Shown here in pieces: positions 1 to 64,000 of a stretch of 64,000 nucleotides of DNA. Location: assembly GCA_050287085.1 (NCBI GenBank), contig JBNKBE010000016.1:64001-128000 (forward strand). Direction: 5' to 3'. The position numbers were made by a program, and so were the translations under genes. The DNA comes from Polyangiaceae bacterium (GTDB taxonomy: Bacteria > Myxococcota_A > Polyangia > Polyangiales > Polyangiaceae). The notes under the pieces were generated by a model. The model was given only the letters and a program-made list of their open reading frames with translations, was not told the DNA's origin and ran no database searches. Every line of letters starts with the position of its first letter. Position 1 is the stretch's first letter.

Positions 1-318
1 CATGCCCCCGCTGAAGTCGAGGGGGTTGGAGACGTCGATCAGGATTTTACCTGCGAGTTGGCTTTCTCCGGCCAGGGTGAGGGCTTCCAGCGATGCGACA
101 CCTGCCGTGCAGTTGAAGACGAGCTCAGCCGCGTCGGCAGCGGCGGAGAAGGTGGACAGATGGGCGTTGCCGGCACTGCTGCCGAGCGTCTCGAGCCATG
201 CTGCACCCTTGGTATTGTGGGCGCTACGCGAACCCAGCCAGACCTCGTGCCCCAGGTGGCTGAGCCTTGTGCCCAAGGTCGTTCCGACATTACCCGTACC
301 TAAGATTGCGATTTTCAT
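1..318 (-). CDS. NAD(P)-binding oxidoreductase (NADPH-dependent F420 reductase-like family), 3' end outside window
   Basis: Manual translation from ATG at 318: MKIAILGTGNVGTTLGTRL...GHEVWLGSR...GKILIDVSNPLDFSGGM. Has a Rossmann GxGxxG and an IDxSNP motif. Divergent from a LysR gene. Absent from the ORF track because it is truncated. Confidence 0.85.
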   Translation of the reverse strand, partial: MKIAILGTGNVGTTLGTRLSHLGHEVWLGSRSAHNTKGAAWLETLGSSAGNAHLSTFSAAADAAELVFNCTAGVASLEALTLAGESQLAGKILIDVSNPLDFSGGM

Positions 319-453
319 GATGATGGCTTTCTGCTGTCAGGAGTTCGCACAGCAACTTCGTTGATGACCGGAGACGCCAGTGTATCGCCGTCTGGGTTGG
401 GGTGAAGAGCCTCGTGGGTTGATTAATTGTTAACTTTTTGTCATTAGTTTGTC

Positions 454-1368
454 ATGGCCGATCCGTTCTCCGGGGTAGAGGCATTTGTGGCTATCGCGCG
501 TTGTCGGAGCTTTCGCGCTGCCGCGCGAGAACTTGGGGTGAGCAGTCCTGCCGTCAGCAAGGCCCTTCGCCGACTCGAGGAAGACGTAGGGGTTCGCTTG
601 CTGGACCGCACCACTCGCCGCGTCGAGTTGACAGCGGAAGGGCGCCTCTTCGTGGAGCATTGCCAGGAAGCCCTGACGCAGGTGCAGGTTGGACGTCAGC
701 GTCTGGAGCAGGCCCGTTCCGTTGTCGCGGGCGAGCTCGTGGTCGCCCTGTCATCTATTCTCGGGCCCACCGTCGTTAGGCACCTGCCGGAGTTTGGTCG
801 CCGCTATCCGGGGCTGAAGGTTCGGATGACGTTTGCCGATCGGATGAGTCAGCTGGTTGAGGAGCACATCGACGTGGCGCTACGGATCGGTTCGCATGAC
901 GCTACGACGGCGATCAGCCGCAAGGTACTGAGCACCCGTTGGGTTACCGTCGCGGCTCCGGCCTACGTAGCGGAACGAGGGCAGCCGGAGTGTGCGGACG
1001 ATCTGGCGGGACACGATTGCGCGGCCTACCGTTCGCCGCGAGGTGTGGTGGTCCCTTGGGAGTTTTGCGAGCCCGGATCGCTACGGACTATGCGAGTGCG
1101 CGTCGAGCCGCGCCTCGTCGTTGACCAAGGACAGCTGTTGTTGGACGCCGCCATGGCGGGCGCGGGTCTAGTGCACGTCCTCGACTTCATGGTGCAGGCC
1201 GAGCTCCAGCGGGGAACACTGGTGCGGGTCCTTCCGTCTCTTGAGTGTAAGGGGCCGGCCGTACACGCCCTCTGCAAGCCGGGGCACCAACAGGTTCCTA
1301 AGGTGCGGGCTCTATTGGACTTCATCCGCGACAAGTTGGCCAGCGCCCATTCGCTACCGGGGAGATAG
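454..1368 (+). CDS. LysR-family transcriptional regulator (CrgA/DmlR-like)
   Basis: HTH 'SFRAAARELGVSSPAVSKALRRLEEDVGVRLLDRTTRRVELTAEG', 304 aa, with 'IDVALRIG' and 'PKVRALLDF'. Confidence 0.95.
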   Translation: MADPFSGVEAFVAIARCRSFRAAARELGVSSPAVSKALRRLEEDVGVRLLDRTTRRVELTAEGRLFVEHCQEALTQVQVGRQRLEQARSVVAGELVVALSSILGPTVVRHLPEFGRRYPGLKVRMTFADRMSQLVEEHIDVALRIGSHDATTAISRKVLSTRWVTVAAPAYVAERGQPECADDLAGHDCAAYRSPRGVVVPWEFCEPGSLRTMRVRVEPRLVVDQGQLLLDAAMAGAGLVHVLDFMVQAELQRGTLVRVLPSLECKGPAVHALCKPGHQQVPKVRALLDFIRDKLASAHSLPGR

Positions 1369-1501
1369 CCGCCTCGGGTTTCAGGGCGCCCCATCGCTGT
1401 GATGCAGAACTCGCCGGCCGCCTTCGGTGGCGGAGCTGAAGCCGTGCTGGCCACCTATACGCGCAAATAGTTCCCGGCGAGGTTCAAGTTCGCGCGTGCC
1501 T

Positions 1502-1963
1502 CTAGCCTACAGTGCTTTCAGGCTTCTCGGAGGACGCGCGCAGACCACGGAGATTGTGAGCTATGGCATTGGCAAATTGACCACGGAGTGGCCAGGCGAA
1601 AAGGCTTCCAAGCAGTCCCCCCTTCAGGGTGAACGTCATTGTTTGCTGAACCCGTGTCCCTTGATTGGCGCCGTCGGATAACACAAAGTCAACGACCAGC
1701 CCGCTGAAGATGGGGGGCAGGCCCTCATAGACCTCAAGGGTGTAGCCGCGGCCTTCGGACCACCGCGTGGCTCGCTCTTTGGCATAGCCCCGGGGGGCGA
1801 TGTCGCAGTGCCGGGCCGCGCCCACGCCCGTTCGTTGTTCGGATTCCCAGTGGGAGGCGCGTACGTTTGGGGAATAGTCCGCCACCGCTCCCAGATCGGC
1901 GAGCAGCGTCCAAACACGTTGTCGAGGTGCACGAATGTCTATGGCTTGTGTGATGCTAGGCAT
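1502..1963 (-). CDS. SRPBCC (polyketide cyclase/START-like) family protein
   Basis: MPSITQAIDIRAPRQRVWTLLAD...GVGAARHC. Start placed at the internal ATG 1963, because the longer ORF overlaps the LysR gene. Confidence 0.8.
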   Translation of the reverse strand: MPSITQAIDIRAPRQRVWTLLADLGAVADYSPNVRASHWESEQRTGVGAARHCDIAPRGYAKERATRWSEGRGYTLEVYEGLPPIFSGLVVDFVLSDGANQGTRVQQTMTFTLKGGLLGSLFAWPLRGQFANAIAHNLRGLRASSEKPESTVG

Positions 1964-2018
1964 GGTCCTAGCGTTACCTGCAGCCGCTTTCCAGTGAAAC
2001 GCCCCTTGCTGATACCCG

Positions 2019-2960
2019 TCATGCGTCCGGCGCATGGTGTTCGGCAGCCATGATCTTTGCCACCCGTCGCAGCTGAGCCCGGATCCACACTGCTCTGGGA
2101 TCTCGATGCGTTCGCTCGTGCCACACCATGGCGAAGCGCGTGGGAGGTAGTTCGAAGGGGACGCGTCGCACCTCGAGCCCGCCAAGGCGCGAGAAGTAGT
2201 GAGCGAGCGACGAAGATGTGGTCAGTAGAAGATCGCTTCTCGAGGTGAGCAGTGGGGTGATCGATGCCTGCTGATACGGAACGCGCAGCACTTTGCGGCG
2301 TGATAACCCATGGCGCGCGAGAGCTTCATCGATAGCATTGCTCCCGTGTCCGTGCAGGGTGACCTCGAGATGTTCGAACCCGGCGTAGGATTCAGTATTC
2401 CACGGAAGCTTCGCACGCGGATGACCGGTTCTCAGCAGGCAAGACCAGTCGAGGTCAAGAAGGTCACGGGAGTAGATACCGGCCTCATCACCGACAGGAG
2501 CGCCCACGCTGAGTTCGATGTCGCCCGAAGCTAGCTGCGACCTCCAATCAATAGACCACTGTACCACGCGCAGGTCGAGGCCCGGAGCTGACTTGCGCAG
2601 CAGCTCGAGCAGCGGTGGTACGAGCTGCAGTACCACGACGTCTGGCGCGCACAGTCGGAGTTCACCCCGCGCGCTGGCGGGCTCGAATGCCGTTGGCACG
2701 ATCAGTGAACCGATTTGGTCGAGGAGTCGCTCTACGTCAGGGAGCAGGGAGAGCGCGCGCGGGGTGAGTTGCATCACCGTACCCGCCCGCACCAGAAGCT
2801 CATCGTCGAGGAGTTCACGAAGTCGGCCGAGGGCGCGGCTCATCGCAGATTGGCTTAGGGCAACTCGTCGTGCTGCCCGAGTCACATGTGCTTCGACCAG
2901 CAGTGCGTGTAGTGGCACCAGCAAGTTCAGGTCCACACTCGACAAGTCGCGCTTCGGCAT
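2019..2960 (-). CDS. LysR-family transcriptional regulator (NodD/MexT-like)
   Basis: 'VDLNLLVPLHALLVEAHVTRAARRVALSQSAMSRALGRLRELLDDELLVR' and C-terminal 'WHERTHRDPRAVWIR'. Confidence 0.95.
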   Translation of the reverse strand: MPKRDLSSVDLNLLVPLHALLVEAHVTRAARRVALSQSAMSRALGRLRELLDDELLVRAGTVMQLTPRALSLLPDVERLLDQIGSLIVPTAFEPASARGELRLCAPDVVVLQLVPPLLELLRKSAPGLDLRVVQWSIDWRSQLASGDIELSVGAPVGDEAGIYSRDLLDLDWSCLLRTGHPRAKLPWNTESYAGFEHLEVTLHGHGSNAIDEALARHGLSRRKVLRVPYQQASITPLLTSRSDLLLTTSSSLAHYFSRLGGLEVRRVPFELPPTRFAMVWHERTHRDPRAVWIRAQLRRVAKIMAAEHHAPDA

Positions 2961-3028
2961 GGCGCCTTTGATATCACGTTCTTTGACTGTCTGTTACCGA
3001 CCGCGTGGGCCCAGAGCGCGGGCGCGTG

Positions 3029-3100
3029 CAGGGCTGGGTGATGGACAGGGCTGTGTAATGAACAGGGCTGTGCACCGGACAGGGCTGGGTGATGAACAGG
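3029..3100. repeat. Intergenic tandem direct repeat, 4 x 17 bp plus a partial copy
   Basis: Units cagggctgggtgatgga / cagggctgtgtaatgaa / cagggctgtgcaccgga / cagggctgggtgatgaa / cagg, with an invariant CAGGGCTG core. Confidence 0.9.
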
Positions 3101-3147
3101 TGACGCGCCGTGTTGCGCGAACCTGAACATGGGGAAGGGTCGAGACG

Positions 3148-5529
3148 TCAGTACTTGAGCGTGACGGCGAGACCCGCCTCTGCAGGCCGTGAGCGTGTGC
3201 TTTGGGACGGTCGGTAGCGCTGGTCGGTGAGGTTCTTGCCGTAGAGCTCTGAGATCAGTCGCAGACGTCCAGCCAGGTTCCACGTGTAGCCGAGCAGCGT
3301 ATTGAAGAGCGCGTAGCTCTGACGGTATTCCGCAGGAGTATCGGGCAACAAGGCTTGGTCCAACACAAGGTGAACCCCCGCCGCGAGATACATCCCGGCC
3401 AGATATCCAGTGAGAAAGTCGTAGCGACTCCACAGATTGAAGAGATGAGGGGCGCTCATCTGCAGCGGAGCGCCGTGATAGCGGAAGGCCTCTTTGTAGC
3501 CCGGAGCCGAACGGTCGCCGGCAAGAACTTGGGTGTCGTGACCGCTGAATTCGACGATGCGTGCGTTGTTGTAGCTATAGGAAAGCAGCGATTGCCAGTG
3601 ATCGAAGGGGGTTAGCACGGCGTCGAACTCGACGCCGGATGTGCGTTGCTCTCCGCTCTGCACACGGGTGAAGACCTGAGCTCCTGTGGTCGGATCGAGG
3701 TGGGCAATATCGTTTACGATATTGGAATTTCTCACGTCAAAGAGTGTGGCCGTGCCAGTGATTCGGCCTTGAAGGAGGTCGACCTTTGCTCCGATGTCTA
3801 CGCCGCTTCCGCGGGTTGGCTGTGCGGGGCCGGTCAGGACGTTGTTAACCTGCAGCGGCTCCGGCACCGGAACAAACGACTCCGCGTAGGTGGCAAATAA
3901 CGCTACGTTGGGGAGGCCGTCATACAAGAGACCGTATTGCGGCGTGAAGCGGTGGGCGTGAAGCTGGGGTGCGGCCGCTCTGGTCAGGCGATCCAAGACT
4001 TGGCTTTCCGTTCTCGTGCCGCGCACGCCAGCCAACAACAGCAGTTCCGAGTCGAAGAGGCCGAGAGTGGTTCCGGCAAAAGCCGCTCGGTCCCGCGAAC
4101 GGGTGGTGCGGGAACGCCGAAAGTCCGTAAACTCCGGCGCCGCCACCGTGGCGTCGCGGTCCCAGGTGGTTGGGTCCCGAAGGTCCCAGTTCGGGAGCGG
4201 AGAGGCAACTGGGCCGAATGCCGGATCGTTCGGGACCTGACCCGCGGAAGCGTCGAAGCGGCGCACGACATATTGCGCTCCGAGGAGCAAGCGAAGCTGG
4301 GCGAAGCCCAGGTCGTAGTGACCGGTGGCATTGAGGTCGAAGGTGTCGTCCCAAGTGGTGTACAACTGTTTGCGAATGCGCCTGCCTTGGATGAAGGGGA
4401 GTTCGCTCGAGACACCGAAGTTGCCACTGAACAACATGTCCACGGAGTACTTGCTCTGCGCGTAGCCGGCGCGGACATCCCAATGAGGCCCGGCCTTGAC
4501 GTCCAAGGTAGCCGTCAGGCTTGATGTGTCGCTGGAGCGGTAGTCGCTATTGGACATACTGTTCCAGGTATCCGGTAAGCCGGAAGCGGGCACGCCATTG
4601 CGATTGGGGTCGCTTGCTGTCGGTACGATGCCCTGTTGGGGCCCGTAGCCTGGCACTTGCATGACCTGAGGGGACTCCCTCTTGCGGTAAGTCTCCTGCT
4701 TAACAGTGAGCGTTACCGCTCGACTGGGCCTCCACAGGATGGCAGGGGCGAAGTCCACTGAGTGCGCGTCGTAGGGACGCCAGTAGTGAATGTCTTGGTC
4801 CACGGAGGAAACGAAGCGGACCATCAACGACCGCGCGATCGGTCCGGTAACGTCTCCCTCGAACCGGTAGGCTCCGTAGGAGCCGTATCGAAACATGGCG
4901 CTCGATGCGAATTGTGGCTGCGGCGTCTTGGTAATGACGTTGACGATGCCTCCGGGGGCGACCTGGCCGTATAGGAAGGAGGCAGGGCCTTTGACGATTT
5001 CGAGGCGAGAGATGTTGGTGAACTCGAAGATGGACGGGCCGTGGAAGCCGTCGCGCAGGATTTGAACGCTGCCGGGGGTAGAACCGACAGCAAAACCGCG
5101 AATCGCTAGATTGGCGTTGCCCTCGTTGAAGTCGTTGCTGTGGTAGGTGACGCTGGGGGAATAGCGAGCGATATCGTAAACGGTTACCGGCTTAACATCT
5201 TCGATGAAGGGTTGGGTGAACGCCTGAATCGGAAACGGTAGCTCTCGGATCGGGGTATCCAGTCGTGAACCCGTTACGGAGCTGAAGGCCTGGTAGCCGA
5301 CGTCACGCGAGGTCGAGACATCGAAGGGCGAAATCCGGACCTCCATCAGCTCTTCCAGACTCAGTTCCGACACCTGAGAGGTCACGTCGGTGTCAGCGAA
5401 TTCCGGAGTTGCCGCCTGCGCGATGGATAGGGCACCCATCAGCACGCAAAGGGAGACCCCGAGAGCAGTTCGTGACCCAGGCGCGTTGAGCGCGCACGGG
5501 GCCGCTATCAAGTCACGGCCGCGATACAT
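3148..5529 (-). CDS. TonB-dependent receptor (siderophore-receptor-like)
   Basis: Signal peptide, plug motifs 'TGSRLDTPIRELPFPIQAF' and 'ISRLEIVKGPASFLYGQVAPGGIVNVITK', 'KNLTDQRY', and a C-terminal beta-strand ending in Tyr. Confidence 0.92.
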   Translation of the reverse strand: MYRGRDLIAAPCALNAPGSRTALGVSLCVLMGALSIAQAATPEFADTDVTSQVSELSLEELMEVRISPFDVSTSRDVGYQAFSSVTGSRLDTPIRELPFPIQAFTQPFIEDVKPVTVYDIARYSPSVTYHSNDFNEGNANLAIRGFAVGSTPGSVQILRDGFHGPSIFEFTNISRLEIVKGPASFLYGQVAPGGIVNVITKTPQPQFASSAMFRYGSYGAYRFEGDVTGPIARSLMVRFVSSVDQDIHYWRPYDAHSVDFAPAILWRPSRAVTLTVKQETYRKRESPQVMQVPGYGPQQGIVPTASDPNRNGVPASGLPDTWNSMSNSDYRSSDTSSLTATLDVKAGPHWDVRAGYAQSKYSVDMLFSGNFGVSSELPFIQGRRIRKQLYTTWDDTFDLNATGHYDLGFAQLRLLLGAQYVVRRFDASAGQVPNDPAFGPVASPLPNWDLRDPTTWDRDATVAAPEFTDFRRSRTTRSRDRAAFAGTTLGLFDSELLLLAGVRGTRTESQVLDRLTRAAAPQLHAHRFTPQYGLLYDGLPNVALFATYAESFVPVPEPLQVNNVLTGPAQPTRGSGVDIGAKVDLLQGRITGTATLFDVRNSNIVNDIAHLDPTTGAQVFTRVQSGEQRTSGVEFDAVLTPFDHWQSLLSYSYNNARIVEFSGHDTQVLAGDRSAPGYKEAFRYHGAPLQMSAPHLFNLWSRYDFLTGYLAGMYLAAGVHLVLDQALLPDTPAEYRQSYALFNTLLGYTWNLAGRLRLISELYGKNLTDQRYRPSQSTRSRPAEAGLAVTLKY

Positions 5530-5885
5530 CTGTTACCCCCAAACGGCGCCATATTGCCAGTCGAACGGAGCTGAGGGCAAGGTGGTGAGCCCGCAGCTCT
5601 TGCGCGGGGTCCGTTGGCCGAACCGGGCCCGGGGCCATCGAGAAAGGACATCCTTTGTAAGCCCTCCGCTGGTGCTTCGACTCGTCGCGTCAAAAAGGTC
5701 CAAGCGTCGTGCAAAAACGGCGTGGAAATTCCGCGGTGGGCCACTTTCTTGGCTCGGCGGGAGGATTTTCGGGAGCGGGCGGTGGGGGCCGCGGGTAGCG
5801 TGTGTGATACTCGCGGTCTGGCTGTGTTAGTGGCTACGGACCTCGCTGCGCGGGCGGCACTCCGGCGCCCGATCTCCAATCCATC

Positions 5886-7226
5886 ATGAACAAGACTTTT
5901 CCCCGCTCGACGCGGCGCCGCACGCGCCCAATTTCCTTTGGTTTTCTTGCGCTGGCTCTAGTCGGGACCGGCTGCAACACTCCGGACGAGCCCGTTTCCA
6001 CGGCTCCAGGGTCGGGGGGCAATGGGGCTGGGCTGGCCGCTTCGGGGGGGGCAGGACCGGGGCCCGGAACCGGCGAGCCTCAGCTGGGCGTCGCGGGCGG
6101 CAGCTCCGGCGCGGCGGCGTCAGGGGGGATGAGCGGGGGAGAGGGCAATCCGCCGTCGGGCGGCAATGCCCCTTCAAATGCTGGAGCCAACGCGGGCGGG
6201 GGGCCCGATCAACCCGCCACCGAGCTTTGTGTAGATGTGGAACCGCCACCCAATGCGGAGTGGCCGGATGCAACGTGCGCCAATTGGGCAACCGAAACGG
6301 AAGAGTGTGATGCTCCTTGGTTCTCGGAGTACTGCGACGCCAGTTGTGGGCGTTGCGTGCCGGAGGGGGGCGCCATGGGTGACGATACTCCGCCGGTCCC
6401 GGAGCCCGAGCCCTGCGAGGATGTCTTACCGCCCCCGAATCCCGAGTGGCCAGGCGCGACGTGCACCGAGTGGGCCACGGAGACCGAGGAATGCAGTGCG
6501 GCCTGGTTTTCGGAATATTGCGACATCAGCTGCGGGCGCTGCGTGCCGGAGGGCGGGTTGCCTGAGGTGGCGGGCCCCCCGGACTGCTCGGGCGAAGGCT
6601 TGCCGAATGTCACGGGCGGCGAAGGTTTTGCCACGCGCTACTGGGATTGCTGTCAAACACACTGCTCCCAGTTTGGGGGCCAGCGCTGCGGTCAAGATGG
6701 GGTCAGCAGCACGGGCGACTCGAACAGCGCCTGCAACGGCGGCGGCTCCTTTGCGTGTTACAACGAAGCGCCCCACGCTGTCTCCGAATGCCTATCCTAC
6801 GGTCACATCGCGAAGGCGAGTCCTAACTGTGGTGGCTGCTACCGCATCCAATTCACTGGCCAAGGAGAACACAATCCTAACGATCCAGGCTCAAAGCTGA
6901 TCGCCGGAAAGCAGATGATCGTGAAGGTGAGCAATACGGGGGGAGACGTCGGGGGCAACCAATTTGATCTGATGATCCCTGGCGGTGGCGTCGGAATGTT
7001 CAACGCTTGCAGCCGCCAGTGGGGGTCGAATGACTTGGGGGCGCAATACGGCGGCTTCCTGACGGAGTGTTCCGGCAGTCATGACGCGAAGAAGGAATGC
7101 GTGCGAGCGCAGTGTATGAAGATCCCAGAAGGGGACGGCCGGGACGGATGTCTCTGGTTTGTGGATTGGTTCCAGGTTGCGGACAATCCGAAATTCACGT
7201 CCCAACCCACGGATTGCCCCTTCTAG
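5886..7226 (+). CDS. Lipoprotein with two Cys-rich repeats and a glycoside hydrolase family 45 endoglucanase domain
   Basis: Lipobox LVGTG-C and a Gly-rich linker. GH45 signatures 'ATRYWDCC' and 'NTGGDVGGNQFDLMIPGGGVGMFNAC' carry both catalytic Asp; also 'WG..LGAQYGG' and 'GCLWFVDWFQVADNP'. Confidence 0.9.
   Translation: MNKTFPRSTRRRTRPISFGFLALALVGTGCNTPDEPVSTAPGSGGNGAGLAASGGAGPGPGTGEPQLGVAGGSSGAAASGGMSGGEGNPPSGGNAPSNAGANAGGGPDQPATELCVDVEPPPNAEWPDATCANWATETEECDAPWFSEYCDASCGRCVPEGGAMGDDTPPVPEPEPCEDVLPPPNPEWPGATCTEWATETEECSAAWFSEYCDISCGRCVPEGGLPEVAGPPDCSGEGLPNVTGGEGFATRYWDCCQTHCSQFGGQRCGQDGVSSTGDSNSACNGGGSFACYNEAPHAVSECLSYGHIAKASPNCGGCYRIQFTGQGEHNPNDPGSKLIAGKQMIVKVSNTGGDVGGNQFDLMIPGGGVGMFNACSRQWGSNDLGAQYGGFLTECSGSHDAKKECVRAQCMKIPEGDGRDGCLWFVDWFQVADNPKFTSQPTDCPF
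6228..6557 (+). repeat. Two tandem 6-Cys modules (62-aa period) inside the GH45 protein
   Basis: CVDVEPPPNAEWPDATCANWATETEECDAPWFSEYCDASCGRCVPEGG versus CEDVLPPPNPEWPGATCTEWATETEECSAAWFSEYCDISCGRCVPEGG. Confidence 0.9.
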
Positions 7227-7594
7227 CGACTCCGAGGCGATCGCAGGGCGCGTGCCGGTGCCCCACGCGTCGGCTTCAGGCGGAGCCAGCGCGAGGGGCG
7301 CGCGCCAGAACGCTTCTCGGCTCCGCCCAAGCTTGTCAATGGTGTGCTGATGTGGGGCGCCTGACGTGTTGGGTCGAGCCGGAGCTCGAACGAGGCTTGG
7401 CGATCGGCGCTGCACGGACGGGCGAAGGGGACGTGCTGCTGTGTCGGTTTGCGAAGTGATCACCTCACAAGCGGCACAACGCCGCGGACCTGCGCCAAGA
7501 GAAGTGAGAGAGGGGTGCGCTGCCATCGATCGCGCTGGCACTCTGAACGCCTTGTTCGCTTGGTGTTGGACGGCGTGGATGTCACAGTGACGGC

Positions 7595-8587
7595 ATGGTC
7601 AGATGTTTCTCCGGCTCGTGGTCAGTGGTGGTCGTATCCAGCGTAGCGTTGGCGGCGCTTGCCTGCGCTTCCGCGACGGAGCCTCGCCGTGAAGTTCCGG
7701 GGCCGACGCCGCCCACTGGGTCCGTGGCCACCGACGGTGGGACCAGCGTCGCCGTTCCGACAACCGACGAGTCCGGAGACGAGTTTGGAGACGAGCCTGT
7801 GGACGTGGCTCGTCCGCCTTCAGTGGAGGTCTCGGATGCCTCCGCTGGTGTCAGCACCGTAGAGATCTTCGAGACGCTACCCGAGGGCTTCTTGCCTGCC
7901 GACGAGACGGACCCCGAGACCAGCAAAGGGGGGCTCAAGTTGCTGGGACCCCTGGCGGAAGTGTCAGCGCCGGAGGGCGAGTGTGGCAATATTCTGCGGA
8001 TCATCGTGCGGGACTTTCAAGGCACCCATGACGACTTCGAGAACGCATCGGACTGGAACCGCTACGAGGTGCAAACCCCCATTGGCGCGACTCGCAAGCC
8101 GGTGAAGGTGAGCGACACCGGTCCCACTCATTTTGAAGAGTGGTACCAGAACGTGGAAGGGACAAACCTTCCATTTGCAGTGGATCTTTGGTTGGAGCCG
8201 GTGAACGGAGTCTACGTATTCGACTCCACAGCGTTCTTTCCGCTGCACGATGTGGGGTACAACGACACCTATCTGTTTACGACGGAGTTGCACACGAACT
8301 TCGTATACCGGGAAGGGGACGTATTCACGTTCCGGGGAGACGACGATGTCTTCGTGTTCATCAACGGCCACGAGGCGGTCAATCTGAGCGGCGTTCACAT
8401 CGCTGAGGAGGCGACCGTAAGTCTTGATGAGGTGGCAGAAGACTTCGGGCTAGAACTTGGCAACGGGTATACCTTTGACTTATTTCAGGCGGAGCGGCAG
8501 CCGTCTGGTTCGAACTTTCGCTTGGAGACGACCCTGGACTTCACGGGCTGCGCCGAAATCTTACCGACGGATGTCATCATTCAGTAG
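7595..8587 (+). CDS. Fibro-slime (PA14-like) domain lipoprotein
   Basis: 'VRDFQGTHDDFE', 'FTTELHTNFVY...FTFRGDDDVFVFING...LSGVH', 'LFQAERQPSGSNFRLET'; lipobox ALA-C. Confidence 0.88.
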   Translation: MVRCFSGSWSVVVVSSVALAALACASATEPRREVPGPTPPTGSVATDGGTSVAVPTTDESGDEFGDEPVDVARPPSVEVSDASAGVSTVEIFETLPEGFLPADETDPETSKGGLKLLGPLAEVSAPEGECGNILRIIVRDFQGTHDDFENASDWNRYEVQTPIGATRKPVKVSDTGPTHFEEWYQNVEGTNLPFAVDLWLEPVNGVYVFDSTAFFPLHDVGYNDTYLFTTELHTNFVYREGDVFTFRGDDDVFVFINGHEAVNLSGVHIAEEATVSLDEVAEDFGLELGNGYTFDLFQAERQPSGSNFRLETTLDFTGCAEILPTDVIIQ

Positions 8588-8717
8588 GCGCGCCGCGGCT
8601 CCCCTCTTCTTTCAAGAGTAGGCTGACGGCTGCCGAGCTTCGCGTGGGGTGAAGCGAAAGCCGGGTCGCGGGTGAAATTGTTGCGGGGTTCCCCGCAAGG
8701 CCTTGCTGAGAGATGTC

Positions 8718-8748
8718 GGACAGACATATCCCTCAGATATGTCTGTCC
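8718..8748. promoter_or_regulatory. Perfect 13-bp inverted repeat overlapping the likely start codon (operator or hairpin)
   Basis: ggacagacatatc-cctca-gatatgtctgtcc; the ATG at 8739 lies in the right arm. Confidence 0.55.
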
Positions 8749-9998
8749 TGCCCTTCGTGGTGCTTCTCTTTCTGCTAACTGTGCCCGCCCTGGCTCAGGA
8801 GGTGGCGACAGCAACACCCGCGCAGCAGACCCAGACATCGAGCTCCTCGTCGCAGTGGCGGCACCGGCGATACCGCGCGCTGCTGTCACCGGTTCGAGAG
8901 GTCGAGATGGTGGCTCTCAACGGGCTGACGCTGAACAAAGGCCTCCAGGATCTCTACGTTCAGGGTATTGGTCCCGAGCTCGGCGCCGCCAGTTCCGTGG
9001 TGGGAACGCTCTGGTCGGCGACTTTCACCTATCTCACAACTCTTTGGCCTCATGAGCTCGGTCATTGGTCTCGGGCGCCACAGGTGGGGGGGAGGTTCGT
9101 GTTTCACGACTACATGCCTTTCTTCCCGACAACGACCGTCGAGTTGTCAGATGCGGCGAGCGACGAGCAACGCGCACTCATCTCGGTGGGGGGCTTCGAG
9201 GTCAACGCGCTCATGGCCCGTCGCTTCGAGCTCGAATTTCACCAGCGTGGCTGGGCCTATTCGGACGAGTTGGTGCACGGTCTGCTCCAGGAAATGTTCT
9301 TTCCGATCTATGCGTTTCTGGTGATCCCGCGGGATCCGACGTTGGCCTCAACATGGACGCGCACCGCAGGAGATCCAGTTCATTTCGTGCTTCCGACTTG
9401 GCAACAAGCCACCGGTCGTCAGCCGCTTCGGGGGGATGGCTCGGTCGACCCCGGGTTAGTGCGTTATTATCGCGAAGCTACGCTCACGGCGCTTGTTCTG
9501 CCCTGGCTCGATCCGACGACGTGGCAAGCGCTGCTCGCCTTTTTCGACGCTCACGAGCGTGGTCATTACGCAACCCGCCGGAGCTGGGTCCTACTGGGGG
9601 ACCGCCAGTTCGGATGGACCTATGGCACGCGCTTTGTGCCGACGGTGCTTGGCTATGAGTTGCACTTGGACAACTACCTCTTCCTGGGGCAGCGGCTGGT
9701 GGTGCTCTCACCTCACGCTGGACGGCTCTCCAAGAACGTGGGCGTCGCTCTCCGTTTGCCGGAGCTGTTGCGAACGTCGGCGCAGCGCGTCGGCGTGGAT
9801 CTCGACGTCTGGTCGCAGGAGCGGTACGGTTTTGGTGCGGCTCTAACCGCCGAAGTCGAGCATGACTTTTCGAACGGCGTGAGCCTATTTGCCCGCGTCG
9901 GGGCCAAGGACGAGGGCTATCTGGTGGGACGGCGCTTGGCGACGGGCGTCATGGCCTTGGCAGGCATCGGTGGGCGCTTGGCCACGCATCAGCAGTGA
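8739..9998 (+). CDS. Hypothetical secreted/outer-membrane protein with an HExxH motif
   Basis: Signal peptide MSVLPFVVLLFLLTVPALA-Q, 'WPHELGHW', and amphipathic beta-strand-like C-terminal segments. Confidence 0.7.
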   Translation: MSVLPFVVLLFLLTVPALAQEVATATPAQQTQTSSSSSQWRHRRYRALLSPVREVEMVALNGLTLNKGLQDLYVQGIGPELGAASSVVGTLWSATFTYLTTLWPHELGHWSRAPQVGGRFVFHDYMPFFPTTTVELSDAASDEQRALISVGGFEVNALMARRFELEFHQRGWAYSDELVHGLLQEMFFPIYAFLVIPRDPTLASTWTRTAGDPVHFVLPTWQQATGRQPLRGDGSVDPGLVRYYREATLTALVLPWLDPTTWQALLAFFDAHERGHYATRRSWVLLGDRQFGWTYGTRFVPTVLGYELHLDNYLFLGQRLVVLSPHAGRLSKNVGVALRLPELLRTSAQRVGVDLDVWSQERYGFGAALTAEVEHDFSNGVSLFARVGAKDEGYLVGRRLATGVMALAGIGGRLATHQQ

Positions 9999-10270
9999 TG
10001 CGTAGCACTTCCCCTGCCAAGTAAGGAGTCGACCGCAGAATGCGTCCCGCTCGCTCGGGGCGGGCCCTGCGTTGGCGGGCGCTTGTATGTTGCCGCACGG
10101 ATCGCGTTCGGACTCGCATTCCGGGCTGAGTACGGTCTGGCGTTTTTGAGGTCGGTTCTTAGCAAAGAGTCCGCACCGGCCGTTGTTTGCCGAGAGACGA
10201 TGTCGGGCGTTTGGGAACTTGCGGTGGCGTGCCCTCGGGTACGTCCAGGGCGCGGCGTGGAGGTGCTTCG

Positions 10271-12643
10271 GTGAGCGAGTGGATTCGCATACGCGGCGCT
10301 GTTCAAGGGGTAGGCTTTCGACCTACCGTGGCGCGCATTGCGGGGAGCCAGGGACTTGCGGGCTTTGTGCGCAATGACGCTGACGGCGTCTTGATTGGGC
10401 TCGCGTCAGATGAACTCGGTTGTTCCAATTTCCTCTCCACCCTACTGACCGAGCTTCCGAGGCTCGCTCGTATTGAGAGTATCGAGCGAGAGCCCGCGCC
10501 GGTCGAGCCCCTCGCATTCCAGATACTCGGCAGTGAAGAGGGCGTCCCGAACACCGAGGTAGTGGCTGATGCCACGGTGTGCTCCGAGTGTGTCAGCGAG
10601 GTTCTCGATCCTGCGCAACGACGATACCGCTATCCACTCACGACCTGCACCAACTGTGGTCCGCGCTTCAGCATTGCGACGGCCATTCCCTTCGATCGGG
10701 CCAATACGACGCTTGCGGGATATCCTCTCTGCGAGCGCTGTCTCGAGGAGTATGGCGATGAAGGCGATCGCCGATTTCACGCTCAGGCCCTGGCCTGCCC
10801 CAGTTGTGGTCCACAGGTCCACTTTGAGCCGAGCAGCCAGCAGGGCGGCGAGCAGATCAGCCAGCAGGGCGGCGAGCAGGGCGGCGTGCGGGTAAACGAC
10901 GAAGATCCGATCGCCGCTGCCGCAGGGCGGATATTGGCGGGGGACATCGTGGCAATCAAAGGGGTGGGCGGCTACCAACTCTGTTGCGACGCAACCAACC
11001 CAAGCGCCGTCGCCACATTGCGGCAGCGCAAGCGTCGGCCTCACAAAGCATTTGCCATCATGGTGCCGGACCTTGCCGCAGCCGAAGCGCTGGGCCTATT
11101 GAATGAGGCCGAGCGGGCCGCGTTGAGTGGCTCCGCAGGGCCGATTGTCTTGCTGACTCGTCGAGCCGCGCGCGAGAATGACGTTTCGATTGCCGAGGCG
11201 GTGGCGCCCGATCAGCCACGCTTAGGCGTGATGCTACCAACCAGCCCGCTGCACGGCTTGCTCTTGGCTGGCGTTGGGAGGCCCATCGTATGCACGAGTG
11301 GCAATCTAACGAGTGAACCTCAATGTATTGACGACGACGACGCCCGGCAGCGACTAGCACGAGTCGCAGATTGGTTTGTCACTCACGATAGGGCGATCCA
11401 CAGCCGTGTTGACGATTCGGTTGCCGTACACCTAGCTGGCAAGATTCGGCTGCTTCGGCGTGCTCGCGGGTACGCCCCCAGTCCCCTAGCGCTGCCACCG
11501 GGGCTGGAAGACGCTCCCGCGCTGGTGGCTTTCGGCGCCGACCTCAAGGCCACGTTTGCGCTTGCCGCTGCTGGGTGGGCGACGCTGTCCCCACATCTCG
11601 GAGATATCGAAGAGCTGCGCACGTACGATGCATATCGACGTGCGCTTTCTCTGGCATCGGCGCTGCGGCGGCATCGTCCGGAGCTGGTGGTTTGCGATGC
11701 GCACGTGGGTTATCAGAGTCGCGCTTTGGCTCAGCAATTCGCCCAAGCGGCGGACTTGAGACTCGTTGAGGTCATGCACCACCACGCTCATATCTGCGCC
11801 TGCTTGGTGGACAATCGTTGGCCTCTGGACGCCGGACCCGTGCTGGGCCTCGCGCTGGACGGCCTCGGCGCTGGACCGCGCGGCGAACTTTGGGGTGGGG
11901 AACTACTTCACTGCGACTATCGGCGATTCGAACGTCTTGGATCGCTTGGGTCCGCGCCACTATTGGGAGGAGACGCCGCATCTCGCATGCCGTGGCGCTC
12001 GCTCTATGCACACCTTCGGTCTGCCGTGACGTGGGAAGAGCTTGAAACACAACATGCAAACCTCGAGGTTGTTGGCTGCCTGCGCTCGAAGCGCACTCCA
12101 CTGATGGAGCAGGTGTTGGACGATCCGGCGCTATCCCCCAGAGCGAGCTCTTCAGGTCGCTTCTTCGACGCCGTCGCGGCAGCTCTCGGTCTAGCCCGCG
12201 AAGCTGCTGAATACGAGGGGCAAGCCGCGATGCTATTGGAGGCTCTGGTTCCACCAACGCTCGAGGTTGAGTGCCTATCCGATTCGTACCCATTGCCCTG
12301 CCGGACCGATGCTGATGGCGTATGGAAGCTCGGAACTGGGGCTATCTGGCGACCGCTACTTCGAGACCTGGGAGCGGGGCTTCCGAGAGCTACGATCGCC
12401 GCGCGCGTCTTCGGAGGGGTGATTGGAGGGCTGGTTCAGCTCCTACGCTACGGACGAGAAAGAACGGGTCTAGCTACAGTCGTCCTGAGCGGTGGGTGCT
12501 TTCAGAACCGGGTGCTGCTCGAGGGGCTCACCCGCGCATTGCGAAGCGACGGGTTCGAACTGTTGTTGCACGAGCGCGTGCCGCCACACGACGGATGCAT
12601 TTCGCTTGGACAGGCCGCGATCGCCGCGGCCAGAGAGAGGTAG
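10271..12643 (+). CDS. hypF: Carbamoyltransferase HypF
   Basis: 'GAVQGVGFRP', zinc fingers CSEC..CTNC and CERC..CPSC, 'RRFHAQ', 'HHHAH', 'ALDG', 'LSGGCFQN', 'DGCISLGQ'. GTG start at 10271. Confidence 0.96.
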   Translation: MSEWIRIRGAVQGVGFRPTVARIAGSQGLAGFVRNDADGVLIGLASDELGCSNFLSTLLTELPRLARIESIEREPAPVEPLAFQILGSEEGVPNTEVVADATVCSECVSEVLDPAQRRYRYPLTTCTNCGPRFSIATAIPFDRANTTLAGYPLCERCLEEYGDEGDRRFHAQALACPSCGPQVHFEPSSQQGGEQISQQGGEQGGVRVNDEDPIAAAAGRILAGDIVAIKGVGGYQLCCDATNPSAVATLRQRKRRPHKAFAIMVPDLAAAEALGLLNEAERAALSGSAGPIVLLTRRAARENDVSIAEAVAPDQPRLGVMLPTSPLHGLLLAGVGRPIVCTSGNLTSEPQCIDDDDARQRLARVADWFVTHDRAIHSRVDDSVAVHLAGKIRLLRRARGYAPSPLALPPGLEDAPALVAFGADLKATFALAAAGWATLSPHLGDIEELRTYDAYRRALSLASALRRHRPELVVCDAHVGYQSRALAQQFAQAADLRLVEVMHHHAHICACLVDNRWPLDAGPVLGLALDGLGAGPRGELWGGELLHCDYRRFERLGSLGSAPLLGGDAASRMPWRSLYAHLRSAVTWEELETQHANLEVVGCLRSKRTPLMEQVLDDPALSPRASSSGRFFDAVAAALGLAREAAEYEGQAAMLLEALVPPTLEVECLSDSYPLPCRTDADGVWKLGTGAIWRPLLRDLGAGLPRATIAARVFGGVIGGLVQLLRYGRERTGLATVVLSGGCFQNRVLLEGLTRALRSDGFELLLHERVPPHDGCISLGQAAIAAARER

Positions 12644-12648
12644 ATGAA

Positions 12649-12945
12649 ATGTGCTTAGGCGTTCCGGGACAGATCGTTGCAATTGAGGATGCTGAACGGC
12701 GCATCGGTGTGGTCGATGTCGCTGGAACTCGCCGCACGGCGAACCTGGCGTGCGTCATCGACGAAGGACCGATCGAGGCGTGTATAGGTCAGTGGGTGCT
12801 TTTGCACGTAGGCTTCGCGATGAGTCGCATTGATGCGGAAGAAGCGCGGCGTACCATGGCGCTTCTTGTCGAGCTGGGCGAAGCCGAACAAGAGATAGCT
12901 GAAGGGCGCACCTCCGCTCAGCAGAAGGAGGTGCGCCGTGTCTGA
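12649..12945 (+). CDS. hypC: Hydrogenase maturation chaperone HypC
   Basis: N-terminal MCLGVPG and 'WVLLHVGFAM'. Confidence 0.96.
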   Translation: MCLGVPGQIVAIEDAERRIGVVDVAGTRRTANLACVIDEGPIEACIGQWVLLHVGFAMSRIDAEEARRTMALLVELGEAEQEIAEGRTSAQQKEVRRV

Positions 12946-13624
12946 TGCTTTGGCGCAGCTGTATCCGGGCATGGTCGACAACGCTCACGCGCGTGGCGCT
13001 AGTTCCGACGAACTCAGTGCCAGTGTACTCGTCAAGGCTCGCGAAAGCGCTCGCGTACGCGACGCCTTCTTCGAAGCCCATGCGACGTCTTTGGTCGCCA
13101 TGGCAGACGCCCTTTCGAAGGTGTTTCGAGCCGGAAATCGCTTGCTGACCATCGGAAACGGAGGGTCCGCTTGCGACGCGGCGCACCTGGCCGTGGAGTT
13201 CAATCATCCGGTGACGGTAGGGCGTCCGTCGCTTTCCGCGATTCACCTGGGCGCGGATGCCCCGACCCTGACGGCCGTGGGTAATGATGTGAACTTTGAC
13301 GCCGTATATCGTCGCATGGTCGCCACTCACGGCCGCGCCGGCGACGCGCTCTTTGCCTTTTCTACGAGCGGCAACAGTGGCAATCTGTTGGCCGGAGTCG
13401 AAGAGGCACATCGGCGCGGTTTGGTCACGTTTGCCCTGCTAGGCAATGATGGTGGAGCGTTGGCGCGCTCCGCATGCCTAGCCCATCATCTTGTTGTACC
13501 CAGCTCGAGCGTGCACCGCGTGCAGGAGACGCACTTACTCGCCTACCACATCTTGTGGGACTTGGTTCATACCCTTCTACACGCAACGCCCACAGACCCA
13601 CTGGCAAGCGGGGTGGCCTCATGA
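12938..13624 (+). CDS. SIS-domain protein, phosphoheptose isomerase (GmhA)-like
   Basis: 'GNGGSACDAAHLAVEF', 'TAVGND', 'FSTSGNS', 'RVQETH...YHILWDLVH'. Overlaps hypC and hypD. Confidence 0.9.
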   Translation: MSDALAQLYPGMVDNAHARGASSDELSASVLVKARESARVRDAFFEAHATSLVAMADALSKVFRAGNRLLTIGNGGSACDAAHLAVEFNHPVTVGRPSLSAIHLGADAPTLTAVGNDVNFDAVYRRMVATHGRAGDALFAFSTSGNSGNLLAGVEEAHRRGLVTFALLGNDGGALARSACLAHHLVVPSSSVHRVQETHLLAYHILWDLVHTLLHATPTDPLASGVAS

Positions 13625-14760
13625 AGTATGTTGAAGAGTTCCGAGATCCAAGCCAGGCGGCACCCATCGTGGCTCGTATCGAGTCGCTCATGCAGCGCAT
13701 ACGGCGCGAAGTAGGGCTGAAGAGTGTCAAAATCATGGAGGTATGCGGGGGACATACGCATTCCATCTTCAAGTTCGGATTGGAAAGCATGCTTCCGTCC
13801 GAGGTTGAGCTGGTACATGGTCCGGGGTGCCCAGTTTGCGTCCTGCCAGTGGGGCGGATAGACGACGCCATTGCGATCGCCGAGCAAGCGGATGTCATCT
13901 TCGCCACGTTCGGCGACGCAGTGCGAGTACCGGGTTCGAAAGGCAGCCTGCTTGCGGCCAAGGCTCGGGGCGCAGACGTGCGAACGGTTTATTCACCAGC
14001 GGATGCTTTGCGATTAGCCCGAAAGAACCCAGAACGTCAGGTGGTCTTTTTTGGCCTCGGATTCGAGACGACCGCGCCTTCGACGGCCTTGACGGTGATC
14101 GAGGCGGAGGCAGACGGTATCAGGAACTTCTCCGTCTTCTCCAACCACATCACCATTGTACCTACGTTGAAGGCCATTTTGGACTCGCCGGACCTCCGTT
14201 TGGATGGCTTCATCGGTCCAGGGCACGTCGCAATGGTAATCGGTACCAAGCCCTTCCAGTTCGTGTCGGAGCGGCACAAGAAGCCGCTTGTCATCTCGGG
14301 GTTCGAACCCTTGGACGTATTGCAGTCCCTCGTCATGTTGCTCGAGCAAATAGCCGGGCGGCAAGCGCGCGTGGAGAATCAGTACACGCGGCTGGTTCGG
14401 CAGAATGGGAATACGGCGGCGCTCCACGCTCTCACCGAGGTCTTTACGCTGCGGCCGTTCTTTGAGTGGCGGGGGCTCGGATCGGTCGATCATAGCGGTT
14501 TGACGTTTCGCGAGCGCTATCGTGCGTTTGATGCCGAACATCGTTTTACGGTGCCGGGTGTCTCCATTGCCGACCCCAAGGCGTGTCAGTGCGGCGAAGT
14601 CCTGAAGGGGGCGATCAAGCCCTGGGACTGCAAGGTATTTGGCACCGCCTGCACCCCGGAGACGCCGATTGGCTCATGCATGGTGTCGAGCGAAGGCGCC
14701 TGTGCGGCGCACTACAACTATGGGCGTCTGCACGCGATCCGCTTGAAGGTGACCACATGA
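13621..14760 (+). CDS. hypD: Hydrogenase maturation protein HypD
   Basis: MKYVEEFRD, 'MEVCGGHTH', 'GPGCPVC', 'GFETT', 'PGHV', 'CMVSSEGAC'. Confidence 0.97.
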   Translation: MKYVEEFRDPSQAAPIVARIESLMQRIRREVGLKSVKIMEVCGGHTHSIFKFGLESMLPSEVELVHGPGCPVCVLPVGRIDDAIAIAEQADVIFATFGDAVRVPGSKGSLLAAKARGADVRTVYSPADALRLARKNPERQVVFFGLGFETTAPSTALTVIEAEADGIRNFSVFSNHITIVPTLKAILDSPDLRLDGFIGPGHVAMVIGTKPFQFVSERHKKPLVISGFEPLDVLQSLVMLLEQIAGRQARVENQYTRLVRQNGNTAALHALTEVFTLRPFFEWRGLGSVDHSGLTFRERYRAFDAEHRFTVPGVSIADPKACQCGEVLKGAIKPWDCKVFGTACTPETPIGSCMVSSEGACAAHYNYGRLHAIRLKVTT

Positions 14761-15842
14761 GCGCCGCTAACATCGACGACACGCTATTTGCTCGCTTGGA
14801 GAAGTTTCGACGCCGCTCGGGCAAGGTGCGCCAATCGCGCATAGAACTCGCGCACGGCGGAGGAGGCAAAGCCATGCGCGACCTGCTCGATCACGTCGTG
14901 GTCGCAGAGCTGGGAGGTGCCGTTCAAGACCACGAAGACCAGGCGCGCATGGAGTTGGGCGCGTTGACCCCGGGCGACAAGCTGGCGATGACGACCGACG
15001 GCTATGTCGTAAGCCCCTTGCAGTTCCCCGGCGCGGATATCGGACGGCTGGCGGTGTGTGGAACCGTAAACGATCTCGCGGTCGGAGGTGCACGTCCGAT
15101 GTATCTCTCCTGTGGCCTCATCATCGAGGAGGGCTTGGACGTTCAGGTGTTGCGCACCGTGCTGCGTAGCATGGCGGCTGCAGCGGTCGAGGCGGGCGTG
15201 AGCATCGTGACCGGTGATACGAAAGTCGTGCCGCGAGGGGCGGCAGATCGGCTTTTCATTAGCACCACTGGGGTTGGACTCATCAGTTCGACATGTGACG
15301 TGGGAGCTCATCGTATCAAAGCGGATGATGTGGTGCTCATCAATGGATTCTTAGGGGACCACGCCGCTGCTATCATGGCGGCTCGAGGTGAGTTGCGCAT
15401 CGAGACGGACATCGCCAGTGACTGTGCCCCACTCAATACGTTGATCGCGCAAGTATTGGACAGCGTAGAGGTTCACGCGATGCGAGATGTGACCCGCGGC
15501 GGGCTCGCAGCGGTTCTCAATGAGCTCGCGCTGGCATCAGAAGTGGGCATGGTCGTAAACGAGCGACAGCTACCGGTTCGAGCGGAGGTGGCCGGCCTGT
15601 GCGAATTGCTGGGGCTTGACCCCGTGCATCTCGCCAACGAGGGAAAGGTGGCTGTGGTTCTGCCTGAGTCACAGGCAACACGTGCTCTTGAGGTCATGCG
15701 CGGCCATCCCTTGGGGCGCGACGCGGCGCTGATCGCGCGCTGCCGAGCTGCGCCGCCCGGCCTGGTAACGGTTGACACCGGATTCGGAGGCGAGCGTGTC
15801 TTGGACATGCTGGTGGGGGAGCCACTACCGAGGATCTGTTGA
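14757..15842 (+). CDS. hypE: Hydrogenase maturation protein HypE
   Basis: 'AHGGGG', 'GTVNDLAVGGA', 'GDTKVV', 'MRDVTRGGL', 'ANEGK', C-terminal 'PRIC'. Confidence 0.97.
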   Translation: MSAANIDDTLFARLEKFRRRSGKVRQSRIELAHGGGGKAMRDLLDHVVVAELGGAVQDHEDQARMELGALTPGDKLAMTTDGYVVSPLQFPGADIGRLAVCGTVNDLAVGGARPMYLSCGLIIEEGLDVQVLRTVLRSMAAAAVEAGVSIVTGDTKVVPRGAADRLFISTTGVGLISSTCDVGAHRIKADDVVLINGFLGDHAAAIMAARGELRIETDIASDCAPLNTLIAQVLDSVEVHAMRDVTRGGLAAVLNELALASEVGMVVNERQLPVRAEVAGLCELLGLDPVHLANEGKVAVVLPESQATRALEVMRGHPLGRDAALIARCRAAPPGLVTVDTGFGGERVLDMLVGEPLPRIC

Positions 15843-16171
15843 TGCATGAGTTGAGCGTTACCAAGAGCATCGTGTCGGCCTGCGCTGAGCGCGCGGGAAC
15901 CCGCAAAGTGCAAGCGGTGCATCTGCGGATTGGTCGCTTCTCCGGAGTAGAGCCCCACGCAGTGCGCTTCTGTTTTGAGCTCTGCGTAGCGGGAACAACT
16001 CTCGAAGGTGCTGAACTTGTGATCGAGGAGGTAGCCGGCAAGGGCCGATGCAAGGGGTGCGGGGAGCAGCTCGCTCTCGAGCTCCCCATCGCTCTTTGTC
16101 CCTGCGAGCGGAGAGAGAGCGTGGAACTGGTAGCCGGTGAAGAGCTGCTGATCGAGGCAATGGAGATATGA
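15842..16171 (+). CDS. hypA: Hydrogenase nickel insertion protein HypA
   Basis: N-terminal MHE motif, with CxxC and CPC Zn ligands. Confidence 0.93.
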   Translation: MHELSVTKSIVSACAERAGTRKVQAVHLRIGRFSGVEPHAVRFCFELCVAGTTLEGAELVIEEVAGKGRCKGCGEQLALELPIALCPCERRESVELVAGEELLIEAMEI

Positions 16172-16174
16172 CTC

Positions 16175-17104
16175 ATGTGTACGACTTGCGGATGTAATGG
16201 AATGGGGGCGACGGTATCGGGGCCTGATGGGGAACACACGCACGTGGCAGCTGATGGTACCGTAGTCACGCATCGTCATGATGGTGGAGGCCATACCCAT
16301 GTGCATGCGGGGCCAGCTAACTCCCGCGGCTTCGACACTCCGGCCGTTGATGGCCATGGGCACACTCACGGGCATTCGAACGCGGCCGACAACGTAGTGA
16401 AGCTCGAGCAACGCATTCTGCTGAAAAACGACCACATCGCACAACACAATCGCGAGTTCTTTGCCGACTCACATATCGCCGCCGTCAACCTCATGAGTTC
16501 ACCTGGGGCAGGAAAGACGACACTGCTCGAGTATACGCTGAAGAGACTGTCTGGTTCGGCAACCGTCTTGGAGGGAGATCAGGAAACGAGCCATGATGCT
16601 CAGCGAATACGAGCGACGGGCGCACGCGCCGTTCAGATAAATACGGGTACTGGTTGTCACCTCGACGCGGATATGGTGCGTCAAGGCATCGCTCAACTCG
16701 AGCCCGAGCCGTCGTCCATCTTGTTCATAGAAAACGTGGGCAATTTGGTTTGTCCGGCACTCTTTGATCTTGGGGAAACGGCGCGGGTCGTTCTGTTCAG
16801 TGTCACTGAAGGTGAGGACAAGCCTCTGAAGTACCCACATATGTTTCGACAAGCCGATCTCGTTCTACTGACCAAGACGGACCTGCTCCCGCACTTGAGG
16901 TTTGACGTAGGGGCTGCTTTGGACGCCGTCGAAAGAATCCGTCCCGGCGTCTCGATGCTGCGTGTCTCGACTCAGAGCGGAGAGGGAACCGATGCCTGGA
17001 TGAGCTGGCTGGAGCATTGTTTGAGTCACCTCAAAGATGGCACGTCCCTTGTGGCGAAGCGGGAGCCAGGGCTGGGGCGCCAAGCATTGTCCGAGAGGTC
17101 GTAG
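16175..17104 (+). CDS. hypB: Nickel incorporation GTPase HypB with a His-rich N-terminus
   Basis: MCTTCGC leader, His-rich segment, 'SSPGAGKTT', 'GCHLDA', 'ENVGNLVCP', 'EGEDKPLKYP', 'TKTD'. Confidence 0.97.
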   Translation: MCTTCGCNGMGATVSGPDGEHTHVAADGTVVTHRHDGGGHTHVHAGPANSRGFDTPAVDGHGHTHGHSNAADNVVKLEQRILLKNDHIAQHNREFFADSHIAAVNLMSSPGAGKTTLLEYTLKRLSGSATVLEGDQETSHDAQRIRATGARAVQINTGTGCHLDADMVRQGIAQLEPEPSSILFIENVGNLVCPALFDLGETARVVLFSVTEGEDKPLKYPHMFRQADLVLLTKTDLLPHLRFDVGAALDAVERIRPGVSMLRVSTQSGEGTDAWMSWLEHCLSHLKDGTSLVAKREPGLGRQALSERS

Positions 17105-17250
17105 CGGGCCCCGCGGGTCGCTGCGGACCCACTTCGCCTTCGAGTTGACCCCGCGGCGACTTCGCAGACGAATTTTGTGCACGGCTCGTTCTGGAGGAAT
17201 CCAGACGTCGACCGTTCACGGCTCGTACACAACAAATTTTCGGGGGTACG

Positions 17251-18237
17251 ATGACGGCAACACTACTCTGGCTTCAAACAGGCGCCTGCAGCGGAGATAC
17301 GATGTCGATTCTCAATGCAGAGTCGCCCAATCTGCTTGAAGCGTTGCAAAACTACGGGATCGAGCTGCTTTGGCACCCTTCGTTGTCAACGGAGACGCCC
17401 AAGCAATTGCTTGAAATCATTAATCAGATCTGTGCAGGGAAACGGGAGCTGACCGTGCTGGCGGTTGAGGGTTCGATCGCCTTCGGGCCAGACGGGACGG
17501 GCATGTATGATCCCTTCCACGGACGCGCCAAGAAGGATATCGTGGCCGAGCTCGCAGAACAGGCCCAGTTCGTGGTTGCGATGGGCACGTGTGCGTCTTT
17601 TGGCGGTGTAGTAGCCGCTGAGCCGAACCCCACGGACGCAACGGGGCTGCAGTTCCTCCGCGCGAAGAAGGAGGGGGCTCTGTTGGCTCCGGACTGGGTA
17701 TCGCGAGGCGGGCTACCCGTGGTGAATGTAGCAGGGTGTCCGGCACATCCGAGAACGATGGTCGAAACGCTGATGACCTTGCTCTTGGCGGGTACGATCG
17801 AACTCGATCCACTCAACCGTCCAGCAACCTACTTCGATCGCGTTGTGCATCAGGGCTGCACTCGCAATGAGTATCACGAGTACAACGTTGAAGAGTCGGG
17901 TTTCGGCGGTCAAGGGTGCTTGTACTTCAACATGGGTTGCCAAGGGCCGTACACGCAGGGGCGCTGCAACACCGATCTGTGGAACGAGGTAAACAGCAAG
18001 CCGCGTGCGGGCGTGCCTTGTTATGGGTGTACGGCACCTACATTCCCGAAGGCGCAAGATCTTCTTAAGACGGAGAAGATTGGGGCCGTACCGGTCACCA
18101 TGCCGCGAGGCGTGAGTCGTCCGCAGTATATGGCCTACAAGGGGTTGGCGAAAGCGGCCGGACCCGAGCGACTGGTCAAGCTTCGACGCAAAGCCCCAGC
18201 CGCAGAGGCGAGTTCAAAAACCAGCGCCGCTGAATGA
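17251..18237 (+). CDS. [NiFe]-hydrogenase small subunit, cytoplasmic, group-2 type
   Basis: 'LLWLQTGACSGDTMS', 'GTCASFGG', 'GCPAHP', 'HQGCTR', 'GCLYFNMGCQGP', 'PCYGC'. No Tat signal and no membrane anchor. Confidence 0.93.
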   Translation: MTATLLWLQTGACSGDTMSILNAESPNLLEALQNYGIELLWHPSLSTETPKQLLEIINQICAGKRELTVLAVEGSIAFGPDGTGMYDPFHGRAKKDIVAELAEQAQFVVAMGTCASFGGVVAAEPNPTDATGLQFLRAKKEGALLAPDWVSRGGLPVVNVAGCPAHPRTMVETLMTLLLAGTIELDPLNRPATYFDRVVHQGCTRNEYHEYNVEESGFGGQGCLYFNMGCQGPYTQGRCNTDLWNEVNSKPRAGVPCYGCTAPTFPKAQDLLKTEKIGAVPVTMPRGVSRPQYMAYKGLAKAAGPERLVKLRRKAPAAEASSKTSAAE

Positions 18238-18247
18238 GGAGTGAGCC

Positions 18248-19783
18248 ATGTCACGAGAGATAATCCAGCTGGACATGAATCGAGTCGAGGGAGATCTCGA
18301 GATCAAGCTGCAGCTAGACGACAACGTTATCGCCGACGCGTGGTGTATCGGCACCATGTACCGGGGATTCGAACAGATCTTGGTGGGGCGAGCTGCGCGA
18401 GACGGTCTGGTCATCACGCCGCGCATCTGCGGCATCTGCGGCACCGCGCACCATGCTTGTGCCGCGACGGCACTCGAAACTGCGTTTGGTCTTGCGATAG
18501 CACCGAACGGCACACGCGTGAGAAACGCGTGCCTGTTGTCCGAGGAAAGCCAGAGCGACATGCGCCACAGCTTTCTGATGTTCACGGTCGACTTCTGTCA
18601 TGCCCGCTACGCGGGGCACCCCATGTATCAGACGCTGGTGGACGCGTTCGAGCCGTTCAAAGGGAGGATCTATCGTGAGACGATCGAACACTCCAAGGAG
18701 ATATTGAAGATCGTCGCGCTGTTCGGGGGACAGTGGCCTCACTCCACGTATATGGTTCCTGGCGGCGTAAGCTGCGTTCCTGACAATTCGCGCGTGCTCA
18801 ACGCCCTGGCGATCGCGGATCGCTACGCAAATTGGTATGAGCGAAGCATCTTGGGATGTTCCATCGAGCGGTGGTCCCAGGTGGGTTCGCTTGCGGATAT
18901 CGAGACCTGGCTCGATGAATCCGAGGCGCATGCCAATAGCGCGATGGGTCTATTCATTCGCTTTGGTCGGGAGATCGGTCTTCACAAGGCCGGTATCGGA
19001 CAGGGCAATCTGCTCAGCTACGGCTCGTGTTATGACCCTGATGCCTGGCAGCCTCCTTTCGACAACCACGCGACCTGGCGGAGTGCGGGCTTCTTCGACG
19101 CGGAGACCAAGACGCTAGAGAAGCTGGATCATCAGCTTATCGCAGAACACGTGCGCCACTCCTTCTACGTGGACTATGAGGGGGGTAAACATCCGTGGCA
19201 GGGCGTTACCATGCCGGACTACCTGCCTGATACAGAGAAGTACTCGTGGGCAAAGGCGCCGAGATACAAGGACAAAGTGGTTGAGGCAGGTCCACTCGCG
19301 GATCAGATCTGTGCCGGAGATCCGCTGGTTCGTGCACTATTCGACGCAGAGGGCTCGAACAGCTGGCTACGGCAGTTCACACGAATACATCGGCCAAGCC
19401 AGTCGCTGCCCAAACTGCGTTCCACGTTGTTGGAGCTTCTGGAACGTCAGGCGGACCCATACGTAATCAATCATATCATACCCACCGACAGAGCCCGAGG
19501 CTTGGGTGCGGTTCAGGCCGCCCGGGGCGCCCTGGCGCACTGGGTGGAGTTTGAAGACGCCAAGATCACGCGCTATCAGGTCATTACGCCGACAGCCTGG
19601 AATGCCTCACCCCGCGATACCGCTGGGCGACGAGGGCATTGGGAGGAGTCAATGATCGGCACGGAGGTCCAAGACATCAATGACCCGATAGAGATCGGGC
19701 ATATCATCCGTTCACACGACGCCTGCTTGGTGTGCACGGTGCATATGCTGGACACAGGTGATAAGTTCAGATTTGGAGTGTGA
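18248..19783 (+). CDS. [NiFe]-hydrogenase large subunit, group-2 type
   Basis: 'NRVEGDL', L1 'TPRICGICGTAH', 'GGQWPH', 'RGALAHW', 'TPTAWN', and L2 'RSHDACLVCTVH' followed by a 12-aa C-terminal tail. Confidence 0.96.
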   Translation: MSREIIQLDMNRVEGDLEIKLQLDDNVIADAWCIGTMYRGFEQILVGRAARDGLVITPRICGICGTAHHACAATALETAFGLAIAPNGTRVRNACLLSEESQSDMRHSFLMFTVDFCHARYAGHPMYQTLVDAFEPFKGRIYRETIEHSKEILKIVALFGGQWPHSTYMVPGGVSCVPDNSRVLNALAIADRYANWYERSILGCSIERWSQVGSLADIETWLDESEAHANSAMGLFIRFGREIGLHKAGIGQGNLLSYGSCYDPDAWQPPFDNHATWRSAGFFDAETKTLEKLDHQLIAEHVRHSFYVDYEGGKHPWQGVTMPDYLPDTEKYSWAKAPRYKDKVVEAGPLADQICAGDPLVRALFDAEGSNSWLRQFTRIHRPSQSLPKLRSTLLELLERQADPYVINHIIPTDRARGLGAVQAARGALAHWVEFEDAKITRYQVITPTAWNASPRDTAGRRGHWEESMIGTEVQDINDPIEIGHIIRSHDACLVCTVHMLDTGDKFRFGV

Positions 19784-20274
19784 TGAGTACTTCGGCGGTA
19801 CCGCTATTTGGTACCCATACGCGGGTCGTATGCTTCGGCAACAGGCTGCACGGCGACGACGCTTTTGGGTGTCATGTACATGATGCGTTGGCGGCGCACG
19901 GGATCCCCGGGGAGGCGAGTCTGCACGATGCTGGCACGTCCGGACTCGGCGCCGTCTTGTTCTTCGAGGGCTGCCGGCGGGCAATTGTGGTGGACGCTAT
20001 TGGTCCGAGCAAGACCCCAGGGAGGTTGCGTGCGCTCAGCGTCAGAGAGGCTCTCGACGTCGACCGGCCCCTCTCTACCCACGCACAAGGCTTGGGCTAT
20101 CTGTTCTCGGCCCTCTCCATAGCGCTGCCAAGCATGCCGGCAATCACCATTGTCGGCGTGGACATCGACGCCGTCGATACCTTTTGCGAGACACTCAGTC
20201 GACCCGTGGCGTGCATGGTGGAGCCAGCGCGGGACATGGTACTTGATTTTCTTTGCGAGCAAGAAGCGGGATAG
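19783..20274 (+). CDS. Hydrogenase maturation endopeptidase (HybD/HupD/HoxW family)
   Basis: 'FGNRLHGDDAFG', 'DAGT', 'IVVDAI', 'STH'. Overlaps the large-subunit stop codon. Confidence 0.9.
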   Translation: MSTSAVPLFGTHTRVVCFGNRLHGDDAFGCHVHDALAAHGIPGEASLHDAGTSGLGAVLFFEGCRRAIVVDAIGPSKTPGRLRALSVREALDVDRPLSTHAQGLGYLFSALSIALPSMPAITIVGVDIDAVDTFCETLSRPVACMVEPARDMVLDFLCEQEAG

Positions 20275-20276
20275 AA

Positions 20277-22241
20277 ATGGACGCTGCAACTTCGAATGAG
20301 GCAAGCCTTGACCGCGTAAGGGCTTTGGAGATGGAAGTCGAGGCTTTGAGCTCCGCGGCTCGTGAACAAGAGCGCATGGTGCTCGAGGGTTACGAGAAGA
20401 TGGACGAGATGCTGCGACTCGTCGAAGAGCAGCGGGACCGCCTGGAGGCATCGAACGGGGATCTGGCCCGCGCCCAGGCCTACTTGGACAACGTGGTGGA
20501 CACCATCGACGAGGCCTTGTTGGTGCTAAATCCTGCCGGCAAGGTCACGTTGGTAAACTCGAAGCTGCTAAGTCTCACGGGCTTTGAGGTTGGCGACGTG
20601 CTTGGGGGCGACCCGCTGGAGTTCTTCTGCGCGAAGGAGCTTTCGGACCTGGCAGGGGGGGAAGCGGTGGATAGCGGCGCAGCCCTGGCACGCGTGCTCA
20701 CCAAGAAGCGTGGCGAGCACTTGGACGGTCACTTGATTACTCGCTCTGGAGACCGCCTCGCTCACCTATTTCGCTGGTCGAATCTCTACACGAAAGCCGG
20801 AAAACGAGAAGGTGTGGTCATCGTTGGCGCGGATGTGCGTCGACTGCGAGCGACCCTCAACGCCATAGAGCGCGCCAATGCCGAGATGCGTCTGATCTTC
20901 GCCACGGTAGATCAGGGTCTGATGTCGATCGACAGCAATGGGACAATAGCGGCCGAACGCTCTGATCGGGTAGAGGAGTGGTTCGGCGACGTGGTCGAGG
21001 GGTCGAGAGTTTGGGAGTATTTGGGAGCGAAGGATCCCACCTTCGCCGGTATGCTTCGACTCGGGTGGGAGACGGTCTGCGAAGGATTCATGCCACTAGA
21101 GGTGTGCGTGGAGCAATTACCAAAGCGCATGCGACGTGGCGAGACTACGTATGACGTTGGCTATAACGTCATTGTGGACGGCGAGACGGTTACCGGCGCG
21201 TTGATAGTCGTCACAGACGTTAGCATTCAGCTGAGAGAGGCTGAAGAGCGCGCGCTGCGCGAAGAGCTGGCGGATACCGTTGAGCGCATCACTCGCGATC
21301 GTCAGGGTTTTCTGGAGTTCTTCGAAGAGACTCGAAGGATCATGGCCACACTGCTACGTCCCACAAAGGGGCAAGAGCTAGACAAGGTGACGACTTGTCG
21401 CGCGCTGCATACGCTGAAGGGCACGTGCGCCCTCTTCGGAATTCAAAGCGTGGCACGGGCGAGCCACGCCGTTGAGGAGAAGATACAGAGCTTTGGCGGT
21501 CCGCTCGGTCCTGAGGAGAGGGATGCGCTGGGTGCAGTCTGGGAGGTATTCGAGGAGCGTGTGCGGAGACTGTCCGGCGACGCAAACGCCCTCCAGGTAA
21601 ACCGTGACGAGCACGCGCAGCTCTTGGCCTTGCTTGAAGCGGGCGACGAGCCTGCGGCGGCGCTCCGACTGGCGCGGCGTCTTGCGTTGGAACCGACCAC
21701 AAGCCGTCTGCAGCGGATGGCCAAGCAGGCACAGGCGCTCGCACTTCGGCTCGAGAAAGGGGAAATCGACGTGGTGGTTTCTTGTGGAGAGGAGCGCTTT
21801 GACGCGGCACATTGGTCCGCGTTCTGGGCGTCGCTGGCCCATGTCGTGCGCAACGCGGTGGATCACGGTTTGGAAGCGCCGGACGTTCGCAAGGGGGCCG
21901 GCAAGTCCGAGCGTGGACAACTCACCCTGCGCACCGAGCGTCGAGCCAATGAGGTTGTGATTGAGGTGGCGGACGATGGCGCAGGGATCGATTGGGAAAA
22001 GCTTCGAGCTATAGGTCGGCAGCGCGGGCTGCCTCACAGCAGCGAGCAAGAGTTGTTGGACCTGTTGTTTGTAGGTGGCGTATCGACTCGCGACGAGGCG
22101 ACAGAGACGTCCGGTCGCGGCGTCGGCATGGACGCAGTCAAAGCGGAGTGCGATGCGTTGGGTGGCCGCATCGAGGTGCAATCACGCGCGGGGGAAGGAA
22201 CGCATTGGCGCTTCGTTTTCAACGCCCATCACGTTCTCTGA
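20277..22241 (+). CDS. PAS-PAS-HPt-HATPase sensor kinase (CheA-like, no CheW domain)
   Basis: N-terminal coiled coil and two PAS-like segments; HPt 'RALHTLKG'; CheA-type N box 'LAHVVRNAVDHGLE', G1 'DDGAGID' and G2 'SGRGVGMDAVK'. The protein ends right after the HATPase domain. Confidence 0.9.
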   Translation: MDAATSNEASLDRVRALEMEVEALSSAAREQERMVLEGYEKMDEMLRLVEEQRDRLEASNGDLARAQAYLDNVVDTIDEALLVLNPAGKVTLVNSKLLSLTGFEVGDVLGGDPLEFFCAKELSDLAGGEAVDSGAALARVLTKKRGEHLDGHLITRSGDRLAHLFRWSNLYTKAGKREGVVIVGADVRRLRATLNAIERANAEMRLIFATVDQGLMSIDSNGTIAAERSDRVEEWFGDVVEGSRVWEYLGAKDPTFAGMLRLGWETVCEGFMPLEVCVEQLPKRMRRGETTYDVGYNVIVDGETVTGALIVVTDVSIQLREAEERALREELADTVERITRDRQGFLEFFEETRRIMATLLRPTKGQELDKVTTCRALHTLKGTCALFGIQSVARASHAVEEKIQSFGGPLGPEERDALGAVWEVFEERVRRLSGDANALQVNRDEHAQLLALLEAGDEPAAALRLARRLALEPTTSRLQRMAKQAQALALRLEKGEIDVVVSCGEERFDAAHWSAFWASLAHVVRNAVDHGLEAPDVRKGAGKSERGQLTLRTERRANEVVIEVADDGAGIDWEKLRAIGRQRGLPHSSEQELLDLLFVGGVSTRDEATETSGRGVGMDAVKAECDALGGRIEVQSRAGEGTHWRFVFNAHHVL

Positions 22242-22380
22242 GATGAGCGCTGCGATGAGCCGGTGTCGTCACTTCGTGACGAGGGGAAGGGCGCGACCGA
22301 CGCGAGCGGGAAGGCCGTCGCTGGATTAGGGAATGCTCCTAGCCTGACGCTTGCCGTCCCCGTGAGCTTGGAGCCGAGCG

Positions 22381-23682
22381 CTAGAAGCGTGTGGAGTCCA
22401 AGCGGACCATGGCGCTGTGGTAGCTGCCCTTTTTTGAGGCGCTCCCGGCAGCTTTGGCCACAACGGCCTTGGGCGCGCGCTGGCCGCGGTTGCTCTTGTG
22501 GACGTAGCGAGGGGCTTGTCCTGGGCCCGAGACGTCGACCCAATACATGCGGCTTCCGCGCGCGTCCATGTGGACGTGTGTTGCGTTGGGGTAGTAGCCG
22601 ACGCCTGTACTCGGCAGCGTGAGCAGGAAGTCGACCAGAGCGGTGTTGGGTACACCGGGAATACTGAAGTCGAGGGCACGCCCCAGGCGGTGCTTGGAGT
22701 GACGCGCAAAGGAGCGCTCGCGATAACCGCTTACAACTCGGATCGGCCGACCTCCAAACTCATCGCTAACAGTCACTATCAACTTGTATAGCCGCGGATC
22801 GAGTGTGATCTGTACTTTGCTTCCCGTTTCCCAGGAGGCGAGCAGTGACTCGATGTGTTTCCGTGCGTCGGGCAACACTCCGCCCTGGGCGTCGAGGACT
22901 TGACCGCTCCATTGACCGCCGAGGGTCTTCAGGGTGACCCTGCCGCGCTCGAAGTTTCGCTGGGCGTATTGGCTCCACGCATTGGGCCGAGTGAGGTGCG
23001 TGTTGGCATTGGTTATCGGGATCTTCAATCGCTGTCCGACCCGGATCAACGCGGAGCGACCCAGTTGGTTCAGCTCTTGGAGTGTCTTGGTCGGGACAGT
23101 GTAGCGCGCCGCTATCAGGGATAGTGCCTCGCCGGGGCGAACCTTGTGCAGGTAGTGTTCGGCTTCGGCAGTGGGGCTCGGCTTCACAGTTGTGCGGCGC
23201 GGCTTCTGCTGCTTGGGCGAGCTCGCGGGAGGGGTTGTCGCGTCGCTTGTTCCTGGGGCGCGCGTGCCGCCCGCTACGATCAACCTCTGGCCCACCTTGA
23301 GCAGGCTGCGTTCGTTGAGGTTGTTGTGGCGACATAGCTCGCGTACGGACACCCCCCGGCGCTCAGCGATGACTCCGAGGACGTCTCCGGGGGCCACCGT
23401 ATATAGACTGGGAAGCAGCAAGACCTGACCTGGCCGGATGGCGTCCGTGGCCAGGCCGTTGACCTTGCGGAGAAGGTCGAGCGAGACGTCCTCCCGCTGG
23501 GCGATCAGGCTCAGCACGTCGTTTGGGCGCACCGTATAGGTGGCTCGCTCCGGCTCGCGAGACGAGCTCGCGGTTACCATAGCCTGGCGTGCCCCAGCCT
23601 TTTTTGCCCAGATATTGTGTGTCCAGGCTGTTGCTAGGCACAATACCAACCACCACGTTCGGAAGCGTCTCGCGCGCACCAT
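22381..23682 (-). CDS. LysM x3 plus DUF882/peptidase M15 (YcbK/MepK-like) peptidoglycan hydrolase
   Basis: Three LysM repeats (YTVRPNDVLSLIA, YTVAPGDVLGVIA, HKVRPGEALSLIA) and M15 motifs 'SGYR...SKHRLGRALD...GVGYY...HVHMD'. Confidence 0.9.
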   Translation of the reverse strand: MVRARRFRTWWLVLCLATAWTHNIWAKKAGARQAMVTASSSREPERATYTVRPNDVLSLIAQREDVSLDLLRKVNGLATDAIRPGQVLLLPSLYTVAPGDVLGVIAERRGVSVRELCRHNNLNERSLLKVGQRLIVAGGTRAPGTSDATTPPASSPKQQKPRRTTVKPSPTAEAEHYLHKVRPGEALSLIAARYTVPTKTLQELNQLGRSALIRVGQRLKIPITNANTHLTRPNAWSQYAQRNFERGRVTLKTLGGQWSGQVLDAQGGVLPDARKHIESLLASWETGSKVQITLDPRLYKLIVTVSDEFGGRPIRVVSGYRERSFARHSKHRLGRALDFSIPGVPNTALVDFLLTLPSTGVGYYPNATHVHMDARGSRMYWVDVSGPGQAPRYVHKSNRGQRAPKAVVAKAAGSASKKGSYHSAMVRLDSTRF

Positions 23683-24635
23683 GGGGCTGCCCTAGACCGA
23701 GGCGGCCACACGGGGCAAAAAACCTACATGCGCCGACATTGGTTTGGGAGAGGGTGACTTAGGTGTCATGCTGAAGTCTCGGCAGAATTTGCGTCCGGCG
23801 ACGACGTGCGGGTGAAGGATCCGGGCTGAGGAGCGATTAACCCCCGTGGAGGCTCTTGGGGTGAACCCGTCGTGGGGCGCTCGCCGGGCGAGCGATTCGT
23901 TGACCTCCTGGACGCTGCGGGCGCCCGTCGTCGTGGCGTTGGTCGCGTAGCTCTTGTGCGAGCATCGCGTCCATTGGGAAGCTGGAGCACAGAGCATCCG
24001 TGCACGAGCAAAGTCTCCCGCGGGCAGGCAAGACGTTAGAGCTGAACACGGCTGGCACAAGCAAGCGATGTGTTCATCTTTTGAGGCATGCTGCGATGGC
24101 CTGTGTCTGCGTCGCTTTCGGCGCTTCAGCTTACTGCCTCGAAGCAGGGGTGAGGCTGCCTCGATGCTGCTGCGTATGCGAATGGCCGATCGGCTCATTC
24201 TGCGATCGCTGGGTCACAAGAGCCTATTGGGATAGGCTCTTCGCCGCTGAGGGACCTGCTTGTTCGAAGAATGCTTACGTCGATACAAGGATCTGACGCG
24301 CTACACCATTAAGACTCTAGGAAGGACATCATCGCGTGTGTCCAAGAGTTTCAATTAATGGATTCGAGGTGCCGGGTAGCGGCTCCGTTTCCAGCGCGCA
24401 CTAGGGTCGGCCTCGCTTGGTGGCGGGGCAGATTCTTCAGTGGTCAACGTTCAGGTTTTCGATGTCGTCGTGCGGCCGTTGAGGACGTGGGAGCGGCGAT
24501 TCACACAGCGGTGTGACGACCTGTTGCACCGAAGAGCCGGCGTAGGGACAAGCGGGCGGCTCGGAGTCGGGGCGAGCCTCGACAGGGCTGACCTAGCGGC
24601 GCCGAAGAGTCTTCAAAATGCAGGAATAGGAATCG

Positions 24636-26033
24636 ATGCTAAAAGAACTCAAGGTCTCTCGTCGTTTCGCGCTGCGCGGTGCCCTTTCGGGCATTGGCGT
24701 AGCGATGTGGTTGCCCGTGCTCGACGTCATGTGCAATGGCAAGGGCGACGCCTTTGCGCAAGGAGAGGCACTACCTACGACATTTGGCATCTGGTTTTGG
24801 GGTAACGGGGTGCATGCCCAATACTGGACCCCTGATGTCACGGGTCGCGGGGATGCGTGGCAACTCAAACGCAACATGGAGCCCTTTCAGAACGTCAAGG
24901 AGCACATCACCTTGGTGACAGGTCTCCAAATGCTCGACGGAGGATTCAAGGGGCATGGTTGGGGCAACGTCTATGTGCTGGCCGGTGGTGATGGGCAGGA
25001 GGCGACGGTCATCTCGGACATCGACCGCCATCAGAACGTGGCTTTCGAGGCCAATTCCGCGACCCAATACTTGCCGACGATCGACCAACTGATCGCCGAC
25101 CAGATCGGGGGGGATTCCCTCTTCAAGTCCCTTCAGACCGGCGTAATGGAGTACCGGGGTATGGATATGGGGACGACCAGCAAGTACCTCTCTCACCGGG
25201 GGCGAAACGAATACTTGCCTCAAGAGAAAGACCCCAGGCGCTTCTTCGACAAGCTGTTTGGAGCAGGGCAGAGCCCGTCCGAGGGTACGTCGTCGGCCAG
25301 CGCATTGTTTTCTAAAGAGCTGCGCCGCAGCACCCTAGACGCCGTGTTGCAAGACGCAAAGAGGTTGCAGCAGCGGCTCGGCGTCACCGACCGGGCTCGC
25401 CTGGAGAGCCATATGGATCGCGTCCGCGAACTCGAGGCGCAAATCGAGGGCATTGTCATTCCCAGCGACGGTGGGATAGGTGCGTGTTCACTGCCTGCGG
25501 AGCCCTCGGCGCCGGCGGATAACACCGCGCGCAGCAAGGCGCTGAATCGGCTCTTGGCTACCGCCTTGGCTTGCAACCTCACCCGTGTGTTCACTCATCA
25601 GTGGTCAGGTGGGCGCGATGACAACACCTACCCCGAGATCGACATCAACGCCGACCATCACGGGCTAACGCACCGAGGAGGCCCAGAAAATGAGCTCGCT
25701 GCGGACATTGAGCGCTACATCATGGAGCAATACGCGGACTTCGTCCAGGTGTTGAGCGAAACGCAGGTGGGGGCCAAGACACTGCTCGACCAGACGCTGG
25801 TCTACGGCATCTCAGACTTGGGAGAGGACCCATACAATCACAATATGACCAACTACCATGTTGTTCTCAGTGGTCATAACGGAGGAAAAGTCCCCGGCAA
25901 TCAGCACCTTCGCTTTCCTCGGCGCAAGCTAAGCGAGTTGATGCTCACCTTGCTTCAGACGATGGGCGTCGAGACGCAAGAGTTCGGCACCTGGGATCGG
26001 ACGACCCAGACCATCCCCGAAATCTTCGGCTAG
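24636..26033 (+). CDS. DUF1552 family protein
   Basis: 'SRRFALRG...WLPVLDVM', 'WGNG', 'TIDQLIA', 'RLESHMDRVRELE', 'ALACNLTRV', 'TLLDQTLV'. Confidence 0.85.
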   Translation: MLKELKVSRRFALRGALSGIGVAMWLPVLDVMCNGKGDAFAQGEALPTTFGIWFWGNGVHAQYWTPDVTGRGDAWQLKRNMEPFQNVKEHITLVTGLQMLDGGFKGHGWGNVYVLAGGDGQEATVISDIDRHQNVAFEANSATQYLPTIDQLIADQIGGDSLFKSLQTGVMEYRGMDMGTTSKYLSHRGRNEYLPQEKDPRRFFDKLFGAGQSPSEGTSSASALFSKELRRSTLDAVLQDAKRLQQRLGVTDRARLESHMDRVRELEAQIEGIVIPSDGGIGACSLPAEPSAPADNTARSKALNRLLATALACNLTRVFTHQWSGGRDDNTYPEIDINADHHGLTHRGGPENELAADIERYIMEQYADFVQVLSETQVGAKTLLDQTLVYGISDLGEDPYNHNMTNYHVVLSGHNGGKVPGNQHLRFPRRKLSELMLTLLQTMGVETQEFGTWDRTTQTIPEIFG

Positions 26034-26177
26034 CGGTGCAGCTGAAGCACAACCCACGCATGGAAGCCTAGGGCAGGCGAGGAGGTCCAGGCCCGAACCC
26101 GTCGGCAGTGCCTATGCAAGTTGGCTCGCCGTGGCTACAAGGTGGGGGTGTCTTCGAACTGAGAGTCGGGAACCCCC

Positions 26178-27089
26178 ATGGGGACAGCCCGTTGCTGGCT
26201 CCCGGGGTTGCGGGTCGAGGCTGGCTCGGATGGGTGCTTCACGTATTCTTCACCCGAGTTTGGCTGCGCTGCCACGGACGGCCGGCATGGTGCCCAGATG
26301 CTACACGCCTTTCGGCTCTTGCGTTCACAGCTTTCGGCGACGTCGGTCAAGCGCGATGGGCGCCAGTGGCAGAGGCTACTCGCTGCATTGGCTTCAGCGG
26401 AAACACGCAGCAGTGCCGAACACGCTATGCTACTGCGCGAGATCTGCCAGCTGCTGTGCGCGTCTCACGGCGTATTGCCCGAGATCTCCGGCGTCCTGCC
26501 AAGCGGACCTGTGGTCCTTGTGGCCAACCATCTCGGCTACGTCGATCCGTTGGTGATCTGCGGGCTGGTTCCCTGCTCGCCCATCGCTAAGCGCTCGCTT
26601 GCCACTTGGCCCATCGTGGGAGGCACTTGCAAACGCCTCAACGTCCAGTTTCTCGATCGCACGAGTCGCTACGATGGCGCACGGGTTCTGCGGGCCGCGC
26701 GGCGCCTCTTGGGGCAGGGTGTAAGCGTTCTGAATTTCCCGGAAGGGACCACCACCCGGGGCGAGATGTTGCCGTTCAAACGCGGGGTATTCGGTCTTGC
26801 CAAGCGCCTTGGGATCGCCGTTGTGCCCCTGGCGCTCAAGTTTGAAGACGAGGGGTTGTGCTGGGTTGATCAGGAGAACTTCTTGTCGCACTACTTGCGC
26901 TTCTGCACGCGGCGCCCGCATCGTTTGACGCTTCACGTCGGTCCTGAGCTGCGGGCGCGTCGGAACGAGAGTGCTGTGCATTTTGCCCAGCGAGCCCAAT
27001 GCTGGATAGCCCAGCGGCTCGCGTGTCCCGCGACGCCGACGCCCTGGCGCGAAGCATCAGGTCATCCGCGGGCCCTCAGCGCAACATGA
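26178..27089 (+). CDS. Lysophospholipid acyltransferase (PlsC-like); start uncertain, possibly 26298
   Basis: NHxxxxD motif 'ANHLGYVDP', plus 'FLDR', 'FPEGTT', 'PFKRG' and 'VVP'. Confidence 0.88.
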   Translation: MGTARCWLPGLRVEAGSDGCFTYSSPEFGCAATDGRHGAQMLHAFRLLRSQLSATSVKRDGRQWQRLLAALASAETRSSAEHAMLLREICQLLCASHGVLPEISGVLPSGPVVLVANHLGYVDPLVICGLVPCSPIAKRSLATWPIVGGTCKRLNVQFLDRTSRYDGARVLRAARRLLGQGVSVLNFPEGTTTRGEMLPFKRGVFGLAKRLGIAVVPLALKFEDEGLCWVDQENFLSHYLRFCTRRPHRLTLHVGPELRARRNESAVHFAQRAQCWIAQRLACPATPTPWREASGHPRALSAT

Positions 27090-27176
27090 AGGGCCAAGTC
27101 TTCGCGGACTCAGTCCTCTGGCTGTAGCGCTTCGCGGACTCCGAAGGAACTGGACTTATGGTCCGCGAAGCATCAG

Positions 27177-28106
27177 ATGTCCGCCATGGATCGTGCTCGC
27201 GGCGGCTCTTCTCTGGTTCTGGCCGCAGCCTTCGGCCTTTCGCTGAAAGGGATATGGGCTCGCCTGGCCTATGCCGATGGGTTGGATGTTTTGGGGGTGA
27301 TGTTCTATCGGGCGGCGCTTGCGCTGCCGCTTCTGCTGGGGGCCGGCTGGTGGGCAGTGGCGCGCGCGGCGCCGGGGGGCGCCACTGCACCGGCTCCAAC
27401 GCTGCGCGAGCACATCCCCGCTGCGCTCCTTGGGGCGTTGTTTCCGCTTGGAATGTACTGTGACTTCAGGGCCATTGATGAGCTAGGCGCGGGCTTGTCG
27501 CGCGTTCTCCTATTTGGCTTTCCGCTCGCAGTGATGGTGTTGGAAAGCGCGGCGGCCCGAAGATTTCCGTCACGTATCCGTCTGCTGGGGTTCTGCGTGG
27601 CGTGGCTTGGACTGGTGGTGGTGGCTTGGCCCCAACTGTCTTGGGGGGCTTCGCAAGAGATCACCGCTCTCGGTTGGGGTTTGGCCTCGTTGTTCTTGTA
27701 TGCATTGTATGTGTGGCGTTCAGCGCCGGAGGCGAGACGCCTGGGCTCGCTGCGCTTGACCGTGACGTCCAACCTGGCGACGACATTGACGGTTGTCGTG
27801 GCGGCCTTGATGGTGAATTCGGGGCGTGCGCCGGACGTAACCCTCGGCGCTGCCGCTTGGATTGGCGCCATGGTGCTGGTCTCGACAATTGTTCCCTACC
27901 TCTTGCTCAACGAGGGGGTGCGCCGCCTGGGCGCTATCCGGGCGAGCCTACTGTCCATGGTCGGTCCACCTTTCACGTTGCTCGCGGCATGGGCGTTTCT
28001 GGGGGAAGGGCTGTCGTGGGGACAAGGGTTTGGCGTTGTTCTTACGCTCTCGGGTGTGAGTCTGGCGCAAGGGGTATGGTCGCCCGCGAGGCTTGTGGAG
28101 GGCTGA
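27177..28106 (+). CDS. DMT/EamA family transporter
   Basis: About 10 hydrophobic segments in two repeats; 'GVRRLGAIRASLLSMVGP...AWAFLGEGL'. Confidence 0.88.
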   Translation: MSAMDRARGGSSLVLAAAFGLSLKGIWARLAYADGLDVLGVMFYRAALALPLLLGAGWWAVARAAPGGATAPAPTLREHIPAALLGALFPLGMYCDFRAIDELGAGLSRVLLFGFPLAVMVLESAAARRFPSRIRLLGFCVAWLGLVVVAWPQLSWGASQEITALGWGLASLFLYALYVWRSAPEARRLGSLRLTVTSNLATTLTVVVAALMVNSGRAPDVTLGAAAWIGAMVLVSTIVPYLLLNEGVRRLGAIRASLLSMVGPPFTLLAAWAFLGEGLSWGQGFGVVLTLSGVSLAQGVWSPARLVEG

Positions 28107-28325
28107 GGGCGCCCCGGGCCTCGCAGGGCGCGATCGAGTGGCGGCCAAGCGATAGGTCGACGTTCCAGTCAACATGGAGGTTGCTCGACACACTGCAGGT
28201 CACCGTCGCACAAGAGCGCGCTTCGGCACGGAGGGCGTCATTGTCATGTCATTGCTGCTACCACGCAGGGGTACGGGTTTGCTCGATGTGATGGGCAGCT
28301 TGTTCGACACGCCAGGAGATTGTTT

Positions 28326-29510
28326 ATGATACGCGCTACTTCCGCTCTTCCCGCCATGGTTCTGTTGTTGCTTGCCGGGGCAGCTTGTTCCTCCACCAGC
28401 TCGCAAGAAGGCAGCAACGGAGGCACCTCGACTCAGGCGGGAGCAGGGGCCGGTGGCGGGGCGGTCTCGGGCGCGCCAGGCACGTCGGAACAAGGCGGGA
28501 CTGCCGGTGCAGAAGAACAAGGGGGAACTACTGGCCTCGGCGAAGCGGGGGCAGAGGGCGGCCCCGCAGCGGGTACGGGAGGTACCTCGGGCGCGGCTGG
28601 CGCAGGCGATACCATGACCTCGGGTGGGGCGGGCGCTCAGGGAGAGGGGGGCGCAGCGGGTGCAACCGAGACGGCAGGGGCCGCAGGGGCTGACTCCGGG
28701 GGAGCTGGCGCTGGCGGTTCCGAGGGTATGGAGGTGATGGGCAGCGACGGCTGCGGCGAAGCCAAGACGCTGCAGAATGGAGTGATCAACATTAACTCCG
28801 GGGGCGCGCGCAAGTACTTCCTGGCCGTGCCTGACGACTACGACAACACCCATCCCTACCGCTTGGTGTTCGCCTTTGCAGAGTCGGGGGCTTCCGCGCA
28901 ATCAGTCGTGGATCGGAACTACTTCACGCTCAAGACTCTGGACAGCGAGCGCACGACCATATTCGTGGCGCCGGACGCGGCCAACGGGGCTGGCTCCTGG
29001 AGCAGGTCGGACCTGGATCTGACGGATGCGATCCTTGCGGAGCTCGAAAGCGATCTGTGTATCGACAAGACTCGCATCTTTGCGACGGGCTTCAGCTTTG
29101 GTGGAGCCATGTCCCTGGCGATTGCATGCCAGCGAGCGGACGTATTCCGCGGTGTTGCCTTCTTCTCCGGTGCCGATCTCACGGGCTCTTGCAACGACCC
29201 GCTGACTACGCCCATCGCCTATTACGCTTCGCAGGCCAGCCAGGACAGCAGCGGTCCGCCGATGCCGAGCAGCGGCAGGATCAAGCAGGCGGATTTCGCA
29301 GCGGTCAACGGTTGTAGCCCAGAACCCGACGCCACCACCTTCCCAGCGCCAGGGCAGCCCCATACCTGCACGGAGTACAAGGACTGCTCAGCGGGTCATC
29401 CCACCAAGTATTGCGTGTTTGATGGTCCTCACGGATGGGAGCCGCGGGATCCGGGCGAACAGATGAGCTGGAACGCGCCCGAGGCGTGGAAGTTCATTAC
29501 GCAGTTCTAG
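28326..29510 (+). CDS. Lipoprotein alpha/beta-hydrolase (CE1 feruloyl esterase / PHB depolymerase-like)
   Basis: Lipobox LAGAA-C, Gly/Ala linker, 'YDNTHPYRLVF', nucleophile 'TGFSFGGAMS', and His in 'FDGPH'. Confidence 0.85.
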   Translation: MIRATSALPAMVLLLLAGAACSSTSSQEGSNGGTSTQAGAGAGGGAVSGAPGTSEQGGTAGAEEQGGTTGLGEAGAEGGPAAGTGGTSGAAGAGDTMTSGGAGAQGEGGAAGATETAGAAGADSGGAGAGGSEGMEVMGSDGCGEAKTLQNGVININSGGARKYFLAVPDDYDNTHPYRLVFAFAESGASAQSVVDRNYFTLKTLDSERTTIFVAPDAANGAGSWSRSDLDLTDAILAELESDLCIDKTRIFATGFSFGGAMSLAIACQRADVFRGVAFFSGADLTGSCNDPLTTPIAYYASQASQDSSGPPMPSSGRIKQADFAAVNGCSPEPDATTFPAPGQPHTCTEYKDCSAGHPTKYCVFDGPHGWEPRDPGEQMSWNAPEAWKFITQF

Positions 29511-29567
29511 TTCGCCCCGGCTCCAGCTAGCCCCAGCGGGGGTGACGGTTTGCGCTGCGCGTTGCTC

Positions 29568-30572
29568 TCAGGCTTCGAGGGTAAAGCGCGCTCGAAACGT
29601 CTCCCCCGAGCGCTCGGACCAGATCCGTCCTCGATGGCGTGCCACAACCTTTCGCATGATCAGGAAGGGCAAGCGTTCTCCCCGTTCGAGGTCGTTCATC
29701 CCGGCGGGGGAGAATACGTCGCGAGGGCGACGAGTACTCGGCAGCGCGTAGGAGAGCGAAAACGTGGGCGTCGTTTCTGGGGTGTCGCGTTCCACCGAGA
29801 AATTGATGCGGCCGAGGGCATGGGTGACGGCGTCTTCCAGAAGGTGCCGGAGCAAGATCTTGAGCAGCGTGGGGGCAGCCAAGACCTGTGGCTCTTCTCC
29901 CACCCAATCGAAGCGCTCCAGGGCCGTGTCTTGGCCGATCTCCTCGAGCAGGTTCCGCGCTATGCTTGTGACTGAGCAGGGGGAGCGCTTGGGGTCGAGC
30001 CCGCCGAGGTCCGAGAGGTGACGGAAGTCGTTGACCATCCGCGTCAAGATGCGCACTTGTTCGCCTAGCGCGTCGCAGAGGCCAAGCGCTTCTGGCGGTA
30101 GGTTCTGGCCGTAGTCTAGTGCCAGTTCTTCGAGTAGGACCTGCATGCGTCGCAGCGGCTCGCGCATGTCGTGAGCTGTGATGTGGGCAAACTGAAACAA
30201 GTTCTGGCTCGTCTGCCGTGTGAGCGCTTCCCCGGTTTTTGTCTTGGTAATGTTGCGCGAAAAGATGATGACGCCGTCGTCGATTGCTTGAAGTGATAGC
30301 TCGTGAAATGCTCTTGTTCCGTCGGGAAACGTAAACTCGTTGAGCACCTGCTCCGGTCGGCGCGAGTTCCGACAGCTATGAATCTGGCGGTAAATCTCGG
30401 TGTCTTCAATACCCGGAAACTTCTCGCTCATGGCAAAGCCGACGACCTGCTCGGAGGTCATGCCGATCTCACTTAGCAACGCCGGGTTAAGGTAAACGTA
30501 GCGCATGTCGTCGTCGATGATCTGCACACCGTCCGAGAGCTGTTCAAAGATGGCGTAGCGCTCAGTGTTCAA
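29568..30572 (-). CDS. PAS plus HisKA protein with a degenerate ATPase domain
   Basis: PAS at the N-terminus and H-box 'AHDMREPLRRM'. The N, G1 and G2 boxes are not conserved. Confidence 0.8.
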   Translation of the reverse strand: MNTERYAIFEQLSDGVQIIDDDMRYVYLNPALLSEIGMTSEQVVGFAMSEKFPGIEDTEIYRQIHSCRNSRRPEQVLNEFTFPDGTRAFHELSLQAIDDGVIIFSRNITKTKTGEALTRQTSQNLFQFAHITAHDMREPLRRMQVLLEELALDYGQNLPPEALGLCDALGEQVRILTRMVNDFRHLSDLGGLDPKRSPCSVTSIARNLLEEIGQDTALERFDWVGEEPQVLAAPTLLKILLRHLLEDAVTHALGRINFSVERDTPETTPTFSLSYALPSTRRPRDVFSPAGMNDLERGERLPFLIMRKVVARHRGRIWSERSGETFRARFTLEA

Positions 30573-30967
30573 ACCAGTGACTCCAAGAAAGAAAGGGCGG
30601 CGCGTCGACCATCGAACTTCTGGGTGAATTCAGCTCCCAGTGCTTTGGCTTGAAGCATGTCCTGCTGGCTGTCCGAGTGGGTCAGTATGGTGATGACGGG
30701 CAGTGTTGCTAGTTCATCGTACTGACGCACCCGTGCAAGCACCTCGAAGCCTGTCATTCCGGGCATGTTGACATCCAAGAAGACGATTGCCGGCATGGCT
30801 TCAGTGCCTTCAACAACGGTCTCGATGTAGGCGAGAAAGTCTTCCCCTGAATAGAACGCACGAAAGTCGTTAGTGAGAGTCGATAGCTCAAGACTGCGCT
30901 TCATCAGTCGAACGTCGATTTCGTCGTCATCAACCATGACGATCGCGTTCTGGTTTGCGAGCTTCAT
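30569..30967 (-). CDS. Single-domain response regulator
   Basis: 'MVDDD', 'FLDVNMPGMTGFEVL', 'ILTHS', and Lys in 'FTQK'. Confidence 0.92.
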   Translation of the reverse strand: MKLANQNAIVMVDDDEIDVRLMKRSLELSTLTNDFRAFYSGEDFLAYIETVVEGTEAMPAIVFLDVNMPGMTGFEVLARVRQYDELATLPVITILTHSDSQQDMLQAKALGAEFTQKFDGRRAALSFLESLV

Positions 30968-31239
30968 CCCCTAAGCGATGGCCTTTGAGTCGGCTTGAGT
31001 CAATCCGAAAAGGTGCGGCGTTCACCTCGTCTCATATCCCGCACAAGTGGCGCTCCGACCAGGTAGGCGGTGTGCGGTGCTGTCATGACAGAATCCGACT
31101 GCAGCGCCCGGGTAATCACCACGCGGCGGGCGGCTTCCCAGCGCCGCAGGCCTCCGCTCGGCGGCCATCATAGCCCGATCCAAGCGGCGCCGGGACGGTG
31201 AGGCGGCAGGATTGCGGACTCTCACCCTTGGGCTGGTAA

Positions 31240-32499
31240 CTACCATCCGTCTGGCGTGTACCACTTCTCCTGCTCACCCAGCGGGTCCTGGATCTGCCAG
31301 CATGAAATGGACCCGTCGGTACGGATGCCGCACACGCTCCAGTCTCCGGCATCCACCTCCGTGAACGTGCCGAGTGGTGTGTAGGTCAGGCCATCACTGA
31401 AGGTGACGCACTGCAGTTGACCATCCCCAGATAGGGCGCAGAGCCCCAGGTCGTTCACTGCGAGTTTGGTGTAGCGCCCCATCAAGGGACTCGAGCGAAG
31501 AGCGGTGTCACTCCCCAGATCGGAGCACCAGGGCACTCCGTCCATGTCGAGTCCGCAAGTCTGATAGGGGCTGGTGCTGATGGCAGTGTATTGGCCTTTC
31601 AGGTAGATGGAGTCGGAGGAAGAGCCCAGACAGAACGCGCTGCCGTCTTGGAGCAGCACACAGCGACGCCCCCCCGCGTGGGCAACCTGGGCTGCTGTTT
31701 GCTCGGTGAGCTTTCCAGCGGCCGAGCAGCGGGCTTCGCCATTTCGGGTGACCCAGCACGTATCGTTGCTGGCTGCTTCGAATTGGACGACGTCTTCGAC
31801 ACTGTTTCCGTCGAGCACCAGGGTTCCGTCATCGAGAAGAAACACGGCTCTGCCGCCGGCAGACTCGGCGCTGCGAACGGTGCCAGGAGGCTTCGTCGCG
31901 ATGATGCTCTCTTGGACCTTCAGCTCTCGACGGCCCCACCAACAGGTGAAGGTGCCATCCGCTTTGGTAGCGCAGGGCATGCCGTCTCCAGTGGCTACCC
32001 GGATCGACGTCGCGCACACAAAATCCTCCTCGACCCAGGTGTGGTCCTCGCAGCGCTCCCGCACGTTGGTCTTCGGATTGCAGCGCACGACACCAGCCAC
32101 GCAGTCCAGCTCTGAGCCGTTCGAGGGTTGGCCCCCGTCCGAATCGTGGGACGTTCCGCTGGCTGCGTCAGAAAGGCCTCCCCACGCATCGGACCCGTGT
32201 TCGCCACCGGCGTCCAGGGTCGCCGCGCGGGGACGGTTCGGAGTTTCGGCGGGGGCTTTGCCGCCGTCGATCTCGGTCGAGTCCCTGCCGGCGCTGGTTT
32301 CAGCGTCTCTTTTGTCGCGCGCAGCGCCGGCGCCTCCGGCGTCTGCGGGGGCCGGGTCGTCGATGACTCTGACCGAGCGCCCGCCATCACTTTCCAAGGT
32401 CGCAGTGGTTCGTGTGGACGTCGAGCCGCAGCCAGCGAGCGCCCCGACCGCTAGCAGCACCCCGACCGCGCCCCAGCCCGTCGAATACACCAACCCCAT
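31240..32499 (-). CDS. Lipoprotein with RCC1/BLIP-II-like repeats
   Basis: Lipobox LAG-C and repeated 'C(A/G)xxxDGxxxCW' units. Confidence 0.75.
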   Translation of the reverse strand: MGLVYSTGWGAVGVLLAVGALAGCGSTSTRTTATLESDGGRSVRVIDDPAPADAGGAGAARDKRDAETSAGRDSTEIDGGKAPAETPNRPRAATLDAGGEHGSDAWGGLSDAASGTSHDSDGGQPSNGSELDCVAGVVRCNPKTNVRERCEDHTWVEEDFVCATSIRVATGDGMPCATKADGTFTCWWGRRELKVQESIIATKPPGTVRSAESAGGRAVFLLDDGTLVLDGNSVEDVVQFEAASNDTCWVTRNGEARCSAAGKLTEQTAAQVAHAGGRRCVLLQDGSAFCLGSSSDSIYLKGQYTAISTSPYQTCGLDMDGVPWCSDLGSDTALRSSPLMGRYTKLAVNDLGLCALSGDGQLQCVTFSDGLTYTPLGTFTEVDAGDWSVCGIRTDGSISCWQIQDPLGEQEKWYTPDGW

Positions 32500-32736
32500 C
32501 GCTTGAGCGTAGCCCTTCGCTTGCCCAGCGTCTGCGCATTTTGTTGCGTTTCAGCTGCTAGGGGCCCAACTAGCCCGCCCGCCGCAGCAAGCGGCTCGGC
32601 CGGGGTAGTGGTGGGACTTTGCCCTCCGCGGGCCCTGGGTTGCGAGGGCGATCGCTGAGCTGAGAACGCGCGCGTTGTGGCGCCATTCGAGCTTGGCACG
32701 TGACAGTGACGTCCAGGCTTTGGTAGTCTGTTACCA

Positions 32737-33213
32737 ATGCATCTTCGGGGGTCTTGTCATTGTGGGCTTGTTCAGTTTGAGCTGGAGTGTCACGAGCCTT
32801 GGCCCTACATGCGTTGCTACTGCAGCATCTGCCGGAAGACGGCGGGCGCTGGCGGGTATGGCATCAATCTTGGCGGGGACAGCCGTACCTTGAGGGTGCA
32901 GGGACAGCAGCACGTCAAGGTCTACCGAGCCAAGAACCCCGAGACGGGCAAGCTCAGTGAGCACCAGCGCCATTTTTGTGCCGAGTGCGGGAGCCACCTT
33001 TGGGCCTGCAATAGTAGCTGGCCGGAGCTGGTGCACCCGGTGGCAGGCGCCATCGACACGCCCTTGCCGCCGCCCCCGGAGAGCGTACACATCATGGTGA
33101 AGTTCAGGGTACCTTGGGCGCCCGCACCGCAGGAGGGGGAGGCCCAATTTGCCGCCTACCCAGATCAGAGTCTAGCCAGTCGGCATCAGGCACACGGCTA
33201 CGAAGACAAGTGA
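32737..33213 (+). CDS. GFA (CENP-V/glutathione-dependent formaldehyde-activating) family protein
   Basis: 'GSCHCG', 'CYCSICRK', 'RHFCAECGS'. Confidence 0.92.
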   Translation: MHLRGSCHCGLVQFELECHEPWPYMRCYCSICRKTAGAGGYGINLGGDSRTLRVQGQQHVKVYRAKNPETGKLSEHQRHFCAECGSHLWACNSSWPELVHPVAGAIDTPLPPPPESVHIMVKFRVPWAPAPQEGEAQFAAYPDQSLASRHQAHGYEDK

Positions 33214-33239
33214 CGCCCGCGGCTGAAGCCGCGGGCGTC
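33212..33239. terminator. GC-rich hairpin between convergent genes
   Basis: gacgcccgcggc-tgaa-gccgcgggcgtc: a perfect 12-bp stem without a long U-tract. Confidence 0.6.
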
Positions 33240-33270
33240 GCTTGTCGGTCAGGACGACGGGCTTGCGCCC

Positions 33271-34725
33271 CTAAGCGAGCAGCTCGCTGATTTCCTGCGG
33301 TGTGTAGCGGAAGCGGGCATGGTTGCCGCTGCCCATGTTTGAAACCAGTCCGTAGGGCTTGAGCACCGTGTCGTAGAGATCCACGATGTTGTAGGCGTTG
33401 TCGTAGAAGCCGGGGCGAAAGTGACCGTTGCCTCCCGCGATGGCGTGAAAAACACCCTCGGGAATATGACCGGTTGTGACCCCGCCTCCGCCATAGTCCG
33501 TACCAATGACAACCAGGGTGTTGTCGAGCACGGTCTTGCCGTTGGCTTCAAGGTAGTTGGGGTCGTCGAGGGCGAGCAGCGCATTGGCCATGGCGACCTG
33601 ACAGTAGTGGGCATGAAGTCGGCACTTGTCCCAGCGATTGTTGTGGAAGTACGCGTCGTGCGCGCTTGTCCCTTCCAAGTCAGCTGTGAAGTTCACGCTG
33701 TCCCCCAGTGCCTCGTACGTGCCTTGCAGACCCACGTGGCCCCCGGAGCCCACAAACACCATACTGCCGAAGCGCAAGACGTCGCAGCGGAGCGCCAGCG
33801 CCATCAACTCTCCCTGGAGCTTGAAGGCAGCCGCGAAGTCCTGGTGGGTCACGCGCGGCGCACCACCACCCGTGCCGCCCTGGGCAACGTCGTAGGGAAC
33901 GTTGTTGCCTGGGTCAGTGATGCTATCCGGTATGTTGCAGATGGCTTCTTGAGAGATGGCGTCGTTGATCGCCGACTCCACCGGGGCAAGCCGCGTCTCG
34001 ACGTTGCGGATGTTGTCCAGGTGCACGGAGAGCCTGGCCTTCGATTCTGCGCCGAGCGGCGACGCATCCCCGATATAGTGCTTGTACTCACCCACGACGG
34101 CGTCGAGAACACTGCGCTTCAGGTGGCGCTCAGTGATGGCGGCCGGATCCTCGGGAACGTTGGGGTCGCTGACGGCCATGCGGTCTCCGAACATTTGCTC
34201 GAAGATGCGCGTTGGACGCCGCTCGGGCTTTTCACCCGGGCTGCCGTCTTGGTTCCAATGACGCGTGTACTGCGACACGGAGCCCGTCCGAAACCACATG
34301 CCAATGGACTTTGAGCCAAGACGCGTGGGAACCCCGTCCGGGTGCAGCTGCTTCTTGGCTAGCTGTTCGAGCGAGGGTCCGGACGCCTCATACTCCCGCT
34401 TCTGAGGGTCACCGACGAAGATGACGTCGCCGACCTTGAAATGGGGTTCCCCGGAGCCAAAGTCGTGTGCTTGGTTCAGCTCCAGATTGGTGAAGAAGGC
34501 GATCTTGTTTTCGAGCGACTTGTAGGGCTCAAGTGGTCCGGTAAACTTCTTCAGCATTTCCTCGCGCGCGATACCCAAGCCGAAGAAGAGCGTAATGAGC
34601 CGCATCGGAGGGTCTTGTTCGGCGGCGCGAACACTGGACGGTCGCATCTCTTCGAGGAAGGGCAGGCCGACGAGGACACCCCCGGCACCATGAAGGAACG
34701 TTCGGCGTGCTAGGATTTTTCTCAT
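33271..34725 (-). CDS. DUF1552 family protein
   Basis: 'ARRTFLHGAGGVLVGLPFLEEM', 'RLSVHLDNIRNVE', 'ALRCDVLR', 'TVLDNTLV'. Confidence 0.87.
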   Translation of the reverse strand: MRKILARRTFLHGAGGVLVGLPFLEEMRPSSVRAAEQDPPMRLITLFFGLGIAREEMLKKFTGPLEPYKSLENKIAFFTNLELNQAHDFGSGEPHFKVGDVIFVGDPQKREYEASGPSLEQLAKKQLHPDGVPTRLGSKSIGMWFRTGSVSQYTRHWNQDGSPGEKPERRPTRIFEQMFGDRMAVSDPNVPEDPAAITERHLKRSVLDAVVGEYKHYIGDASPLGAESKARLSVHLDNIRNVETRLAPVESAINDAISQEAICNIPDSITDPGNNVPYDVAQGGTGGGAPRVTHQDFAAAFKLQGELMALALRCDVLRFGSMVFVGSGGHVGLQGTYEALGDSVNFTADLEGTSAHDAYFHNNRWDKCRLHAHYCQVAMANALLALDDPNYLEANGKTVLDNTLVVIGTDYGGGGVTTGHIPEGVFHAIAGGNGHFRPGFYDNAYNIVDLYDTVLKPYGLVSNMGSGNHARFRYTPQEISELLA

Positions 34726-36506
34726 TGCTGGTCCTCGGCAGTCGACGGCAGAACGGTCTTGAACAATGGGCTTTCAACGACGGCCGCGATCATTGCGTTC
34801 AGTGTGCTGCCATTCTTCAAGTATTCCACCCCGACCTGTTCGGCCGCCACCCGCGCGACGGGGTCACTGCTGTGTGCGGTGGCAAAGTCAATAAAGTGTT
34901 CGGTCATACAATTCTGCACGACTGGGTTGGTCGCCAGCACCTGCATGTAGCTGGCCATGTCTGTGTATTGGGCTTCTTCTGCCTCACCCGTCGGCACCCA
35001 GCCATCGAGTGGCAGCGGCTTGCCCGTTGCATCCATCTCACCGATGTAACGCCCCATGGCGTCAAAGCGTGACAGCCCGAAGGAGAGCGGCTCAAATTGC
35101 GAGTGGCAGCCCCAACACTGAGGGCGGGTCATGCGGATAGCCGCGCGCTCGTGTTCGTTCAGGCCAGTAGTGTCGGCGGTGAAGGCTTCGATCTGGGACG
35201 AAAGGGCCGCCGGCACCGCCCCCGGGTTGCGGCACAATAGGCGTGCCATCAGGTACTTGCCGCGATTGACGAAGGAGCCCGCTTCGCGGTCTCCCATGCC
35301 TGCCAACACACCGGGATGGGACAGGATTCCCACACGCTCTTCCAGGCCGGAGACGTCGATCGGCGCAAGTTCGTCGCCGCTTCCTTCGAAGTCCACGCCG
35401 AGCAATTCAGCGACCCTCGCGTTGCCGATGAAGCGGGTTGTCGTGAACAGGTCAGCCACGCTGCCCTGGTTGGCGAAGTGGTCTTGAATGGTGGCCACAA
35501 CAGACTGGTTCAGCGCGGCTCGATCGGCGTCCGTAACGCCCACAAATGAGGCGTAACTTGCGCGCCCGAAGTCCGTGGCAAAGACGCGCGTGAAGCGCTC
35601 CGCCTTGGGGTCGGCGAGCATGCGCGAGACCTGGGCGCTCTGGACGTCAGGGGTGAGCAGGCTTTGGTCTGCGGCGGCAGCCAGGAGCGCATCGTCCGGA
35701 ACGCTCACCCAGATAAATGAGGCCAGTGCTGCCGCGAGTTCATAGCCGTCCAAGGGTCGCGGCTGATCGGGGGTGCCCACCGTTTCCTGTTCCATTCGGA
35801 ATAGGAACTGCGGGGCCTGTAGCAGCGCATGAATGGAGTACTGCGCGGCCGCATCGAAACCGAGGTTCTCCGCAAGGGCGCTGTCGAAGACCGATAGAAT
35901 GCCATCAACCTCCCGCTGATCGAGGGGTCTACGGTAGAGCTGGCGTCCAACCCCCTGGATCAGTCCGGTGCCGCAGGCCGAGGTGGCCTCGCTGCAAATG
36001 CCGAGGCGCGCCACAAGTGCCGCAATATCCACGCGCTTGGAGACCGCTTCAGCAACCTGGAAAAAGGCGAGCGCGTGCTGCTCGATGCTTATCTGCTTGT
36101 CCGCCAGGTGCTTGAAGACGCCGTCGCCGCTGTCGTCCGGGACGCCGTCTTGGCTCGCGTCCAGTTCGGCGGGAAGGAGGCTCACGCCCAGGACGTCCTG
36201 GATGCTGTATTCGTACTCGAACTTGCTCAGACGTCGCGCGAACGCTCTGCGGCTGAGCACGCTCGGCCTCTCATCTTCAATGCCAGCACCACCCGTGCTG
36301 CTACCTGGACCGCCGACTCCGGCAGTTCCTGCATACGAGCCCCCGGCTGTGTTCATCGTATCGGCTCCACCTCCGCTGCCTGGAGAAGCCGGATCACCGG
36401 GGTTATTCCCTGGGTTTGCGGGTTCCGAACACGCGACGAATAGCGTCGCTGCCAGCAGGACCGCAATAGGTCCCGACTCACGATTATTGACCATACTGCT
36501 GACCAT
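34722..36506 (-). CDS. DUF1592/DUF1588/DUF1595 lipoprotein with a CxxCH motif
   Basis: 'RRLSKFEYEYSIQDVLG', 'LLQAPQFLFRME', 'LDGYELAAALASFIW..VPDD.L', 'RVGILSHPG', 'CWGCH'. Coupled to the DUF1552 gene. Confidence 0.87.
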   Translation of the reverse strand: MVSSMVNNRESGPIAVLLAATLFVACSEPANPGNNPGDPASPGSGGGADTMNTAGGSYAGTAGVGGPGSSTGGAGIEDERPSVLSRRAFARRLSKFEYEYSIQDVLGVSLLPAELDASQDGVPDDSGDGVFKHLADKQISIEQHALAFFQVAEAVSKRVDIAALVARLGICSEATSACGTGLIQGVGRQLYRRPLDQREVDGILSVFDSALAENLGFDAAAQYSIHALLQAPQFLFRMEQETVGTPDQPRPLDGYELAAALASFIWVSVPDDALLAAAADQSLLTPDVQSAQVSRMLADPKAERFTRVFATDFGRASYASFVGVTDADRAALNQSVVATIQDHFANQGSVADLFTTTRFIGNARVAELLGVDFEGSGDELAPIDVSGLEERVGILSHPGVLAGMGDREAGSFVNRGKYLMARLLCRNPGAVPAALSSQIEAFTADTTGLNEHERAAIRMTRPQCWGCHSQFEPLSFGLSRFDAMGRYIGEMDATGKPLPLDGWVPTGEAEEAQYTDMASYMQVLATNPVVQNCMTEHFIDFATAHSSDPVARVAAEQVGVEYLKNGSTLNAMIAAVVESPLFKTVLPSTAEDQQ

Positions 36507-37022
36507 TCATTGACCAAACCGCCTCGACGCTCTCACCGTGCATTCAGGAAAGCCAACGCAAGCATACCCCACCCTACGAGCGTTTCAATCCACCGCTAAG
36601 GGCACGACAACGTTGAATTCGCTCCAACTGCGAATTCTCCTCTTGAGGGCGAATTGCCCCGGCCACGCCTCAGGCTCACTTGGGGCTGACTCGGTTCCAG
36701 TTTCCGCGGAAACGGCTGTGCTGATCGAAATGTCACCAGTGGGCCCGGCTTGTTGCAACCTGAAGTCACTAGGCTGGTCCGGGGCTAGCAGGCGGTGAAC
36801 CTTTCGTAGGCACGTCTCAAAGAGTCGAGCGCGGAGCGTCGTAGCGAGTAGCCTCCAGCGCCGGTCCGTCGCGCCGAGACGCGCGGCGCGAGATGAGCCG
36901 AGGCGCAACCTGTGCTTCCTCTCGCACGCGGCAATACGCGGCGGACGGCGCGGTAGTGGGATGAGCGGCGGAGCCGACTAATCGACTTTCAGATATCGAC
37001 GGTGGTGATTACTCTATCTCGC

Positions 37023-37898
37023 GTGGAATGGCTCAACTTCAGGCATCTGTACGCCTTCTGGTGTGTCAGCAAATACGGCGGATTTCAGAAGGCGGCGCAG
37101 CGCATCGCGGTGTCGCAGTCCGCGTTAAGCGAACAGGTGCAACAGCTGGAAGAATACCTCGACGAACATCTGCTGGAACGCACCACGCGCTCCCTCAAGA
37201 TCACCGAGAGAGGCGTTGCGCTCCTAGCGTATGCCGACGAGATATTTGCACGCAGTCAGCTGATCAATCATCTGTTCAAGGAGAAGAACGAGAGCCCACA
37301 ACCTTCGGAGATCCGCATCGGAATGGTAGGCGGCATCTCTCGGAATTTCTTGTTCAGATTGATCCATCAGAACCTTCATGAGCGACGGGGGCTGCACATT
37401 CGCGTGGTCGATGGTTCTCTGGACGAACTCAACACGTTGCTGAAGGGCTACGAACTCGATCTGGTGTTTACGCTGGATGTTCCGCGGACACGAGACCTCG
37501 TGACGCTTGGCTATAAGACGGTCGGGGCGAGTCCCATCTGCCTCGCGGGTCGACCCGACATGGTCGCCAAGGTAAAGCGACGTCGCAGCCAGGCGCTGAA
37601 GGTCGAGCTCTTCATGTTCAATCAGCCTCGTGAAGGGAGCCAGCTGGAGGATACGCTGCGCTCCAGATTCAACTTGGACATGACTGTTTCGGTTTCGACA
37701 GACGACATCTCGTTGCTTCGCTTTCTTGCCAACTCGAGTCGGGGTCTGGCTGTCATTCCGGAAGTCGGAATCCAGGAAGATCTCGACGCTGGAATATTGT
37801 CCAAGGTTCGGCTGACCGAGTGTCTTCCTGCCGTCTTTCACGCCGTGTTCTTGAAGAACGGCTTTCATCACCAGCTGGTCCAGGACTTTCTCTCCTAG
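37023..37898 (+). CDS. LysR-family regulator, NhaR-like
   Basis: GTG start, then 'EWLNFRHLYAFW...AAQRIAVSQSALSEQVQQLEEYL'. Confidence 0.9.
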   Translation: MEWLNFRHLYAFWCVSKYGGFQKAAQRIAVSQSALSEQVQQLEEYLDEHLLERTTRSLKITERGVALLAYADEIFARSQLINHLFKEKNESPQPSEIRIGMVGGISRNFLFRLIHQNLHERRGLHIRVVDGSLDELNTLLKGYELDLVFTLDVPRTRDLVTLGYKTVGASPICLAGRPDMVAKVKRRRSQALKVELFMFNQPREGSQLEDTLRSRFNLDMTVSVSTDDISLLRFLANSSRGLAVIPEVGIQEDLDAGILSKVRLTECLPAVFHAVFLKNGFHHQLVQDFLS

Positions 37899-37917
37899 AA
37901 GTTCGCCCCTCTTAGCT

Positions 37918-37954
37918 ATCGAGATTTTCGAATGGTCATATCGAAATAATCTAA
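37918..37954. promoter_or_regulatory. Two candidate LysR boxes (T-N11-A) upstream of dabB
   Basis: ATCGAgattttCGAAT at 37918 and ATCGAaataatCTAA at 37940, 22 bp apart in an AT-rich spacer. Confidence 0.5.
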
Positions 37955-37992
37955 CTGACCTAATAGTGACTACTCCCTAAAGTAGTCGGACC

Positions 37993-39630
37993 ATGCAGCT
38001 GGCTTGCGTCACTACGACGTCAACGGGCATTCCTCACGGCTTGTACGTTTGCGCCCTACTACTCGTGTGCGCCTTGGTAGGGCAGGGGCTGAGTCTAGCA
38101 ATTGCAAGTGCGCGGCGAAGCTCTCCCCACGGATACCCGAGCGTTTTGCTGGCGGTGGCTGCTCTCTCGGCCGCCGCCTCTGTGGTCATCGGCGACGGCT
38201 TCATCGCGCTTAGAGTCGGCGCGCCTGGGCTGGACACGCCTTACGCGTTGGGCGTCGGAATATGGGTCGACCGCGTGACTGCTGCGATGGCGACGCTCGT
38301 CTGCTTCGTGGGCCTGGTTGTCTATCGGTTCTCGCAAACCTACTTGCGCTCCGAGGTGGGGCGCGACGCATTTCTGCGGAAGCTAGCACTCGCCGTGCTG
38401 TTGGTGCAGGTATTTGCACTGAGCAGCGGCTTGCTCGGGCACGCGGTGCTCTGGTTGTTCTTGAGCGTGTCGGTGCATCGCTTGCTTCGGCACTACGAGG
38501 AGCGCCCCTTGGCGCGATTGGCTGCCAAGAAGAAGTTTCTCATCAGCCGAGTGGGGGACGCGTTCATGGTCTCGGCGCTGGTTCTCATGTTCGGGCAATA
38601 CGGCAGTCTGGACATTGAGGAGCTCCAGCATCTTCGCGTCGCTACCAGCGGCGGGGAGCGACTAGCAGATGTGCTCTCCGGGGCGTTCTTGGTGCTGGCT
38701 GCTCTGGCCAAGTCTGCTCAGTTTCCTCTGCACACCTGGCTGCCCGATGCGATGGACGCACCCACGCCGGTGTCAGCTCTGATGCATGCAGGAATCGCCA
38801 ATGCGGGCGCGTTCCTGTTGCTTCGAGCTGCCGCTTTGCTGGACGGCAACGCTCTTGCGCTCTGTCTTCTTATCGCTGTCGGAGGGACGTCGGCGTGTTT
38901 CGGGGTGCTGATAGGCAGCCTTCAGCCGAGCATCAAATTGAAACTTGCGTGGTCGACGATAGCGCAGATGGGCTTTCTGTTCTTTGAGCTGGGCCTTGGA
39001 TTGACCGGCGCGGCGGCGTTGCACCTGGCGGGTCATGCGGTGTACAAGGCCCATCGCTTTCTGCGTTCCGGCACGCTCTGTGCCAAAGGCAGACCGTTGC
39101 GACCTCGTCTTGGGTCCGTGCTGAGTGTGGTCCTCGCTGCCGCGTTGGCAGCTGGCGTGGGCTTGTGGGGGCTTGCGAGGTGGGGCGGGTTCGACACGGC
39201 CGGCCACGCGCCTCTGGCTATGGTCTGGGCGCTTGCAATGAGTCAGTTCCTGATCGGACCGCCTGAGGTGCCGCTCCGGATCCGCGCCTGGACGTTGCTG
39301 TTGTTTGGCGGCGGTCTTGGAGCCCTCGCCTGGGCAGCGGAGACGGCGATTACGCCGTGGTTTGGAGTATTGTCAAGTCCACTTCACAGCAGCCAGAGCG
39401 CTTGGCTGATTGCCTGGGCTGTTGCGGGGCTGGCGGGAGTTGTGGCGGTTCTTTGTGCGGTGGGGGAGTGGCGGAGTCAGTGGCTCGAGAGGCTATCGGT
39501 CTACCTGCTCTCCGGCTTCTACCTCTCCGACTTTCAGGATCGGCTCACGATGGCGCTGTGGCCCGACGTGGTGAACAGGCAGCCAATCCGCGCGCGACTC
39601 ACTAGACGGTTCGAAGGAGCCCTCAGATGA
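37993..39630 (+). CDS. dabB: DabB: proton-conducting membrane subunit (NuoL/MrpA-like) of an inorganic carbon pump
   Basis: 'AAKKKFLISRVGD', 'KSAQFPLHTWLPDAMDAPTPVSALMHAGI', 'LAWSTIAQMGF', 'HAVYKAHRFL'. Coupled to a DUF2309 gene. Confidence 0.87.
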   Translation: MQLACVTTTSTGIPHGLYVCALLLVCALVGQGLSLAIASARRSSPHGYPSVLLAVAALSAAASVVIGDGFIALRVGAPGLDTPYALGVGIWVDRVTAAMATLVCFVGLVVYRFSQTYLRSEVGRDAFLRKLALAVLLVQVFALSSGLLGHAVLWLFLSVSVHRLLRHYEERPLARLAAKKKFLISRVGDAFMVSALVLMFGQYGSLDIEELQHLRVATSGGERLADVLSGAFLVLAALAKSAQFPLHTWLPDAMDAPTPVSALMHAGIANAGAFLLLRAAALLDGNALALCLLIAVGGTSACFGVLIGSLQPSIKLKLAWSTIAQMGFLFFELGLGLTGAAALHLAGHAVYKAHRFLRSGTLCAKGRPLRPRLGSVLSVVLAAALAAGVGLWGLARWGGFDTAGHAPLAMVWALAMSQFLIGPPEVPLRIRAWTLLLFGGGLGALAWAAETAITPWFGVLSSPLHSSQSAWLIAWAVAGLAGVVAVLCAVGEWRSQWLERLSVYLLSGFYLSDFQDRLTMALWPDVVNRQPIRARLTRRFEGALR

Positions 39631-42014
39631 CTTCCTTTCATCCCACCCACGTGAGTTCGCGGGCCCGTCCAACTGTCGTTCGCGACCTCGACCACGTGAT
39701 AGCCCGCGCGTGTCGCCGTATCCCGCCATTGTTCAACGTTCAGGACATGGCGGCTGTAAACCCGTTCATTGGCTTCATCGACCAGGGCTTTGTCGACGCT
39801 GCAGTGGCCGTTGAACAGACTTTTCACGAGCAGATATTGCCAGGACCGCCAGGACCGGACGGTCCTCGCGTTCAAAGCGTTGCGGACGTCCTGATGGGCA
39901 CTCATTGGGCAGCATGCGTGCGCAATCTCAGGGACAGCCTGACGCACTTCTTGTCGTTCTACCTGGACGAGGATCAGGCTTGTATCCAGCCGCGGTTCAA
40001 AGAGCTGCCGCTCTTGGCGGCGTATATTCGATATGCCAGGGTCGATCGCAAGCCGGAGCTTTGGGGGCTCAGGGGATATCGGTCGCTGGTCTGTGCCTTG
40101 AGCTCAGAGTCCAGGCGGGCCATCGAGAGTCTGAGCGCGCCACTAGACCTGTGTTCCACGAGACTTGAGCTGTATTTCACGCGCCTATTGGCCTCGCTTG
40201 CGGGTTATGCTGGTTTCCTTCGCTCCCTGGGTTGCCGGGCGGACGCCGGGTACGTTGGCGCGACGCAGGACTTGCTTGCCATCCTGCTGTTCCAGGAGCA
40301 GGTCCTGGCGCGGTGTTTCGGCGTGCGATCGGGGCCTCGCTTCACGCCAGGTGCCCCCGACTTCTTCGAAGATCGGCAGAAGCGCGCTGCAGCGCTCCGC
40401 GCGCGAGAGCAAAGCGTACGGCAGGGTATTGTCGACCAGCTCACCCCGGTGCCGCTCAGCGGACGGCGTGCTCAGTTGCAGCTGCTATTCTGCATCGACG
40501 TGCGCGCCGAGCCCTATCGCCAACTGCTGGAGCGTGACGCCAGGGTGGAGACCGTGGGGATGGCTGGTTTCTTTGGCGTGCCCCTCGCCAAAGAAGCGGA
40601 TGGCAAGCAGCGTCCGCACTGTCCGCCCCTGGTGCAGCCCACCATCACCCTCGTCGACAGGGCGCCGGCGGATGATACGAAGGCGCAGCTGGGGGCCTCT
40701 TTCAAATCCGTATTTGAGGCGCCGCTTTCAAGCCTACCCTGCGTGGAAGCATGGGGACTGAGCTACCTCTTCAAGTTGGTGCGAGACGCATTCCCGGACG
40801 GCAAAGTCCAACACGCGGAGCGCGACGAAGAGTGCACGTGTGATGCCAGCGTGGAAGCGCTGCCATTGGAGACGAAGAAGACGCTTGCTATAGGTATACT
40901 CAGTGCCGCCAGTTTGCCGCGCCCGTATGGACGCTTGGTCGTCTTTGTCGGTCATGGTAGTTCGGTGAGCAATAACCCGCAGGGAGCAGGACTCGCGTGT
41001 GGTGCCTGCAGTGGTCATAGTGGTGCACTCAACGCGCGGTTTGCGGCGGCGCTGTTGAACAATGAGGTGACCCGCTCCGCTCTGGCGGGGACCCCCTTGG
41101 CGATCGACCAGGAGGTCGTGTTCTTGGCGGCCGAGCATGACACGATGACTGAGCGGGTGAAGGTCTTCGTTCCGGCCATGTTTCCGGCTTCTCATCGCGA
41201 AGATCTGGAGTTGTTGCGCGCCGAATTGGATGCGGCGACCGAGGCCCGCTGCGAGCAACGACGGCATTCGACACCAGGACTGAGCGGCACGGGACCGGAG
41301 GCCTTCGTCAGGCGTTCTCGAGACTACGCTGAGAGCCAGCCAGAGCTGGGGCTTGTGGGCAATGCGGTATTTATCATTGGGCGTCGCGCGCTCAGTCGCG
41401 CTCGTGGGCTGGGGGCCCGTGCCTTCCTGCACTCCTACGATGAAGCTCAAGACGGCAGCGGCGAAGTGCTGGAGCAGATTCTGACGGCGCCGGTGTTGGT
41501 CGCCAGCTGGATCAACATGCAATACTATGCCTCCACCGTGGCCCCCCGCATCTTTGGCGCTGGCAGAAAGACGCTACACAACATCACGGGGGACTTTGGC
41601 GTCGTCGAAGGAAGCCGTGGAGATCTGGTGGTCGGTTTGGCTCGCGAGTCCTTATGGCAGGGAGGCCGTAGCGTTCACGAACCGCTGCGACTCCAGATAT
41701 TGGTTGAAGCAAGCCTCAAGAGGCTCCTACCCATCGTTCAACGGCATGGGGTTCTGCGTCAGCTGGTTGAGGGGGAATGGCTGACAATGAGCGTCATTCG
41801 CGATACAAGGATGGGGCTCAGGGTGGAAACCGTAGAGCCGTCGAGCTTGACGCCACGCCGCCCAGGGCGGGGCGCAGGGGTCCTGCGGGGCGCAGGGGTC
41901 CTGCGGGGCGCCCCGGTCTCAGCCGTCTCCGACTCAGCCAAGTCCCAAGTTTGGCTCGATGGAGCTAGAGCGCGCTCAGTCCACCATCGACGGCTAGTTC
42001 TTGACCGACGATGA
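39627..42014 (+). CDS. dabA: DabA (DUF2309): beta-carbonic-anhydrase-like subunit of an inorganic carbon pump
   Basis: 'AVNPFIGF', Zn ligands 'FCIDVR', 'GHGS..NNP' and 'ACGACSG', plus 'FLHSYD', 'WINMQYYAS' and 'HEPLRL'. Confidence 0.92.
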   Translation: MTSFHPTHVSSRARPTVVRDLDHVIARACRRIPPLFNVQDMAAVNPFIGFIDQGFVDAAVAVEQTFHEQILPGPPGPDGPRVQSVADVLMGTHWAACVRNLRDSLTHFLSFYLDEDQACIQPRFKELPLLAAYIRYARVDRKPELWGLRGYRSLVCALSSESRRAIESLSAPLDLCSTRLELYFTRLLASLAGYAGFLRSLGCRADAGYVGATQDLLAILLFQEQVLARCFGVRSGPRFTPGAPDFFEDRQKRAAALRAREQSVRQGIVDQLTPVPLSGRRAQLQLLFCIDVRAEPYRQLLERDARVETVGMAGFFGVPLAKEADGKQRPHCPPLVQPTITLVDRAPADDTKAQLGASFKSVFEAPLSSLPCVEAWGLSYLFKLVRDAFPDGKVQHAERDEECTCDASVEALPLETKKTLAIGILSAASLPRPYGRLVVFVGHGSSVSNNPQGAGLACGACSGHSGALNARFAAALLNNEVTRSALAGTPLAIDQEVVFLAAEHDTMTERVKVFVPAMFPASHREDLELLRAELDAATEARCEQRRHSTPGLSGTGPEAFVRRSRDYAESQPELGLVGNAVFIIGRRALSRARGLGARAFLHSYDEAQDGSGEVLEQILTAPVLVASWINMQYYASTVAPRIFGAGRKTLHNITGDFGVVEGSRGDLVVGLARESLWQGGRSVHEPLRLQILVEASLKRLLPIVQRHGVLRQLVEGEWLTMSVIRDTRMGLRVETVEPSSLTPRRPGRGAGVLRGAGVLRGAPVSAVSDSAKSQVWLDGARARSVHHRRLVLDRR
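41867..41911 (+). repeat. 18-bp tandem repeat x2.5 in the 3' tail of dabA
   Basis: gcggggcgcaggggtcct twice, then gcggggcgc; encodes RGAGVL RGAGVL RGA. Confidence 0.85.
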
Positions 42015-42732
42015 ACGATGCCTCGTCGGAAAGGAGGAAAGCTGCTGCGGCGGCCACCTCCGCCGGCCGTCCAAGACGTCCGAGCCGCATCCGCTGATGG
42101 ACGTAGGGTGCCATTTCTTGGGCCTGTGCGTCCGTCATCGTGATCTTGCTCAGAATGGGCGTTTCGGTCGGCCCAGGAGAGACTGCGTTGACGCGGACGC
42201 CCAGCGGTAGGAGCTCCGCCGCCAAAGACCGGACCAGGGAGCGCATGGCGGCCTTGCTAGCGCCATACACGGAGCCATTGGGCGCTCCAATCCTGCCGGC
42301 GACACTAGTTGTGAATACAACGCTGGAACCCGAAACGAGCAACGGCAAGGCGTGCTTCAGCGTGAATAGGGCACCCTTGACGTTGACGTCGAAAACCCGG
42401 TCGAAGTGGGCTTCGTCAAGCTCTGCCAGCGGACTAAACTCCGCGATGCCCGCATTGACGAGCAGTGCATCGAGGTGGTCGTTGGCCGCCTTCACGCTCT
42501 CGAATAGTCGCGTTAGATCAGCGCTGGACGTAACGCTGCCGGCTACACAGGTCACCTCGCCGTCGATGTGGTTTCGGGCCGCGGCCAGGTCGTGCTCGCT
42601 GCGGGCAAAGAGGAAGACATGGTGACCACTCTGGGCGAGGCGTTGTGCTGTGGCGAGGCCAATCCCGGTGCTGCCGCCTGTAATGACCGATACCTTGGAG
42701 GGCGTTGAGCTTGAGTGCTTGTGTTGTGTCAT
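41965..42732 (-). CDS. Short-chain dehydrogenase/reductase
   Basis: 'TGGSTGIG', 'VNAG', YxxxK 'YGASK', 'VSPGPTET', 'VDGG'. Confidence 0.95.
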   Translation of the reverse strand: MTQHKHSSSTPSKVSVITGGSTGIGLATAQRLAQSGHHVFLFARSEHDLAAARNHIDGEVTCVAGSVTSSADLTRLFESVKAANDHLDALLVNAGIAEFSPLAELDEAHFDRVFDVNVKGALFTLKHALPLLVSGSSVVFTTSVAGRIGAPNGSVYGASKAAMRSLVRSLAAELLPLGVRVNAVSPGPTETPILSKITMTDAQAQEMAPYVHQRMRLGRLGRPAEVAAAAAFLLSDEASFIVGQELAVDGGLSAL

Positions 42733-42754
42733 GGCGAAGTTCTATGCTGCCGAT

Positions 42755-43687
42755 GTGTCTGATCCGCACGAAGCAAAAGCGCCGTGGGGTGTTGCTCATA
42801 AGCAACAGCCCACGTGGGACGACTTGCGGGTCTTCGCCGAGATTGCCGCGACGGGCTCGATTCGCTCGGCCGCGCGTGGTCTGCAGTTGAATCCCTCGAC
42901 GGTTTCTCGTCGCCTGGCTGCGTTGGAAGAGGCGCTGAACGTCCGCCTGTTCGAACGTCATCCGGAGGGACTCAAGCTTACGGTTGCAGGCCTTGAAGCA
43001 CAGGGGCTTGCAGCTCAGATGGGCGGGCAGATGCAGGCCTTCCAGCGCCGTCTTGCGGGCAAAGAGCAGCGGCTGGCGGGCAGCGTTCGCGTGACCACTG
43101 CGGAGGCTACAGCATCGCTCGTCAGTGAGGGCTTGGCTCGTTGTGTTCGACTGCATGGGGAACTGCACATTGAGCTGGTGGTCAGTGATCAGATGGCAGA
43201 TCTTGACCGCCACGAGTCGGAGGTTGCGTTACGAATGGCCGATAGCCCTTCGGAGCATCTGGTTGGACGCCGCCTGGGAACCGCCGCGGTCGCCCTTTAC
43301 GCCGCCCGTAGCTACCTTGAGCGACGTTCCGGCAGTGTCCCTCTGACCCAACACGATTGGGTTGAGTGGCCCGACTACGTACGCCACAAGAAGGCCTTCC
43401 GCTGGCTCGACGAGCACTATCCGCGGCGCCACGTCGTGCTCAAGGCCAATTCTTCAGGCGCCGTACGCTCGGCCGTGCAGGCAGGGGTCGGGGTCGCTCC
43501 GCTAAGCTGCGTACAAGCCGAGGCTGACCCTTGGCTCGTGCGCCTGCAGCATCTGCCGGAAGACTGCGGAACGCCCGTATGGCTGGTGACGCATCCAGAC
43601 ATGCGTTCTGCCCCCCGCGTTCGCGCCGTGATGGACTGCATTGCTGAGCAGCTGCAAGTCCGTCGCGCATGGCTGGAAGGGCGTTGA
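42755..43687 (+). CDS. LysR-family regulator (start uncertain)
   Basis: 'WDDLRVF...GSIRSAARGLQLNPSTVSRRLAALEEALNVRLFER' and 'WLVTHPDMRSAPRVRAV'. Divergent from the SDR gene. Confidence 0.9.
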   Translation: MSDPHEAKAPWGVAHKQQPTWDDLRVFAEIAATGSIRSAARGLQLNPSTVSRRLAALEEALNVRLFERHPEGLKLTVAGLEAQGLAAQMGGQMQAFQRRLAGKEQRLAGSVRVTTAEATASLVSEGLARCVRLHGELHIELVVSDQMADLDRHESEVALRMADSPSEHLVGRRLGTAAVALYAARSYLERRSGSVPLTQHDWVEWPDYVRHKKAFRWLDEHYPRRHVVLKANSSGAVRSAVQAGVGVAPLSCVQAEADPWLVRLQHLPEDCGTPVWLVTHPDMRSAPRVRAVMDCIAEQLQVRRAWLEGR

Positions 43688-43711
43688 GTGCGCCTTTGGG
43701 GCCATGACGCG

Positions 43712-44593
43712 TCAGCGTTCCGCGAGAGCAGCCTCGGCGCAGCGCGATAGCCAGGCTTCCAGCCGAAGGTCGGCAGCGCCGCGGTCTCGTCGTTCGCGCG
43801 CCCGTGCCAGTAGCGCCTGCGCCTTACGCTTCCGCGCCAATGCACGTCCGCCCGTCGCTGACCACAACGCTTCTAGCTCAGAATCCGTCAATTCACGGAA
43901 CGCCCCGATGGCCAACTCGTCGCAACGGAGCGGTCCAACCTGTTTTCGGTGTAGATGGAGCAGTCGCAGATTGAGCGCGCGACACATCCTTCGAATTTGG
44001 CGGTTCTTTCCTTGGTCGAGCACGAGCTCCACCTCGCCATAGTGAGGCGATAGTGAGACCACCCGTGCAGCCTTCGCTCCATCGTAACGCTGATCGGTCC
44101 GGCAGGTCAGCGCGGCTATTCGCGGGTCGTCATTTGTGAGTTCCTCATTTAGCCAAAGCCAATAGGTCTTATCGGTATGATGCTCTGGTCGCAGAATAGC
44201 GCTCGATAGATCCCCGTCTGTAGTAAACAACAGCAAGCCAGTGGTGTCGCGATCCAGGCGTCCTACGGGAAACGTACCGTCTGGCATCTGTCGTAGCCAA
44301 TCTCTGAGGTCACGGCCGCGTCCAGGTTCACATGACGACGATGTTGTTGCAGGCGGCTTGTTGAGCATGGCGACGAACTCGCGGGTTCGCGGGGTAACAT
44401 GCTTGCCATCGAGAAGAACTTGATCCTGCTCGAAGATGAGGCTGTCCAACTCTGCTCCTTGCTGTGGTGACTGAGCCTCCCATTGGACGCAAACGCGTCC
44501 GGCCGCAAAGGCTTCAGCGCTTTCCTCGACGGATAGGGAGGTACTGTCACTCAGGTATTTGGCAAGACGTCGTGGCAGGTACATGAGAGTCAC
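43712..44593 (-). CDS. RNA pseudouridine synthase (RsuA/RluB/E/F family)
   Basis: 'LNKP', catalytic 'VGRLDRDTTGLLLFTTDG', and 'GKNRQIRRM'. Confidence 0.93.
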   Translation of the reverse strand: MTLMYLPRRLAKYLSDSTSLSVEESAEAFAAGRVCVQWEAQSPQQGAELDSLIFEQDQVLLDGKHVTPRTREFVAMLNKPPATTSSSCEPGRGRDLRDWLRQMPDGTFPVGRLDRDTTGLLLFTTDGDLSSAILRPEHHTDKTYWLWLNEELTNDDPRIAALTCRTDQRYDGAKAARVVSLSPHYGEVELVLDQGKNRQIRRMCRALNLRLLHLHRKQVGPLRCDELAIGAFRELTDSELEALWSATGGRALARKRKAQALLARARERRDRGAADLRLEAWLSRCAEAALAER

Positions 44594-47022
44594 TGGATGG
44601 GGGCGGGCGCTTCCTGGCGGAGTAGACTTCGCAGGTAGCGGGCGCCGGCACGTTCGTTGCCCCCGCGCAGGGTGCGCACTTGTTTCAGTACGACGTACCG
44701 TGGCATCGCTGTCTCCGCGGGCCAGCCTGCGCCCATGATCCTAAACTCGAAGTCGAGCATCGGCGGGGGGCTCTCAGTTCGGGGCCAGTGCTGGGCAACG
44801 CGCAGAGCGCTATTGGCCAGGGCGCTGAGATCCGCGTCAAGGAGCACCCGCGTCCCGACCCCAACGGCAGTTGAGAGGCTCCGTCGCTCGATGCCGATCT
44901 GAGCCCCTTGACCCTTCACGCGCGATACCTCTGGCCGTGGATCCCCGGGTTTAGGCAGTACCACCGAAATGGCGCCTACCTGCGCGTTGACGTTCATGGT
45001 GAACTCGCCCGGCTGCGTGCTGTCGAAGGTGAAGACACCGTTGGCTAGTTCCAGTGAGTCATCGAAGCGGGGGTGTACCAGCACCGCCATGGCACCGGCA
45101 AAGGGCTCGAGACCGAAGTGCATGCGTTCTTCAACGGCTGGCACGGAGAAGAACGAGGCCCAGGTCTTGAGCAACGCCCATTCCAAAGACTTTTTTTCGT
45201 GTGTGTCACGATCGGGATAGCCAGTCTCGGAGGAGTACAACCCGGCCCCGTTGAAGCCGTCCACGTCCTCAACGGTGCTCGAGGAGCGGAAGCGCAGCCC
45301 CACGCCTGCGTCCAGCAGTGCGAAATGCGCCCGCACGGAAGCCAGCACCTTGGCACGCAAGGCATCGGTGAGCGGAGTGGTGCGCAACACCCGACGCAGT
45401 CCGCCGAGTTGGCCCCAACGGCAGAAGGCGTGGCTCGTGGGTGCGTTGCGGCATGCCGGAGGGGGCAGTCGCCCAGGCGCTGCGGCAGACGCATTGGCGC
45501 CCTCCAGAGCCCAAACCCGCGCGCCGTGTTCGGAACGAAATAGCGGATCGCGCGACAGTGCTTCAAGCTCACTTTTCAGGGGGCGAATATGTTCGACGAA
45601 AGCCCGGGCGGCGATCGCCAGCGGTCGGTAGGGCGTCGTGACTGCGGGGACTGGCGCCTGGGGCGCTGCAAGTGCGGAGAGCAGGGTTGCCATCCCGGCG
45701 GCTTTGCCGCCCATCAGGCGTGGGTCGCTTCGCCCGTGTACCCATCGCAGATCGATGACGTAGGGACCGCTTGAGACGACACCGGGTGCGGATAGCGCGC
45801 TCTGTGGAGCTCGCTGGGCCTCGTAGCGCGTTAGCTCCGCCTCGGTGATAGGCACGACTCGCGCTTCGTCCAGCTCACATTGGAGTAGCACGGGTGCGCC
45901 CCGGGCCGCCAACTGGCGCAGCACCGGATCACGGTCTGCACCGCCGCGGTAGCAGTCCGGCAGTCCACGGTTGCGGGCGAGCAGTGCCAGGTGGGAGAGC
46001 GCGACTTGGGGCGAGCCCGTCAAGATACCTCGCACGTCTGGCAGCACGGAGGGGACGCGTGCTGAAAGCACGACGGCTGTCGGAGGCGCGTCGGCAGCAG
46101 TTTGCGTCGCGTCGGCGAGAAAGAGGTGCCCGGCGACGATGCCCTCGCTGTAAACCTCCGTGCGGTTGAGGGTGCCCAGCGCGGCATAGTTGATCCAAGT
46201 GGGACGGCCCCTGGGCGTGGCCAGGGCGCGTGCTGCGTCTTCCTGCGCAGCCGTTTGAGCTACGAAAAGCAGGTGTTCTGCGATTTCAGGGGGCAGTGCG
46301 GCGGTCAGTGCTGCGAAGAAGACGGCTAGCTCCTGTGTGGTGACGGCGTCCGTTTCGTCGACCATGAAGCCCCAGAGCGGCTCCTGGCGGCGGCCGCGAG
46401 CGGGGAGGTGGATGAGAGTGCCCGGCCCCAGCTGGCGGGGCTTCTGATTCATACCGAGTTCATAGAATATTGGAGCTGCAACGCGACCTTCGATAAGCTG
46501 AATGCCGCTGGGCAGGGCGCTCGCATGGGTGAGGGCCCATGTGCGAAACTCGCCTGGATGGGCCCATCGTCCCCTTTGCATTTGCATGTCTATTCCGGCC
46601 ACGGGGGCCCCATTGAGCAAACGAAACCAGAACCATTCGTCGTGGTAGTTGTAGTGGGTACCATCGAGGAAGCGGACGGACCGCTCAGAGGCGCTGGGGA
46701 ACTGGGTTACAACGAACTTGACGCCAGCCAGTCCGTCTTCGACGTAGTGTGGTACCATCGCCAGGCGATCGAATAGAGCGACGGAGTTGATGCTCGCTAC
46801 CGTGAAGTCCTGAAACTGACTCGAGGCTGACGGAGGTGGGACCTTGGGGGACTCGCACCCTGAGCACCCGGGCGCGGACGACCACAACCCGAGCACCACG
46901 ACAGCACCCCAACGCAGATTCACACGCCGCGCTAATCCGGTTAATGTTGGACGTCGTTGCGTTTGGTCGCACCCGTTGGAGGTCCCCCGCCACCCATCTC
47001 GGCGATATCCACGTGCCCACAT
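44590..47022 (-). CDS. Protein with a PEP/pyruvate-binding (PPDK N-terminal, ATP-grasp) domain and a probable export signal; start uncertain
   Basis: 'GGKAAGM', 'RFRSSSTVEDVDGFNGAGLYSS', 'KTWAS', 'MAVLVH', 'ANGV', 'DFEF', 'KQVR'. Also 'LSHLALLARNRGLP' upstream of the ATP-grasp. Confidence 0.75.
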   Translation of the reverse strand: MWARGYRRDGWRGTSNGCDQTQRRPTLTGLARRVNLRWGAVVVLGLWSSAPGCSGCESPKVPPPSASSQFQDFTVASINSVALFDRLAMVPHYVEDGLAGVKFVVTQFPSASERSVRFLDGTHYNYHDEWFWFRLLNGAPVAGIDMQMQRGRWAHPGEFRTWALTHASALPSGIQLIEGRVAAPIFYELGMNQKPRQLGPGTLIHLPARGRRQEPLWGFMVDETDAVTTQELAVFFAALTAALPPEIAEHLLFVAQTAAQEDAARALATPRGRPTWINYAALGTLNRTEVYSEGIVAGHLFLADATQTAADAPPTAVVLSARVPSVLPDVRGILTGSPQVALSHLALLARNRGLPDCYRGGADRDPVLRQLAARGAPVLLQCELDEARVVPITEAELTRYEAQRAPQSALSAPGVVSSGPYVIDLRWVHGRSDPRLMGGKAAGMATLLSALAAPQAPVPAVTTPYRPLAIAARAFVEHIRPLKSELEALSRDPLFRSEHGARVWALEGANASAAAPGRLPPPACRNAPTSHAFCRWGQLGGLRRVLRTTPLTDALRAKVLASVRAHFALLDAGVGLRFRSSSTVEDVDGFNGAGLYSSETGYPDRDTHEKKSLEWALLKTWASFFSVPAVEERMHFGLEPFAGAMAVLVHPRFDDSLELANGVFTFDSTQPGEFTMNVNAQVGAISVVLPKPGDPRPEVSRVKGQGAQIGIERRSLSTAVGVGTRVLLDADLSALANSALRVAQHWPRTESPPPMLDFEFRIMGAGWPAETAMPRYVVLKQVRTLRGGNERAGARYLRSLLRQEAPAPIQ

Positions 47023-47208
47023 GGGACCATTGTGCCGAGGTCAGGGGTTCCCCGCAACGCAGGCGCTTCGGAAACGCCCTGACCAGGGCGGGATCGTGGG
47101 AGGACGGACCTGGGAACAACGCAATGACGACACTTGCGTCGGTCAGCTCGCCTGGGAGCGCAGTCGGATCGGTTGCTCCGGCTCTCTGGATTTGTTCTTC
47201 TCGGCCCA

Positions 47209-50073
47209 ATGACATACGCCGTATTGCGCAGCGCCGAGGCACTGGTTCGCCATCTCGAAGCTGGACATCCCCTGGCTGGCTGTATTCTTCAGGGCCTGAA
47301 TCTGACGGTGATAGCACCTACGTTGTTGGCTCGGGACGTAAGAGAGGCGGTCTTTCTAGGCTGTACGTTGACGGCTGAGCAACAAGCCCAGCTCACCGGT
47401 CGTGGGGCTCTCGTGTTTCCGGACTTGCGCAAAGGGCGCCCCTACAATCCCGCACGCGCCGATCTGTACACCTACGACGAGTTGATGCACGGGTTTTCGG
47501 CGAAGCATCCGGGTAGCGTGTTGGATACGTTGGATGCGCACATCCATGCCCACTTCCAGCGGCATCGACGCTATGGGTCCCATCCCATCATTGAGACGTT
47601 GGCTCAGCGCCTACACGATCATGCGATCGATGAAGCCCTCGCTCGGCTCTTGGCACGACCTGAGGCTCAGCGGGTAGTGGGGGTAATGGGGGGCCACTCG
47701 CTGCTTCGCGGTAGTGCTCTGTACCAGCAGGTCGCACGACTCGGGTATCAACTTGCGCGCTCTGGGTATCTCGTCGCAACGGGTGGAGGCCCCGGCGCCA
47801 TGGAGGCCGCGAACCTGGGGGCTTGGATGTCATGTTATGACGAAGTTGCGCTCGATACGGCCTTGGGGATTCTTGCGCGGGCAACGGACTACCATACCCA
47901 TGACTACGTTGTTTGGGCTCTTTCCGCGCGCGCCGCGTTCCCAGAGGGAGCGCCTAGTCTCGCGATCCCTACCTGGTTCTACGGTCATGAGCCGAGCAAT
48001 CCGTTTGCGTCGTACATAGCCAAGTATTTTTCCAACAGCCTGCGAGAGGACGGCTTGCTCGCGATAGCAAAACACGGCGTCGTCTACACGCCCGGCAGCG
48101 CTGGTACCATCCAGGAGGTGTTCATGGATGCCACGCAGAACCACTACGGTACCTTTGACGTGGTAAGTCCGATGGTCTTCTTTGATGAGACCGAATGGAG
48201 TCGCTATCCCGTGTTGGAGCTATTGCAGAAGCTCGCCGGCGATCGCGCGTATGCTCGGACGATCTACCAGACGAGCCGCGTGGCGGAGGCGGTTGATTTC
48301 ATTCGGTCTCACCCTCCCGAGCACTTCGACCCGAGTGAGTTCCTCGGTATCGTGCACGCCAGCGATCACGGCCCGGTCTACGCTGACGCTCTGAATGCTG
48401 TGCGCCGGCTCGAACCGACGGAGTCTGCAGCGGTGCCCCCGTTAGGAAGCTACGTCGTGGCACGCCCCTCGCCTAGCAATGTCTCGTCGGCGGAGCTGGT
48501 GCGGGTTCTTGCTCGCAGCGACTCTGGCCTCGCGGATCTGTATGAGTTGCTGGCTGCCAACGGACATACGCCCTGCTTCTCTACGGCAGTACGGAGGGAG
48601 GTCGAGGGCTGGCTCGCTAAGCCCGATATCGACGCGCCAGACCTTCTGGACCTCGAGGCGCTCGCTTTTGTTACCGTGGATGGCGAGTCTAGCAAAGATC
48701 TAGATCAAGCCTTGTATTTGCGGAAGCGGGAGGGCGGCGGACTGACTGTCTACTACGCGCTCGCTGACGCCAGTCACTACGTGCGTCCGGGGTCGGCACT
48801 GTTTGCAGAAGCGATGCACCGAGCCGCCAGCTACTACCTCCCGAGCGTCATGGTGCCGATGTTGCCAAGAGAGTTGTCTGAGGGGCTCGTGTCGTTGAAC
48901 CCAGAGGTATCACGCCGCGCGGTCGTCTTCGAGATGCAATTGGACGACATGGCGGAGGTTGTGAGCTCGCGCGTCCTGCGAGCACGCGTCCGCAGTCGTG
49001 CCAAATTGAGCTTCTCAGGCGTACAGGCCTACTACGATGAACCGGACTCAAGCGATATTGTCGATCCGGCCATCAGGTGTAGCCTTGACTTGCTTAGGAC
49101 TTTTGGTGAGCTCCGTCTGCGACGTTCCGGAGAACGCGATATCGTGCGCTATCGGCGCGTTGAGCTGCAAGTAGAGCTGCCGAATCGCAGTTGTCGCGGG
49201 TTCTTGGTAAACGAGGCGATCCGTCACCCGGTTGAGCGATACAATGAGCAGCTTTCGCTGCTATGCAACGAACAAGGTGCCACGCTGCTGCAGCGTGCGA
49301 GCCAGGATCCGCACGTAGAACCCATTTTTCGTGTGCACCCAGAGCCAGAGGCAAAAAGCTTCGAGGCATTTCGCTCGCTAACTGAGGCAGTGGCTGACGC
49401 GCACGGTTTGGATGCTCGCTGGCGCTGGCGCCGTGAACAGACATTGGCCGACTACCTCGCAGCGCTTCCGGAGGAACCGCGCTCAGTGGCGCAGGCTCTA
49501 CACCGTCAGGCAGTGATGGTGAACGTGGGTTCGGTCTTTCAGCAGGCACCCGGGGGCCACTACGGCGTCGGGGCGGACGTCTACGCGCGCTTCAGTGCTC
49601 CGATGCGTGAGATCGTCGGTGTGTATCTGCATCGGGAACTCGTCGAAGCGGTTACGGGGCAGACCCGCGCTGACGCGGAGCTTCGAGCCGAGGTGATCGA
49701 GCGCGCCAACGCAGCAAGACAACTACAGAGGCGGCTTACCAACGGTTCAAACCTTCTGGTACTAGATCAGATATTTCGAGGGGCACAGGTTGAGGATCGT
49801 ACACTTTGCGCAACGATCGTGGGGCTGACAGAAAGCAAAGCCTATGTCACATTGTCTCCTCAGCCCGTGGACGCTAAGGTGCACCTGCGTGATCACAATC
49901 GCTCGGCCGGTGATACTTTGCGTTTGACTAGCGACCGTTGCGGGCTTGTTGATGAGGCCGGAACCCTTCGGTTTCGTTTGGGGGATGAGGTAGGTATTCG
50001 AGTCGTGGAACACGAATCCGCCAGCCACCACTGGCTGCTCGTGTTGCTGCCTGGTCCCCTTCATACGCAATAG
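47209..50073 (+). CDS. Fusion of a LOG-family (SLOG) nucleotide-binding domain and an RNB (RNase II/R) domain
   Basis: N-half: 'GVMGGH', 'TGGGPGAMEAANLG', 'KYFSNSLREDGL', 'PGSAGTIQEVF'. C-half: 'TVDGESSKDLDQA', 'SYYLP....PMLPRELSEGLVSL', 'GHYGVGADVYARFSAPMR'. One uninterrupted ORF. Confidence 0.85.
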   Translation: MTYAVLRSAEALVRHLEAGHPLAGCILQGLNLTVIAPTLLARDVREAVFLGCTLTAEQQAQLTGRGALVFPDLRKGRPYNPARADLYTYDELMHGFSAKHPGSVLDTLDAHIHAHFQRHRRYGSHPIIETLAQRLHDHAIDEALARLLARPEAQRVVGVMGGHSLLRGSALYQQVARLGYQLARSGYLVATGGGPGAMEAANLGAWMSCYDEVALDTALGILARATDYHTHDYVVWALSARAAFPEGAPSLAIPTWFYGHEPSNPFASYIAKYFSNSLREDGLLAIAKHGVVYTPGSAGTIQEVFMDATQNHYGTFDVVSPMVFFDETEWSRYPVLELLQKLAGDRAYARTIYQTSRVAEAVDFIRSHPPEHFDPSEFLGIVHASDHGPVYADALNAVRRLEPTESAAVPPLGSYVVARPSPSNVSSAELVRVLARSDSGLADLYELLAANGHTPCFSTAVRREVEGWLAKPDIDAPDLLDLEALAFVTVDGESSKDLDQALYLRKREGGGLTVYYALADASHYVRPGSALFAEAMHRAASYYLPSVMVPMLPRELSEGLVSLNPEVSRRAVVFEMQLDDMAEVVSSRVLRARVRSRAKLSFSGVQAYYDEPDSSDIVDPAIRCSLDLLRTFGELRLRRSGERDIVRYRRVELQVELPNRSCRGFLVNEAIRHPVERYNEQLSLLCNEQGATLLQRASQDPHVEPIFRVHPEPEAKSFEAFRSLTEAVADAHGLDARWRWRREQTLADYLAALPEEPRSVAQALHRQAVMVNVGSVFQQAPGGHYGVGADVYARFSAPMREIVGVYLHRELVEAVTGQTRADAELRAEVIERANAARQLQRRLTNGSNLLVLDQIFRGAQVEDRTLCATIVGLTESKAYVTLSPQPVDAKVHLRDHNRSAGDTLRLTSDRCGLVDEAGTLRFRLGDEVGIRVVEHESASHHWLLVLLPGPLHTQ

Positions 50074-50339
50074 GTTGCCTGTCGACACAACATGAGGGGT
50101 CGTGTTCAGCGCTGCGGCGCATGGCCATCGCGCTGAATGCCCTGCGACTGTAGGAGAGAGTGCGACCACCCAGTTTGCGTCTAGGGGCTAGTCCCGTAGC
50201 ACCATTCGCTGTGGGTCGCGCGGAGCGTATTTCGTTAAGTGCACGGTTTGCGAGTTTGTAGAGTGACATTGACTCCCAACTCGTAGACACTCCGCGTCGC
50301 CCGCTTCGGCGCGGCACTCATTATCACCACGGGAGGGAT

Positions 50340-51638
50340 ATGGAACCAGGAGCTCTAGAGGGCGGCTCCCGCCCCATTGGCACGTTGGATTTCCGCAAGC
50401 TCGTCCATCGAGAAATCGCGGATCTGGAAACGCTCCGAGCGCAGTTGCAGCTCGCCATTCAGCTTGAGATGTCGACGGTGCCAGCTTATCTAGTGGCACT
50501 TTACTCGATTGTGGACAAGAGCAGTGAGGCGTACCAGCTCACCCGCAGCGTCGTAGTCGAGGAAATGCTGCATGTGAATGTGGCGGCTAACTTGTTGGTC
50601 GCCATTGGAGGGGTACCGTATTTCACGGGACCCTATAGCCCGAGCTACCCGACGTATCTCCCAGGGGCCAATCCGCAGCGCACGCCCTACATCGCTTTGC
50701 TGCCCGCATCGACTGCGCTCTATTCCGATGTGTTCATGGCGATTGAACGACCGGCGCCGTTCAAAGCGCCCGCACAAGGGGCTCGCTACGATTCGATCGC
50801 GCAGTTCTACAAGGCGATCGACGAAGGATTGGAGAACGTGGTCGAACGATACGGCCCCGCTGAGGTGTTCAAATCGCAGCCTGGCTATTGTCAGCGGACG
50901 GACTTCTACATCGGCAAGGGCGGCGGGCGGCCATTTCTGGTTCGCGATCTGAAGACAGCAAAGCTTGCCATCCTGGAGATCGTGCAACAAGGGGAAGGCG
51001 CGGTATCTATTGATGAGCCGCTGCAACCCGAGCAACACTGGGGAACCTACAACGCCTATGGGCAGCGGATCGACGGCACCTACGGACCGATACTCGGCAA
51101 ACCGCGGGAGTTGGCTCACTACTTCAAGTTTCAGCGTATCGCCCAGGGACTTGCGCCGCTCGGAGCCGTTTATCCCTTGGTTTCCAATCCCGACGCGAGC
51201 TCCTACACGAATCCTCAGGCGAAGGAGCTTTCACGGCTATTCGATCAAGCTTTTAGCGTGCTGCTAAAGGCGCTCGAACGTTCTTTCCGCGACGCGGACG
51301 GGGACGCCTATTTCAAGGTCACGCTGCCATTGATGCACGAGGCTCTTCCGACCTACGCGGGCGCGCTGATGCAGACGGCCGCGTTGAAAGAGGCCTCCTC
51401 TGCGGTAGGACCGAATGCGTTACCGGCCTTTCGCTACGTGCCTGAAGCCACGCTGAGTGCGCTGCTGGCGGCGACCCGGGCCAAGTCCGGCGTGGTCTCC
51501 GAGCCGTCGGCGAAGACCGCCTTCGCCGCCGCGGCATCAGCAGTCGAGCCTGCTGCTGGAGTCCCTGGCTTCGCATCACTTGTAGAACGGCTGGTTCTTG
51601 CCGAAGGCGTGTCGCGCACACACGACCTGTCTCTATAG
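50340..51638 (+). CDS. Ferritin-like domain protein (VioB/RebD-associated ferritin-like family)
   Basis: 'LQLAIQLEMSTVPAYLVALYSI', 'VVVEEMLH..AANLL.AIGG', 'IVQQGEG', 'AHYFKF'. GGAGG ribosome-binding site upstream. Confidence 0.82.
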   Translation: MEPGALEGGSRPIGTLDFRKLVHREIADLETLRAQLQLAIQLEMSTVPAYLVALYSIVDKSSEAYQLTRSVVVEEMLHVNVAANLLVAIGGVPYFTGPYSPSYPTYLPGANPQRTPYIALLPASTALYSDVFMAIERPAPFKAPAQGARYDSIAQFYKAIDEGLENVVERYGPAEVFKSQPGYCQRTDFYIGKGGGRPFLVRDLKTAKLAILEIVQQGEGAVSIDEPLQPEQHWGTYNAYGQRIDGTYGPILGKPRELAHYFKFQRIAQGLAPLGAVYPLVSNPDASSYTNPQAKELSRLFDQAFSVLLKALERSFRDADGDAYFKVTLPLMHEALPTYAGALMQTAALKEASSAVGPNALPAFRYVPEATLSALLAATRAKSGVVSEPSAKTAFAAAASAVEPAAGVPGFASLVERLVLAEGVSRTHDLSL

Positions 51639-51663
51639 ATCTCTAGCTTGAACGGATGACATC

Positions 51664-53412
51664 ATGAGTGACAGCTACAAGGTATATCCGAGTATTGGCA
51701 TTGCCCGGGTGGGCAACAGTCAGGACGCGTTCTATGTAGGACCGGAATCAGCTGCAGCGCTGCCGACATTGCCCGACGGCAAGCCATTTGGACCTGAAGA
51801 CTTTCGGGACGGCAGCGGGGATCTGAAGCGGCAGGCGGCGCGCTTTCGCGTCTACCGGACGAGAGCAGATGGCAGCGCCGAGGAGATTACACTCCAGACT
51901 CCTGGCGTGCTGGAAATCCGCTGGACGGTCCATCTGGCCAACAAGAAGGCCGGTTGGTACGAATTTCAGACCAATAAGGGTGAACAGGGATACGCTTCGA
52001 ATCATCCGCTTCGCAACGCAAGTGTTGCTAGCGATCAGCGGCACACGTTGTTCATCGACCCGGGGCCGCGGACGGTCGTAGCTAAGCCAGGTGGAGATGA
52101 GCGGGCCGAGTTTTCCAGGGGCACGATACCCAAGGACTACCCTGGCAGCTTCCCGCCGCCAGATACCAAGCCGTTTAGCATCGATACGCTCGGTCAGCTC
52201 CGCTCGGAAAGTTCCGGCGCCTTGCTGGTGCTCGGAGGACTAGGGCGCTCGGGATCTAGTCGCGCACCCGAGATCTCGAACTACGCAAACAACGACGACT
52301 GGTGGGATGACACGTCTGACGGTCCGGTGCAGGCGACGATCGTGTTCAGTGACGGCCGTGAGGTAAGCGTGGAGCCGGCGTGGGTCCTAGTAACGCCGCC
52401 GGCGTATGCGCCTCAGATTCTGAACCTCGTCACCCTCTACGACACGATCTTCGACGTTGCCGTTCGCAGTCTGGGTGCGCGCCCCGATTGGTACGAGAAT
52501 GGACTGTGGAAGCGCGGTGCGGACGGATACAAGCCGAACTACAGAACGGAAATACGTCCCATCCTGGAGCGGGGTGAACATTACCCGTGGGTGGCTGCCA
52601 TTCCGCCCAAGGCGCATCGCTTCGACTATGAGCGCCTCGGCACTGCGGACCCCGCACTCGATGGATTTCGAAAGTACTACCTGGACGTCCTGCGCGGCCC
52701 GAACGAAGAGAACAATCTGATCTCGACCAAGGGTGCCACCATGATGCCCTACCTGGCGGGCGATGATTGCATAGGTGCGACGGATAAGACGCAGTCGAAG
52801 TATCTGAAGCTAACGGATACCCAGTACTTTCTGCTTCAGCAGTGGGCAGACGGACACTTCGTGAACGAGCCGGCCGAGCCGAGGCATCCTGGGGAGATGT
52901 TGTCGCAGGGGGTCCTGGAGAACTGCGTGGGCGGCGCGTTTTCGCCAGGCATCGAAATGACGTGGGTGAGTCGCTACCCCGAGCTCTATTGCGAGCCCTT
53001 GCGCTTGCACATGGCGAAGGTCGTTCCAGCTCCGCTGAGCAACGGTCTCGACCTGAAGCGCGGTTTGGAGCCTGGGGACGTGACCAAGTTCATGGCGGTT
53101 CCCTGGCAGGCCGACTTCAACGAGTGCTCTGCTCAGCCGATCGGAGAGCGCATTCTATGGTGGTGGCCCGCCCAGCGCCCAGCCATGGTGTACATCGAAG
53201 CGGCCCAGCCCAAGGATGGTCCGTCGCCGACGACTGGACAGCAGGTGCCATGGATTGGCACCGCCGACGACCAAAACGCTGACAACTACATCGCCTTTGC
53301 AAATGACCTGGAGATGGTAGAAAGCTGGGACCGCTTGGGGTTCGTTTACAACGTTGGTAGCGAAGCTGAGCCGCGCTTCATCGAGGTTGCCCGCACACTC
53401 AAGCGAGAATGA
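51664..53412 (+). CDS. LodA/GoxA family CTQ-dependent amino-acid oxidase
   Basis: 'YPSIGIARVGNS', 'KRQAARFR', 'HLANKKA', 'DDTSDGPV', 'GGAFSPGIE', 'PWQADFNEC' (CTQ Cys), 'WWPAQRP', 'W..LGFV' (CTQ Trp). Confidence 0.93.
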   Translation: MSDSYKVYPSIGIARVGNSQDAFYVGPESAAALPTLPDGKPFGPEDFRDGSGDLKRQAARFRVYRTRADGSAEEITLQTPGVLEIRWTVHLANKKAGWYEFQTNKGEQGYASNHPLRNASVASDQRHTLFIDPGPRTVVAKPGGDERAEFSRGTIPKDYPGSFPPPDTKPFSIDTLGQLRSESSGALLVLGGLGRSGSSRAPEISNYANNDDWWDDTSDGPVQATIVFSDGREVSVEPAWVLVTPPAYAPQILNLVTLYDTIFDVAVRSLGARPDWYENGLWKRGADGYKPNYRTEIRPILERGEHYPWVAAIPPKAHRFDYERLGTADPALDGFRKYYLDVLRGPNEENNLISTKGATMMPYLAGDDCIGATDKTQSKYLKLTDTQYFLLQQWADGHFVNEPAEPRHPGEMLSQGVLENCVGGAFSPGIEMTWVSRYPELYCEPLRLHMAKVVPAPLSNGLDLKRGLEPGDVTKFMAVPWQADFNECSAQPIGERILWWWPAQRPAMVYIEAAQPKDGPSPTTGQQVPWIGTADDQNADNYIAFANDLEMVESWDRLGFVYNVGSEAEPRFIEVARTLKRE

Positions 53413-54521
53413 CGGAGCTGACCACTCAGGTCTTGGTCGTCGGCGCGGGACCTGCGGGTTGCGCTACTGCCCTATCCTTGCTGCGCGCGGGGATTTCCGA
53501 GGTCCTATTGGTATCGGCCGACGGATTCGAGCAGGGGGGCGCCGGCGACGGCGTTCCGCCACATTTCGGTGCGCTGCTCGAAGCTTTGGGTCTGGATGAG
53601 CCGCCGGAGGCTATCGACTGTCATGGCAGTTACGTGTGGTGGGGCAGCGAAGGGCTTCGCGTGGAAGACCATTGGTCTTCCATGCGCGGGCTGTCTCGGC
53701 ATGTCGCTCGAGCGCAGTTTGATCCCTGGCTTCGCCGTCAAGTGGCGAAGCGCGGTGCGCAACTCCGCTGCGACAACAAGGTTGTAGCGGTAGAGAGTCG
53801 GAGGCGTGGTGGGTGGCTTGTCCAGATGCGAGACAAGACGGGCGAGTCCTTGCGGGTGGCCGCAAGCTTCGTCGTCGACGCTACCGGGCGACGAGCGTGG
53901 CTGGCGCGGCGACTTGGTGCGCGGCTGCACGGCCATGATCGTCTACTTGCGTCCTACTTGGAGTGTGGGTTGAGGCCGGGGCCACTGGCGCGCTACTCGC
54001 ACCTCCAAGCAGCCCCCTTCGGCTACCTATATGCCGGAGCCCTACCGAAGGCACGAGTTCTGCTCAGCATCTTCTTCGATGCCGACGGTTTGCCGTCGGA
54101 GCTCAGCCCTTCTCGCGTTGCTGCTGCCAGTGAACTGATGAAGATCGCTGTGCGATACTGCCCGCACCTCGAGGCGCAGCTTCAGCCATTGCCCGTCTCG
54201 ACGGTGCGGGTGCAATCTGCCCGTTCTCAACATCTCGACCGGTGCGGCGGCGAAAATTGGCTGGCCGTGGGAGATGCCGCCATGGCCTTCGATCCCCTGT
54301 CCGCCTCTGGTATCTACAATGCCATGGCAGATGGCTTGACGGCGGGACTGGCCATCGCGCGTGCTGGGGTTCGGGGCATCGTTGTGAACGATGCCCAAGG
54401 GGAGCGGCTGGTATCGTGCTGGAAGCGCTATCAGATGGAGTTGCGACAACACTACCGAGCAGAGCGGCGCTGGCGCGCTCATCCCTTCTGGGCCCGACGG
54501 CATGAGACGGCGGCATGCTAG
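53409..54521 (+). CDS. LodB/GoxB-like FAD-dependent oxidoreductase (CTQ maturation)
   Basis: 'VVGAGPAG', 'VVDATGR', 'AVGDAAMAFDPLSASGI', and the LodB-typical end 'YRAERRWRAHPFWARR'. ATGA overlap with the lodA-like gene. Confidence 0.88.
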   Translation: MTELTTQVLVVGAGPAGCATALSLLRAGISEVLLVSADGFEQGGAGDGVPPHFGALLEALGLDEPPEAIDCHGSYVWWGSEGLRVEDHWSSMRGLSRHVARAQFDPWLRRQVAKRGAQLRCDNKVVAVESRRRGGWLVQMRDKTGESLRVAASFVVDATGRRAWLARRLGARLHGHDRLLASYLECGLRPGPLARYSHLQAAPFGYLYAGALPKARVLLSIFFDADGLPSELSPSRVAAASELMKIAVRYCPHLEAQLQPLPVSTVRVQSARSQHLDRCGGENWLAVGDAAMAFDPLSASGIYNAMADGLTAGLAIARAGVRGIVVNDAQGERLVSCWKRYQMELRQHYRAERRWRAHPFWARRHETAAC

Positions 54522-55993
54522 ACGTCAGTGCGGCGAAGTTGCCTGAACTGCGAGACGTTCGCGCCGTCATCGGTGGAGAGTTGGCGACGGCCGCGGAAGG
54601 GGGCCGCTACCTAGTTACGAGTCCAGTAACAGGGAAAGGTTGGACGGAGGTGCCTGACTGCACCGCAGTCGACGTGGACCGTGCGGTGCGAGCCGCGTCG
54701 CGCTGGGTGAGGCAGAATTCGGTTCCCTTGGCACCGAAGGACCGCGCGGGGCTATTGTTCAAACTCGCGGCTTTGATGGAGCGCGACGGCGAACTGCTCG
54801 CGTGTCTGGAGACTTTCGACAGTGGTAAGACTATCAGTGCGACCCGCGGAATTGACGTTCCCGCAGCAATCGCATGCGTTCGCTTCTACGCGGAGCTAGT
54901 GGACAAGGTGTTCGATCGGATTGCCCCGGCCGCCAGTGGCACGCTGCCGTGTATCCGCCGCTATCCGGTCGGCGTGGTGGCGGCCATCCTGCCGTGGAAC
55001 TACCCACTCTTGATGGCAGTCTGGAAGCTTGCGCCAGCCCTTGCCGCGGGTAACGCGGTCATTCTCAAACCCTCCCCCAATACGCCGCTTACCACGCTCT
55101 GGCTCGCGCAATTGGCGCTGGAAGCAGGAGCTGGCCCAGGTCAGGTACAGGCCGTCTCGGGGCGTTCGGCGGCGCTGGGTGAAGCGCTTGGAGCTCACTC
55201 GGGTGTGCACATGATCGCCCTGACTGGCTCCACGGCTACGGCGAAGCACTTCTACGCCTATGCGGCCCGCAGCTCTCTCAAAAAGCTGAGTTTGGAGTGC
55301 GGGGGCAAGAGCCCTCACGTCGTGCTCGCCAGCTGTGACCAGCTACCAGAAGCGGCCCGCGCTGTGGCGCGAGGCGTGTTTGCCAATCAGGGCGCGGTAT
55401 GCAATGCCGGCTCCCGGTTGATCGTTGAGCGCTCGATAGCCGATTCCTTCTTGCATTTGGTGCTAGAGGAAGCCCAGCGCTTTCAACCAAGGGATCCGCG
55501 TACTCCGGGTGAGGGCAACGGTGCACTGATCGACGAGACCCATGCGATCACGATTGAACGCCAGCTGAGGCTGGCGCGAGCCCAGGGTGCGCAGGTTTTG
55601 GCAGGAGGCGAACGAACTCTCCAGACGCTGGGGGGAGCCTACCTCACCCCGGCGATCGTCACGAACGTCGACCACGAGGCGACGATCGCTCGCGAAGAGG
55701 TATTCGGACCAGTGCTAAGTGTCATCTGTGCTGACGACCCCGAGCACGCCTTGCAGTTGGCCAATGACACAGACTTTGGTCTGGCCGCTGCGGTGTGGAC
55801 AGCGGAGCTGCGCACGGCCCATACCTTTGCCGAGCGACTGAAGGCCGGAATCGTTTGGGTCAACTGCTTCGACAGAGGGGCGATGGCGATGCCCTTTGGC
55901 GGCTGGTTCGAGTCTGGGTTCGATGCCGACAAGGGCATCGAGGCTTTCGACAAGTACTGTCGTACCAAGGCCGTGTGGGTGAACTATGCCTGA
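54515..55993 (+). CDS. Aldehyde dehydrogenase (PuuC-like)
   Basis: 'PWNYP', 'LTGST', 'LECGGKSP', 'NQGAVCNAGSR', 'EEVFGP', 'PFGG'. Confidence 0.95.
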   Translation: MLDVSAAKLPELRDVRAVIGGELATAAEGGRYLVTSPVTGKGWTEVPDCTAVDVDRAVRAASRWVRQNSVPLAPKDRAGLLFKLAALMERDGELLACLETFDSGKTISATRGIDVPAAIACVRFYAELVDKVFDRIAPAASGTLPCIRRYPVGVVAAILPWNYPLLMAVWKLAPALAAGNAVILKPSPNTPLTTLWLAQLALEAGAGPGQVQAVSGRSAALGEALGAHSGVHMIALTGSTATAKHFYAYAARSSLKKLSLECGGKSPHVVLASCDQLPEAARAVARGVFANQGAVCNAGSRLIVERSIADSFLHLVLEEAQRFQPRDPRTPGEGNGALIDETHAITIERQLRLARAQGAQVLAGGERTLQTLGGAYLTPAIVTNVDHEATIAREEVFGPVLSVICADDPEHALQLANDTDFGLAAAVWTAELRTAHTFAERLKAGIVWVNCFDRGAMAMPFGGWFESGFDADKGIEAFDKYCRTKAVWVNYA

Positions 55994-57266
55994 ACGGCTG
56001 GGGCCCTTTCGCGTCACAGAACTTCTGGAGGCAGCGAAACACTTTGGAACGCCCCTCTTCGCCTATGACGTTGGGACTGTGGAGGCCAACTACCGGAGCT
56101 TGCGCGCAGCCATTCCGGAGCGGGTGGCGATTCACTATGCACTCAAGGCTAACGGTAGCGCCGCGCTGCTCCAGATTCTCAGGCGCTGCGGAGCCAACGT
56201 AGATGTCGCCTCGCCTGGTGAGCTGCACCTGGCTAGGCTGCTTGGCTTTGCTTCCGATGAGGTTGTGTACACAGCGGCGGGGCGAAGCGACTCGGAGATA
56301 GAGTTTGCGCTCGACCCTGCGGTTGGCTTGCTGGTCATTGAAGCGTTGGACGAGGCAGAGGCACTTTCCCGATTGGCTCAGGAGCGTGGACTTGTTCAGG
56401 ATATCTTGCTGCGAGTGCGTTTGCCGGTGGTCGAGGATGCGGACGGAATGCTCATCGTTCAGAAGCGGTCCAAGTTCGGTGTTCGTCCCGAGGAGTTGCT
56501 GCACGTAGTCACCAGACTTCAGCTTTTGCCTGGGATCCGGTTGCGCGGGCTGCACGCCAATCAGCACACCGCCTGTTTGGACGAGCGGGTTCACGAACGC
56601 GTGTATCATTCTCTCATGGACGAAGCGCTTGGGCTCCTGGCGCGTTCAGTGGCCATCGACACTGTCGACTTCGGGGGTGGGTTGGGGGTTTCCTACGGCC
56701 AGGAGCCAGGCCTGGATCTTCAGATGATTGGCCGCGCTCTCACACGGCAAGTCGAGCGCGCGCCTCGAGGTTGGCGCTTTCTAATCGAACCGGGTCGTTT
56801 CCTCGTCGCGAACGCCGGTGCATACGTCTTTCGAGTGCTGTCCGCGAAGCGGGAGGCCTCTCGGCAGGTACTCGTCACAGAGGGCGGAATTCACCAGCTA
56901 TTTCGCCTAGGCCTTCGCGATAAGAATAAGCTGCTGCAAGTGCTTAGTCCGGCGGGTCACGAGTTAATAGCCTCCAGTGTTTGGGGGCCTCTGCTGTCGT
57001 CGGATGACGAGCTCGTGTCCGACATGCCGCTGCCCGAACTGGAGCGCGGGGCGTTATTGGCGATTCCGAACTGCGGCGCATATGCGTTCAGCCATAGCCT
57101 GAGCAGGTTCTGCTACTACCCAACGCCGGTAGAGCTTCTGCGTTGCCATGAGAGCTGGCACTGCGTACGTGAAAGAGGCTGCTCTGACGATGTCGTGCAA
57201 GGGCAGCACTGGCATCAACAGGATCGCCCACTCGCCTTTGGCACGTCAGGAAGGAGCAAATCGTGA
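55986..57266 (+). CDS. PLP-dependent fold-type III enzyme (diaminopimelate/ornithine decarboxylase family), atypical active site
   Basis: 'YALKAN', 'DVASPGE', 'SKFG', 'DFGGG', 'IEPGRFLV', 'GAY'. The usual GPxC motif reads GPLL. Confidence 0.88.
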   Translation: MPERLGPFRVTELLEAAKHFGTPLFAYDVGTVEANYRSLRAAIPERVAIHYALKANGSAALLQILRRCGANVDVASPGELHLARLLGFASDEVVYTAAGRSDSEIEFALDPAVGLLVIEALDEAEALSRLAQERGLVQDILLRVRLPVVEDADGMLIVQKRSKFGVRPEELLHVVTRLQLLPGIRLRGLHANQHTACLDERVHERVYHSLMDEALGLLARSVAIDTVDFGGGLGVSYGQEPGLDLQMIGRALTRQVERAPRGWRFLIEPGRFLVANAGAYVFRVLSAKREASRQVLVTEGGIHQLFRLGLRDKNKLLQVLSPAGHELIASSVWGPLLSSDDELVSDMPLPELERGALLAIPNCGAYAFSHSLSRFCYYPTPVELLRCHESWHCVRERGCSDDVVQGQHWHQQDRPLAFGTSGRSKS

Positions 57267-58201
57267 AAGTGGTGTTTTTCGGATTTCAGACGTGGGGGTA
57301 CGAAAGTCTGCGCCCACTACTCACCCATCCGCATCATCAAGTGAGTCTGGTGGTTACCCACCCGGAAAGCTCACATCCATACGAATGCATTTGGAACGAC
57401 TCGGTGGCGGAGTTGGCTCGCGGCCGCGACATCGAAGTGGTCACCGCACGCGAGGGGGATGAGCCTGCGGTACTAGCCGCGCTGGCCAGGCATCCCGCGG
57501 ACGTTCTGCTCGCCTCCGACTGGCGCTCGCACCTTTCGACCCGAGTCTTGAGCCACTTCCCCCGCGGCGGGATAAACGTGCACGACGGCTTGTTGCCTCG
57601 CTACGGCGGCTTTGCTCCCATCAATTGGGCCATTGCCAATGGTGAACCAGAGATCGGGGTGACGGCGCACGAGATCAGCGACGGCTTCGACCTCGGTCCC
57701 ATCATCGTTCAGAGACGGCTAAGCGTGGGTCCGGACGAGACCGCCACGCAGGTAGCACGAAGAGTATTCGGCGTTTGCAGGGAGATCTGTGTGGACGCAT
57801 TGCAGTGCATCGATAGGACAGACTTCAGACCTCGGCCGCAGGATGCCGCCGAGGCTACGTTCTTCCACAAACGCGGCGAGCGCGAAGGGCGCATCGACTG
57901 GACGTGGCCTGCTCGGCGCGTCTACGACTTGATTCGAGCCCAATCGGATCCCTATCCAAACGCGCACGCTCGCTATCGTGGTAGGCGCTTGCTCGTCAAG
58001 CGAGCTCAGTTTCCGACACGCGCGTATTGCGGAACGCCGGGCAGAGTGCTGCAGCGTTCGCAAGCTGGCGCGCTGGTGCTGTGTGGCAAGGGGCGCGATA
58101 CTCACAACCAGGGATTGTGGTTGACTGAGGTTCAAGCTTCAGAAGGCGGCGTTGCCGTCCCAGCGACACATCTACTGCAGCCTGGCAGCCACCTTGACTA
58201 G
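57263..58201 (+). CDS. N10-formyl-THF-dependent formyltransferase (CchA/FxbA-like subfamily)
   Basis: 'VFFGFQTWG', 'VVTHP.S.HPYE.IW.DSVAELA', 'NVHDGLLPRYGGFAP..WA', 'ATFFHKR', 'RAQSDPYPNA'. Confidence 0.88.
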   Translation: MKVVFFGFQTWGYESLRPLLTHPHHQVSLVVTHPESSHPYECIWNDSVAELARGRDIEVVTAREGDEPAVLAALARHPADVLLASDWRSHLSTRVLSHFPRGGINVHDGLLPRYGGFAPINWAIANGEPEIGVTAHEISDGFDLGPIIVQRRLSVGPDETATQVARRVFGVCREICVDALQCIDRTDFRPRPQDAAEATFFHKRGEREGRIDWTWPARRVYDLIRAQSDPYPNAHARYRGRRLLVKRAQFPTRAYCGTPGRVLQRSQAGALVLCGKGRDTHNQGLWLTEVQASEGGVAVPATHLLQPGSHLD

Positions 58202-58243
58202 TCGGGGACAGCAAATATCCGTCGCAAGGGAAGAGGAGCATCT

Positions 58244-59437
58244 ATGAAAATCGTTCTAGCCTACTCGGGAGGGCTCGACACCTCGGTCGCGCTCCGCTGG
58301 CTGCAGCAAAAGTACGAAGCGGACGTCATTGCCTATTGCGTCAATCTTGGTCAGCTTGATGATCTGAGGGTGGTTGAGCGGCGAGCTCGCGCCATTGGAG
58401 CCGCAGAGGTTGTCATCGACGACAAGCGGGGAACCTACCTCAGAGAGTTTGCTTTCCCGGCGCTCCGCGCGTCTGCTCGCTACGAGGGGCGGTACCTGAT
58501 GGCGGCACCTCTAGGTCGACCATTGATCGCGCGGGGGCTGGTCGAGACCGCTCATCGCTTCGGGTGTGAAGCTGTGGCCCACGGATCTACAGGCAAGGGC
58601 AATGACCAGGTGCGCTTCTACACCGGGGTTGTGGCGCACGACCCCACGCTGAGGGTATTGGCCCCGTGCATGGAGTGGGAGCTTGGCTCCCGACAGGAGG
58701 AACTGCAGTTCGCGGAGGCACATGGCATCGAAGTGGACGCAAGCCCGCGCGCGCCGTATAGCAAGGACGGCAGCCTATGGGGTTCCAGTACCGAGTGCGG
58801 TATGCTGGACGATCCGAATCAAGCCCCTACGCCAGACGTCTTTCAGATGACGGCGGATCCGCACACGGCACCCTCGGAGGGTCAACATATCAGCGTTGGC
58901 TTTCGCCGAGGTCTACCGATATCGGTGAACGGCCGTGAGTTGGAGCCGATAGAACTCGTATTGACCCTGAATGAGCTCGCAGGGCGACACGGCATCGGCC
59001 GGGTGGACATCGTGGAAGACAGCCTTCTAGGTTACAAGTCGAGGGCGATATACGAAAGCCCTGGCGCTACCCTGCTGCACTTCGCCCATCGTGAGCTGGA
59101 AAGCTTATGTGTCGAACGAGACGCATTGCGCTTCAAGCAGCGTGTCGCAGATCGCTACGCGGAGCTAGTCTATGAGGGTAAGTGGTTCTCGCCCCTACGA
59201 GAAGCTCTGGACGGATTCGTCGACGTCACGCAACGCTCGGTTAACGGTGAGGTTGAGATGCTAGTGCGCGGTGGTCACATCAAAGTAGTAGGGAGACGCA
59301 GCACGACCTCATTGCTACGTCCAGAGCTGGTCACGCACGACGGCACCGATGAGTTCGAGCACGGACTGGCCGAGGGCTTTTCCTACGTGTGGTCGATGCC
59401 CGAACGAATTCGCGCAAAGAATCGGCGCGGCGTCTAG
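58244..59437 (+). CDS. argG: Argininosuccinate synthase family protein (divergent; possibly a pathway-specific paralog)
   Basis: 'LAYSGGLDTS', 'HGSTGKGNDQVRF', 'GIGRVDIVE', 'KSRAIYESPG', 'LVYEGKWFSP'. Confidence 0.88.
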   Translation: MKIVLAYSGGLDTSVALRWLQQKYEADVIAYCVNLGQLDDLRVVERRARAIGAAEVVIDDKRGTYLREFAFPALRASARYEGRYLMAAPLGRPLIARGLVETAHRFGCEAVAHGSTGKGNDQVRFYTGVVAHDPTLRVLAPCMEWELGSRQEELQFAEAHGIEVDASPRAPYSKDGSLWGSSTECGMLDDPNQAPTPDVFQMTADPHTAPSEGQHISVGFRRGLPISVNGRELEPIELVLTLNELAGRHGIGRVDIVEDSLLGYKSRAIYESPGATLLHFAHRELESLCVERDALRFKQRVADRYAELVYEGKWFSPLREALDGFVDVTQRSVNGEVEMLVRGGHIKVVGRRSTTSLLRPELVTHDGTDEFEHGLAEGFSYVWSMPERIRAKNRRGV

Positions 59438-59851
59438 CCACCGCGTGCCAGCGGGACCCGGGGGACTCGCCCGAACCCGGCTGTCGCGGCGGAGCAGCCC
59501 TAGCGCATTTGTGTCATACGAAGTCGCTTCGATCCGGGGGCGAAGCGTGGTCCGGATGTGCATCGTGACGTGTGAAGGTCCACCTGAGGCCAGCCTGCGC
59601 TGAGTGTTTCACCGGTGCCGGGACGTGTCTCGTGTCTTTCGGCATCCGCAGTCGGATTCCCCTATATGGGCGTCCTCGGTTCCTGATAGATAGAGGCCGG
59701 CGGTGAAGTAGGTCACCAGGCTTGTAGGTACTTGCAGGTCCGCCCGGCAGATTCGCCAACCCCAGCGTGTGACTGCGCCTCGGCGATGGTCACAGTGGCG
59801 GAACGGCAAAGCTGCGCGCTTTTCCGAAAACAGGATTAGTCGTGGTGCAAA

Positions 59852-60865
59852 ATGAACCGTAAGCGCATGCAGGGCGAGTTCACCCATGGCGGACGCCGAC
59901 GGCTGCCGCCCCGCCTCAGCCAGAATGAGGCTGCTCTTCCCGCGGCGCACCCACCTGACGCTTCCCGGTTCTCTCATTCGGCCTGGGCGCGGGCTAGAAG
60001 GCTAGGAGAACAGTACCACGCTCAATGGGTCTTGCTCACGCTCGTATCCGGAGCGACTGCATGTGTGGTCGCAACGAGCGTCTTCTATCATGAGCGGATC
60101 TTCTGGTTGGCACTCGTCTTCTGCTGTTCCTTTATTGCCGGAGTGTATCTACTCAATTGGCTACTGGAGACAACCCACGACTTCATCAACAGTCCGTCTC
60201 GTCTACAAGTCGTCAAGCACAAGGCGATGTACTGGGGCTTGGCCTGCTCTTGCTACGTTCTGAGTCTGGTAGTCGTTGTCTCTAGAGGAAGAGTTAACCT
60301 GGCTCTGATATTTCTCTTTGCGATGAGCGTCATGTATTCGACCCCGTCGCTGCCCGTTGTGCGAAAGGGGACGTTGGTCTTTCTGCGACTCAAGGATGTG
60401 ACCTTTCTGAAGAGCTTACTGGTCGCGTTGTGCTTTCCTTTGCTTAGTTTTGAAAGCGTACGGCTCTTCACATCCGCCAACATGATGGAAGCTCCGGGAA
60501 TCCTCTGGTTCTATGCGGGCTTTGCGATAACTACATTTCTTGCGACGGTTTACGACGACATGCTCGACATTCCGGGTGACACTGAAGCAGGAGTTGTTAC
60601 TTTGCCCATTCTGTTGGGGGCAGCGAATACGCGGCGCTTTCTTGTGGGCACCACCGCGATGTGGGTGTCGGTTATCGCCTTCTTCTACGGTCAGGGTATG
60701 ATTGTTCACCGACATCTTCTGCCTTTGCTGCTGCAGGCGGCATTTCCCCTGACCTGGCCCGCGATACACCGAGCCTGGCCCAAGTCGCGGCTTGCGCTCG
60801 ATGTTTCCATCGAAGGGGTCTTCTGGATGACGGCCTTGGCGTTGGTGCTGTCCGGCGGCGGATGA
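59852..60865 (+). CDS. UbiA-family prenyltransferase (start uncertain)
   Basis: Multiple transmembrane segments, 'YLLN....THD.IN.P.R', 'YS.P...RLKD', and the Asp-rich 'DDMLDIPGDTEAGVVTLP..LG'. Confidence 0.82.
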   Translation: MNRKRMQGEFTHGGRRRLPPRLSQNEAALPAAHPPDASRFSHSAWARARRLGEQYHAQWVLLTLVSGATACVVATSVFYHERIFWLALVFCCSFIAGVYLLNWLLETTHDFINSPSRLQVVKHKAMYWGLACSCYVLSLVVVVSRGRVNLALIFLFAMSVMYSTPSLPVVRKGTLVFLRLKDVTFLKSLLVALCFPLLSFESVRLFTSANMMEAPGILWFYAGFAITTFLATVYDDMLDIPGDTEAGVVTLPILLGAANTRRFLVGTTAMWVSVIAFFYGQGMIVHRHLLPLLLQAAFPLTWPAIHRAWPKSRLALDVSIEGVFWMTALALVLSGGG

Positions 60866-61572
60866 GCTCCGAGCCCGCTCGGTAGCCGATGTCCAGAGCC
60901 ACGCGGTCGGAGGAAGCGGCATGCGCCAAGCGACATGGCCAAGGCGTTGCTGTCGTAGGTTGGCGTCGCTGTCGCCAACTTCCCCACTTGCTACGTGGGA
61001 CCCATGGTAGTTGTTGTCAGGAGAGCAGCATGCGGTCGCGCAGCGACTTGTGGCGTAGGGCGAGAGCTTTCCGGCCATCGACGGGCGCGGAGGCGGGGAA
61101 ACTCTGTCAGAAGGTTGCTCACTTCGCGTACGACGTTCGGGGCCGGGTCCAAACTGGACCACAGTCTCGTCTTGCGCCAGCCCCGCGGCGAGATTTCTTT
61201 GGTCGCGAGTGACCGGTTTTCGTCCTAGAAATGAGCGTGAAAGAGGCGACGCCCTTGAGCGGCCGGCTCTCGTGCAATTGGGGAGAAGACGAGACCTAAG
61301 TTGCGGATAAGTTGGAAAAATGGTCTAGGGCGTCAGTTGTGGTAGAGGGCCTGGTGAGGCTGCGGGAGAGGTAAGCGATAGCCGGCTGATGGCTGGGCGC
61401 GGAGACGCCTGCGGTGTGTGTCCTACATTCCGGAGTTGAACCAGCTCCAGAAATGCGAGCATGCGTTCGCCATGGGTCCCCGCGGCAGTGGTGAAAGTTT
61501 GTGGCCTGGGTACTGGCGGGGTGGTAGCACACTGCTCTGGGTGCAGTGCCGCATCCCATTGTGGGGGTCCAG

Positions 61573-64000
61573 ATGAATAGACGTTCGAATGCTTTAGCGT
61601 GCTGCAGCACGCTACTGTTGCTCATATCTTGTTCAGGACGGATCGAGGGACCGTCCCCCGCGTTGCTCTCCGAGGAGGAGGGCGAGTCCTTGGCGACGAC
61701 CATCGTGTGTCGCGACCAGCTTAGCACGGAGGTCGTGGTCAGCGGCGACGGCTTCTCCCCGATTCCGGTCAACATTCCCAATGGCCCCAAGGTTGCTTTG
61801 CCCAGCATCACGCTGTCGCGCACATCCGAGCTCAATGGGGACCCGGTAGACACGCCGGTAGATGTACTGTTCAGCGGCACGCCCGACGATCGCACCAACA
61901 TCAAGTGGCTCACCTGGCAGAGCCAGAAGCAGATGACGTTCACGGTAAACCAGTCGCTGTCCGTGGATGGGGACTCTTCCGTTTTGCCAGAAGGGATCCA
62001 CGACATCCTGGTTAGAAATCCAGATGATGAGAAGACCCAGCAGACGGGCGTACTTGCCGTCGTGAGCAAGCCAGTGCTTGAAGCGCCCTCGCCCTCGATT
62101 ACATGCCTAGCGCAAGGTGCGCGGGAGCTTACGCTCAACGGCGCCACGTTTCTCGACATCGACGGTGACCTCGTCGGCTTCGAGGTAGCGGGCGAGGCCA
62201 CCCCCTTTGTTCCCAGTGCCCTGAGAAACTGTACGAAAATCGCTCGCACTGGTCTCAACGCTCGTACGTGCGAATCGGCGACCGTGACGCTCGGCAAGGA
62301 TTCCGTGGCGACCGGCTATCATCGCGTCAACGTGCACAATCCGGAAACGGCAGCTTGTCGCAGCGAAGAGGAGATCCTTCTCCGTGTTGTCCCACCGCCG
62401 TCAATCAGCCGCGTGGTGCCCCCTCTTGCCTGCGTGGCCGAGAGTGAGCGCATGTTCACTATTGAAGGCAAAGACTATCTCGAGATCGACGGTGCCCTGC
62501 CATCACTCACGGTTGGGGGTACCGCATTTGACGTGCTGACCGCCTCGGGATGCAAGACGCTTCCGACGATGGGCCACAGTGTTCGCCGCTGTACGGAGCT
62601 CTCCTTCACGGTGCCTCAGGATGGGCTGCCGGTGGGGCAGCCCGAAGTGGTGGTCACCAATCCGGATCCTGCGGGCTGCGAGGCCTCGAACGCGGTGGCT
62701 TTGACCATTGTACCACCTCCGAGCATCGAGGAGGTGGTTCCGGATGCGATCTGCCTCGATGAGAGCATGCGTTCGGTCGAAGTGAATGGCGAAGGCTTCC
62801 TGGAAGTAGATGGTGTGGTCCCTGCGGTGCTTGTGGCGGACGTCGAGTTGCTAGCGAGCGCCGTTTCGGTGTCGGGTTGTGAGACGATCCCCGTCGATGG
62901 CATGAAGGTCCGTCGCTGCGACACCTTGCGGCTGTCCATTCCGAAGAACGCGCTTGACCCGACGGTGGCCGACATATGGGTTACCAACCCGCAGCCTGCC
63001 GGGTGTTCTGACTTAGCGCCAGACGCGTTGGCCATCTTGGGAGCACCGGAAGTGCTGTCGGCTGCGCCGCCCTTGATCTGTACCGACGACGTGGAGCGTC
63101 AGCTGGTCTTGTCGGGCGTCGACTTTGTCAGGGTGGGTGACACGTTTCCCACGGTTACCATCGACGGCAGAGACGTTAACGTAGATGCGGCAGACGGATG
63201 CAGGGACGTCCCAGTGGCGGGTGGCGGTCTACAGTCGTGCGACACGCTGACCGTCACCGTGCCAAAGGGCGCACTCTCCGCCGGTCAGAACGACGTCCGG
63301 GTTTCCAACCCAGAGCCGGTGGGGTGTTCGGGAGATGCGGCTGTGTTGACCACGCCGCCCACTGTCACATTGACGTCAGCAGAGCCTGGCAACGTGTGCA
63401 CGACCAGTGGAGCGCTGAGCGTGAGCTTCACGGGCACCGGTTTCCTCAGGGTTGACGGTAACGACTTCAGCGTATTCGTCGAAGGGACCGAGGTCGTGCC
63501 CACGGCGATTACCGGATGCAACTCGCTCGAAGTCGCGGGAATGGACGTGAAAAGCTGCACCGGCTTCCAAATTCCTTTCGAGCCGAGCGGCATGTCGGTC
63601 GGCGACGTGGAGGTCGTGGTCAGCAACCCAGCGCCGAGCAGCTGCGAGGTCTCGGCCTCCAACGTATTCCGGCTCGTCGGGCCGCCGACGATTGCGGCGG
63701 TCGTTCCGAGCAACGTCTGTTCCGATGTGAGCACGACTCTGGCACTGACGGGCACAGGATTCGTTCCCGGAGCCATGGTACTGGCGGGCGGCGTCGCCGC
63801 TGACGCGGTGGTTGTCACCAGCGCAACGTCGCTCGAAGCTACTTGGGATTCCGGGCTTGCTGCCGGCACCCACGATGTGACGGTGAACAACGATGCGGGC
63901 GGCACGTGCGCTACGACCGTGAGCCGCGCACTAGTGGTCGATCCGACGCCTCTGGTCTTCTTCGTGGATCCACCGGTGCTCTACAACGGGATCCAAGTCG
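61573..64000 (+). CDS. Large lipoprotein with tandem Cys-containing IPT/TIG-like Ig repeats; runs off the window end
   Basis: Manual translation from ATG 61573 (MNRRSNALACCSTLLLLIS-C); no stop seen in the stretches read through to 64000. About 107-aa repeats ending V(T/S/H)NP.P..C and starting P.I..V.P...C. Absent from the ORF track because it has no stop in the window. Confidence 0.85.
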   Translation, partial: MNRRSNALACCSTLLLLISCSGRIEGPSPALLSEEEGESLATTIVCRDQLSTEVVVSGDGFSPIPVNIPNGPKVALPSITLSRTSELNGDPVDTPVDVLFSGTPDDRTNIKWLTWQSQKQMTFTVNQSLSVDGDSSVLPEGIHDILVRNPDDEKTQQTGVLAVVSKPVLEAPSPSITCLAQGARELTLNGATFLDIDGDLVGFEVAGEATPFVPSALRNCTKIARTGLNARTCESATVTLGKDSVATGYHRVNVHNPETAACRSEEEILLRVVPPPSISRVVPPLACVAESERMFTIEGKDYLEIDGALPSLTVGGTAFDVLTASGCKTLPTMGHSVRRCTELSFTVPQDGLPVGQPEVVVTNPDPAGCEASNAVALTIVPPPSIEEVVPDAICLDESMRSVEVNGEGFLEVDGVVPAVLVADVELLASAVSVSGCETIPVDGMKVRRCDTLRLSIPKNALDPTVADIWVTNPQPAGCSDLAPDALAILGAPEVLSAAPPLICTDDVERQLVLSGVDFVRVGDTFPTVTIDGRDVNVDAADGCRDVPVAGGGLQSCDTLTVTVPKGALSAGQNDVRVSNPEPVGCSGDAAVLTTPPTVTLTSAEPGNVCTTSGALSVSFTGTGFLRVDGNDFSVFVEGTEVVPTAITGCNSLEVAGMDVKSCTGFQIPFEPSGMSVGDVEVVVSNPAPSSCEVSASNVFRLVGPPTIAAVVPSNVCSDVSTTLALTGTGFVPGAMVLAGGVAADAVVVTSATSLEATWDSGLAAGTHDVTVNNDAGGTCATTVSRALVVDPTPLVFFVDPPVLYNGIQV

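Follow-up and report, generated by a model that had tools for sequence, protein, structure and literature searches.

A cytoplasmic group 2c [NiFe]-hydrogenase encoded beside a class III-type histidine kinase, a candidate H2 input to CheY/CheX signalling in Polyangiaceae

Genes of the operon and class of the hydrogenase

The window analyzed here, a 64,000-nucleotide stretch from a Polyangiaceae genome of 96.8% completeness (G000), carries an eleven-gene operon on the plus strand in which a complete hypF-hypC-SIS-hypD-hypE-hypA-hypB block ends 146 bp before the genes of a [NiFe]-hydrogenase, its protease and a histidine kinase. The block comprises the carbamoyltransferase gene hypF (10187..12643; Pfam HypF_C_2, zf-HYPF and Acylphosphatase; this is the longest ORF and the real start may lie later), hypC (12649..12945; HupF_HypC), a gene for a SIS-domain, GmhA-like protein (12938..13624; SIS_2, with GmhA models under cut-off), hypD (13621..14760; HypD, E 1.7e-153), hypE (14757..15842; AIRS and AIRS_C), hypA (15839..16171; HypA) and hypB, whose product has a His-rich N-terminus (16175..17104; cobW/HypB/UreG). 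The SIS-domain gene occupies an equivalent position at loci L001, L024 and L025. Behind the block lie the hydrogenase small subunit (17251..18237, 328 aa; identified by Pfam and alignment), the large subunit (18248..19783, 511 aa; identified by sequence, motifs and trees), a maturation endopeptidase (19783..20274; TIGR00072 above cut-off, Pfam HycI (HycI/hydrog_prot)) and the kinase (20277..22241, 654 aa, ATG at 20277; identified by Pfam and a structural model).

A preliminary description of this DNA had these last four genes co-oriented with gaps of at most 10 bp, and re-reading the junctions gave 10, -1 and 2 bp, all on the plus strand; the protease ATG at 19783 overlaps the large-subunit stop, with an alternative GTG at 19780. 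The same description saw no cytochrome b or diaphorase gene, and these families were likewise unmatched in the 17 + 15 window ORFs that we scanned. The hyp block upstream had been left out of that description. A scan for promoters and terminators returned signals no more than chance. The identical eleven-gene order recurs in L001, the closest relative of named source and also a member of the Polyangiaceae, with genes 60-85% identical to those of the window and a large subunit 82% identical.

The small subunit, whose sequence opens with MTATLLWLQ, has no Tat leader, since its third residue already aligns with residue 1 of the small-subunit chain of Huc in the PDB; this agrees with the initial view that Tat signal and anchor are lacking. 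By alignment, its cluster ligands would be C13/D16/C114/C163, C239/C257/C260 (with K250) and H200/C203/C223/C230, followed by a HoxB-like C-terminal tail at about aa 270-310. The large subunit has the motifs RICGICG (L1) and SHDACLVCTVH (L2) and a 12-residue tail after CLVCTVH. Its L2 is identical to one of those assigned to group 2c in the accessible part of PMC4853749, where the printed 2c consensus is SFDxCLVCTVH.

Large-subunit trees (a quick IQ-TREE of 76 rows and a FastTree of 47 rows) nested the window enzyme with diguanylate cyclase-linked enzymes, including an Ideonella 2c anchor identified from the HydDB table, with SH-aLRT support of 99 and 100, respectively. Both trees placed it apart from 2a and from HoxC, which supplies the phylogeny that the preliminary description had called for and upholds its view that this is not a respiratory group 2a enzyme. 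The large subunit of one of these cyclase-linked enzymes, L017, looks like the Ideonella 2c sequence in HydDB along the part that was compared by eye. By clade, by its 2c-type L2 motif and as a cytosolic protein without Tat leader or anchor, the enzyme plainly classifies as a cytoplasmic HydDB group 2c hydrogenase. It lies outside the Huc-type clade of 2a, and it differs from 2b in having a tail and protease and in lacking a HisKA kinase and a HoxA/HupR regulator. The feature behind the 2c label, a linked diguanylate cyclase/phosphodiesterase, is absent, and the kinase stands in that position; since the kinase takes the cyclase's place and keeps the partner input module, we regard the system as a 2c variant.

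HydDB names group 2c 'diguanylate cyclase-linked (putative)' (PMC5037454, accessible part), and the 16 rows covered, of the 20 in its 2c table, all give a diguanylate cyclase/phosphodiesterase as partner, with no myxobacterium among the hosts. A point against reading the enzyme as an H2 sensor is that sensing has yet to be demonstrated for any member of group 2c, to which HydDB assigns an 'Undetermined role'. The window shares with these HydDB systems the small-large-protease-partner order, the L2 motif, the C-terminal tail and protease, the tail of the small subunit and, at the start of the partner protein, the coiled coil and PAS module, but its output is an HPt/CheA-type kinase where the 2c partners in the rows available carry GGDEF/EAL. 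The retained tail and protease had been correctly noted earlier; their novelty did not hold, as canonical 2c loci also have both and neither is therefore distinctive.

The group 2b HoxBC-HoxJ-HoxA system of Cupriavidus necator pHG1 likewise pairs a cytoplasmic group 2 enzyme with a PAS kinase, and has a related small-subunit tail and an Ile at the first gas-channel position. In contrast, HoxC is 33% identical to the window large subunit, ends at CTVH and has no adjoining protease, and HoxJ is a HisKA kinase feeding the sigma-54 activator HoxA, whereas the window kinase carries an HPt and CheA-type ATPase. At the positions assigned a gas-channel role in the accessible part of PMC11023054, the window has Ile63/Met111 and HoxC has Ile62/Phe110; we infer that the Ile63/Met111 pair is consistent with O2 tolerance. 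Searches of G000 yielded no other [NiFe] large subunit (tblastn, PF00374) and no [FeFe] enzyme (PF02906), so HoxJ/HoxA-style control of uptake-hydrogenase genes would have no target there. Further PF00374 genes occur in two other family genomes, one in G404 and two in G454.

A CheW-less kinase with an internal HPt

The kinase reads, in order, coiled coil, PAS, PAS-like domain, HPt (His378) and CheA-type HATPase. Pfam matched PAS, Hpt and HATPase_c, with no match to CheW, HisKA or H-kinase_dim at E<=0.001, and His378 (in HTLKG), Asn526 and the G boxes are intact; the kinase of P0123, by comparison, has lost the HPt histidine. A structural model (pLDDT 83.6, pTM 0.49) contains an N-terminal helix of 70 residues, two folds of PAS type and a helical bundle, and its ATPase can be superposed on CheA P4 (TM-score to target about 0.8-0.88). 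The model also has helices at 443-491, where no HisKA or H-kinase_dim match exists. Only 4 residues follow the ATPase stretch, compared to 142-161 in the three CheAs of G000, and CheA models score far under cut-off.

Class II CheA proteins consist of an N-terminal HPt, a dimerization domain and a C-terminal CheW domain. The window kinase shares with them the P4-like ATPase and the HTLKG motif, but its HPt is internal, CheW is missing, and the operon has no chemoreceptor, cheW, cheR or cheB; the class II assignment made in the preliminary description is thus ruled out. Class III histidine kinases combine sensory domains, an HPt and a CheA-type ATPase without CheW, and are associated with a single-domain regulator and CheX, a layout (HKIII) reportedly set out by Adebali et al. 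in 2017. On this definition the window kinase fits class III, having sensory domains, an internal HPt and a CheA-type ATPase, with neither CheW nor a dimerization-domain match. Related loci add the single-domain regulator and CheX, and PilT is found in the genomes checked. The difference lies in the input, as the literature searched contained no HKIII with a hydrogenase-linked module. Two secondary sources, PMC6963811 and PMC6501615, also treat the class, the former describing it as lacking a dimerization domain. At least seven other CheW-less HPt-HATPase kinases are encoded in G000; one of them follows a FIST gene and another a hemerythrin gene. The C-terminal part of the window kinase is closest to kinase paralogues of its own genome.

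A shared input module and the recurrence of the pairing

The N-terminus of the kinase, a long helix and PAS at about aa 6-195 (20292..20861, plus strand), is common to group 2c partners. Residues 1-191 align with the start of the diguanylate cyclase/phosphodiesterase of the Ideonella 2c system (E 2e-12) and match 21 of 21 other partner N-termini tested. Canonical 2c operons have this coiled coil and PAS module of the first ~195 residues at the front of their diguanylate cyclases; because kinase and cyclases have it in common, the output appears to have been swapped on a conserved input. A word-index search with aa 1-200 returned the query alone, and an index-free search recovered the relatives. 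With a helix-only profile, the single significant match among 30,749 G000 ORFs was the window kinase, itself in the training set. A survey of 383 family genomes, scoring 8 candidates in each, detected the full module (E<1e-55) only in G000, G404 and G454, each time beside a 2c enzyme, and all three were in the search alignment; the other 8 matches were partial, at E about 1e-13. We also scanned 31 library proteins that match along the module, out of 150 library matches listed, and found behind it a CheA-type ATPase (13), HisKA (7), SpoIIE (5), GGDEF/EAL (3) or a class III cyclase (2), with one fragment, indicating that output varies while input stays constant.

A special kinship between the module and the HoxJ N-terminus was considered and set aside. 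Their hhalign E value of 6e-11 was bettered by 7 of 19 coiled coil-PAS controls (best E 9e-14), and the helix-only profile did not match HoxJ, so we make no such claim, although the HoxJ alignment starts at column 26, against 38-78 in the 19 controls, and includes a suggestive KMDE-like match.

The small-subunit tail is a candidate docking site for this module. Of 95 small-subunit records (duplicates included), 70 carry its motif. The 25 without it comprise a partnerless 2c clade along with 2a enzymes and HoxB, and in both 2a enzymes and HoxB the tail is related but diverged; as the partnerless enzymes form a single clade, their tail loss counts as one event. The HoxB tail is said to bind HoxJ (Buhrke et al., 2004). 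A complex prediction with two small subunits and two modules, the large subunit left out, scored 0.10 against a mark of 0.32, which speaks neither for nor against docking. An interaction of HoxBC with HoxJ, at the level of the interaction only, is supported by the accessible part of PMC6978683.

A 2c enzyme together with an HPt/HATPase kinase was directly seen at four loci: the window, L001, L026 (one of 74 metagenome loci) and L117. In L026 and L117 the kinase is longer, bears a Rieske domain and is encoded ahead of the small subunit, and cheX and cheY adjoin its gene. Indirect pairing points the same way, as 11 of 13 CheA-type module clusters share an exact longest-contig size with a 2c large-subunit cluster (one of the 11 being L026's own lineage), compared to 2 of 5 SpoIIE clusters and 0 of 2 class III cyclase clusters; with the 120 large-subunit clusters used, chance alone would give about 0.7 matches for 42 lengths (from 1 collision in 7,140 pairs). 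Size-paired large subunits and kinases gave a mirror correlation of 0.57 (p 0.0004, 14 pairs). The large subunits fall into two clades by kinase type, one for short kinases (support 97; 7 labelled, 3 unknown) and one for long kinases with a Rieske domain (support 98; 8 labelled, 1 unknown). The ATPase tree also splits short from long kinases, though with every branch below 95, and two independent kinase fusions may lie behind the two types.

The synteny that the preliminary description asked about recurs but is not general. The pairing is present in 1 of 17 congeners, and among the 8 of 383 family genomes that have a 2c-like enzyme, 3 pair it with an HPt/HATPase kinase and 5 with class I hybrids, as judged by BLAST. 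These comparisons support a linkage that is conserved where present, yet rare (3 of 383 family genomes). Searches on 2c sensing, on HKIII and on hydrogenase with chemotaxis, in literature mostly without subscription papers, found no 2c-HKIII link.

Proposed signalling route, alternatives and significance

The window's operon contains no response regulator or cheX. For the CheY proteins of L026 and L117, the best G000 match is the same stand-alone CheY-like regulator at G000:C1:227974-228339 (108 vs 70 bits and 128 vs 74 bits), which we assign by this orthology; a cheX lies directly before it (G000:C1:227388-227921). G404 has an equivalent cheX-cheY pair with a CheY 77% identical to that of G000. 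The regulator and CheX are thus adjacent to the kinase in L026 and L117 and in trans only in G000 and G404, lending genomic support to the chemosensory-type output proposed earlier. G000 has five CheX-family genes, and the notion of a single orphan cheX was discarded. The seven or more other CheW-less HPt-HATPase kinases may share the C1:227974 CheY. G000 also encodes three PilT proteins above cut-off and a flagellar cluster, whose FliM-like ORF has no PF02154 match. On these gene contents, the kinase may act on motility through CheY/CheX.

Operon anatomy, 2c placement, shared input module, intact kinase motifs and conserved linkage are direct observations. Alongside them we propose, with a probability of about 60%, that the 2c hydrogenase serves a class III kinase as its cytoplasmic receptor of H2 (redox), and that this kinase signals to CheY/CheX. 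The hyp products and protease would mature the hydrogenase, and H2 would reduce its Fe-S chain. The small-subunit tail would dock onto the N-terminal coiled coil and PAS of the kinase, as is said of HoxB and HoxJ, and the redox state would alter autophosphorylation at His378. Phosphate would then pass to a stand-alone CheY-like regulator, most likely the C1:227974 protein, and be removed by the neighboring CheX. The output would most likely tune motility, by type IV pili or flagellum, with a sign (H2 on or off) that is not readable from sequence.

The link between hydrogenase and kinase could be real and yet report general redox poise or O2, or leave through another receiver to a non-motility output. 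The FIST and hemerythrin neighbors of the paralogous kinases, the Rieske domain of the long-type kinases, the SpoIIE phosphatases, class III cyclases, HisKA kinases and GGDEF/EAL proteins driven by the same module, and the run-on of L117 into a receiver-GGDEF gene would all suit such a reading. We consider it unlikely, because keeping the full hyp set and protease indicates a working NiFe site under selection, and both loci with a local receiver have a single-domain CheY with CheX. More improbable is a Huc-like (2a-type) high-affinity uptake enzyme with a kinase that is merely co-transcribed or controls hydrogenase expression. Huc (PDB 7UUS/7UTD/8DQV) is the closest solved structure (E 6.5e-112) and shares the small-subunit proximal Asp and medial Lys, Ile63 and protease maturation; however, the window enzyme groups with 2c in a separate clade and keeps the distal His ligand that Huc does not, its operon offers a signalling partner instead of a respiratory link or electron-acceptor gene, and its kinase has the module specific to 2c and diverges in parallel with the large subunit. 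Very improbable, finally, is a laterally moved cassette with no working link to host signalling in G000. Its spread is very patchy (1 of 17 congeners, with any 2c-like enzyme in 8 of 383 family genomes) and operon G+C is 0.58-0.61 against about 0.62 in the flanks, but this dip is within the window's own range, 11 of 11 genes are intact, gene order is kept in L001 at 60-85% identity, and the nearest relatives of the kinase's C-terminal part are the host's own paralogues.

The receptor model can be taken further, to a reading that we offer tentatively and hold to be less probable than not as a whole. Here the matured 2c enzyme would bind the class III kinase and steer pili or flagella via CheY/CheX without a chemoreceptor array, a receptor-free hydrogen taxis. 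Together with sister kinases for NO (FIST) and O2 (hemerythrin), it would make up a panel of gas channels, the whole hydrogenase pathway would be kept only for information, for example to locate fermenting or N2-fixing neighbors, and the coiled coil-PAS would be a portable hydrogenase adaptor for at least five output types.

Sensing of H2 has so far been predicted for group 2c without a mechanism being assigned. What is probably new here is a class III kinase, proposed to act on CheY/CheX, as the output of this otherwise uncharacterized class. With a small set of soluble parts and a direct phosphorylation readout, whether 2c enzymes sense H2 becomes a bench assay. The analysis names a likely docking module and finds it reused with different outputs, and class III kinases would gain an input of defined chemistry. 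Should motility be the output, H2 would serve as a behavioral signal to an organism in which the searches yielded no uptake hydrogenase, and may steer the movement of these bacteria.

Input module and Rieske domain in group 2c partners

The input module (an N-terminal coiled coil plus PAS) that partners of group 2c [NiFe]-hydrogenases carry is also found fused to SpoIIE phosphatases and adenylate/guanylate cyclases (library proteins P0133, P0136, P0138, P0140, P0141, P0143 and P0150), and some of these fusion proteins come, by source name, from Leptospiraceae. Many 2c partners bear a Rieske domain N-terminal to the module (loci L005, L026, L044, L072, L074 and L084), whereas the window kinase (20277-22241) has none.

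Related kinases and flagellar genes in the host genome

The host genome, G000, encodes further HPt-HATPase kinases without CheW. Two of these, at C42:5901-8698 and C9:131458-133524, lie immediately downstream of genes for a FIST-domain protein and a hemerythrin, respectively. A further one, at C3:49931-55903, forms part of a fusion with a Ser/Thr kinase-AAA-GAF protein. At C36:36256-37495, a cheY-like gene is followed by HPt and HATPase ORFs in different frames, which together make up a split or frameshifted kinase of this same type.

This Polyangiaceae-like genome also holds a large flagellar gene cluster (C21:38500-72800) with flagellins, FliG, and hook and export genes. Its FliM-like ORF (C21:63082-63969) matched FliMN_C only, and PF02154 was not matched. 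FliG and flagellin are present as well in G404 and G454, two family genomes with a 2c hydrogenase and a class III-type kinase.

Other genes in the window

Between hypC and hypD lies a GmhA-like SIS gene (12938-13624), which recurs within the hyp blocks of L001 (a Polyangiaceae locus with the same 11-gene order as the window's), L024 and L025. A LysR gene precedes a DabB/DabA-type inorganic carbon transporter pair (37002-42011), and a single run (50340-59434) comprises ferritin-like, LodA-like oxidase, flavoprotein, aldehyde dehydrogenase, PLP decarboxylase, formyltransferase and argininosuccinate synthase genes.

A 2c-derived clade with no adjoining signalling gene seen

We identified a clade of 2c-derived hydrogenases (L002, L003, L004, L027-L034, L045, L056, L058, L071, L079, L089 and L091) at whose loci no signalling gene was seen adjoining the hydrogenase. 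The small subunit in this clade has lost both its C-terminal tail and the distal-cluster motif. These hydrogenases may be two-cluster enzymes that serve a different role.

Follow-up and report, generated by a model that had tools for sequence, protein, structure and literature searches.

A seven-gene operon around a CTQ oxidase in a Polyangiaceae bacterium: a candidate NRPS/PKS-independent cluster for a small amino-acid derivative

Background

Why should an oxidase of the LodA family lie in one tight run of genes with a PLP fold III enzyme, a formyltransferase and a second argininosuccinate-synthase-like protein? LodA-family oxidases are known mainly as antimicrobial H2O2 producers, and the substrate of their group IC is not established (PMC4417212). 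The locus lies in a 64,000-nucleotide stretch of DNA from a Polyangiaceae bacterium (hereafter, the window), for which an earlier note had proposed that the oxidase acts as one step of an amino-acid-derived metabolite pathway. We put at about even chances that the operon is an NRPS/PKS-independent cluster for a small Lys/Orn-type amino-acid derivative, with a mobile PLP*-FMT*-ArgG* core and an attached CTQ oxidase pair. The cluster was not described in the literature searched (mostly open-access journals).

Organization of the operon

Table 1. Genes of the operon, with domain calls from Pfam/NCBIfam
Gene product	Position in window	Strand	Domains and matches
Ferritin-like protein	50340..51638	+	PF12902, VioB-related domain; Pfam E 1.4e-42
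LodA-family CTQ oxidase, group IC	51664..53412	+	LodA_N+LodA_C; alignment to 3weu/2ymw
LodB/GoxB/QhpG-like flavoprotein, putative CTQ maturase	53409..54521	+	FAD/LodB-like; NF038171 195 bits, cut-off 400
Aldehyde dehydrogenase (ALDH), KauB/PuuC type	54515..55993	+	Aldedh; KauB 6b4r
PLP* (alanine-racemase fold = fold III, BtrK-like)	55986..57266	+	Orn_Arg_deC_N; best PDB match BtrK
FMT* (predicted 10-formyl-THF-dependent N-formyltransferase)	57263..58201	+	Formyl_trans_N+C
ArgG* (second argininosuccinate-synthase-like protein)	58244..59437	+	Arginosuc_synth; 496 bits, cut-off 334

The seven genes share one strand, in the order and with the four overlapping junctions and the 25- and 42-bp gaps exactly as the earlier note had described (junctions in gene order: 25, -4, -7, -8, -4 and 42 bp), and the gaps flanking the block measure 266 and 414 bp. 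From this spacing, we infer that the seven genes are co-transcribed. All reading frames are intact, and codon use stays within the genome's range (plp at the 3rd percentile). The operon scan returned neither a sigma-70-like promoter (0, against a chance expectation of 2.4) nor a convincing terminator, Rfam gave no structured RNA at the operon, and PADLOC matched no defence system among the six operon proteins scanned. The operon is made of two modules: (i) the ferritin-like gene, group IC LodA and LodB, a widespread trio, and (ii) PLP*, FMT* and ArgG*, a rare core.

The core in other genomes

The core was seen in full in three independent lineages. In a genome of the same family (G569), PLP*, FMT* and ArgG* keep the same order and are 35, 54 and 60% identical to those of the window; in four Pseudomonadaceae (G1277, G1271, G1205 and G1178), which represent one inherited island, the core is rearranged and identities are 37-39, 46-47 and 58-59%, respectively. 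In these four clusters (L177-L180), argG* is transcribed divergently from the other cluster genes and lodA-lodB directly follow fmt (gaps of 69 and -11 bp in L177), and of 21 genomes of the genus, the 4 with LodA are also the 4 with PLP*. The oxidase had previously been tied to the PLP, FMT and ArgG genes. This holds in part, since LodA and LodB are linked to the core in a second phylum, but the conserved centre is PLP-FMT-ArgG and not the oxidase. Indeed, G569 has no LodA within 20 kb of its core (its LodA lies 1.7 Mb off, in a different context), so the CTQ oxidase is not obligatory in cis. None of the six clusters seen contains an exporter, an importer or a regulator, and argH is absent from every core cluster.

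It had also been asked whether the lysA-, fmt- and argG-like genes could be the sole housekeeping copies. They are not: lysA (with the usual GPMCES motif, on C12), fmt (on C6), argG (on C4) and argH lie elsewhere in the genome, and PLP, FMT and ArgG are extra copies in the other core-bearing genomes as well. The ArgG on C4 is the type common to 17/17 congeners, which have that type only, and ArgG* is not the arginine-pathway copy.

ArgG* and the self-resistance alternative

ArgG* aligns 1:1 to 1j1z with its ATP and aspartate loops kept, and its model reaches a TM of 0.91 to 1kh1. With motifs and the end points of the alignment used to map the human contact-residue numbering, the nine substrate contacts of argininosuccinate synthase (PMC13289927) are all kept for citrulline and aspartate (Y84, T116, N120, D121, R124, S182, E184, E258 and Y270). 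Ser182 and Glu184 align to two cited citrulline contacts, and an ordinary citrulline-type substrate would fit as well as the formamidine idea; a formamidine made via FMT* and ArgG* is possible. Four positions are substituted (N177S, R260S, R143M and E126Y), among which Asn177 is found in 95% of 146 and Arg260 in 83% of 143 ArgG representatives with a residue there, and N177S and R260S are common to the 7/7 ArgG* clade members aligned. In human ASS1, growth of the variants is 0.49 for R272S, 0.97 for N184T (N184S being without a value), 0.97 for N271D, 0.91 for S92P, 1.03 for T91A and 0.95 for G90A; since its changes are individually tolerated there, ArgG* may be a normal argininosuccinate synthase.

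A quick tree placed the ArgG* clade as sister to the ArgG of the Rhodococcus fascians pFiD188 cluster (SH-aLRT 99), and the wider clade also includes stand-alone plasmid copies. This cluster (L131), which we take to be the att locus, reads argH-argG-formyltransferase-...-argJ, its ArgG thus adjoining a formyltransferase. Unlike ArgG*, that ArgG keeps Asn177 and Arg260; unlike the window, the cluster has argH, argJ and a LysE exporter and neither a PLP fold III nor a LodA gene, and its formyltransferase is of a short type (30% identity over 92 aa to FMT*). The att product has been described just as an autoregulatory compound (PMC12130866). A precedent for repurposing the ArgG fold is ArtA, an argininosuccinate-synthetase-like nitrile synthetase performing ATP-dependent activation of a non-citrulline amide (9leh/9lei; PMC13060819), which has the same fold as ArgG* (TM 0.85). 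ArgG* is 24% identical to ArtA versus 44-48% to true ArgG, and its aspartate loop is kept.

The main rival to a biosynthetic role is that ArgG* is a self-resistance copy, i.e., PLP*, FMT* and LodA would make a formylated citrulline/aspartate mimic directed against argininosuccinate synthase, and ArgG* would be the insensitive target. A duplicated housekeeping gene in a cluster, with its nine contacts kept and two pocket substitutions shared throughout the aligned clade, supports this, the measured equivalent human variants retain 49-103% growth, and the divergent argG* of L177-L180 points the same way. However, no cluster has an exporter, whereas the pFiD188 cluster has its LysE translocator, and the stand-alone plasmid copies argue against it as well; we regard this explanation as rather unlikely. 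If it were true, ArgG* would be a marker of a natural arginine-synthesis inhibitor.

The CTQ oxidase and its partners

In the window LodA, C488, W501 and D484 align to C516, W581 and D512 of 3weu, the CTQ Cys and Trp and the catalytic Asp being kept in 119/119 relatives, and Gln491 and Tyr207 are the equivalents of LodA Gln519 and Tyr211. Nothing in the window protein corresponds to the Lys530 segment, and the Cys448 equivalent is Ser427, Lys530 and Cys448 being substrate residues of the L-lysine epsilon-oxidase LodA (PMC10851380). The protein scores 395.9 bits against a cut-off of 600 for the LodA equivalog NF038172 (EC 1.4.3.20), falls under the GoxA cut-off too, and is 55% identical to P0327, a 608-aa Magnetococcus protein of the same length as Mmc1_0290, which is listed in LodA group IC (PMC4417212). 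The window pair thus resembles Marinomonas mediterranea lodAB/goxAB and group IC (CV3268, Mmc1_0290) in its CTQ Cys/Trp/Asp, its Gln519/Tyr211 equivalents and a lodB-like gene directly downstream (here with a 4-bp ATGA overlap), and differs by the ferritin-like gene upstream and four metabolic genes downstream. The ferritin-like gene is a companion of group IC LodA and not of the pathway: it lies directly upstream of LodA in 8/9 GTDB loci and also in L164, its EEMxH and QQGEG motifs are kept in 6/6 aligned proteins, and no homolog was found in the four Pseudomonadaceae cluster genomes.

The LodA linked to the core in Pseudomonadaceae is another protein (38% identity), which scores 834 bits, over the LodA cut-off, and keeps the Lys530 and Cys448 that the window LodA has lost; a single clade for the two was rejected (AU test p 6.9e-54). 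Because the core is joined to LodAs of separate subgroups, the CTQ oxidase pair was probably recruited to it twice, and the two LodAs probably differ in substrate. Note that the window LodA does not differ in its active site from the LodAs of stand-alone IC trios, and it therefore shows no pathway-specific adaptation.

These data bear on a second alternative, in which ArgG* merely supplies argininosuccinate or arginine and LodA/LodB form a chemically separate H2O2 source (antimicrobial, for biofilms, or as an oxidant for another step). The group IC LodA of Chromobacterium violaceum does make H2O2 in biofilms (PMC4417212), H2O2 and NH3 are the sole products surely common to both linked LodA types, the G569 core does without LodA in cis, and the sister ArgG adjoins argH and argJ, a supply-like set. 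Against it, core clusters have no argH, and in the window the ALDH gene overlaps lodB by 7 bp and plp by 8 bp, a translational coupling that suggests carbon flux from an aldehyde; we consider this alternative distinctly unlikely.

Aldehyde dehydrogenase and formyltransferase

As expected from the pathway idea, the ALDH is closest to the KauB/PuuC omega-substituted aminoaldehyde dehydrogenases (KauB, E 3.4e-129; 463 bits against the PuuC model, cut-off 850). LodA followed by ALDH was not borne out as the general route: ALDH is missing in 5/6 clusters (L106-L108 and L177-L180 are without it), and since it is clustered only in the window genome, it cannot belong to a general route.

FMT* has the catalytic residues Asn105/His107/Asp143 and forms a sister clade of actinobacterial siderophore-cluster formyltransferases, which lie beside N-hydroxylases. 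It shares with coelichelin-type hydroxyornithine formyltransferases 42-44% identity, the GxQTWG, THP..YE.IW.DSV and FFHKR motifs and the Asn/His/Asp residues, but stands in a separate clade, and it stays below the cut-offs for methionyl-tRNA formyltransferase (132 vs 201.5) and ArnA (161 vs 777). A siderophore reading was rejected, as N-hydroxylase, assembly enzyme and receptor are all absent: no SidA/IucD/PvdA monooxygenase, NRPS/NIS assembly gene or iron transporter occurs in the clusters seen, and full-length PF13434 has no match in G000 or G569.

A third alternative would have the operon degrade or detoxify a modified amino acid (e.g., N-formyl or N-hydroxy-formyl Lys/Orn), FMT* running in reverse and LodA and ALDH consuming the freed amine. 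An oxidase with a KauB/PuuC-type ALDH is a catabolic pairing, the exporter is absent, and relatives of the FMT belong to siderophore clusters; yet the ATP-spending ArgG* fits nowhere in this scheme, importer and regulator are absent too, and ALDH is lacking from most clusters, making it highly improbable.

The PLP* enzyme

PLP* best matches BtrK (E 3.7e-49) and falls short of the LysA (diaminopimelate decarboxylase) model (226 vs cut-off 297.9). Like the decarboxylases BtrK, SbnH, FslC(FigC) and MccE (PMC7857480), it has the PLP lysine (K54), Arg143 and the EPGR (E268/R271) and GAY (Y366) motifs in the same fold, together with a Gly loop (G230-232). In contrast, it is without the Cys that AR-fold decarboxylases are all said to conserve, and neither a carrier protein nor an NIS synthetase lies nearby. 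Leu337 occupies this catalytic position (ODC Cys360), and the loss extends to 14/14 members of the PLP* clade (support 0.97), whereas the Cys is present in 111/112 others. The clade-specific Cys363 and His370 may replace it.

A possible pathway

In the biosynthetic reading, LodB would mature the CTQ of LodA (residues observed, function by homology), and LodA would convert the omega-amine of a basic L-amino acid, probably not lysine, to an aldehyde or cyclic imine with NH3 and H2O2. PLP* would decarboxylate an amino acid and, without the protonating Cys, could steer the carbanion either into a C-C bond with the aldehyde or imine from LodA or into oxidative deamination. FMT* would N-formylate a side-chain amine with 10-formyl-THF, and ArgG*, whose ATP and Asp sites are in place, would adenylate the carbonyl of an omega-N-acyl (formyl or carbamoyl) amino acid before aspartate condensation, from which the housekeeping ArgH may strip fumarate to leave an amidine. 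The ferritin-like protein would serve the IC oxidase in maturation or peroxide handling, and ALDH would remove or oxidise the aldehyde. In a further-reaching version, FMT* and ArgG* would form an ATP-dependent route by which an N-formyl group is activated and becomes a formamidine (through reaction with Asp) or an isonitrile (through dehydration as in ArtA), the Cys-less PLP* would form a C-C bond to the CTQ-oxidase aldehyde, and a biosynthetic LodA would have been recruited twice; this is speculative and seems to us improbable as a whole.

If true, LodA-family enzymes would act as biosynthetic catalysts and would have entered the same pathway on two independent occasions. The pathway context offers a direct way to find the group IC LodA substrate. 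Each of the three core enzymes defines a subfamily whose active site is altered, one of them an AR-fold PLP clade without a supposedly universal Cys. The cluster is invisible to routine annotation because it has no NRPS/PKS/NIS gene and its members are annotated lysA, fmt and argG, and compact three- and five-gene versions elsewhere make it simple to test.

Distribution of the gene set

The conserved seven-gene order expected earlier was matched nowhere among everything searched. None of the four downstream genes occurs at the 9 GTDB LodA loci (L002, L003 and L006 end early downstream), FMT* is absent from the 5 of these genomes searched whole, and 7/60 relatives have LodA, in a distant form only. 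FMT* was found in 0/300 genomes of the same order (E<=1e-40) and 1/382 of the same family (E<=1e-45), a clade match (P0007) in 0/151 genomes of G929's order and in none of its 6-genome family, and the core cluster in none of the plasmid matches opened; 0/120 best LodA matches lie on a contig of equal size to the best PLP/FMT matches. That a LodA trio and housekeeping-like genes came together here by chance, as a mosaic without a common function, would agree with this uniqueness and with the core-free LodA loci, but is hardly credible given that the core is kept in more than one phylum and is tied to an unrelated LodA in Pseudomonadaceae, that housekeeping copies lie elsewhere in the genome, and that the seven frames are intact and of ordinary codon use.

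The ArgG* motif pattern gave 26 other matches in 400 genomes of the phylum, 14 with loci, which are not ArgG, and 12 without loci. In the metagenome scan (by PLP alignment; 80/404 loci kept), no locus had FMT or LodA and 4 had an ArgG at 47-48%, the one checked (L033) having ordinary motifs, and viral contigs yielded 3 ArgG of the ordinary kind. Finally, the top PLP and FMT matches have consecutive accessions in Salsipaludibacter albus (PLP-FMT adjacency only) and lie on equal-sized contigs in two further records.

Content and layout of the cluster

The operon is a real cluster of an undescribed type, belonging with those that tailor amino acids independently of NRPS/PKS, and a literature search conducted mostly outside subscription journals found no publication on it. 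The window covers positions 64001-128000 of contig C16. A protein of another genome of the family is deposited under the genus Sorangium, which makes the host a myxobacterium. The seven ORFs, their common strand and their domain assignments agree with the earlier note; the junctions measure 25, −4, −7, −8, −4 and 42 bp, and the operon is flanked by open space of 266 bp on one side and 414 bp on the other. Purine-rich ribosome-binding sites lie upstream of the ferritin-like, fmt and argG genes. GC3 and codon adaptation of the operon fall within the range of the host genome, with the codon measures of the three core genes (plp, fmt and argG) at the low end (3rd–14th percentile).

The core genes were also confirmed not to be housekeeping copies, since the host additionally encodes LysA, Fmt and another ArgG with ArgH (on contigs C12, C6 and C4, respectively). 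The single ArgG found in each of 17/17 congeners is of the C4 type, with 29–34% identity to the ArgG of the operon. Every part of the cluster belongs to a family, but the fold-III PLP enzyme lacks a defining feature of its own family, and LodA and the formyltransferase fall outside their nearest characterised groups.

A conserved trio around the oxidase

The ferritin-like (VioB-domain) gene, a group IC LodA and LodB form a conserved trio over several phyla (GTDB loci L001–L008 and plasmid locus L164). The ferritin-like gene lies immediately 5′ of LodA in eight of nine GTDB loci, from several phyla, and in one plasmid locus; the ninth GTDB locus holds a true LodA without it. With its amino-acid oxidase and VioB-type domain, the trio is reminiscent of VioA/VioB. 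CV3268-9 probably lie next to the violacein genes, a neighbourhood for which a literature search turned up no paper. PMC4417212 mentions ferritin-like neighbours of LodA solely for fungi, lists Mmc1_0290 as group IC (supplement) and reports for the Chromobacterium violaceum IC enzyme that H2O2 is made and lysine oxidase activity was not detected.

A Magnetococcus protein of 608 aa, equal in length to Mmc1_0290, shares 55% identity with the window LodA, whose scores lie under both the LodA and the GoxA cut-offs. The window LodA keeps the CTQ residues C488, W501 and D484 and the equivalents of Gln519 and Tyr211, has Ser at the Cys448 position and misses the Lys530-bearing segment (roles of the last four residues are treated in PMC10851380). 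The seven-gene set was seen nowhere else in the searches: the downstream genes of the operon occur at none of the nine GTDB LodA loci, and none of five LodA-locus genomes searched whole has the cluster's formyltransferase, which indicates that the trio is a free-standing unit. The active site of the window LodA is identical to that of stand-alone trio LodAs. The window LodB shares 31–37% identity with other trio LodBs, compared with 42–52% among four proteobacterial trio LodBs and 50–60% for trio LodAs; this low identity would reflect faster change or a replaced maturase.

The plp-fmt-argG core and its two oxidases

One of 382 genomes of the family (G569) carries plp-fmt-argG as a three-gene unit, ordered as in the window, and no LodA, ALDH or ferritin-like gene was found across 40 kb around it. 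Its LodA sits 1.7 Mb away in another gene context, where the genes after lodA-lodB, judged by eye, are presumably a YcaO/TOMM-type set. Clusters that read plp-fmt-lodA-lodB, with argG divergent next to plp, occur in four genomes out of 401 from a second family, which an oprI primer match places in the Pseudomonadaceae. Among 21 genomes of that genus, the four with LodA are also the four with the PLP enzyme; these four are kin and were scored as one event. The roughly 44 bp between the divergent starts in G1277 are tight for two promoters, suggesting an inversion within that cluster. A second ArgG is present in G569 and in all four of these genomes. In addition, the best PLP and formyltransferase matches carry consecutive accessions in Salsipaludibacter albus and lie on contigs of equal size in two further records.

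No ferritin-like homolog was found in the four Pseudomonadaceae genomes. Their LodA, in which Cys448 and Lys530 are retained, scores above the lysine-oxidase cut-off. Since it is 38% identical to the window LodA and a tree uniting both was rejected (AU p 6.9e-54, 25 rows), the two LodA/LodB pairs linked to the core are not orthologous. A LodA/LodB pair is thus tied to the core in two of the three lineages seen in full. This linkage by non-orthologous pairs is the strongest sign of a functional tie, and could result from two recruitments or one replacement.

Residue changes in the core enzymes

The closest solved relative of the PLP enzyme is BtrK. In a tree of 123 sequences, the window protein groups in an 11-member clade (support 0.97); with three added members, the family Cys is absent in 14/14 and present in 111 of 112 others, and Cys363 (13/14) and His370 (14/14) occur close to the GAY motif. 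The family Cys is described as conserved in all AR-fold decarboxylases (PMC7857480) and as protonating the intermediate (PMC3253432), and decarboxylases of a different PLP fold become decarboxylase-oxidases when their proton donor is lost (bioRxiv 10.1101/2024.06.04.597157). The new Cys363 or His370 may restore ordinary chemistry.

The formyltransferase keeps Asn105, His107 and Asp143, residues with a PurN-type role in formyltransferases. Its motifs are common to formyltransferases adjoining SidA/IucD/PvdA monooxygenases in siderophore clusters, but its clade is distinct from them; no full-length N-hydroxylase match was found in the host or G569.

The sister of the operon-type ArgG clade consists of plasmid paralogs, one stand-alone and one in a Rhodococcus fascians cluster, where ArgG is accompanied by argH, a formyltransferase and argJ (L131, presumably the att locus). 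The wider plasmid clade shows an AAPL motif and E126F/Y, with Asn177/Arg260 retained. In 7/7 aligned members of the operon-type clade, residues 177 and 260 are Ser, whereas 149 ArgG representatives have Asn177 in 95% and Arg260 in 83%. The operon protein retains all nine contact residues cited in PMC13289927, whose supplement gives, for growth in the human scan, 0.49 for R272S and no impairment for N184T, S92P, T91A, G90A and N271D; these tolerated variants count against altered ArgG function.

Proposed pathway and alternatives

The sequences show which genes are present, how they are conserved, that they are extra copies and which residues have changed. On the chemistry, we give an even chance to a proposed pathway whose product would be an N-formylated derivative of Lys or Orn. 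LodA would provide an omega-aldehyde, the PLP enzyme would direct its carbanion into coupling or oxidation, the formyltransferase would formylate an amine and ArgG would attach aspartate, with ArgH acting in trans. A bolder reading, in which a formamide is activated to give a formamidine or isonitrile and the CTQ oxidase feeds a C–C coupling, is rather unlikely.

That the extra ArgG is a self-resistance copy is conceivable but rather unlikely; all six clusters seen lack an exporter and a regulator, which weighs against a secreted antimetabolite and likewise counts against a secreted siderophore. Less probable still, ArgG would be a supply enzyme and LodA a separate H2O2 source. A catabolic route is improbable, and chance assembly very improbable. 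The window ALDH is nearest to KauB/PuuC and, among the clusters seen, lies inside the cluster in the host only.

Genomic surroundings

Coordinates of the features in the window and at the compared loci
Sequence	Coordinates	Strand	Feature	Remark
Window	44590-47022	-	PPDK_N-domain protein	810 aa
Window	47134-50073	+	SLOG/LOG-family half fused to RNB (RNase II/R) domain	single 979-aa ORF
Window	50340-59437	+	Seven-gene operon	
Window	50340-54521	+	Ferritin-like, LodA, LodB trio	
Window	53409-54521	+	LodB	
Window	59852-60865	+	UbiA-family prenyltransferase	starts 414 bp past argG
Window	61546-64000	+	Long Cys-rich repeat protein	continues beyond window end (1573 aa on C16)
L177 (G1277)	10605-10650		Divergent plp and argG starts	
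L185 (G569)	8093-16017		lodA-lodB	then 734-aa protein, amidohydrolase-like gene, short Cys-ended ORF
L111 (plasmid)	7974-9173		ArgG, wider plasmid clade	
L112 (plasmid)	8001-9173		ArgG, wider plasmid clade	
L131 (pFiD188)	9001-10188		ArgG, wider plasmid clade	R. fascians

The UbiA-family gene has no paralog in the host, shows codon adaptation at the 2nd percentile and, among the clusters seen, stands beside the core in the window only. The SLOG/LOG and RNB halves are separate neighbouring genes on opposite strands in 5 of 17 congeners, so that their fusion implies an inversion.
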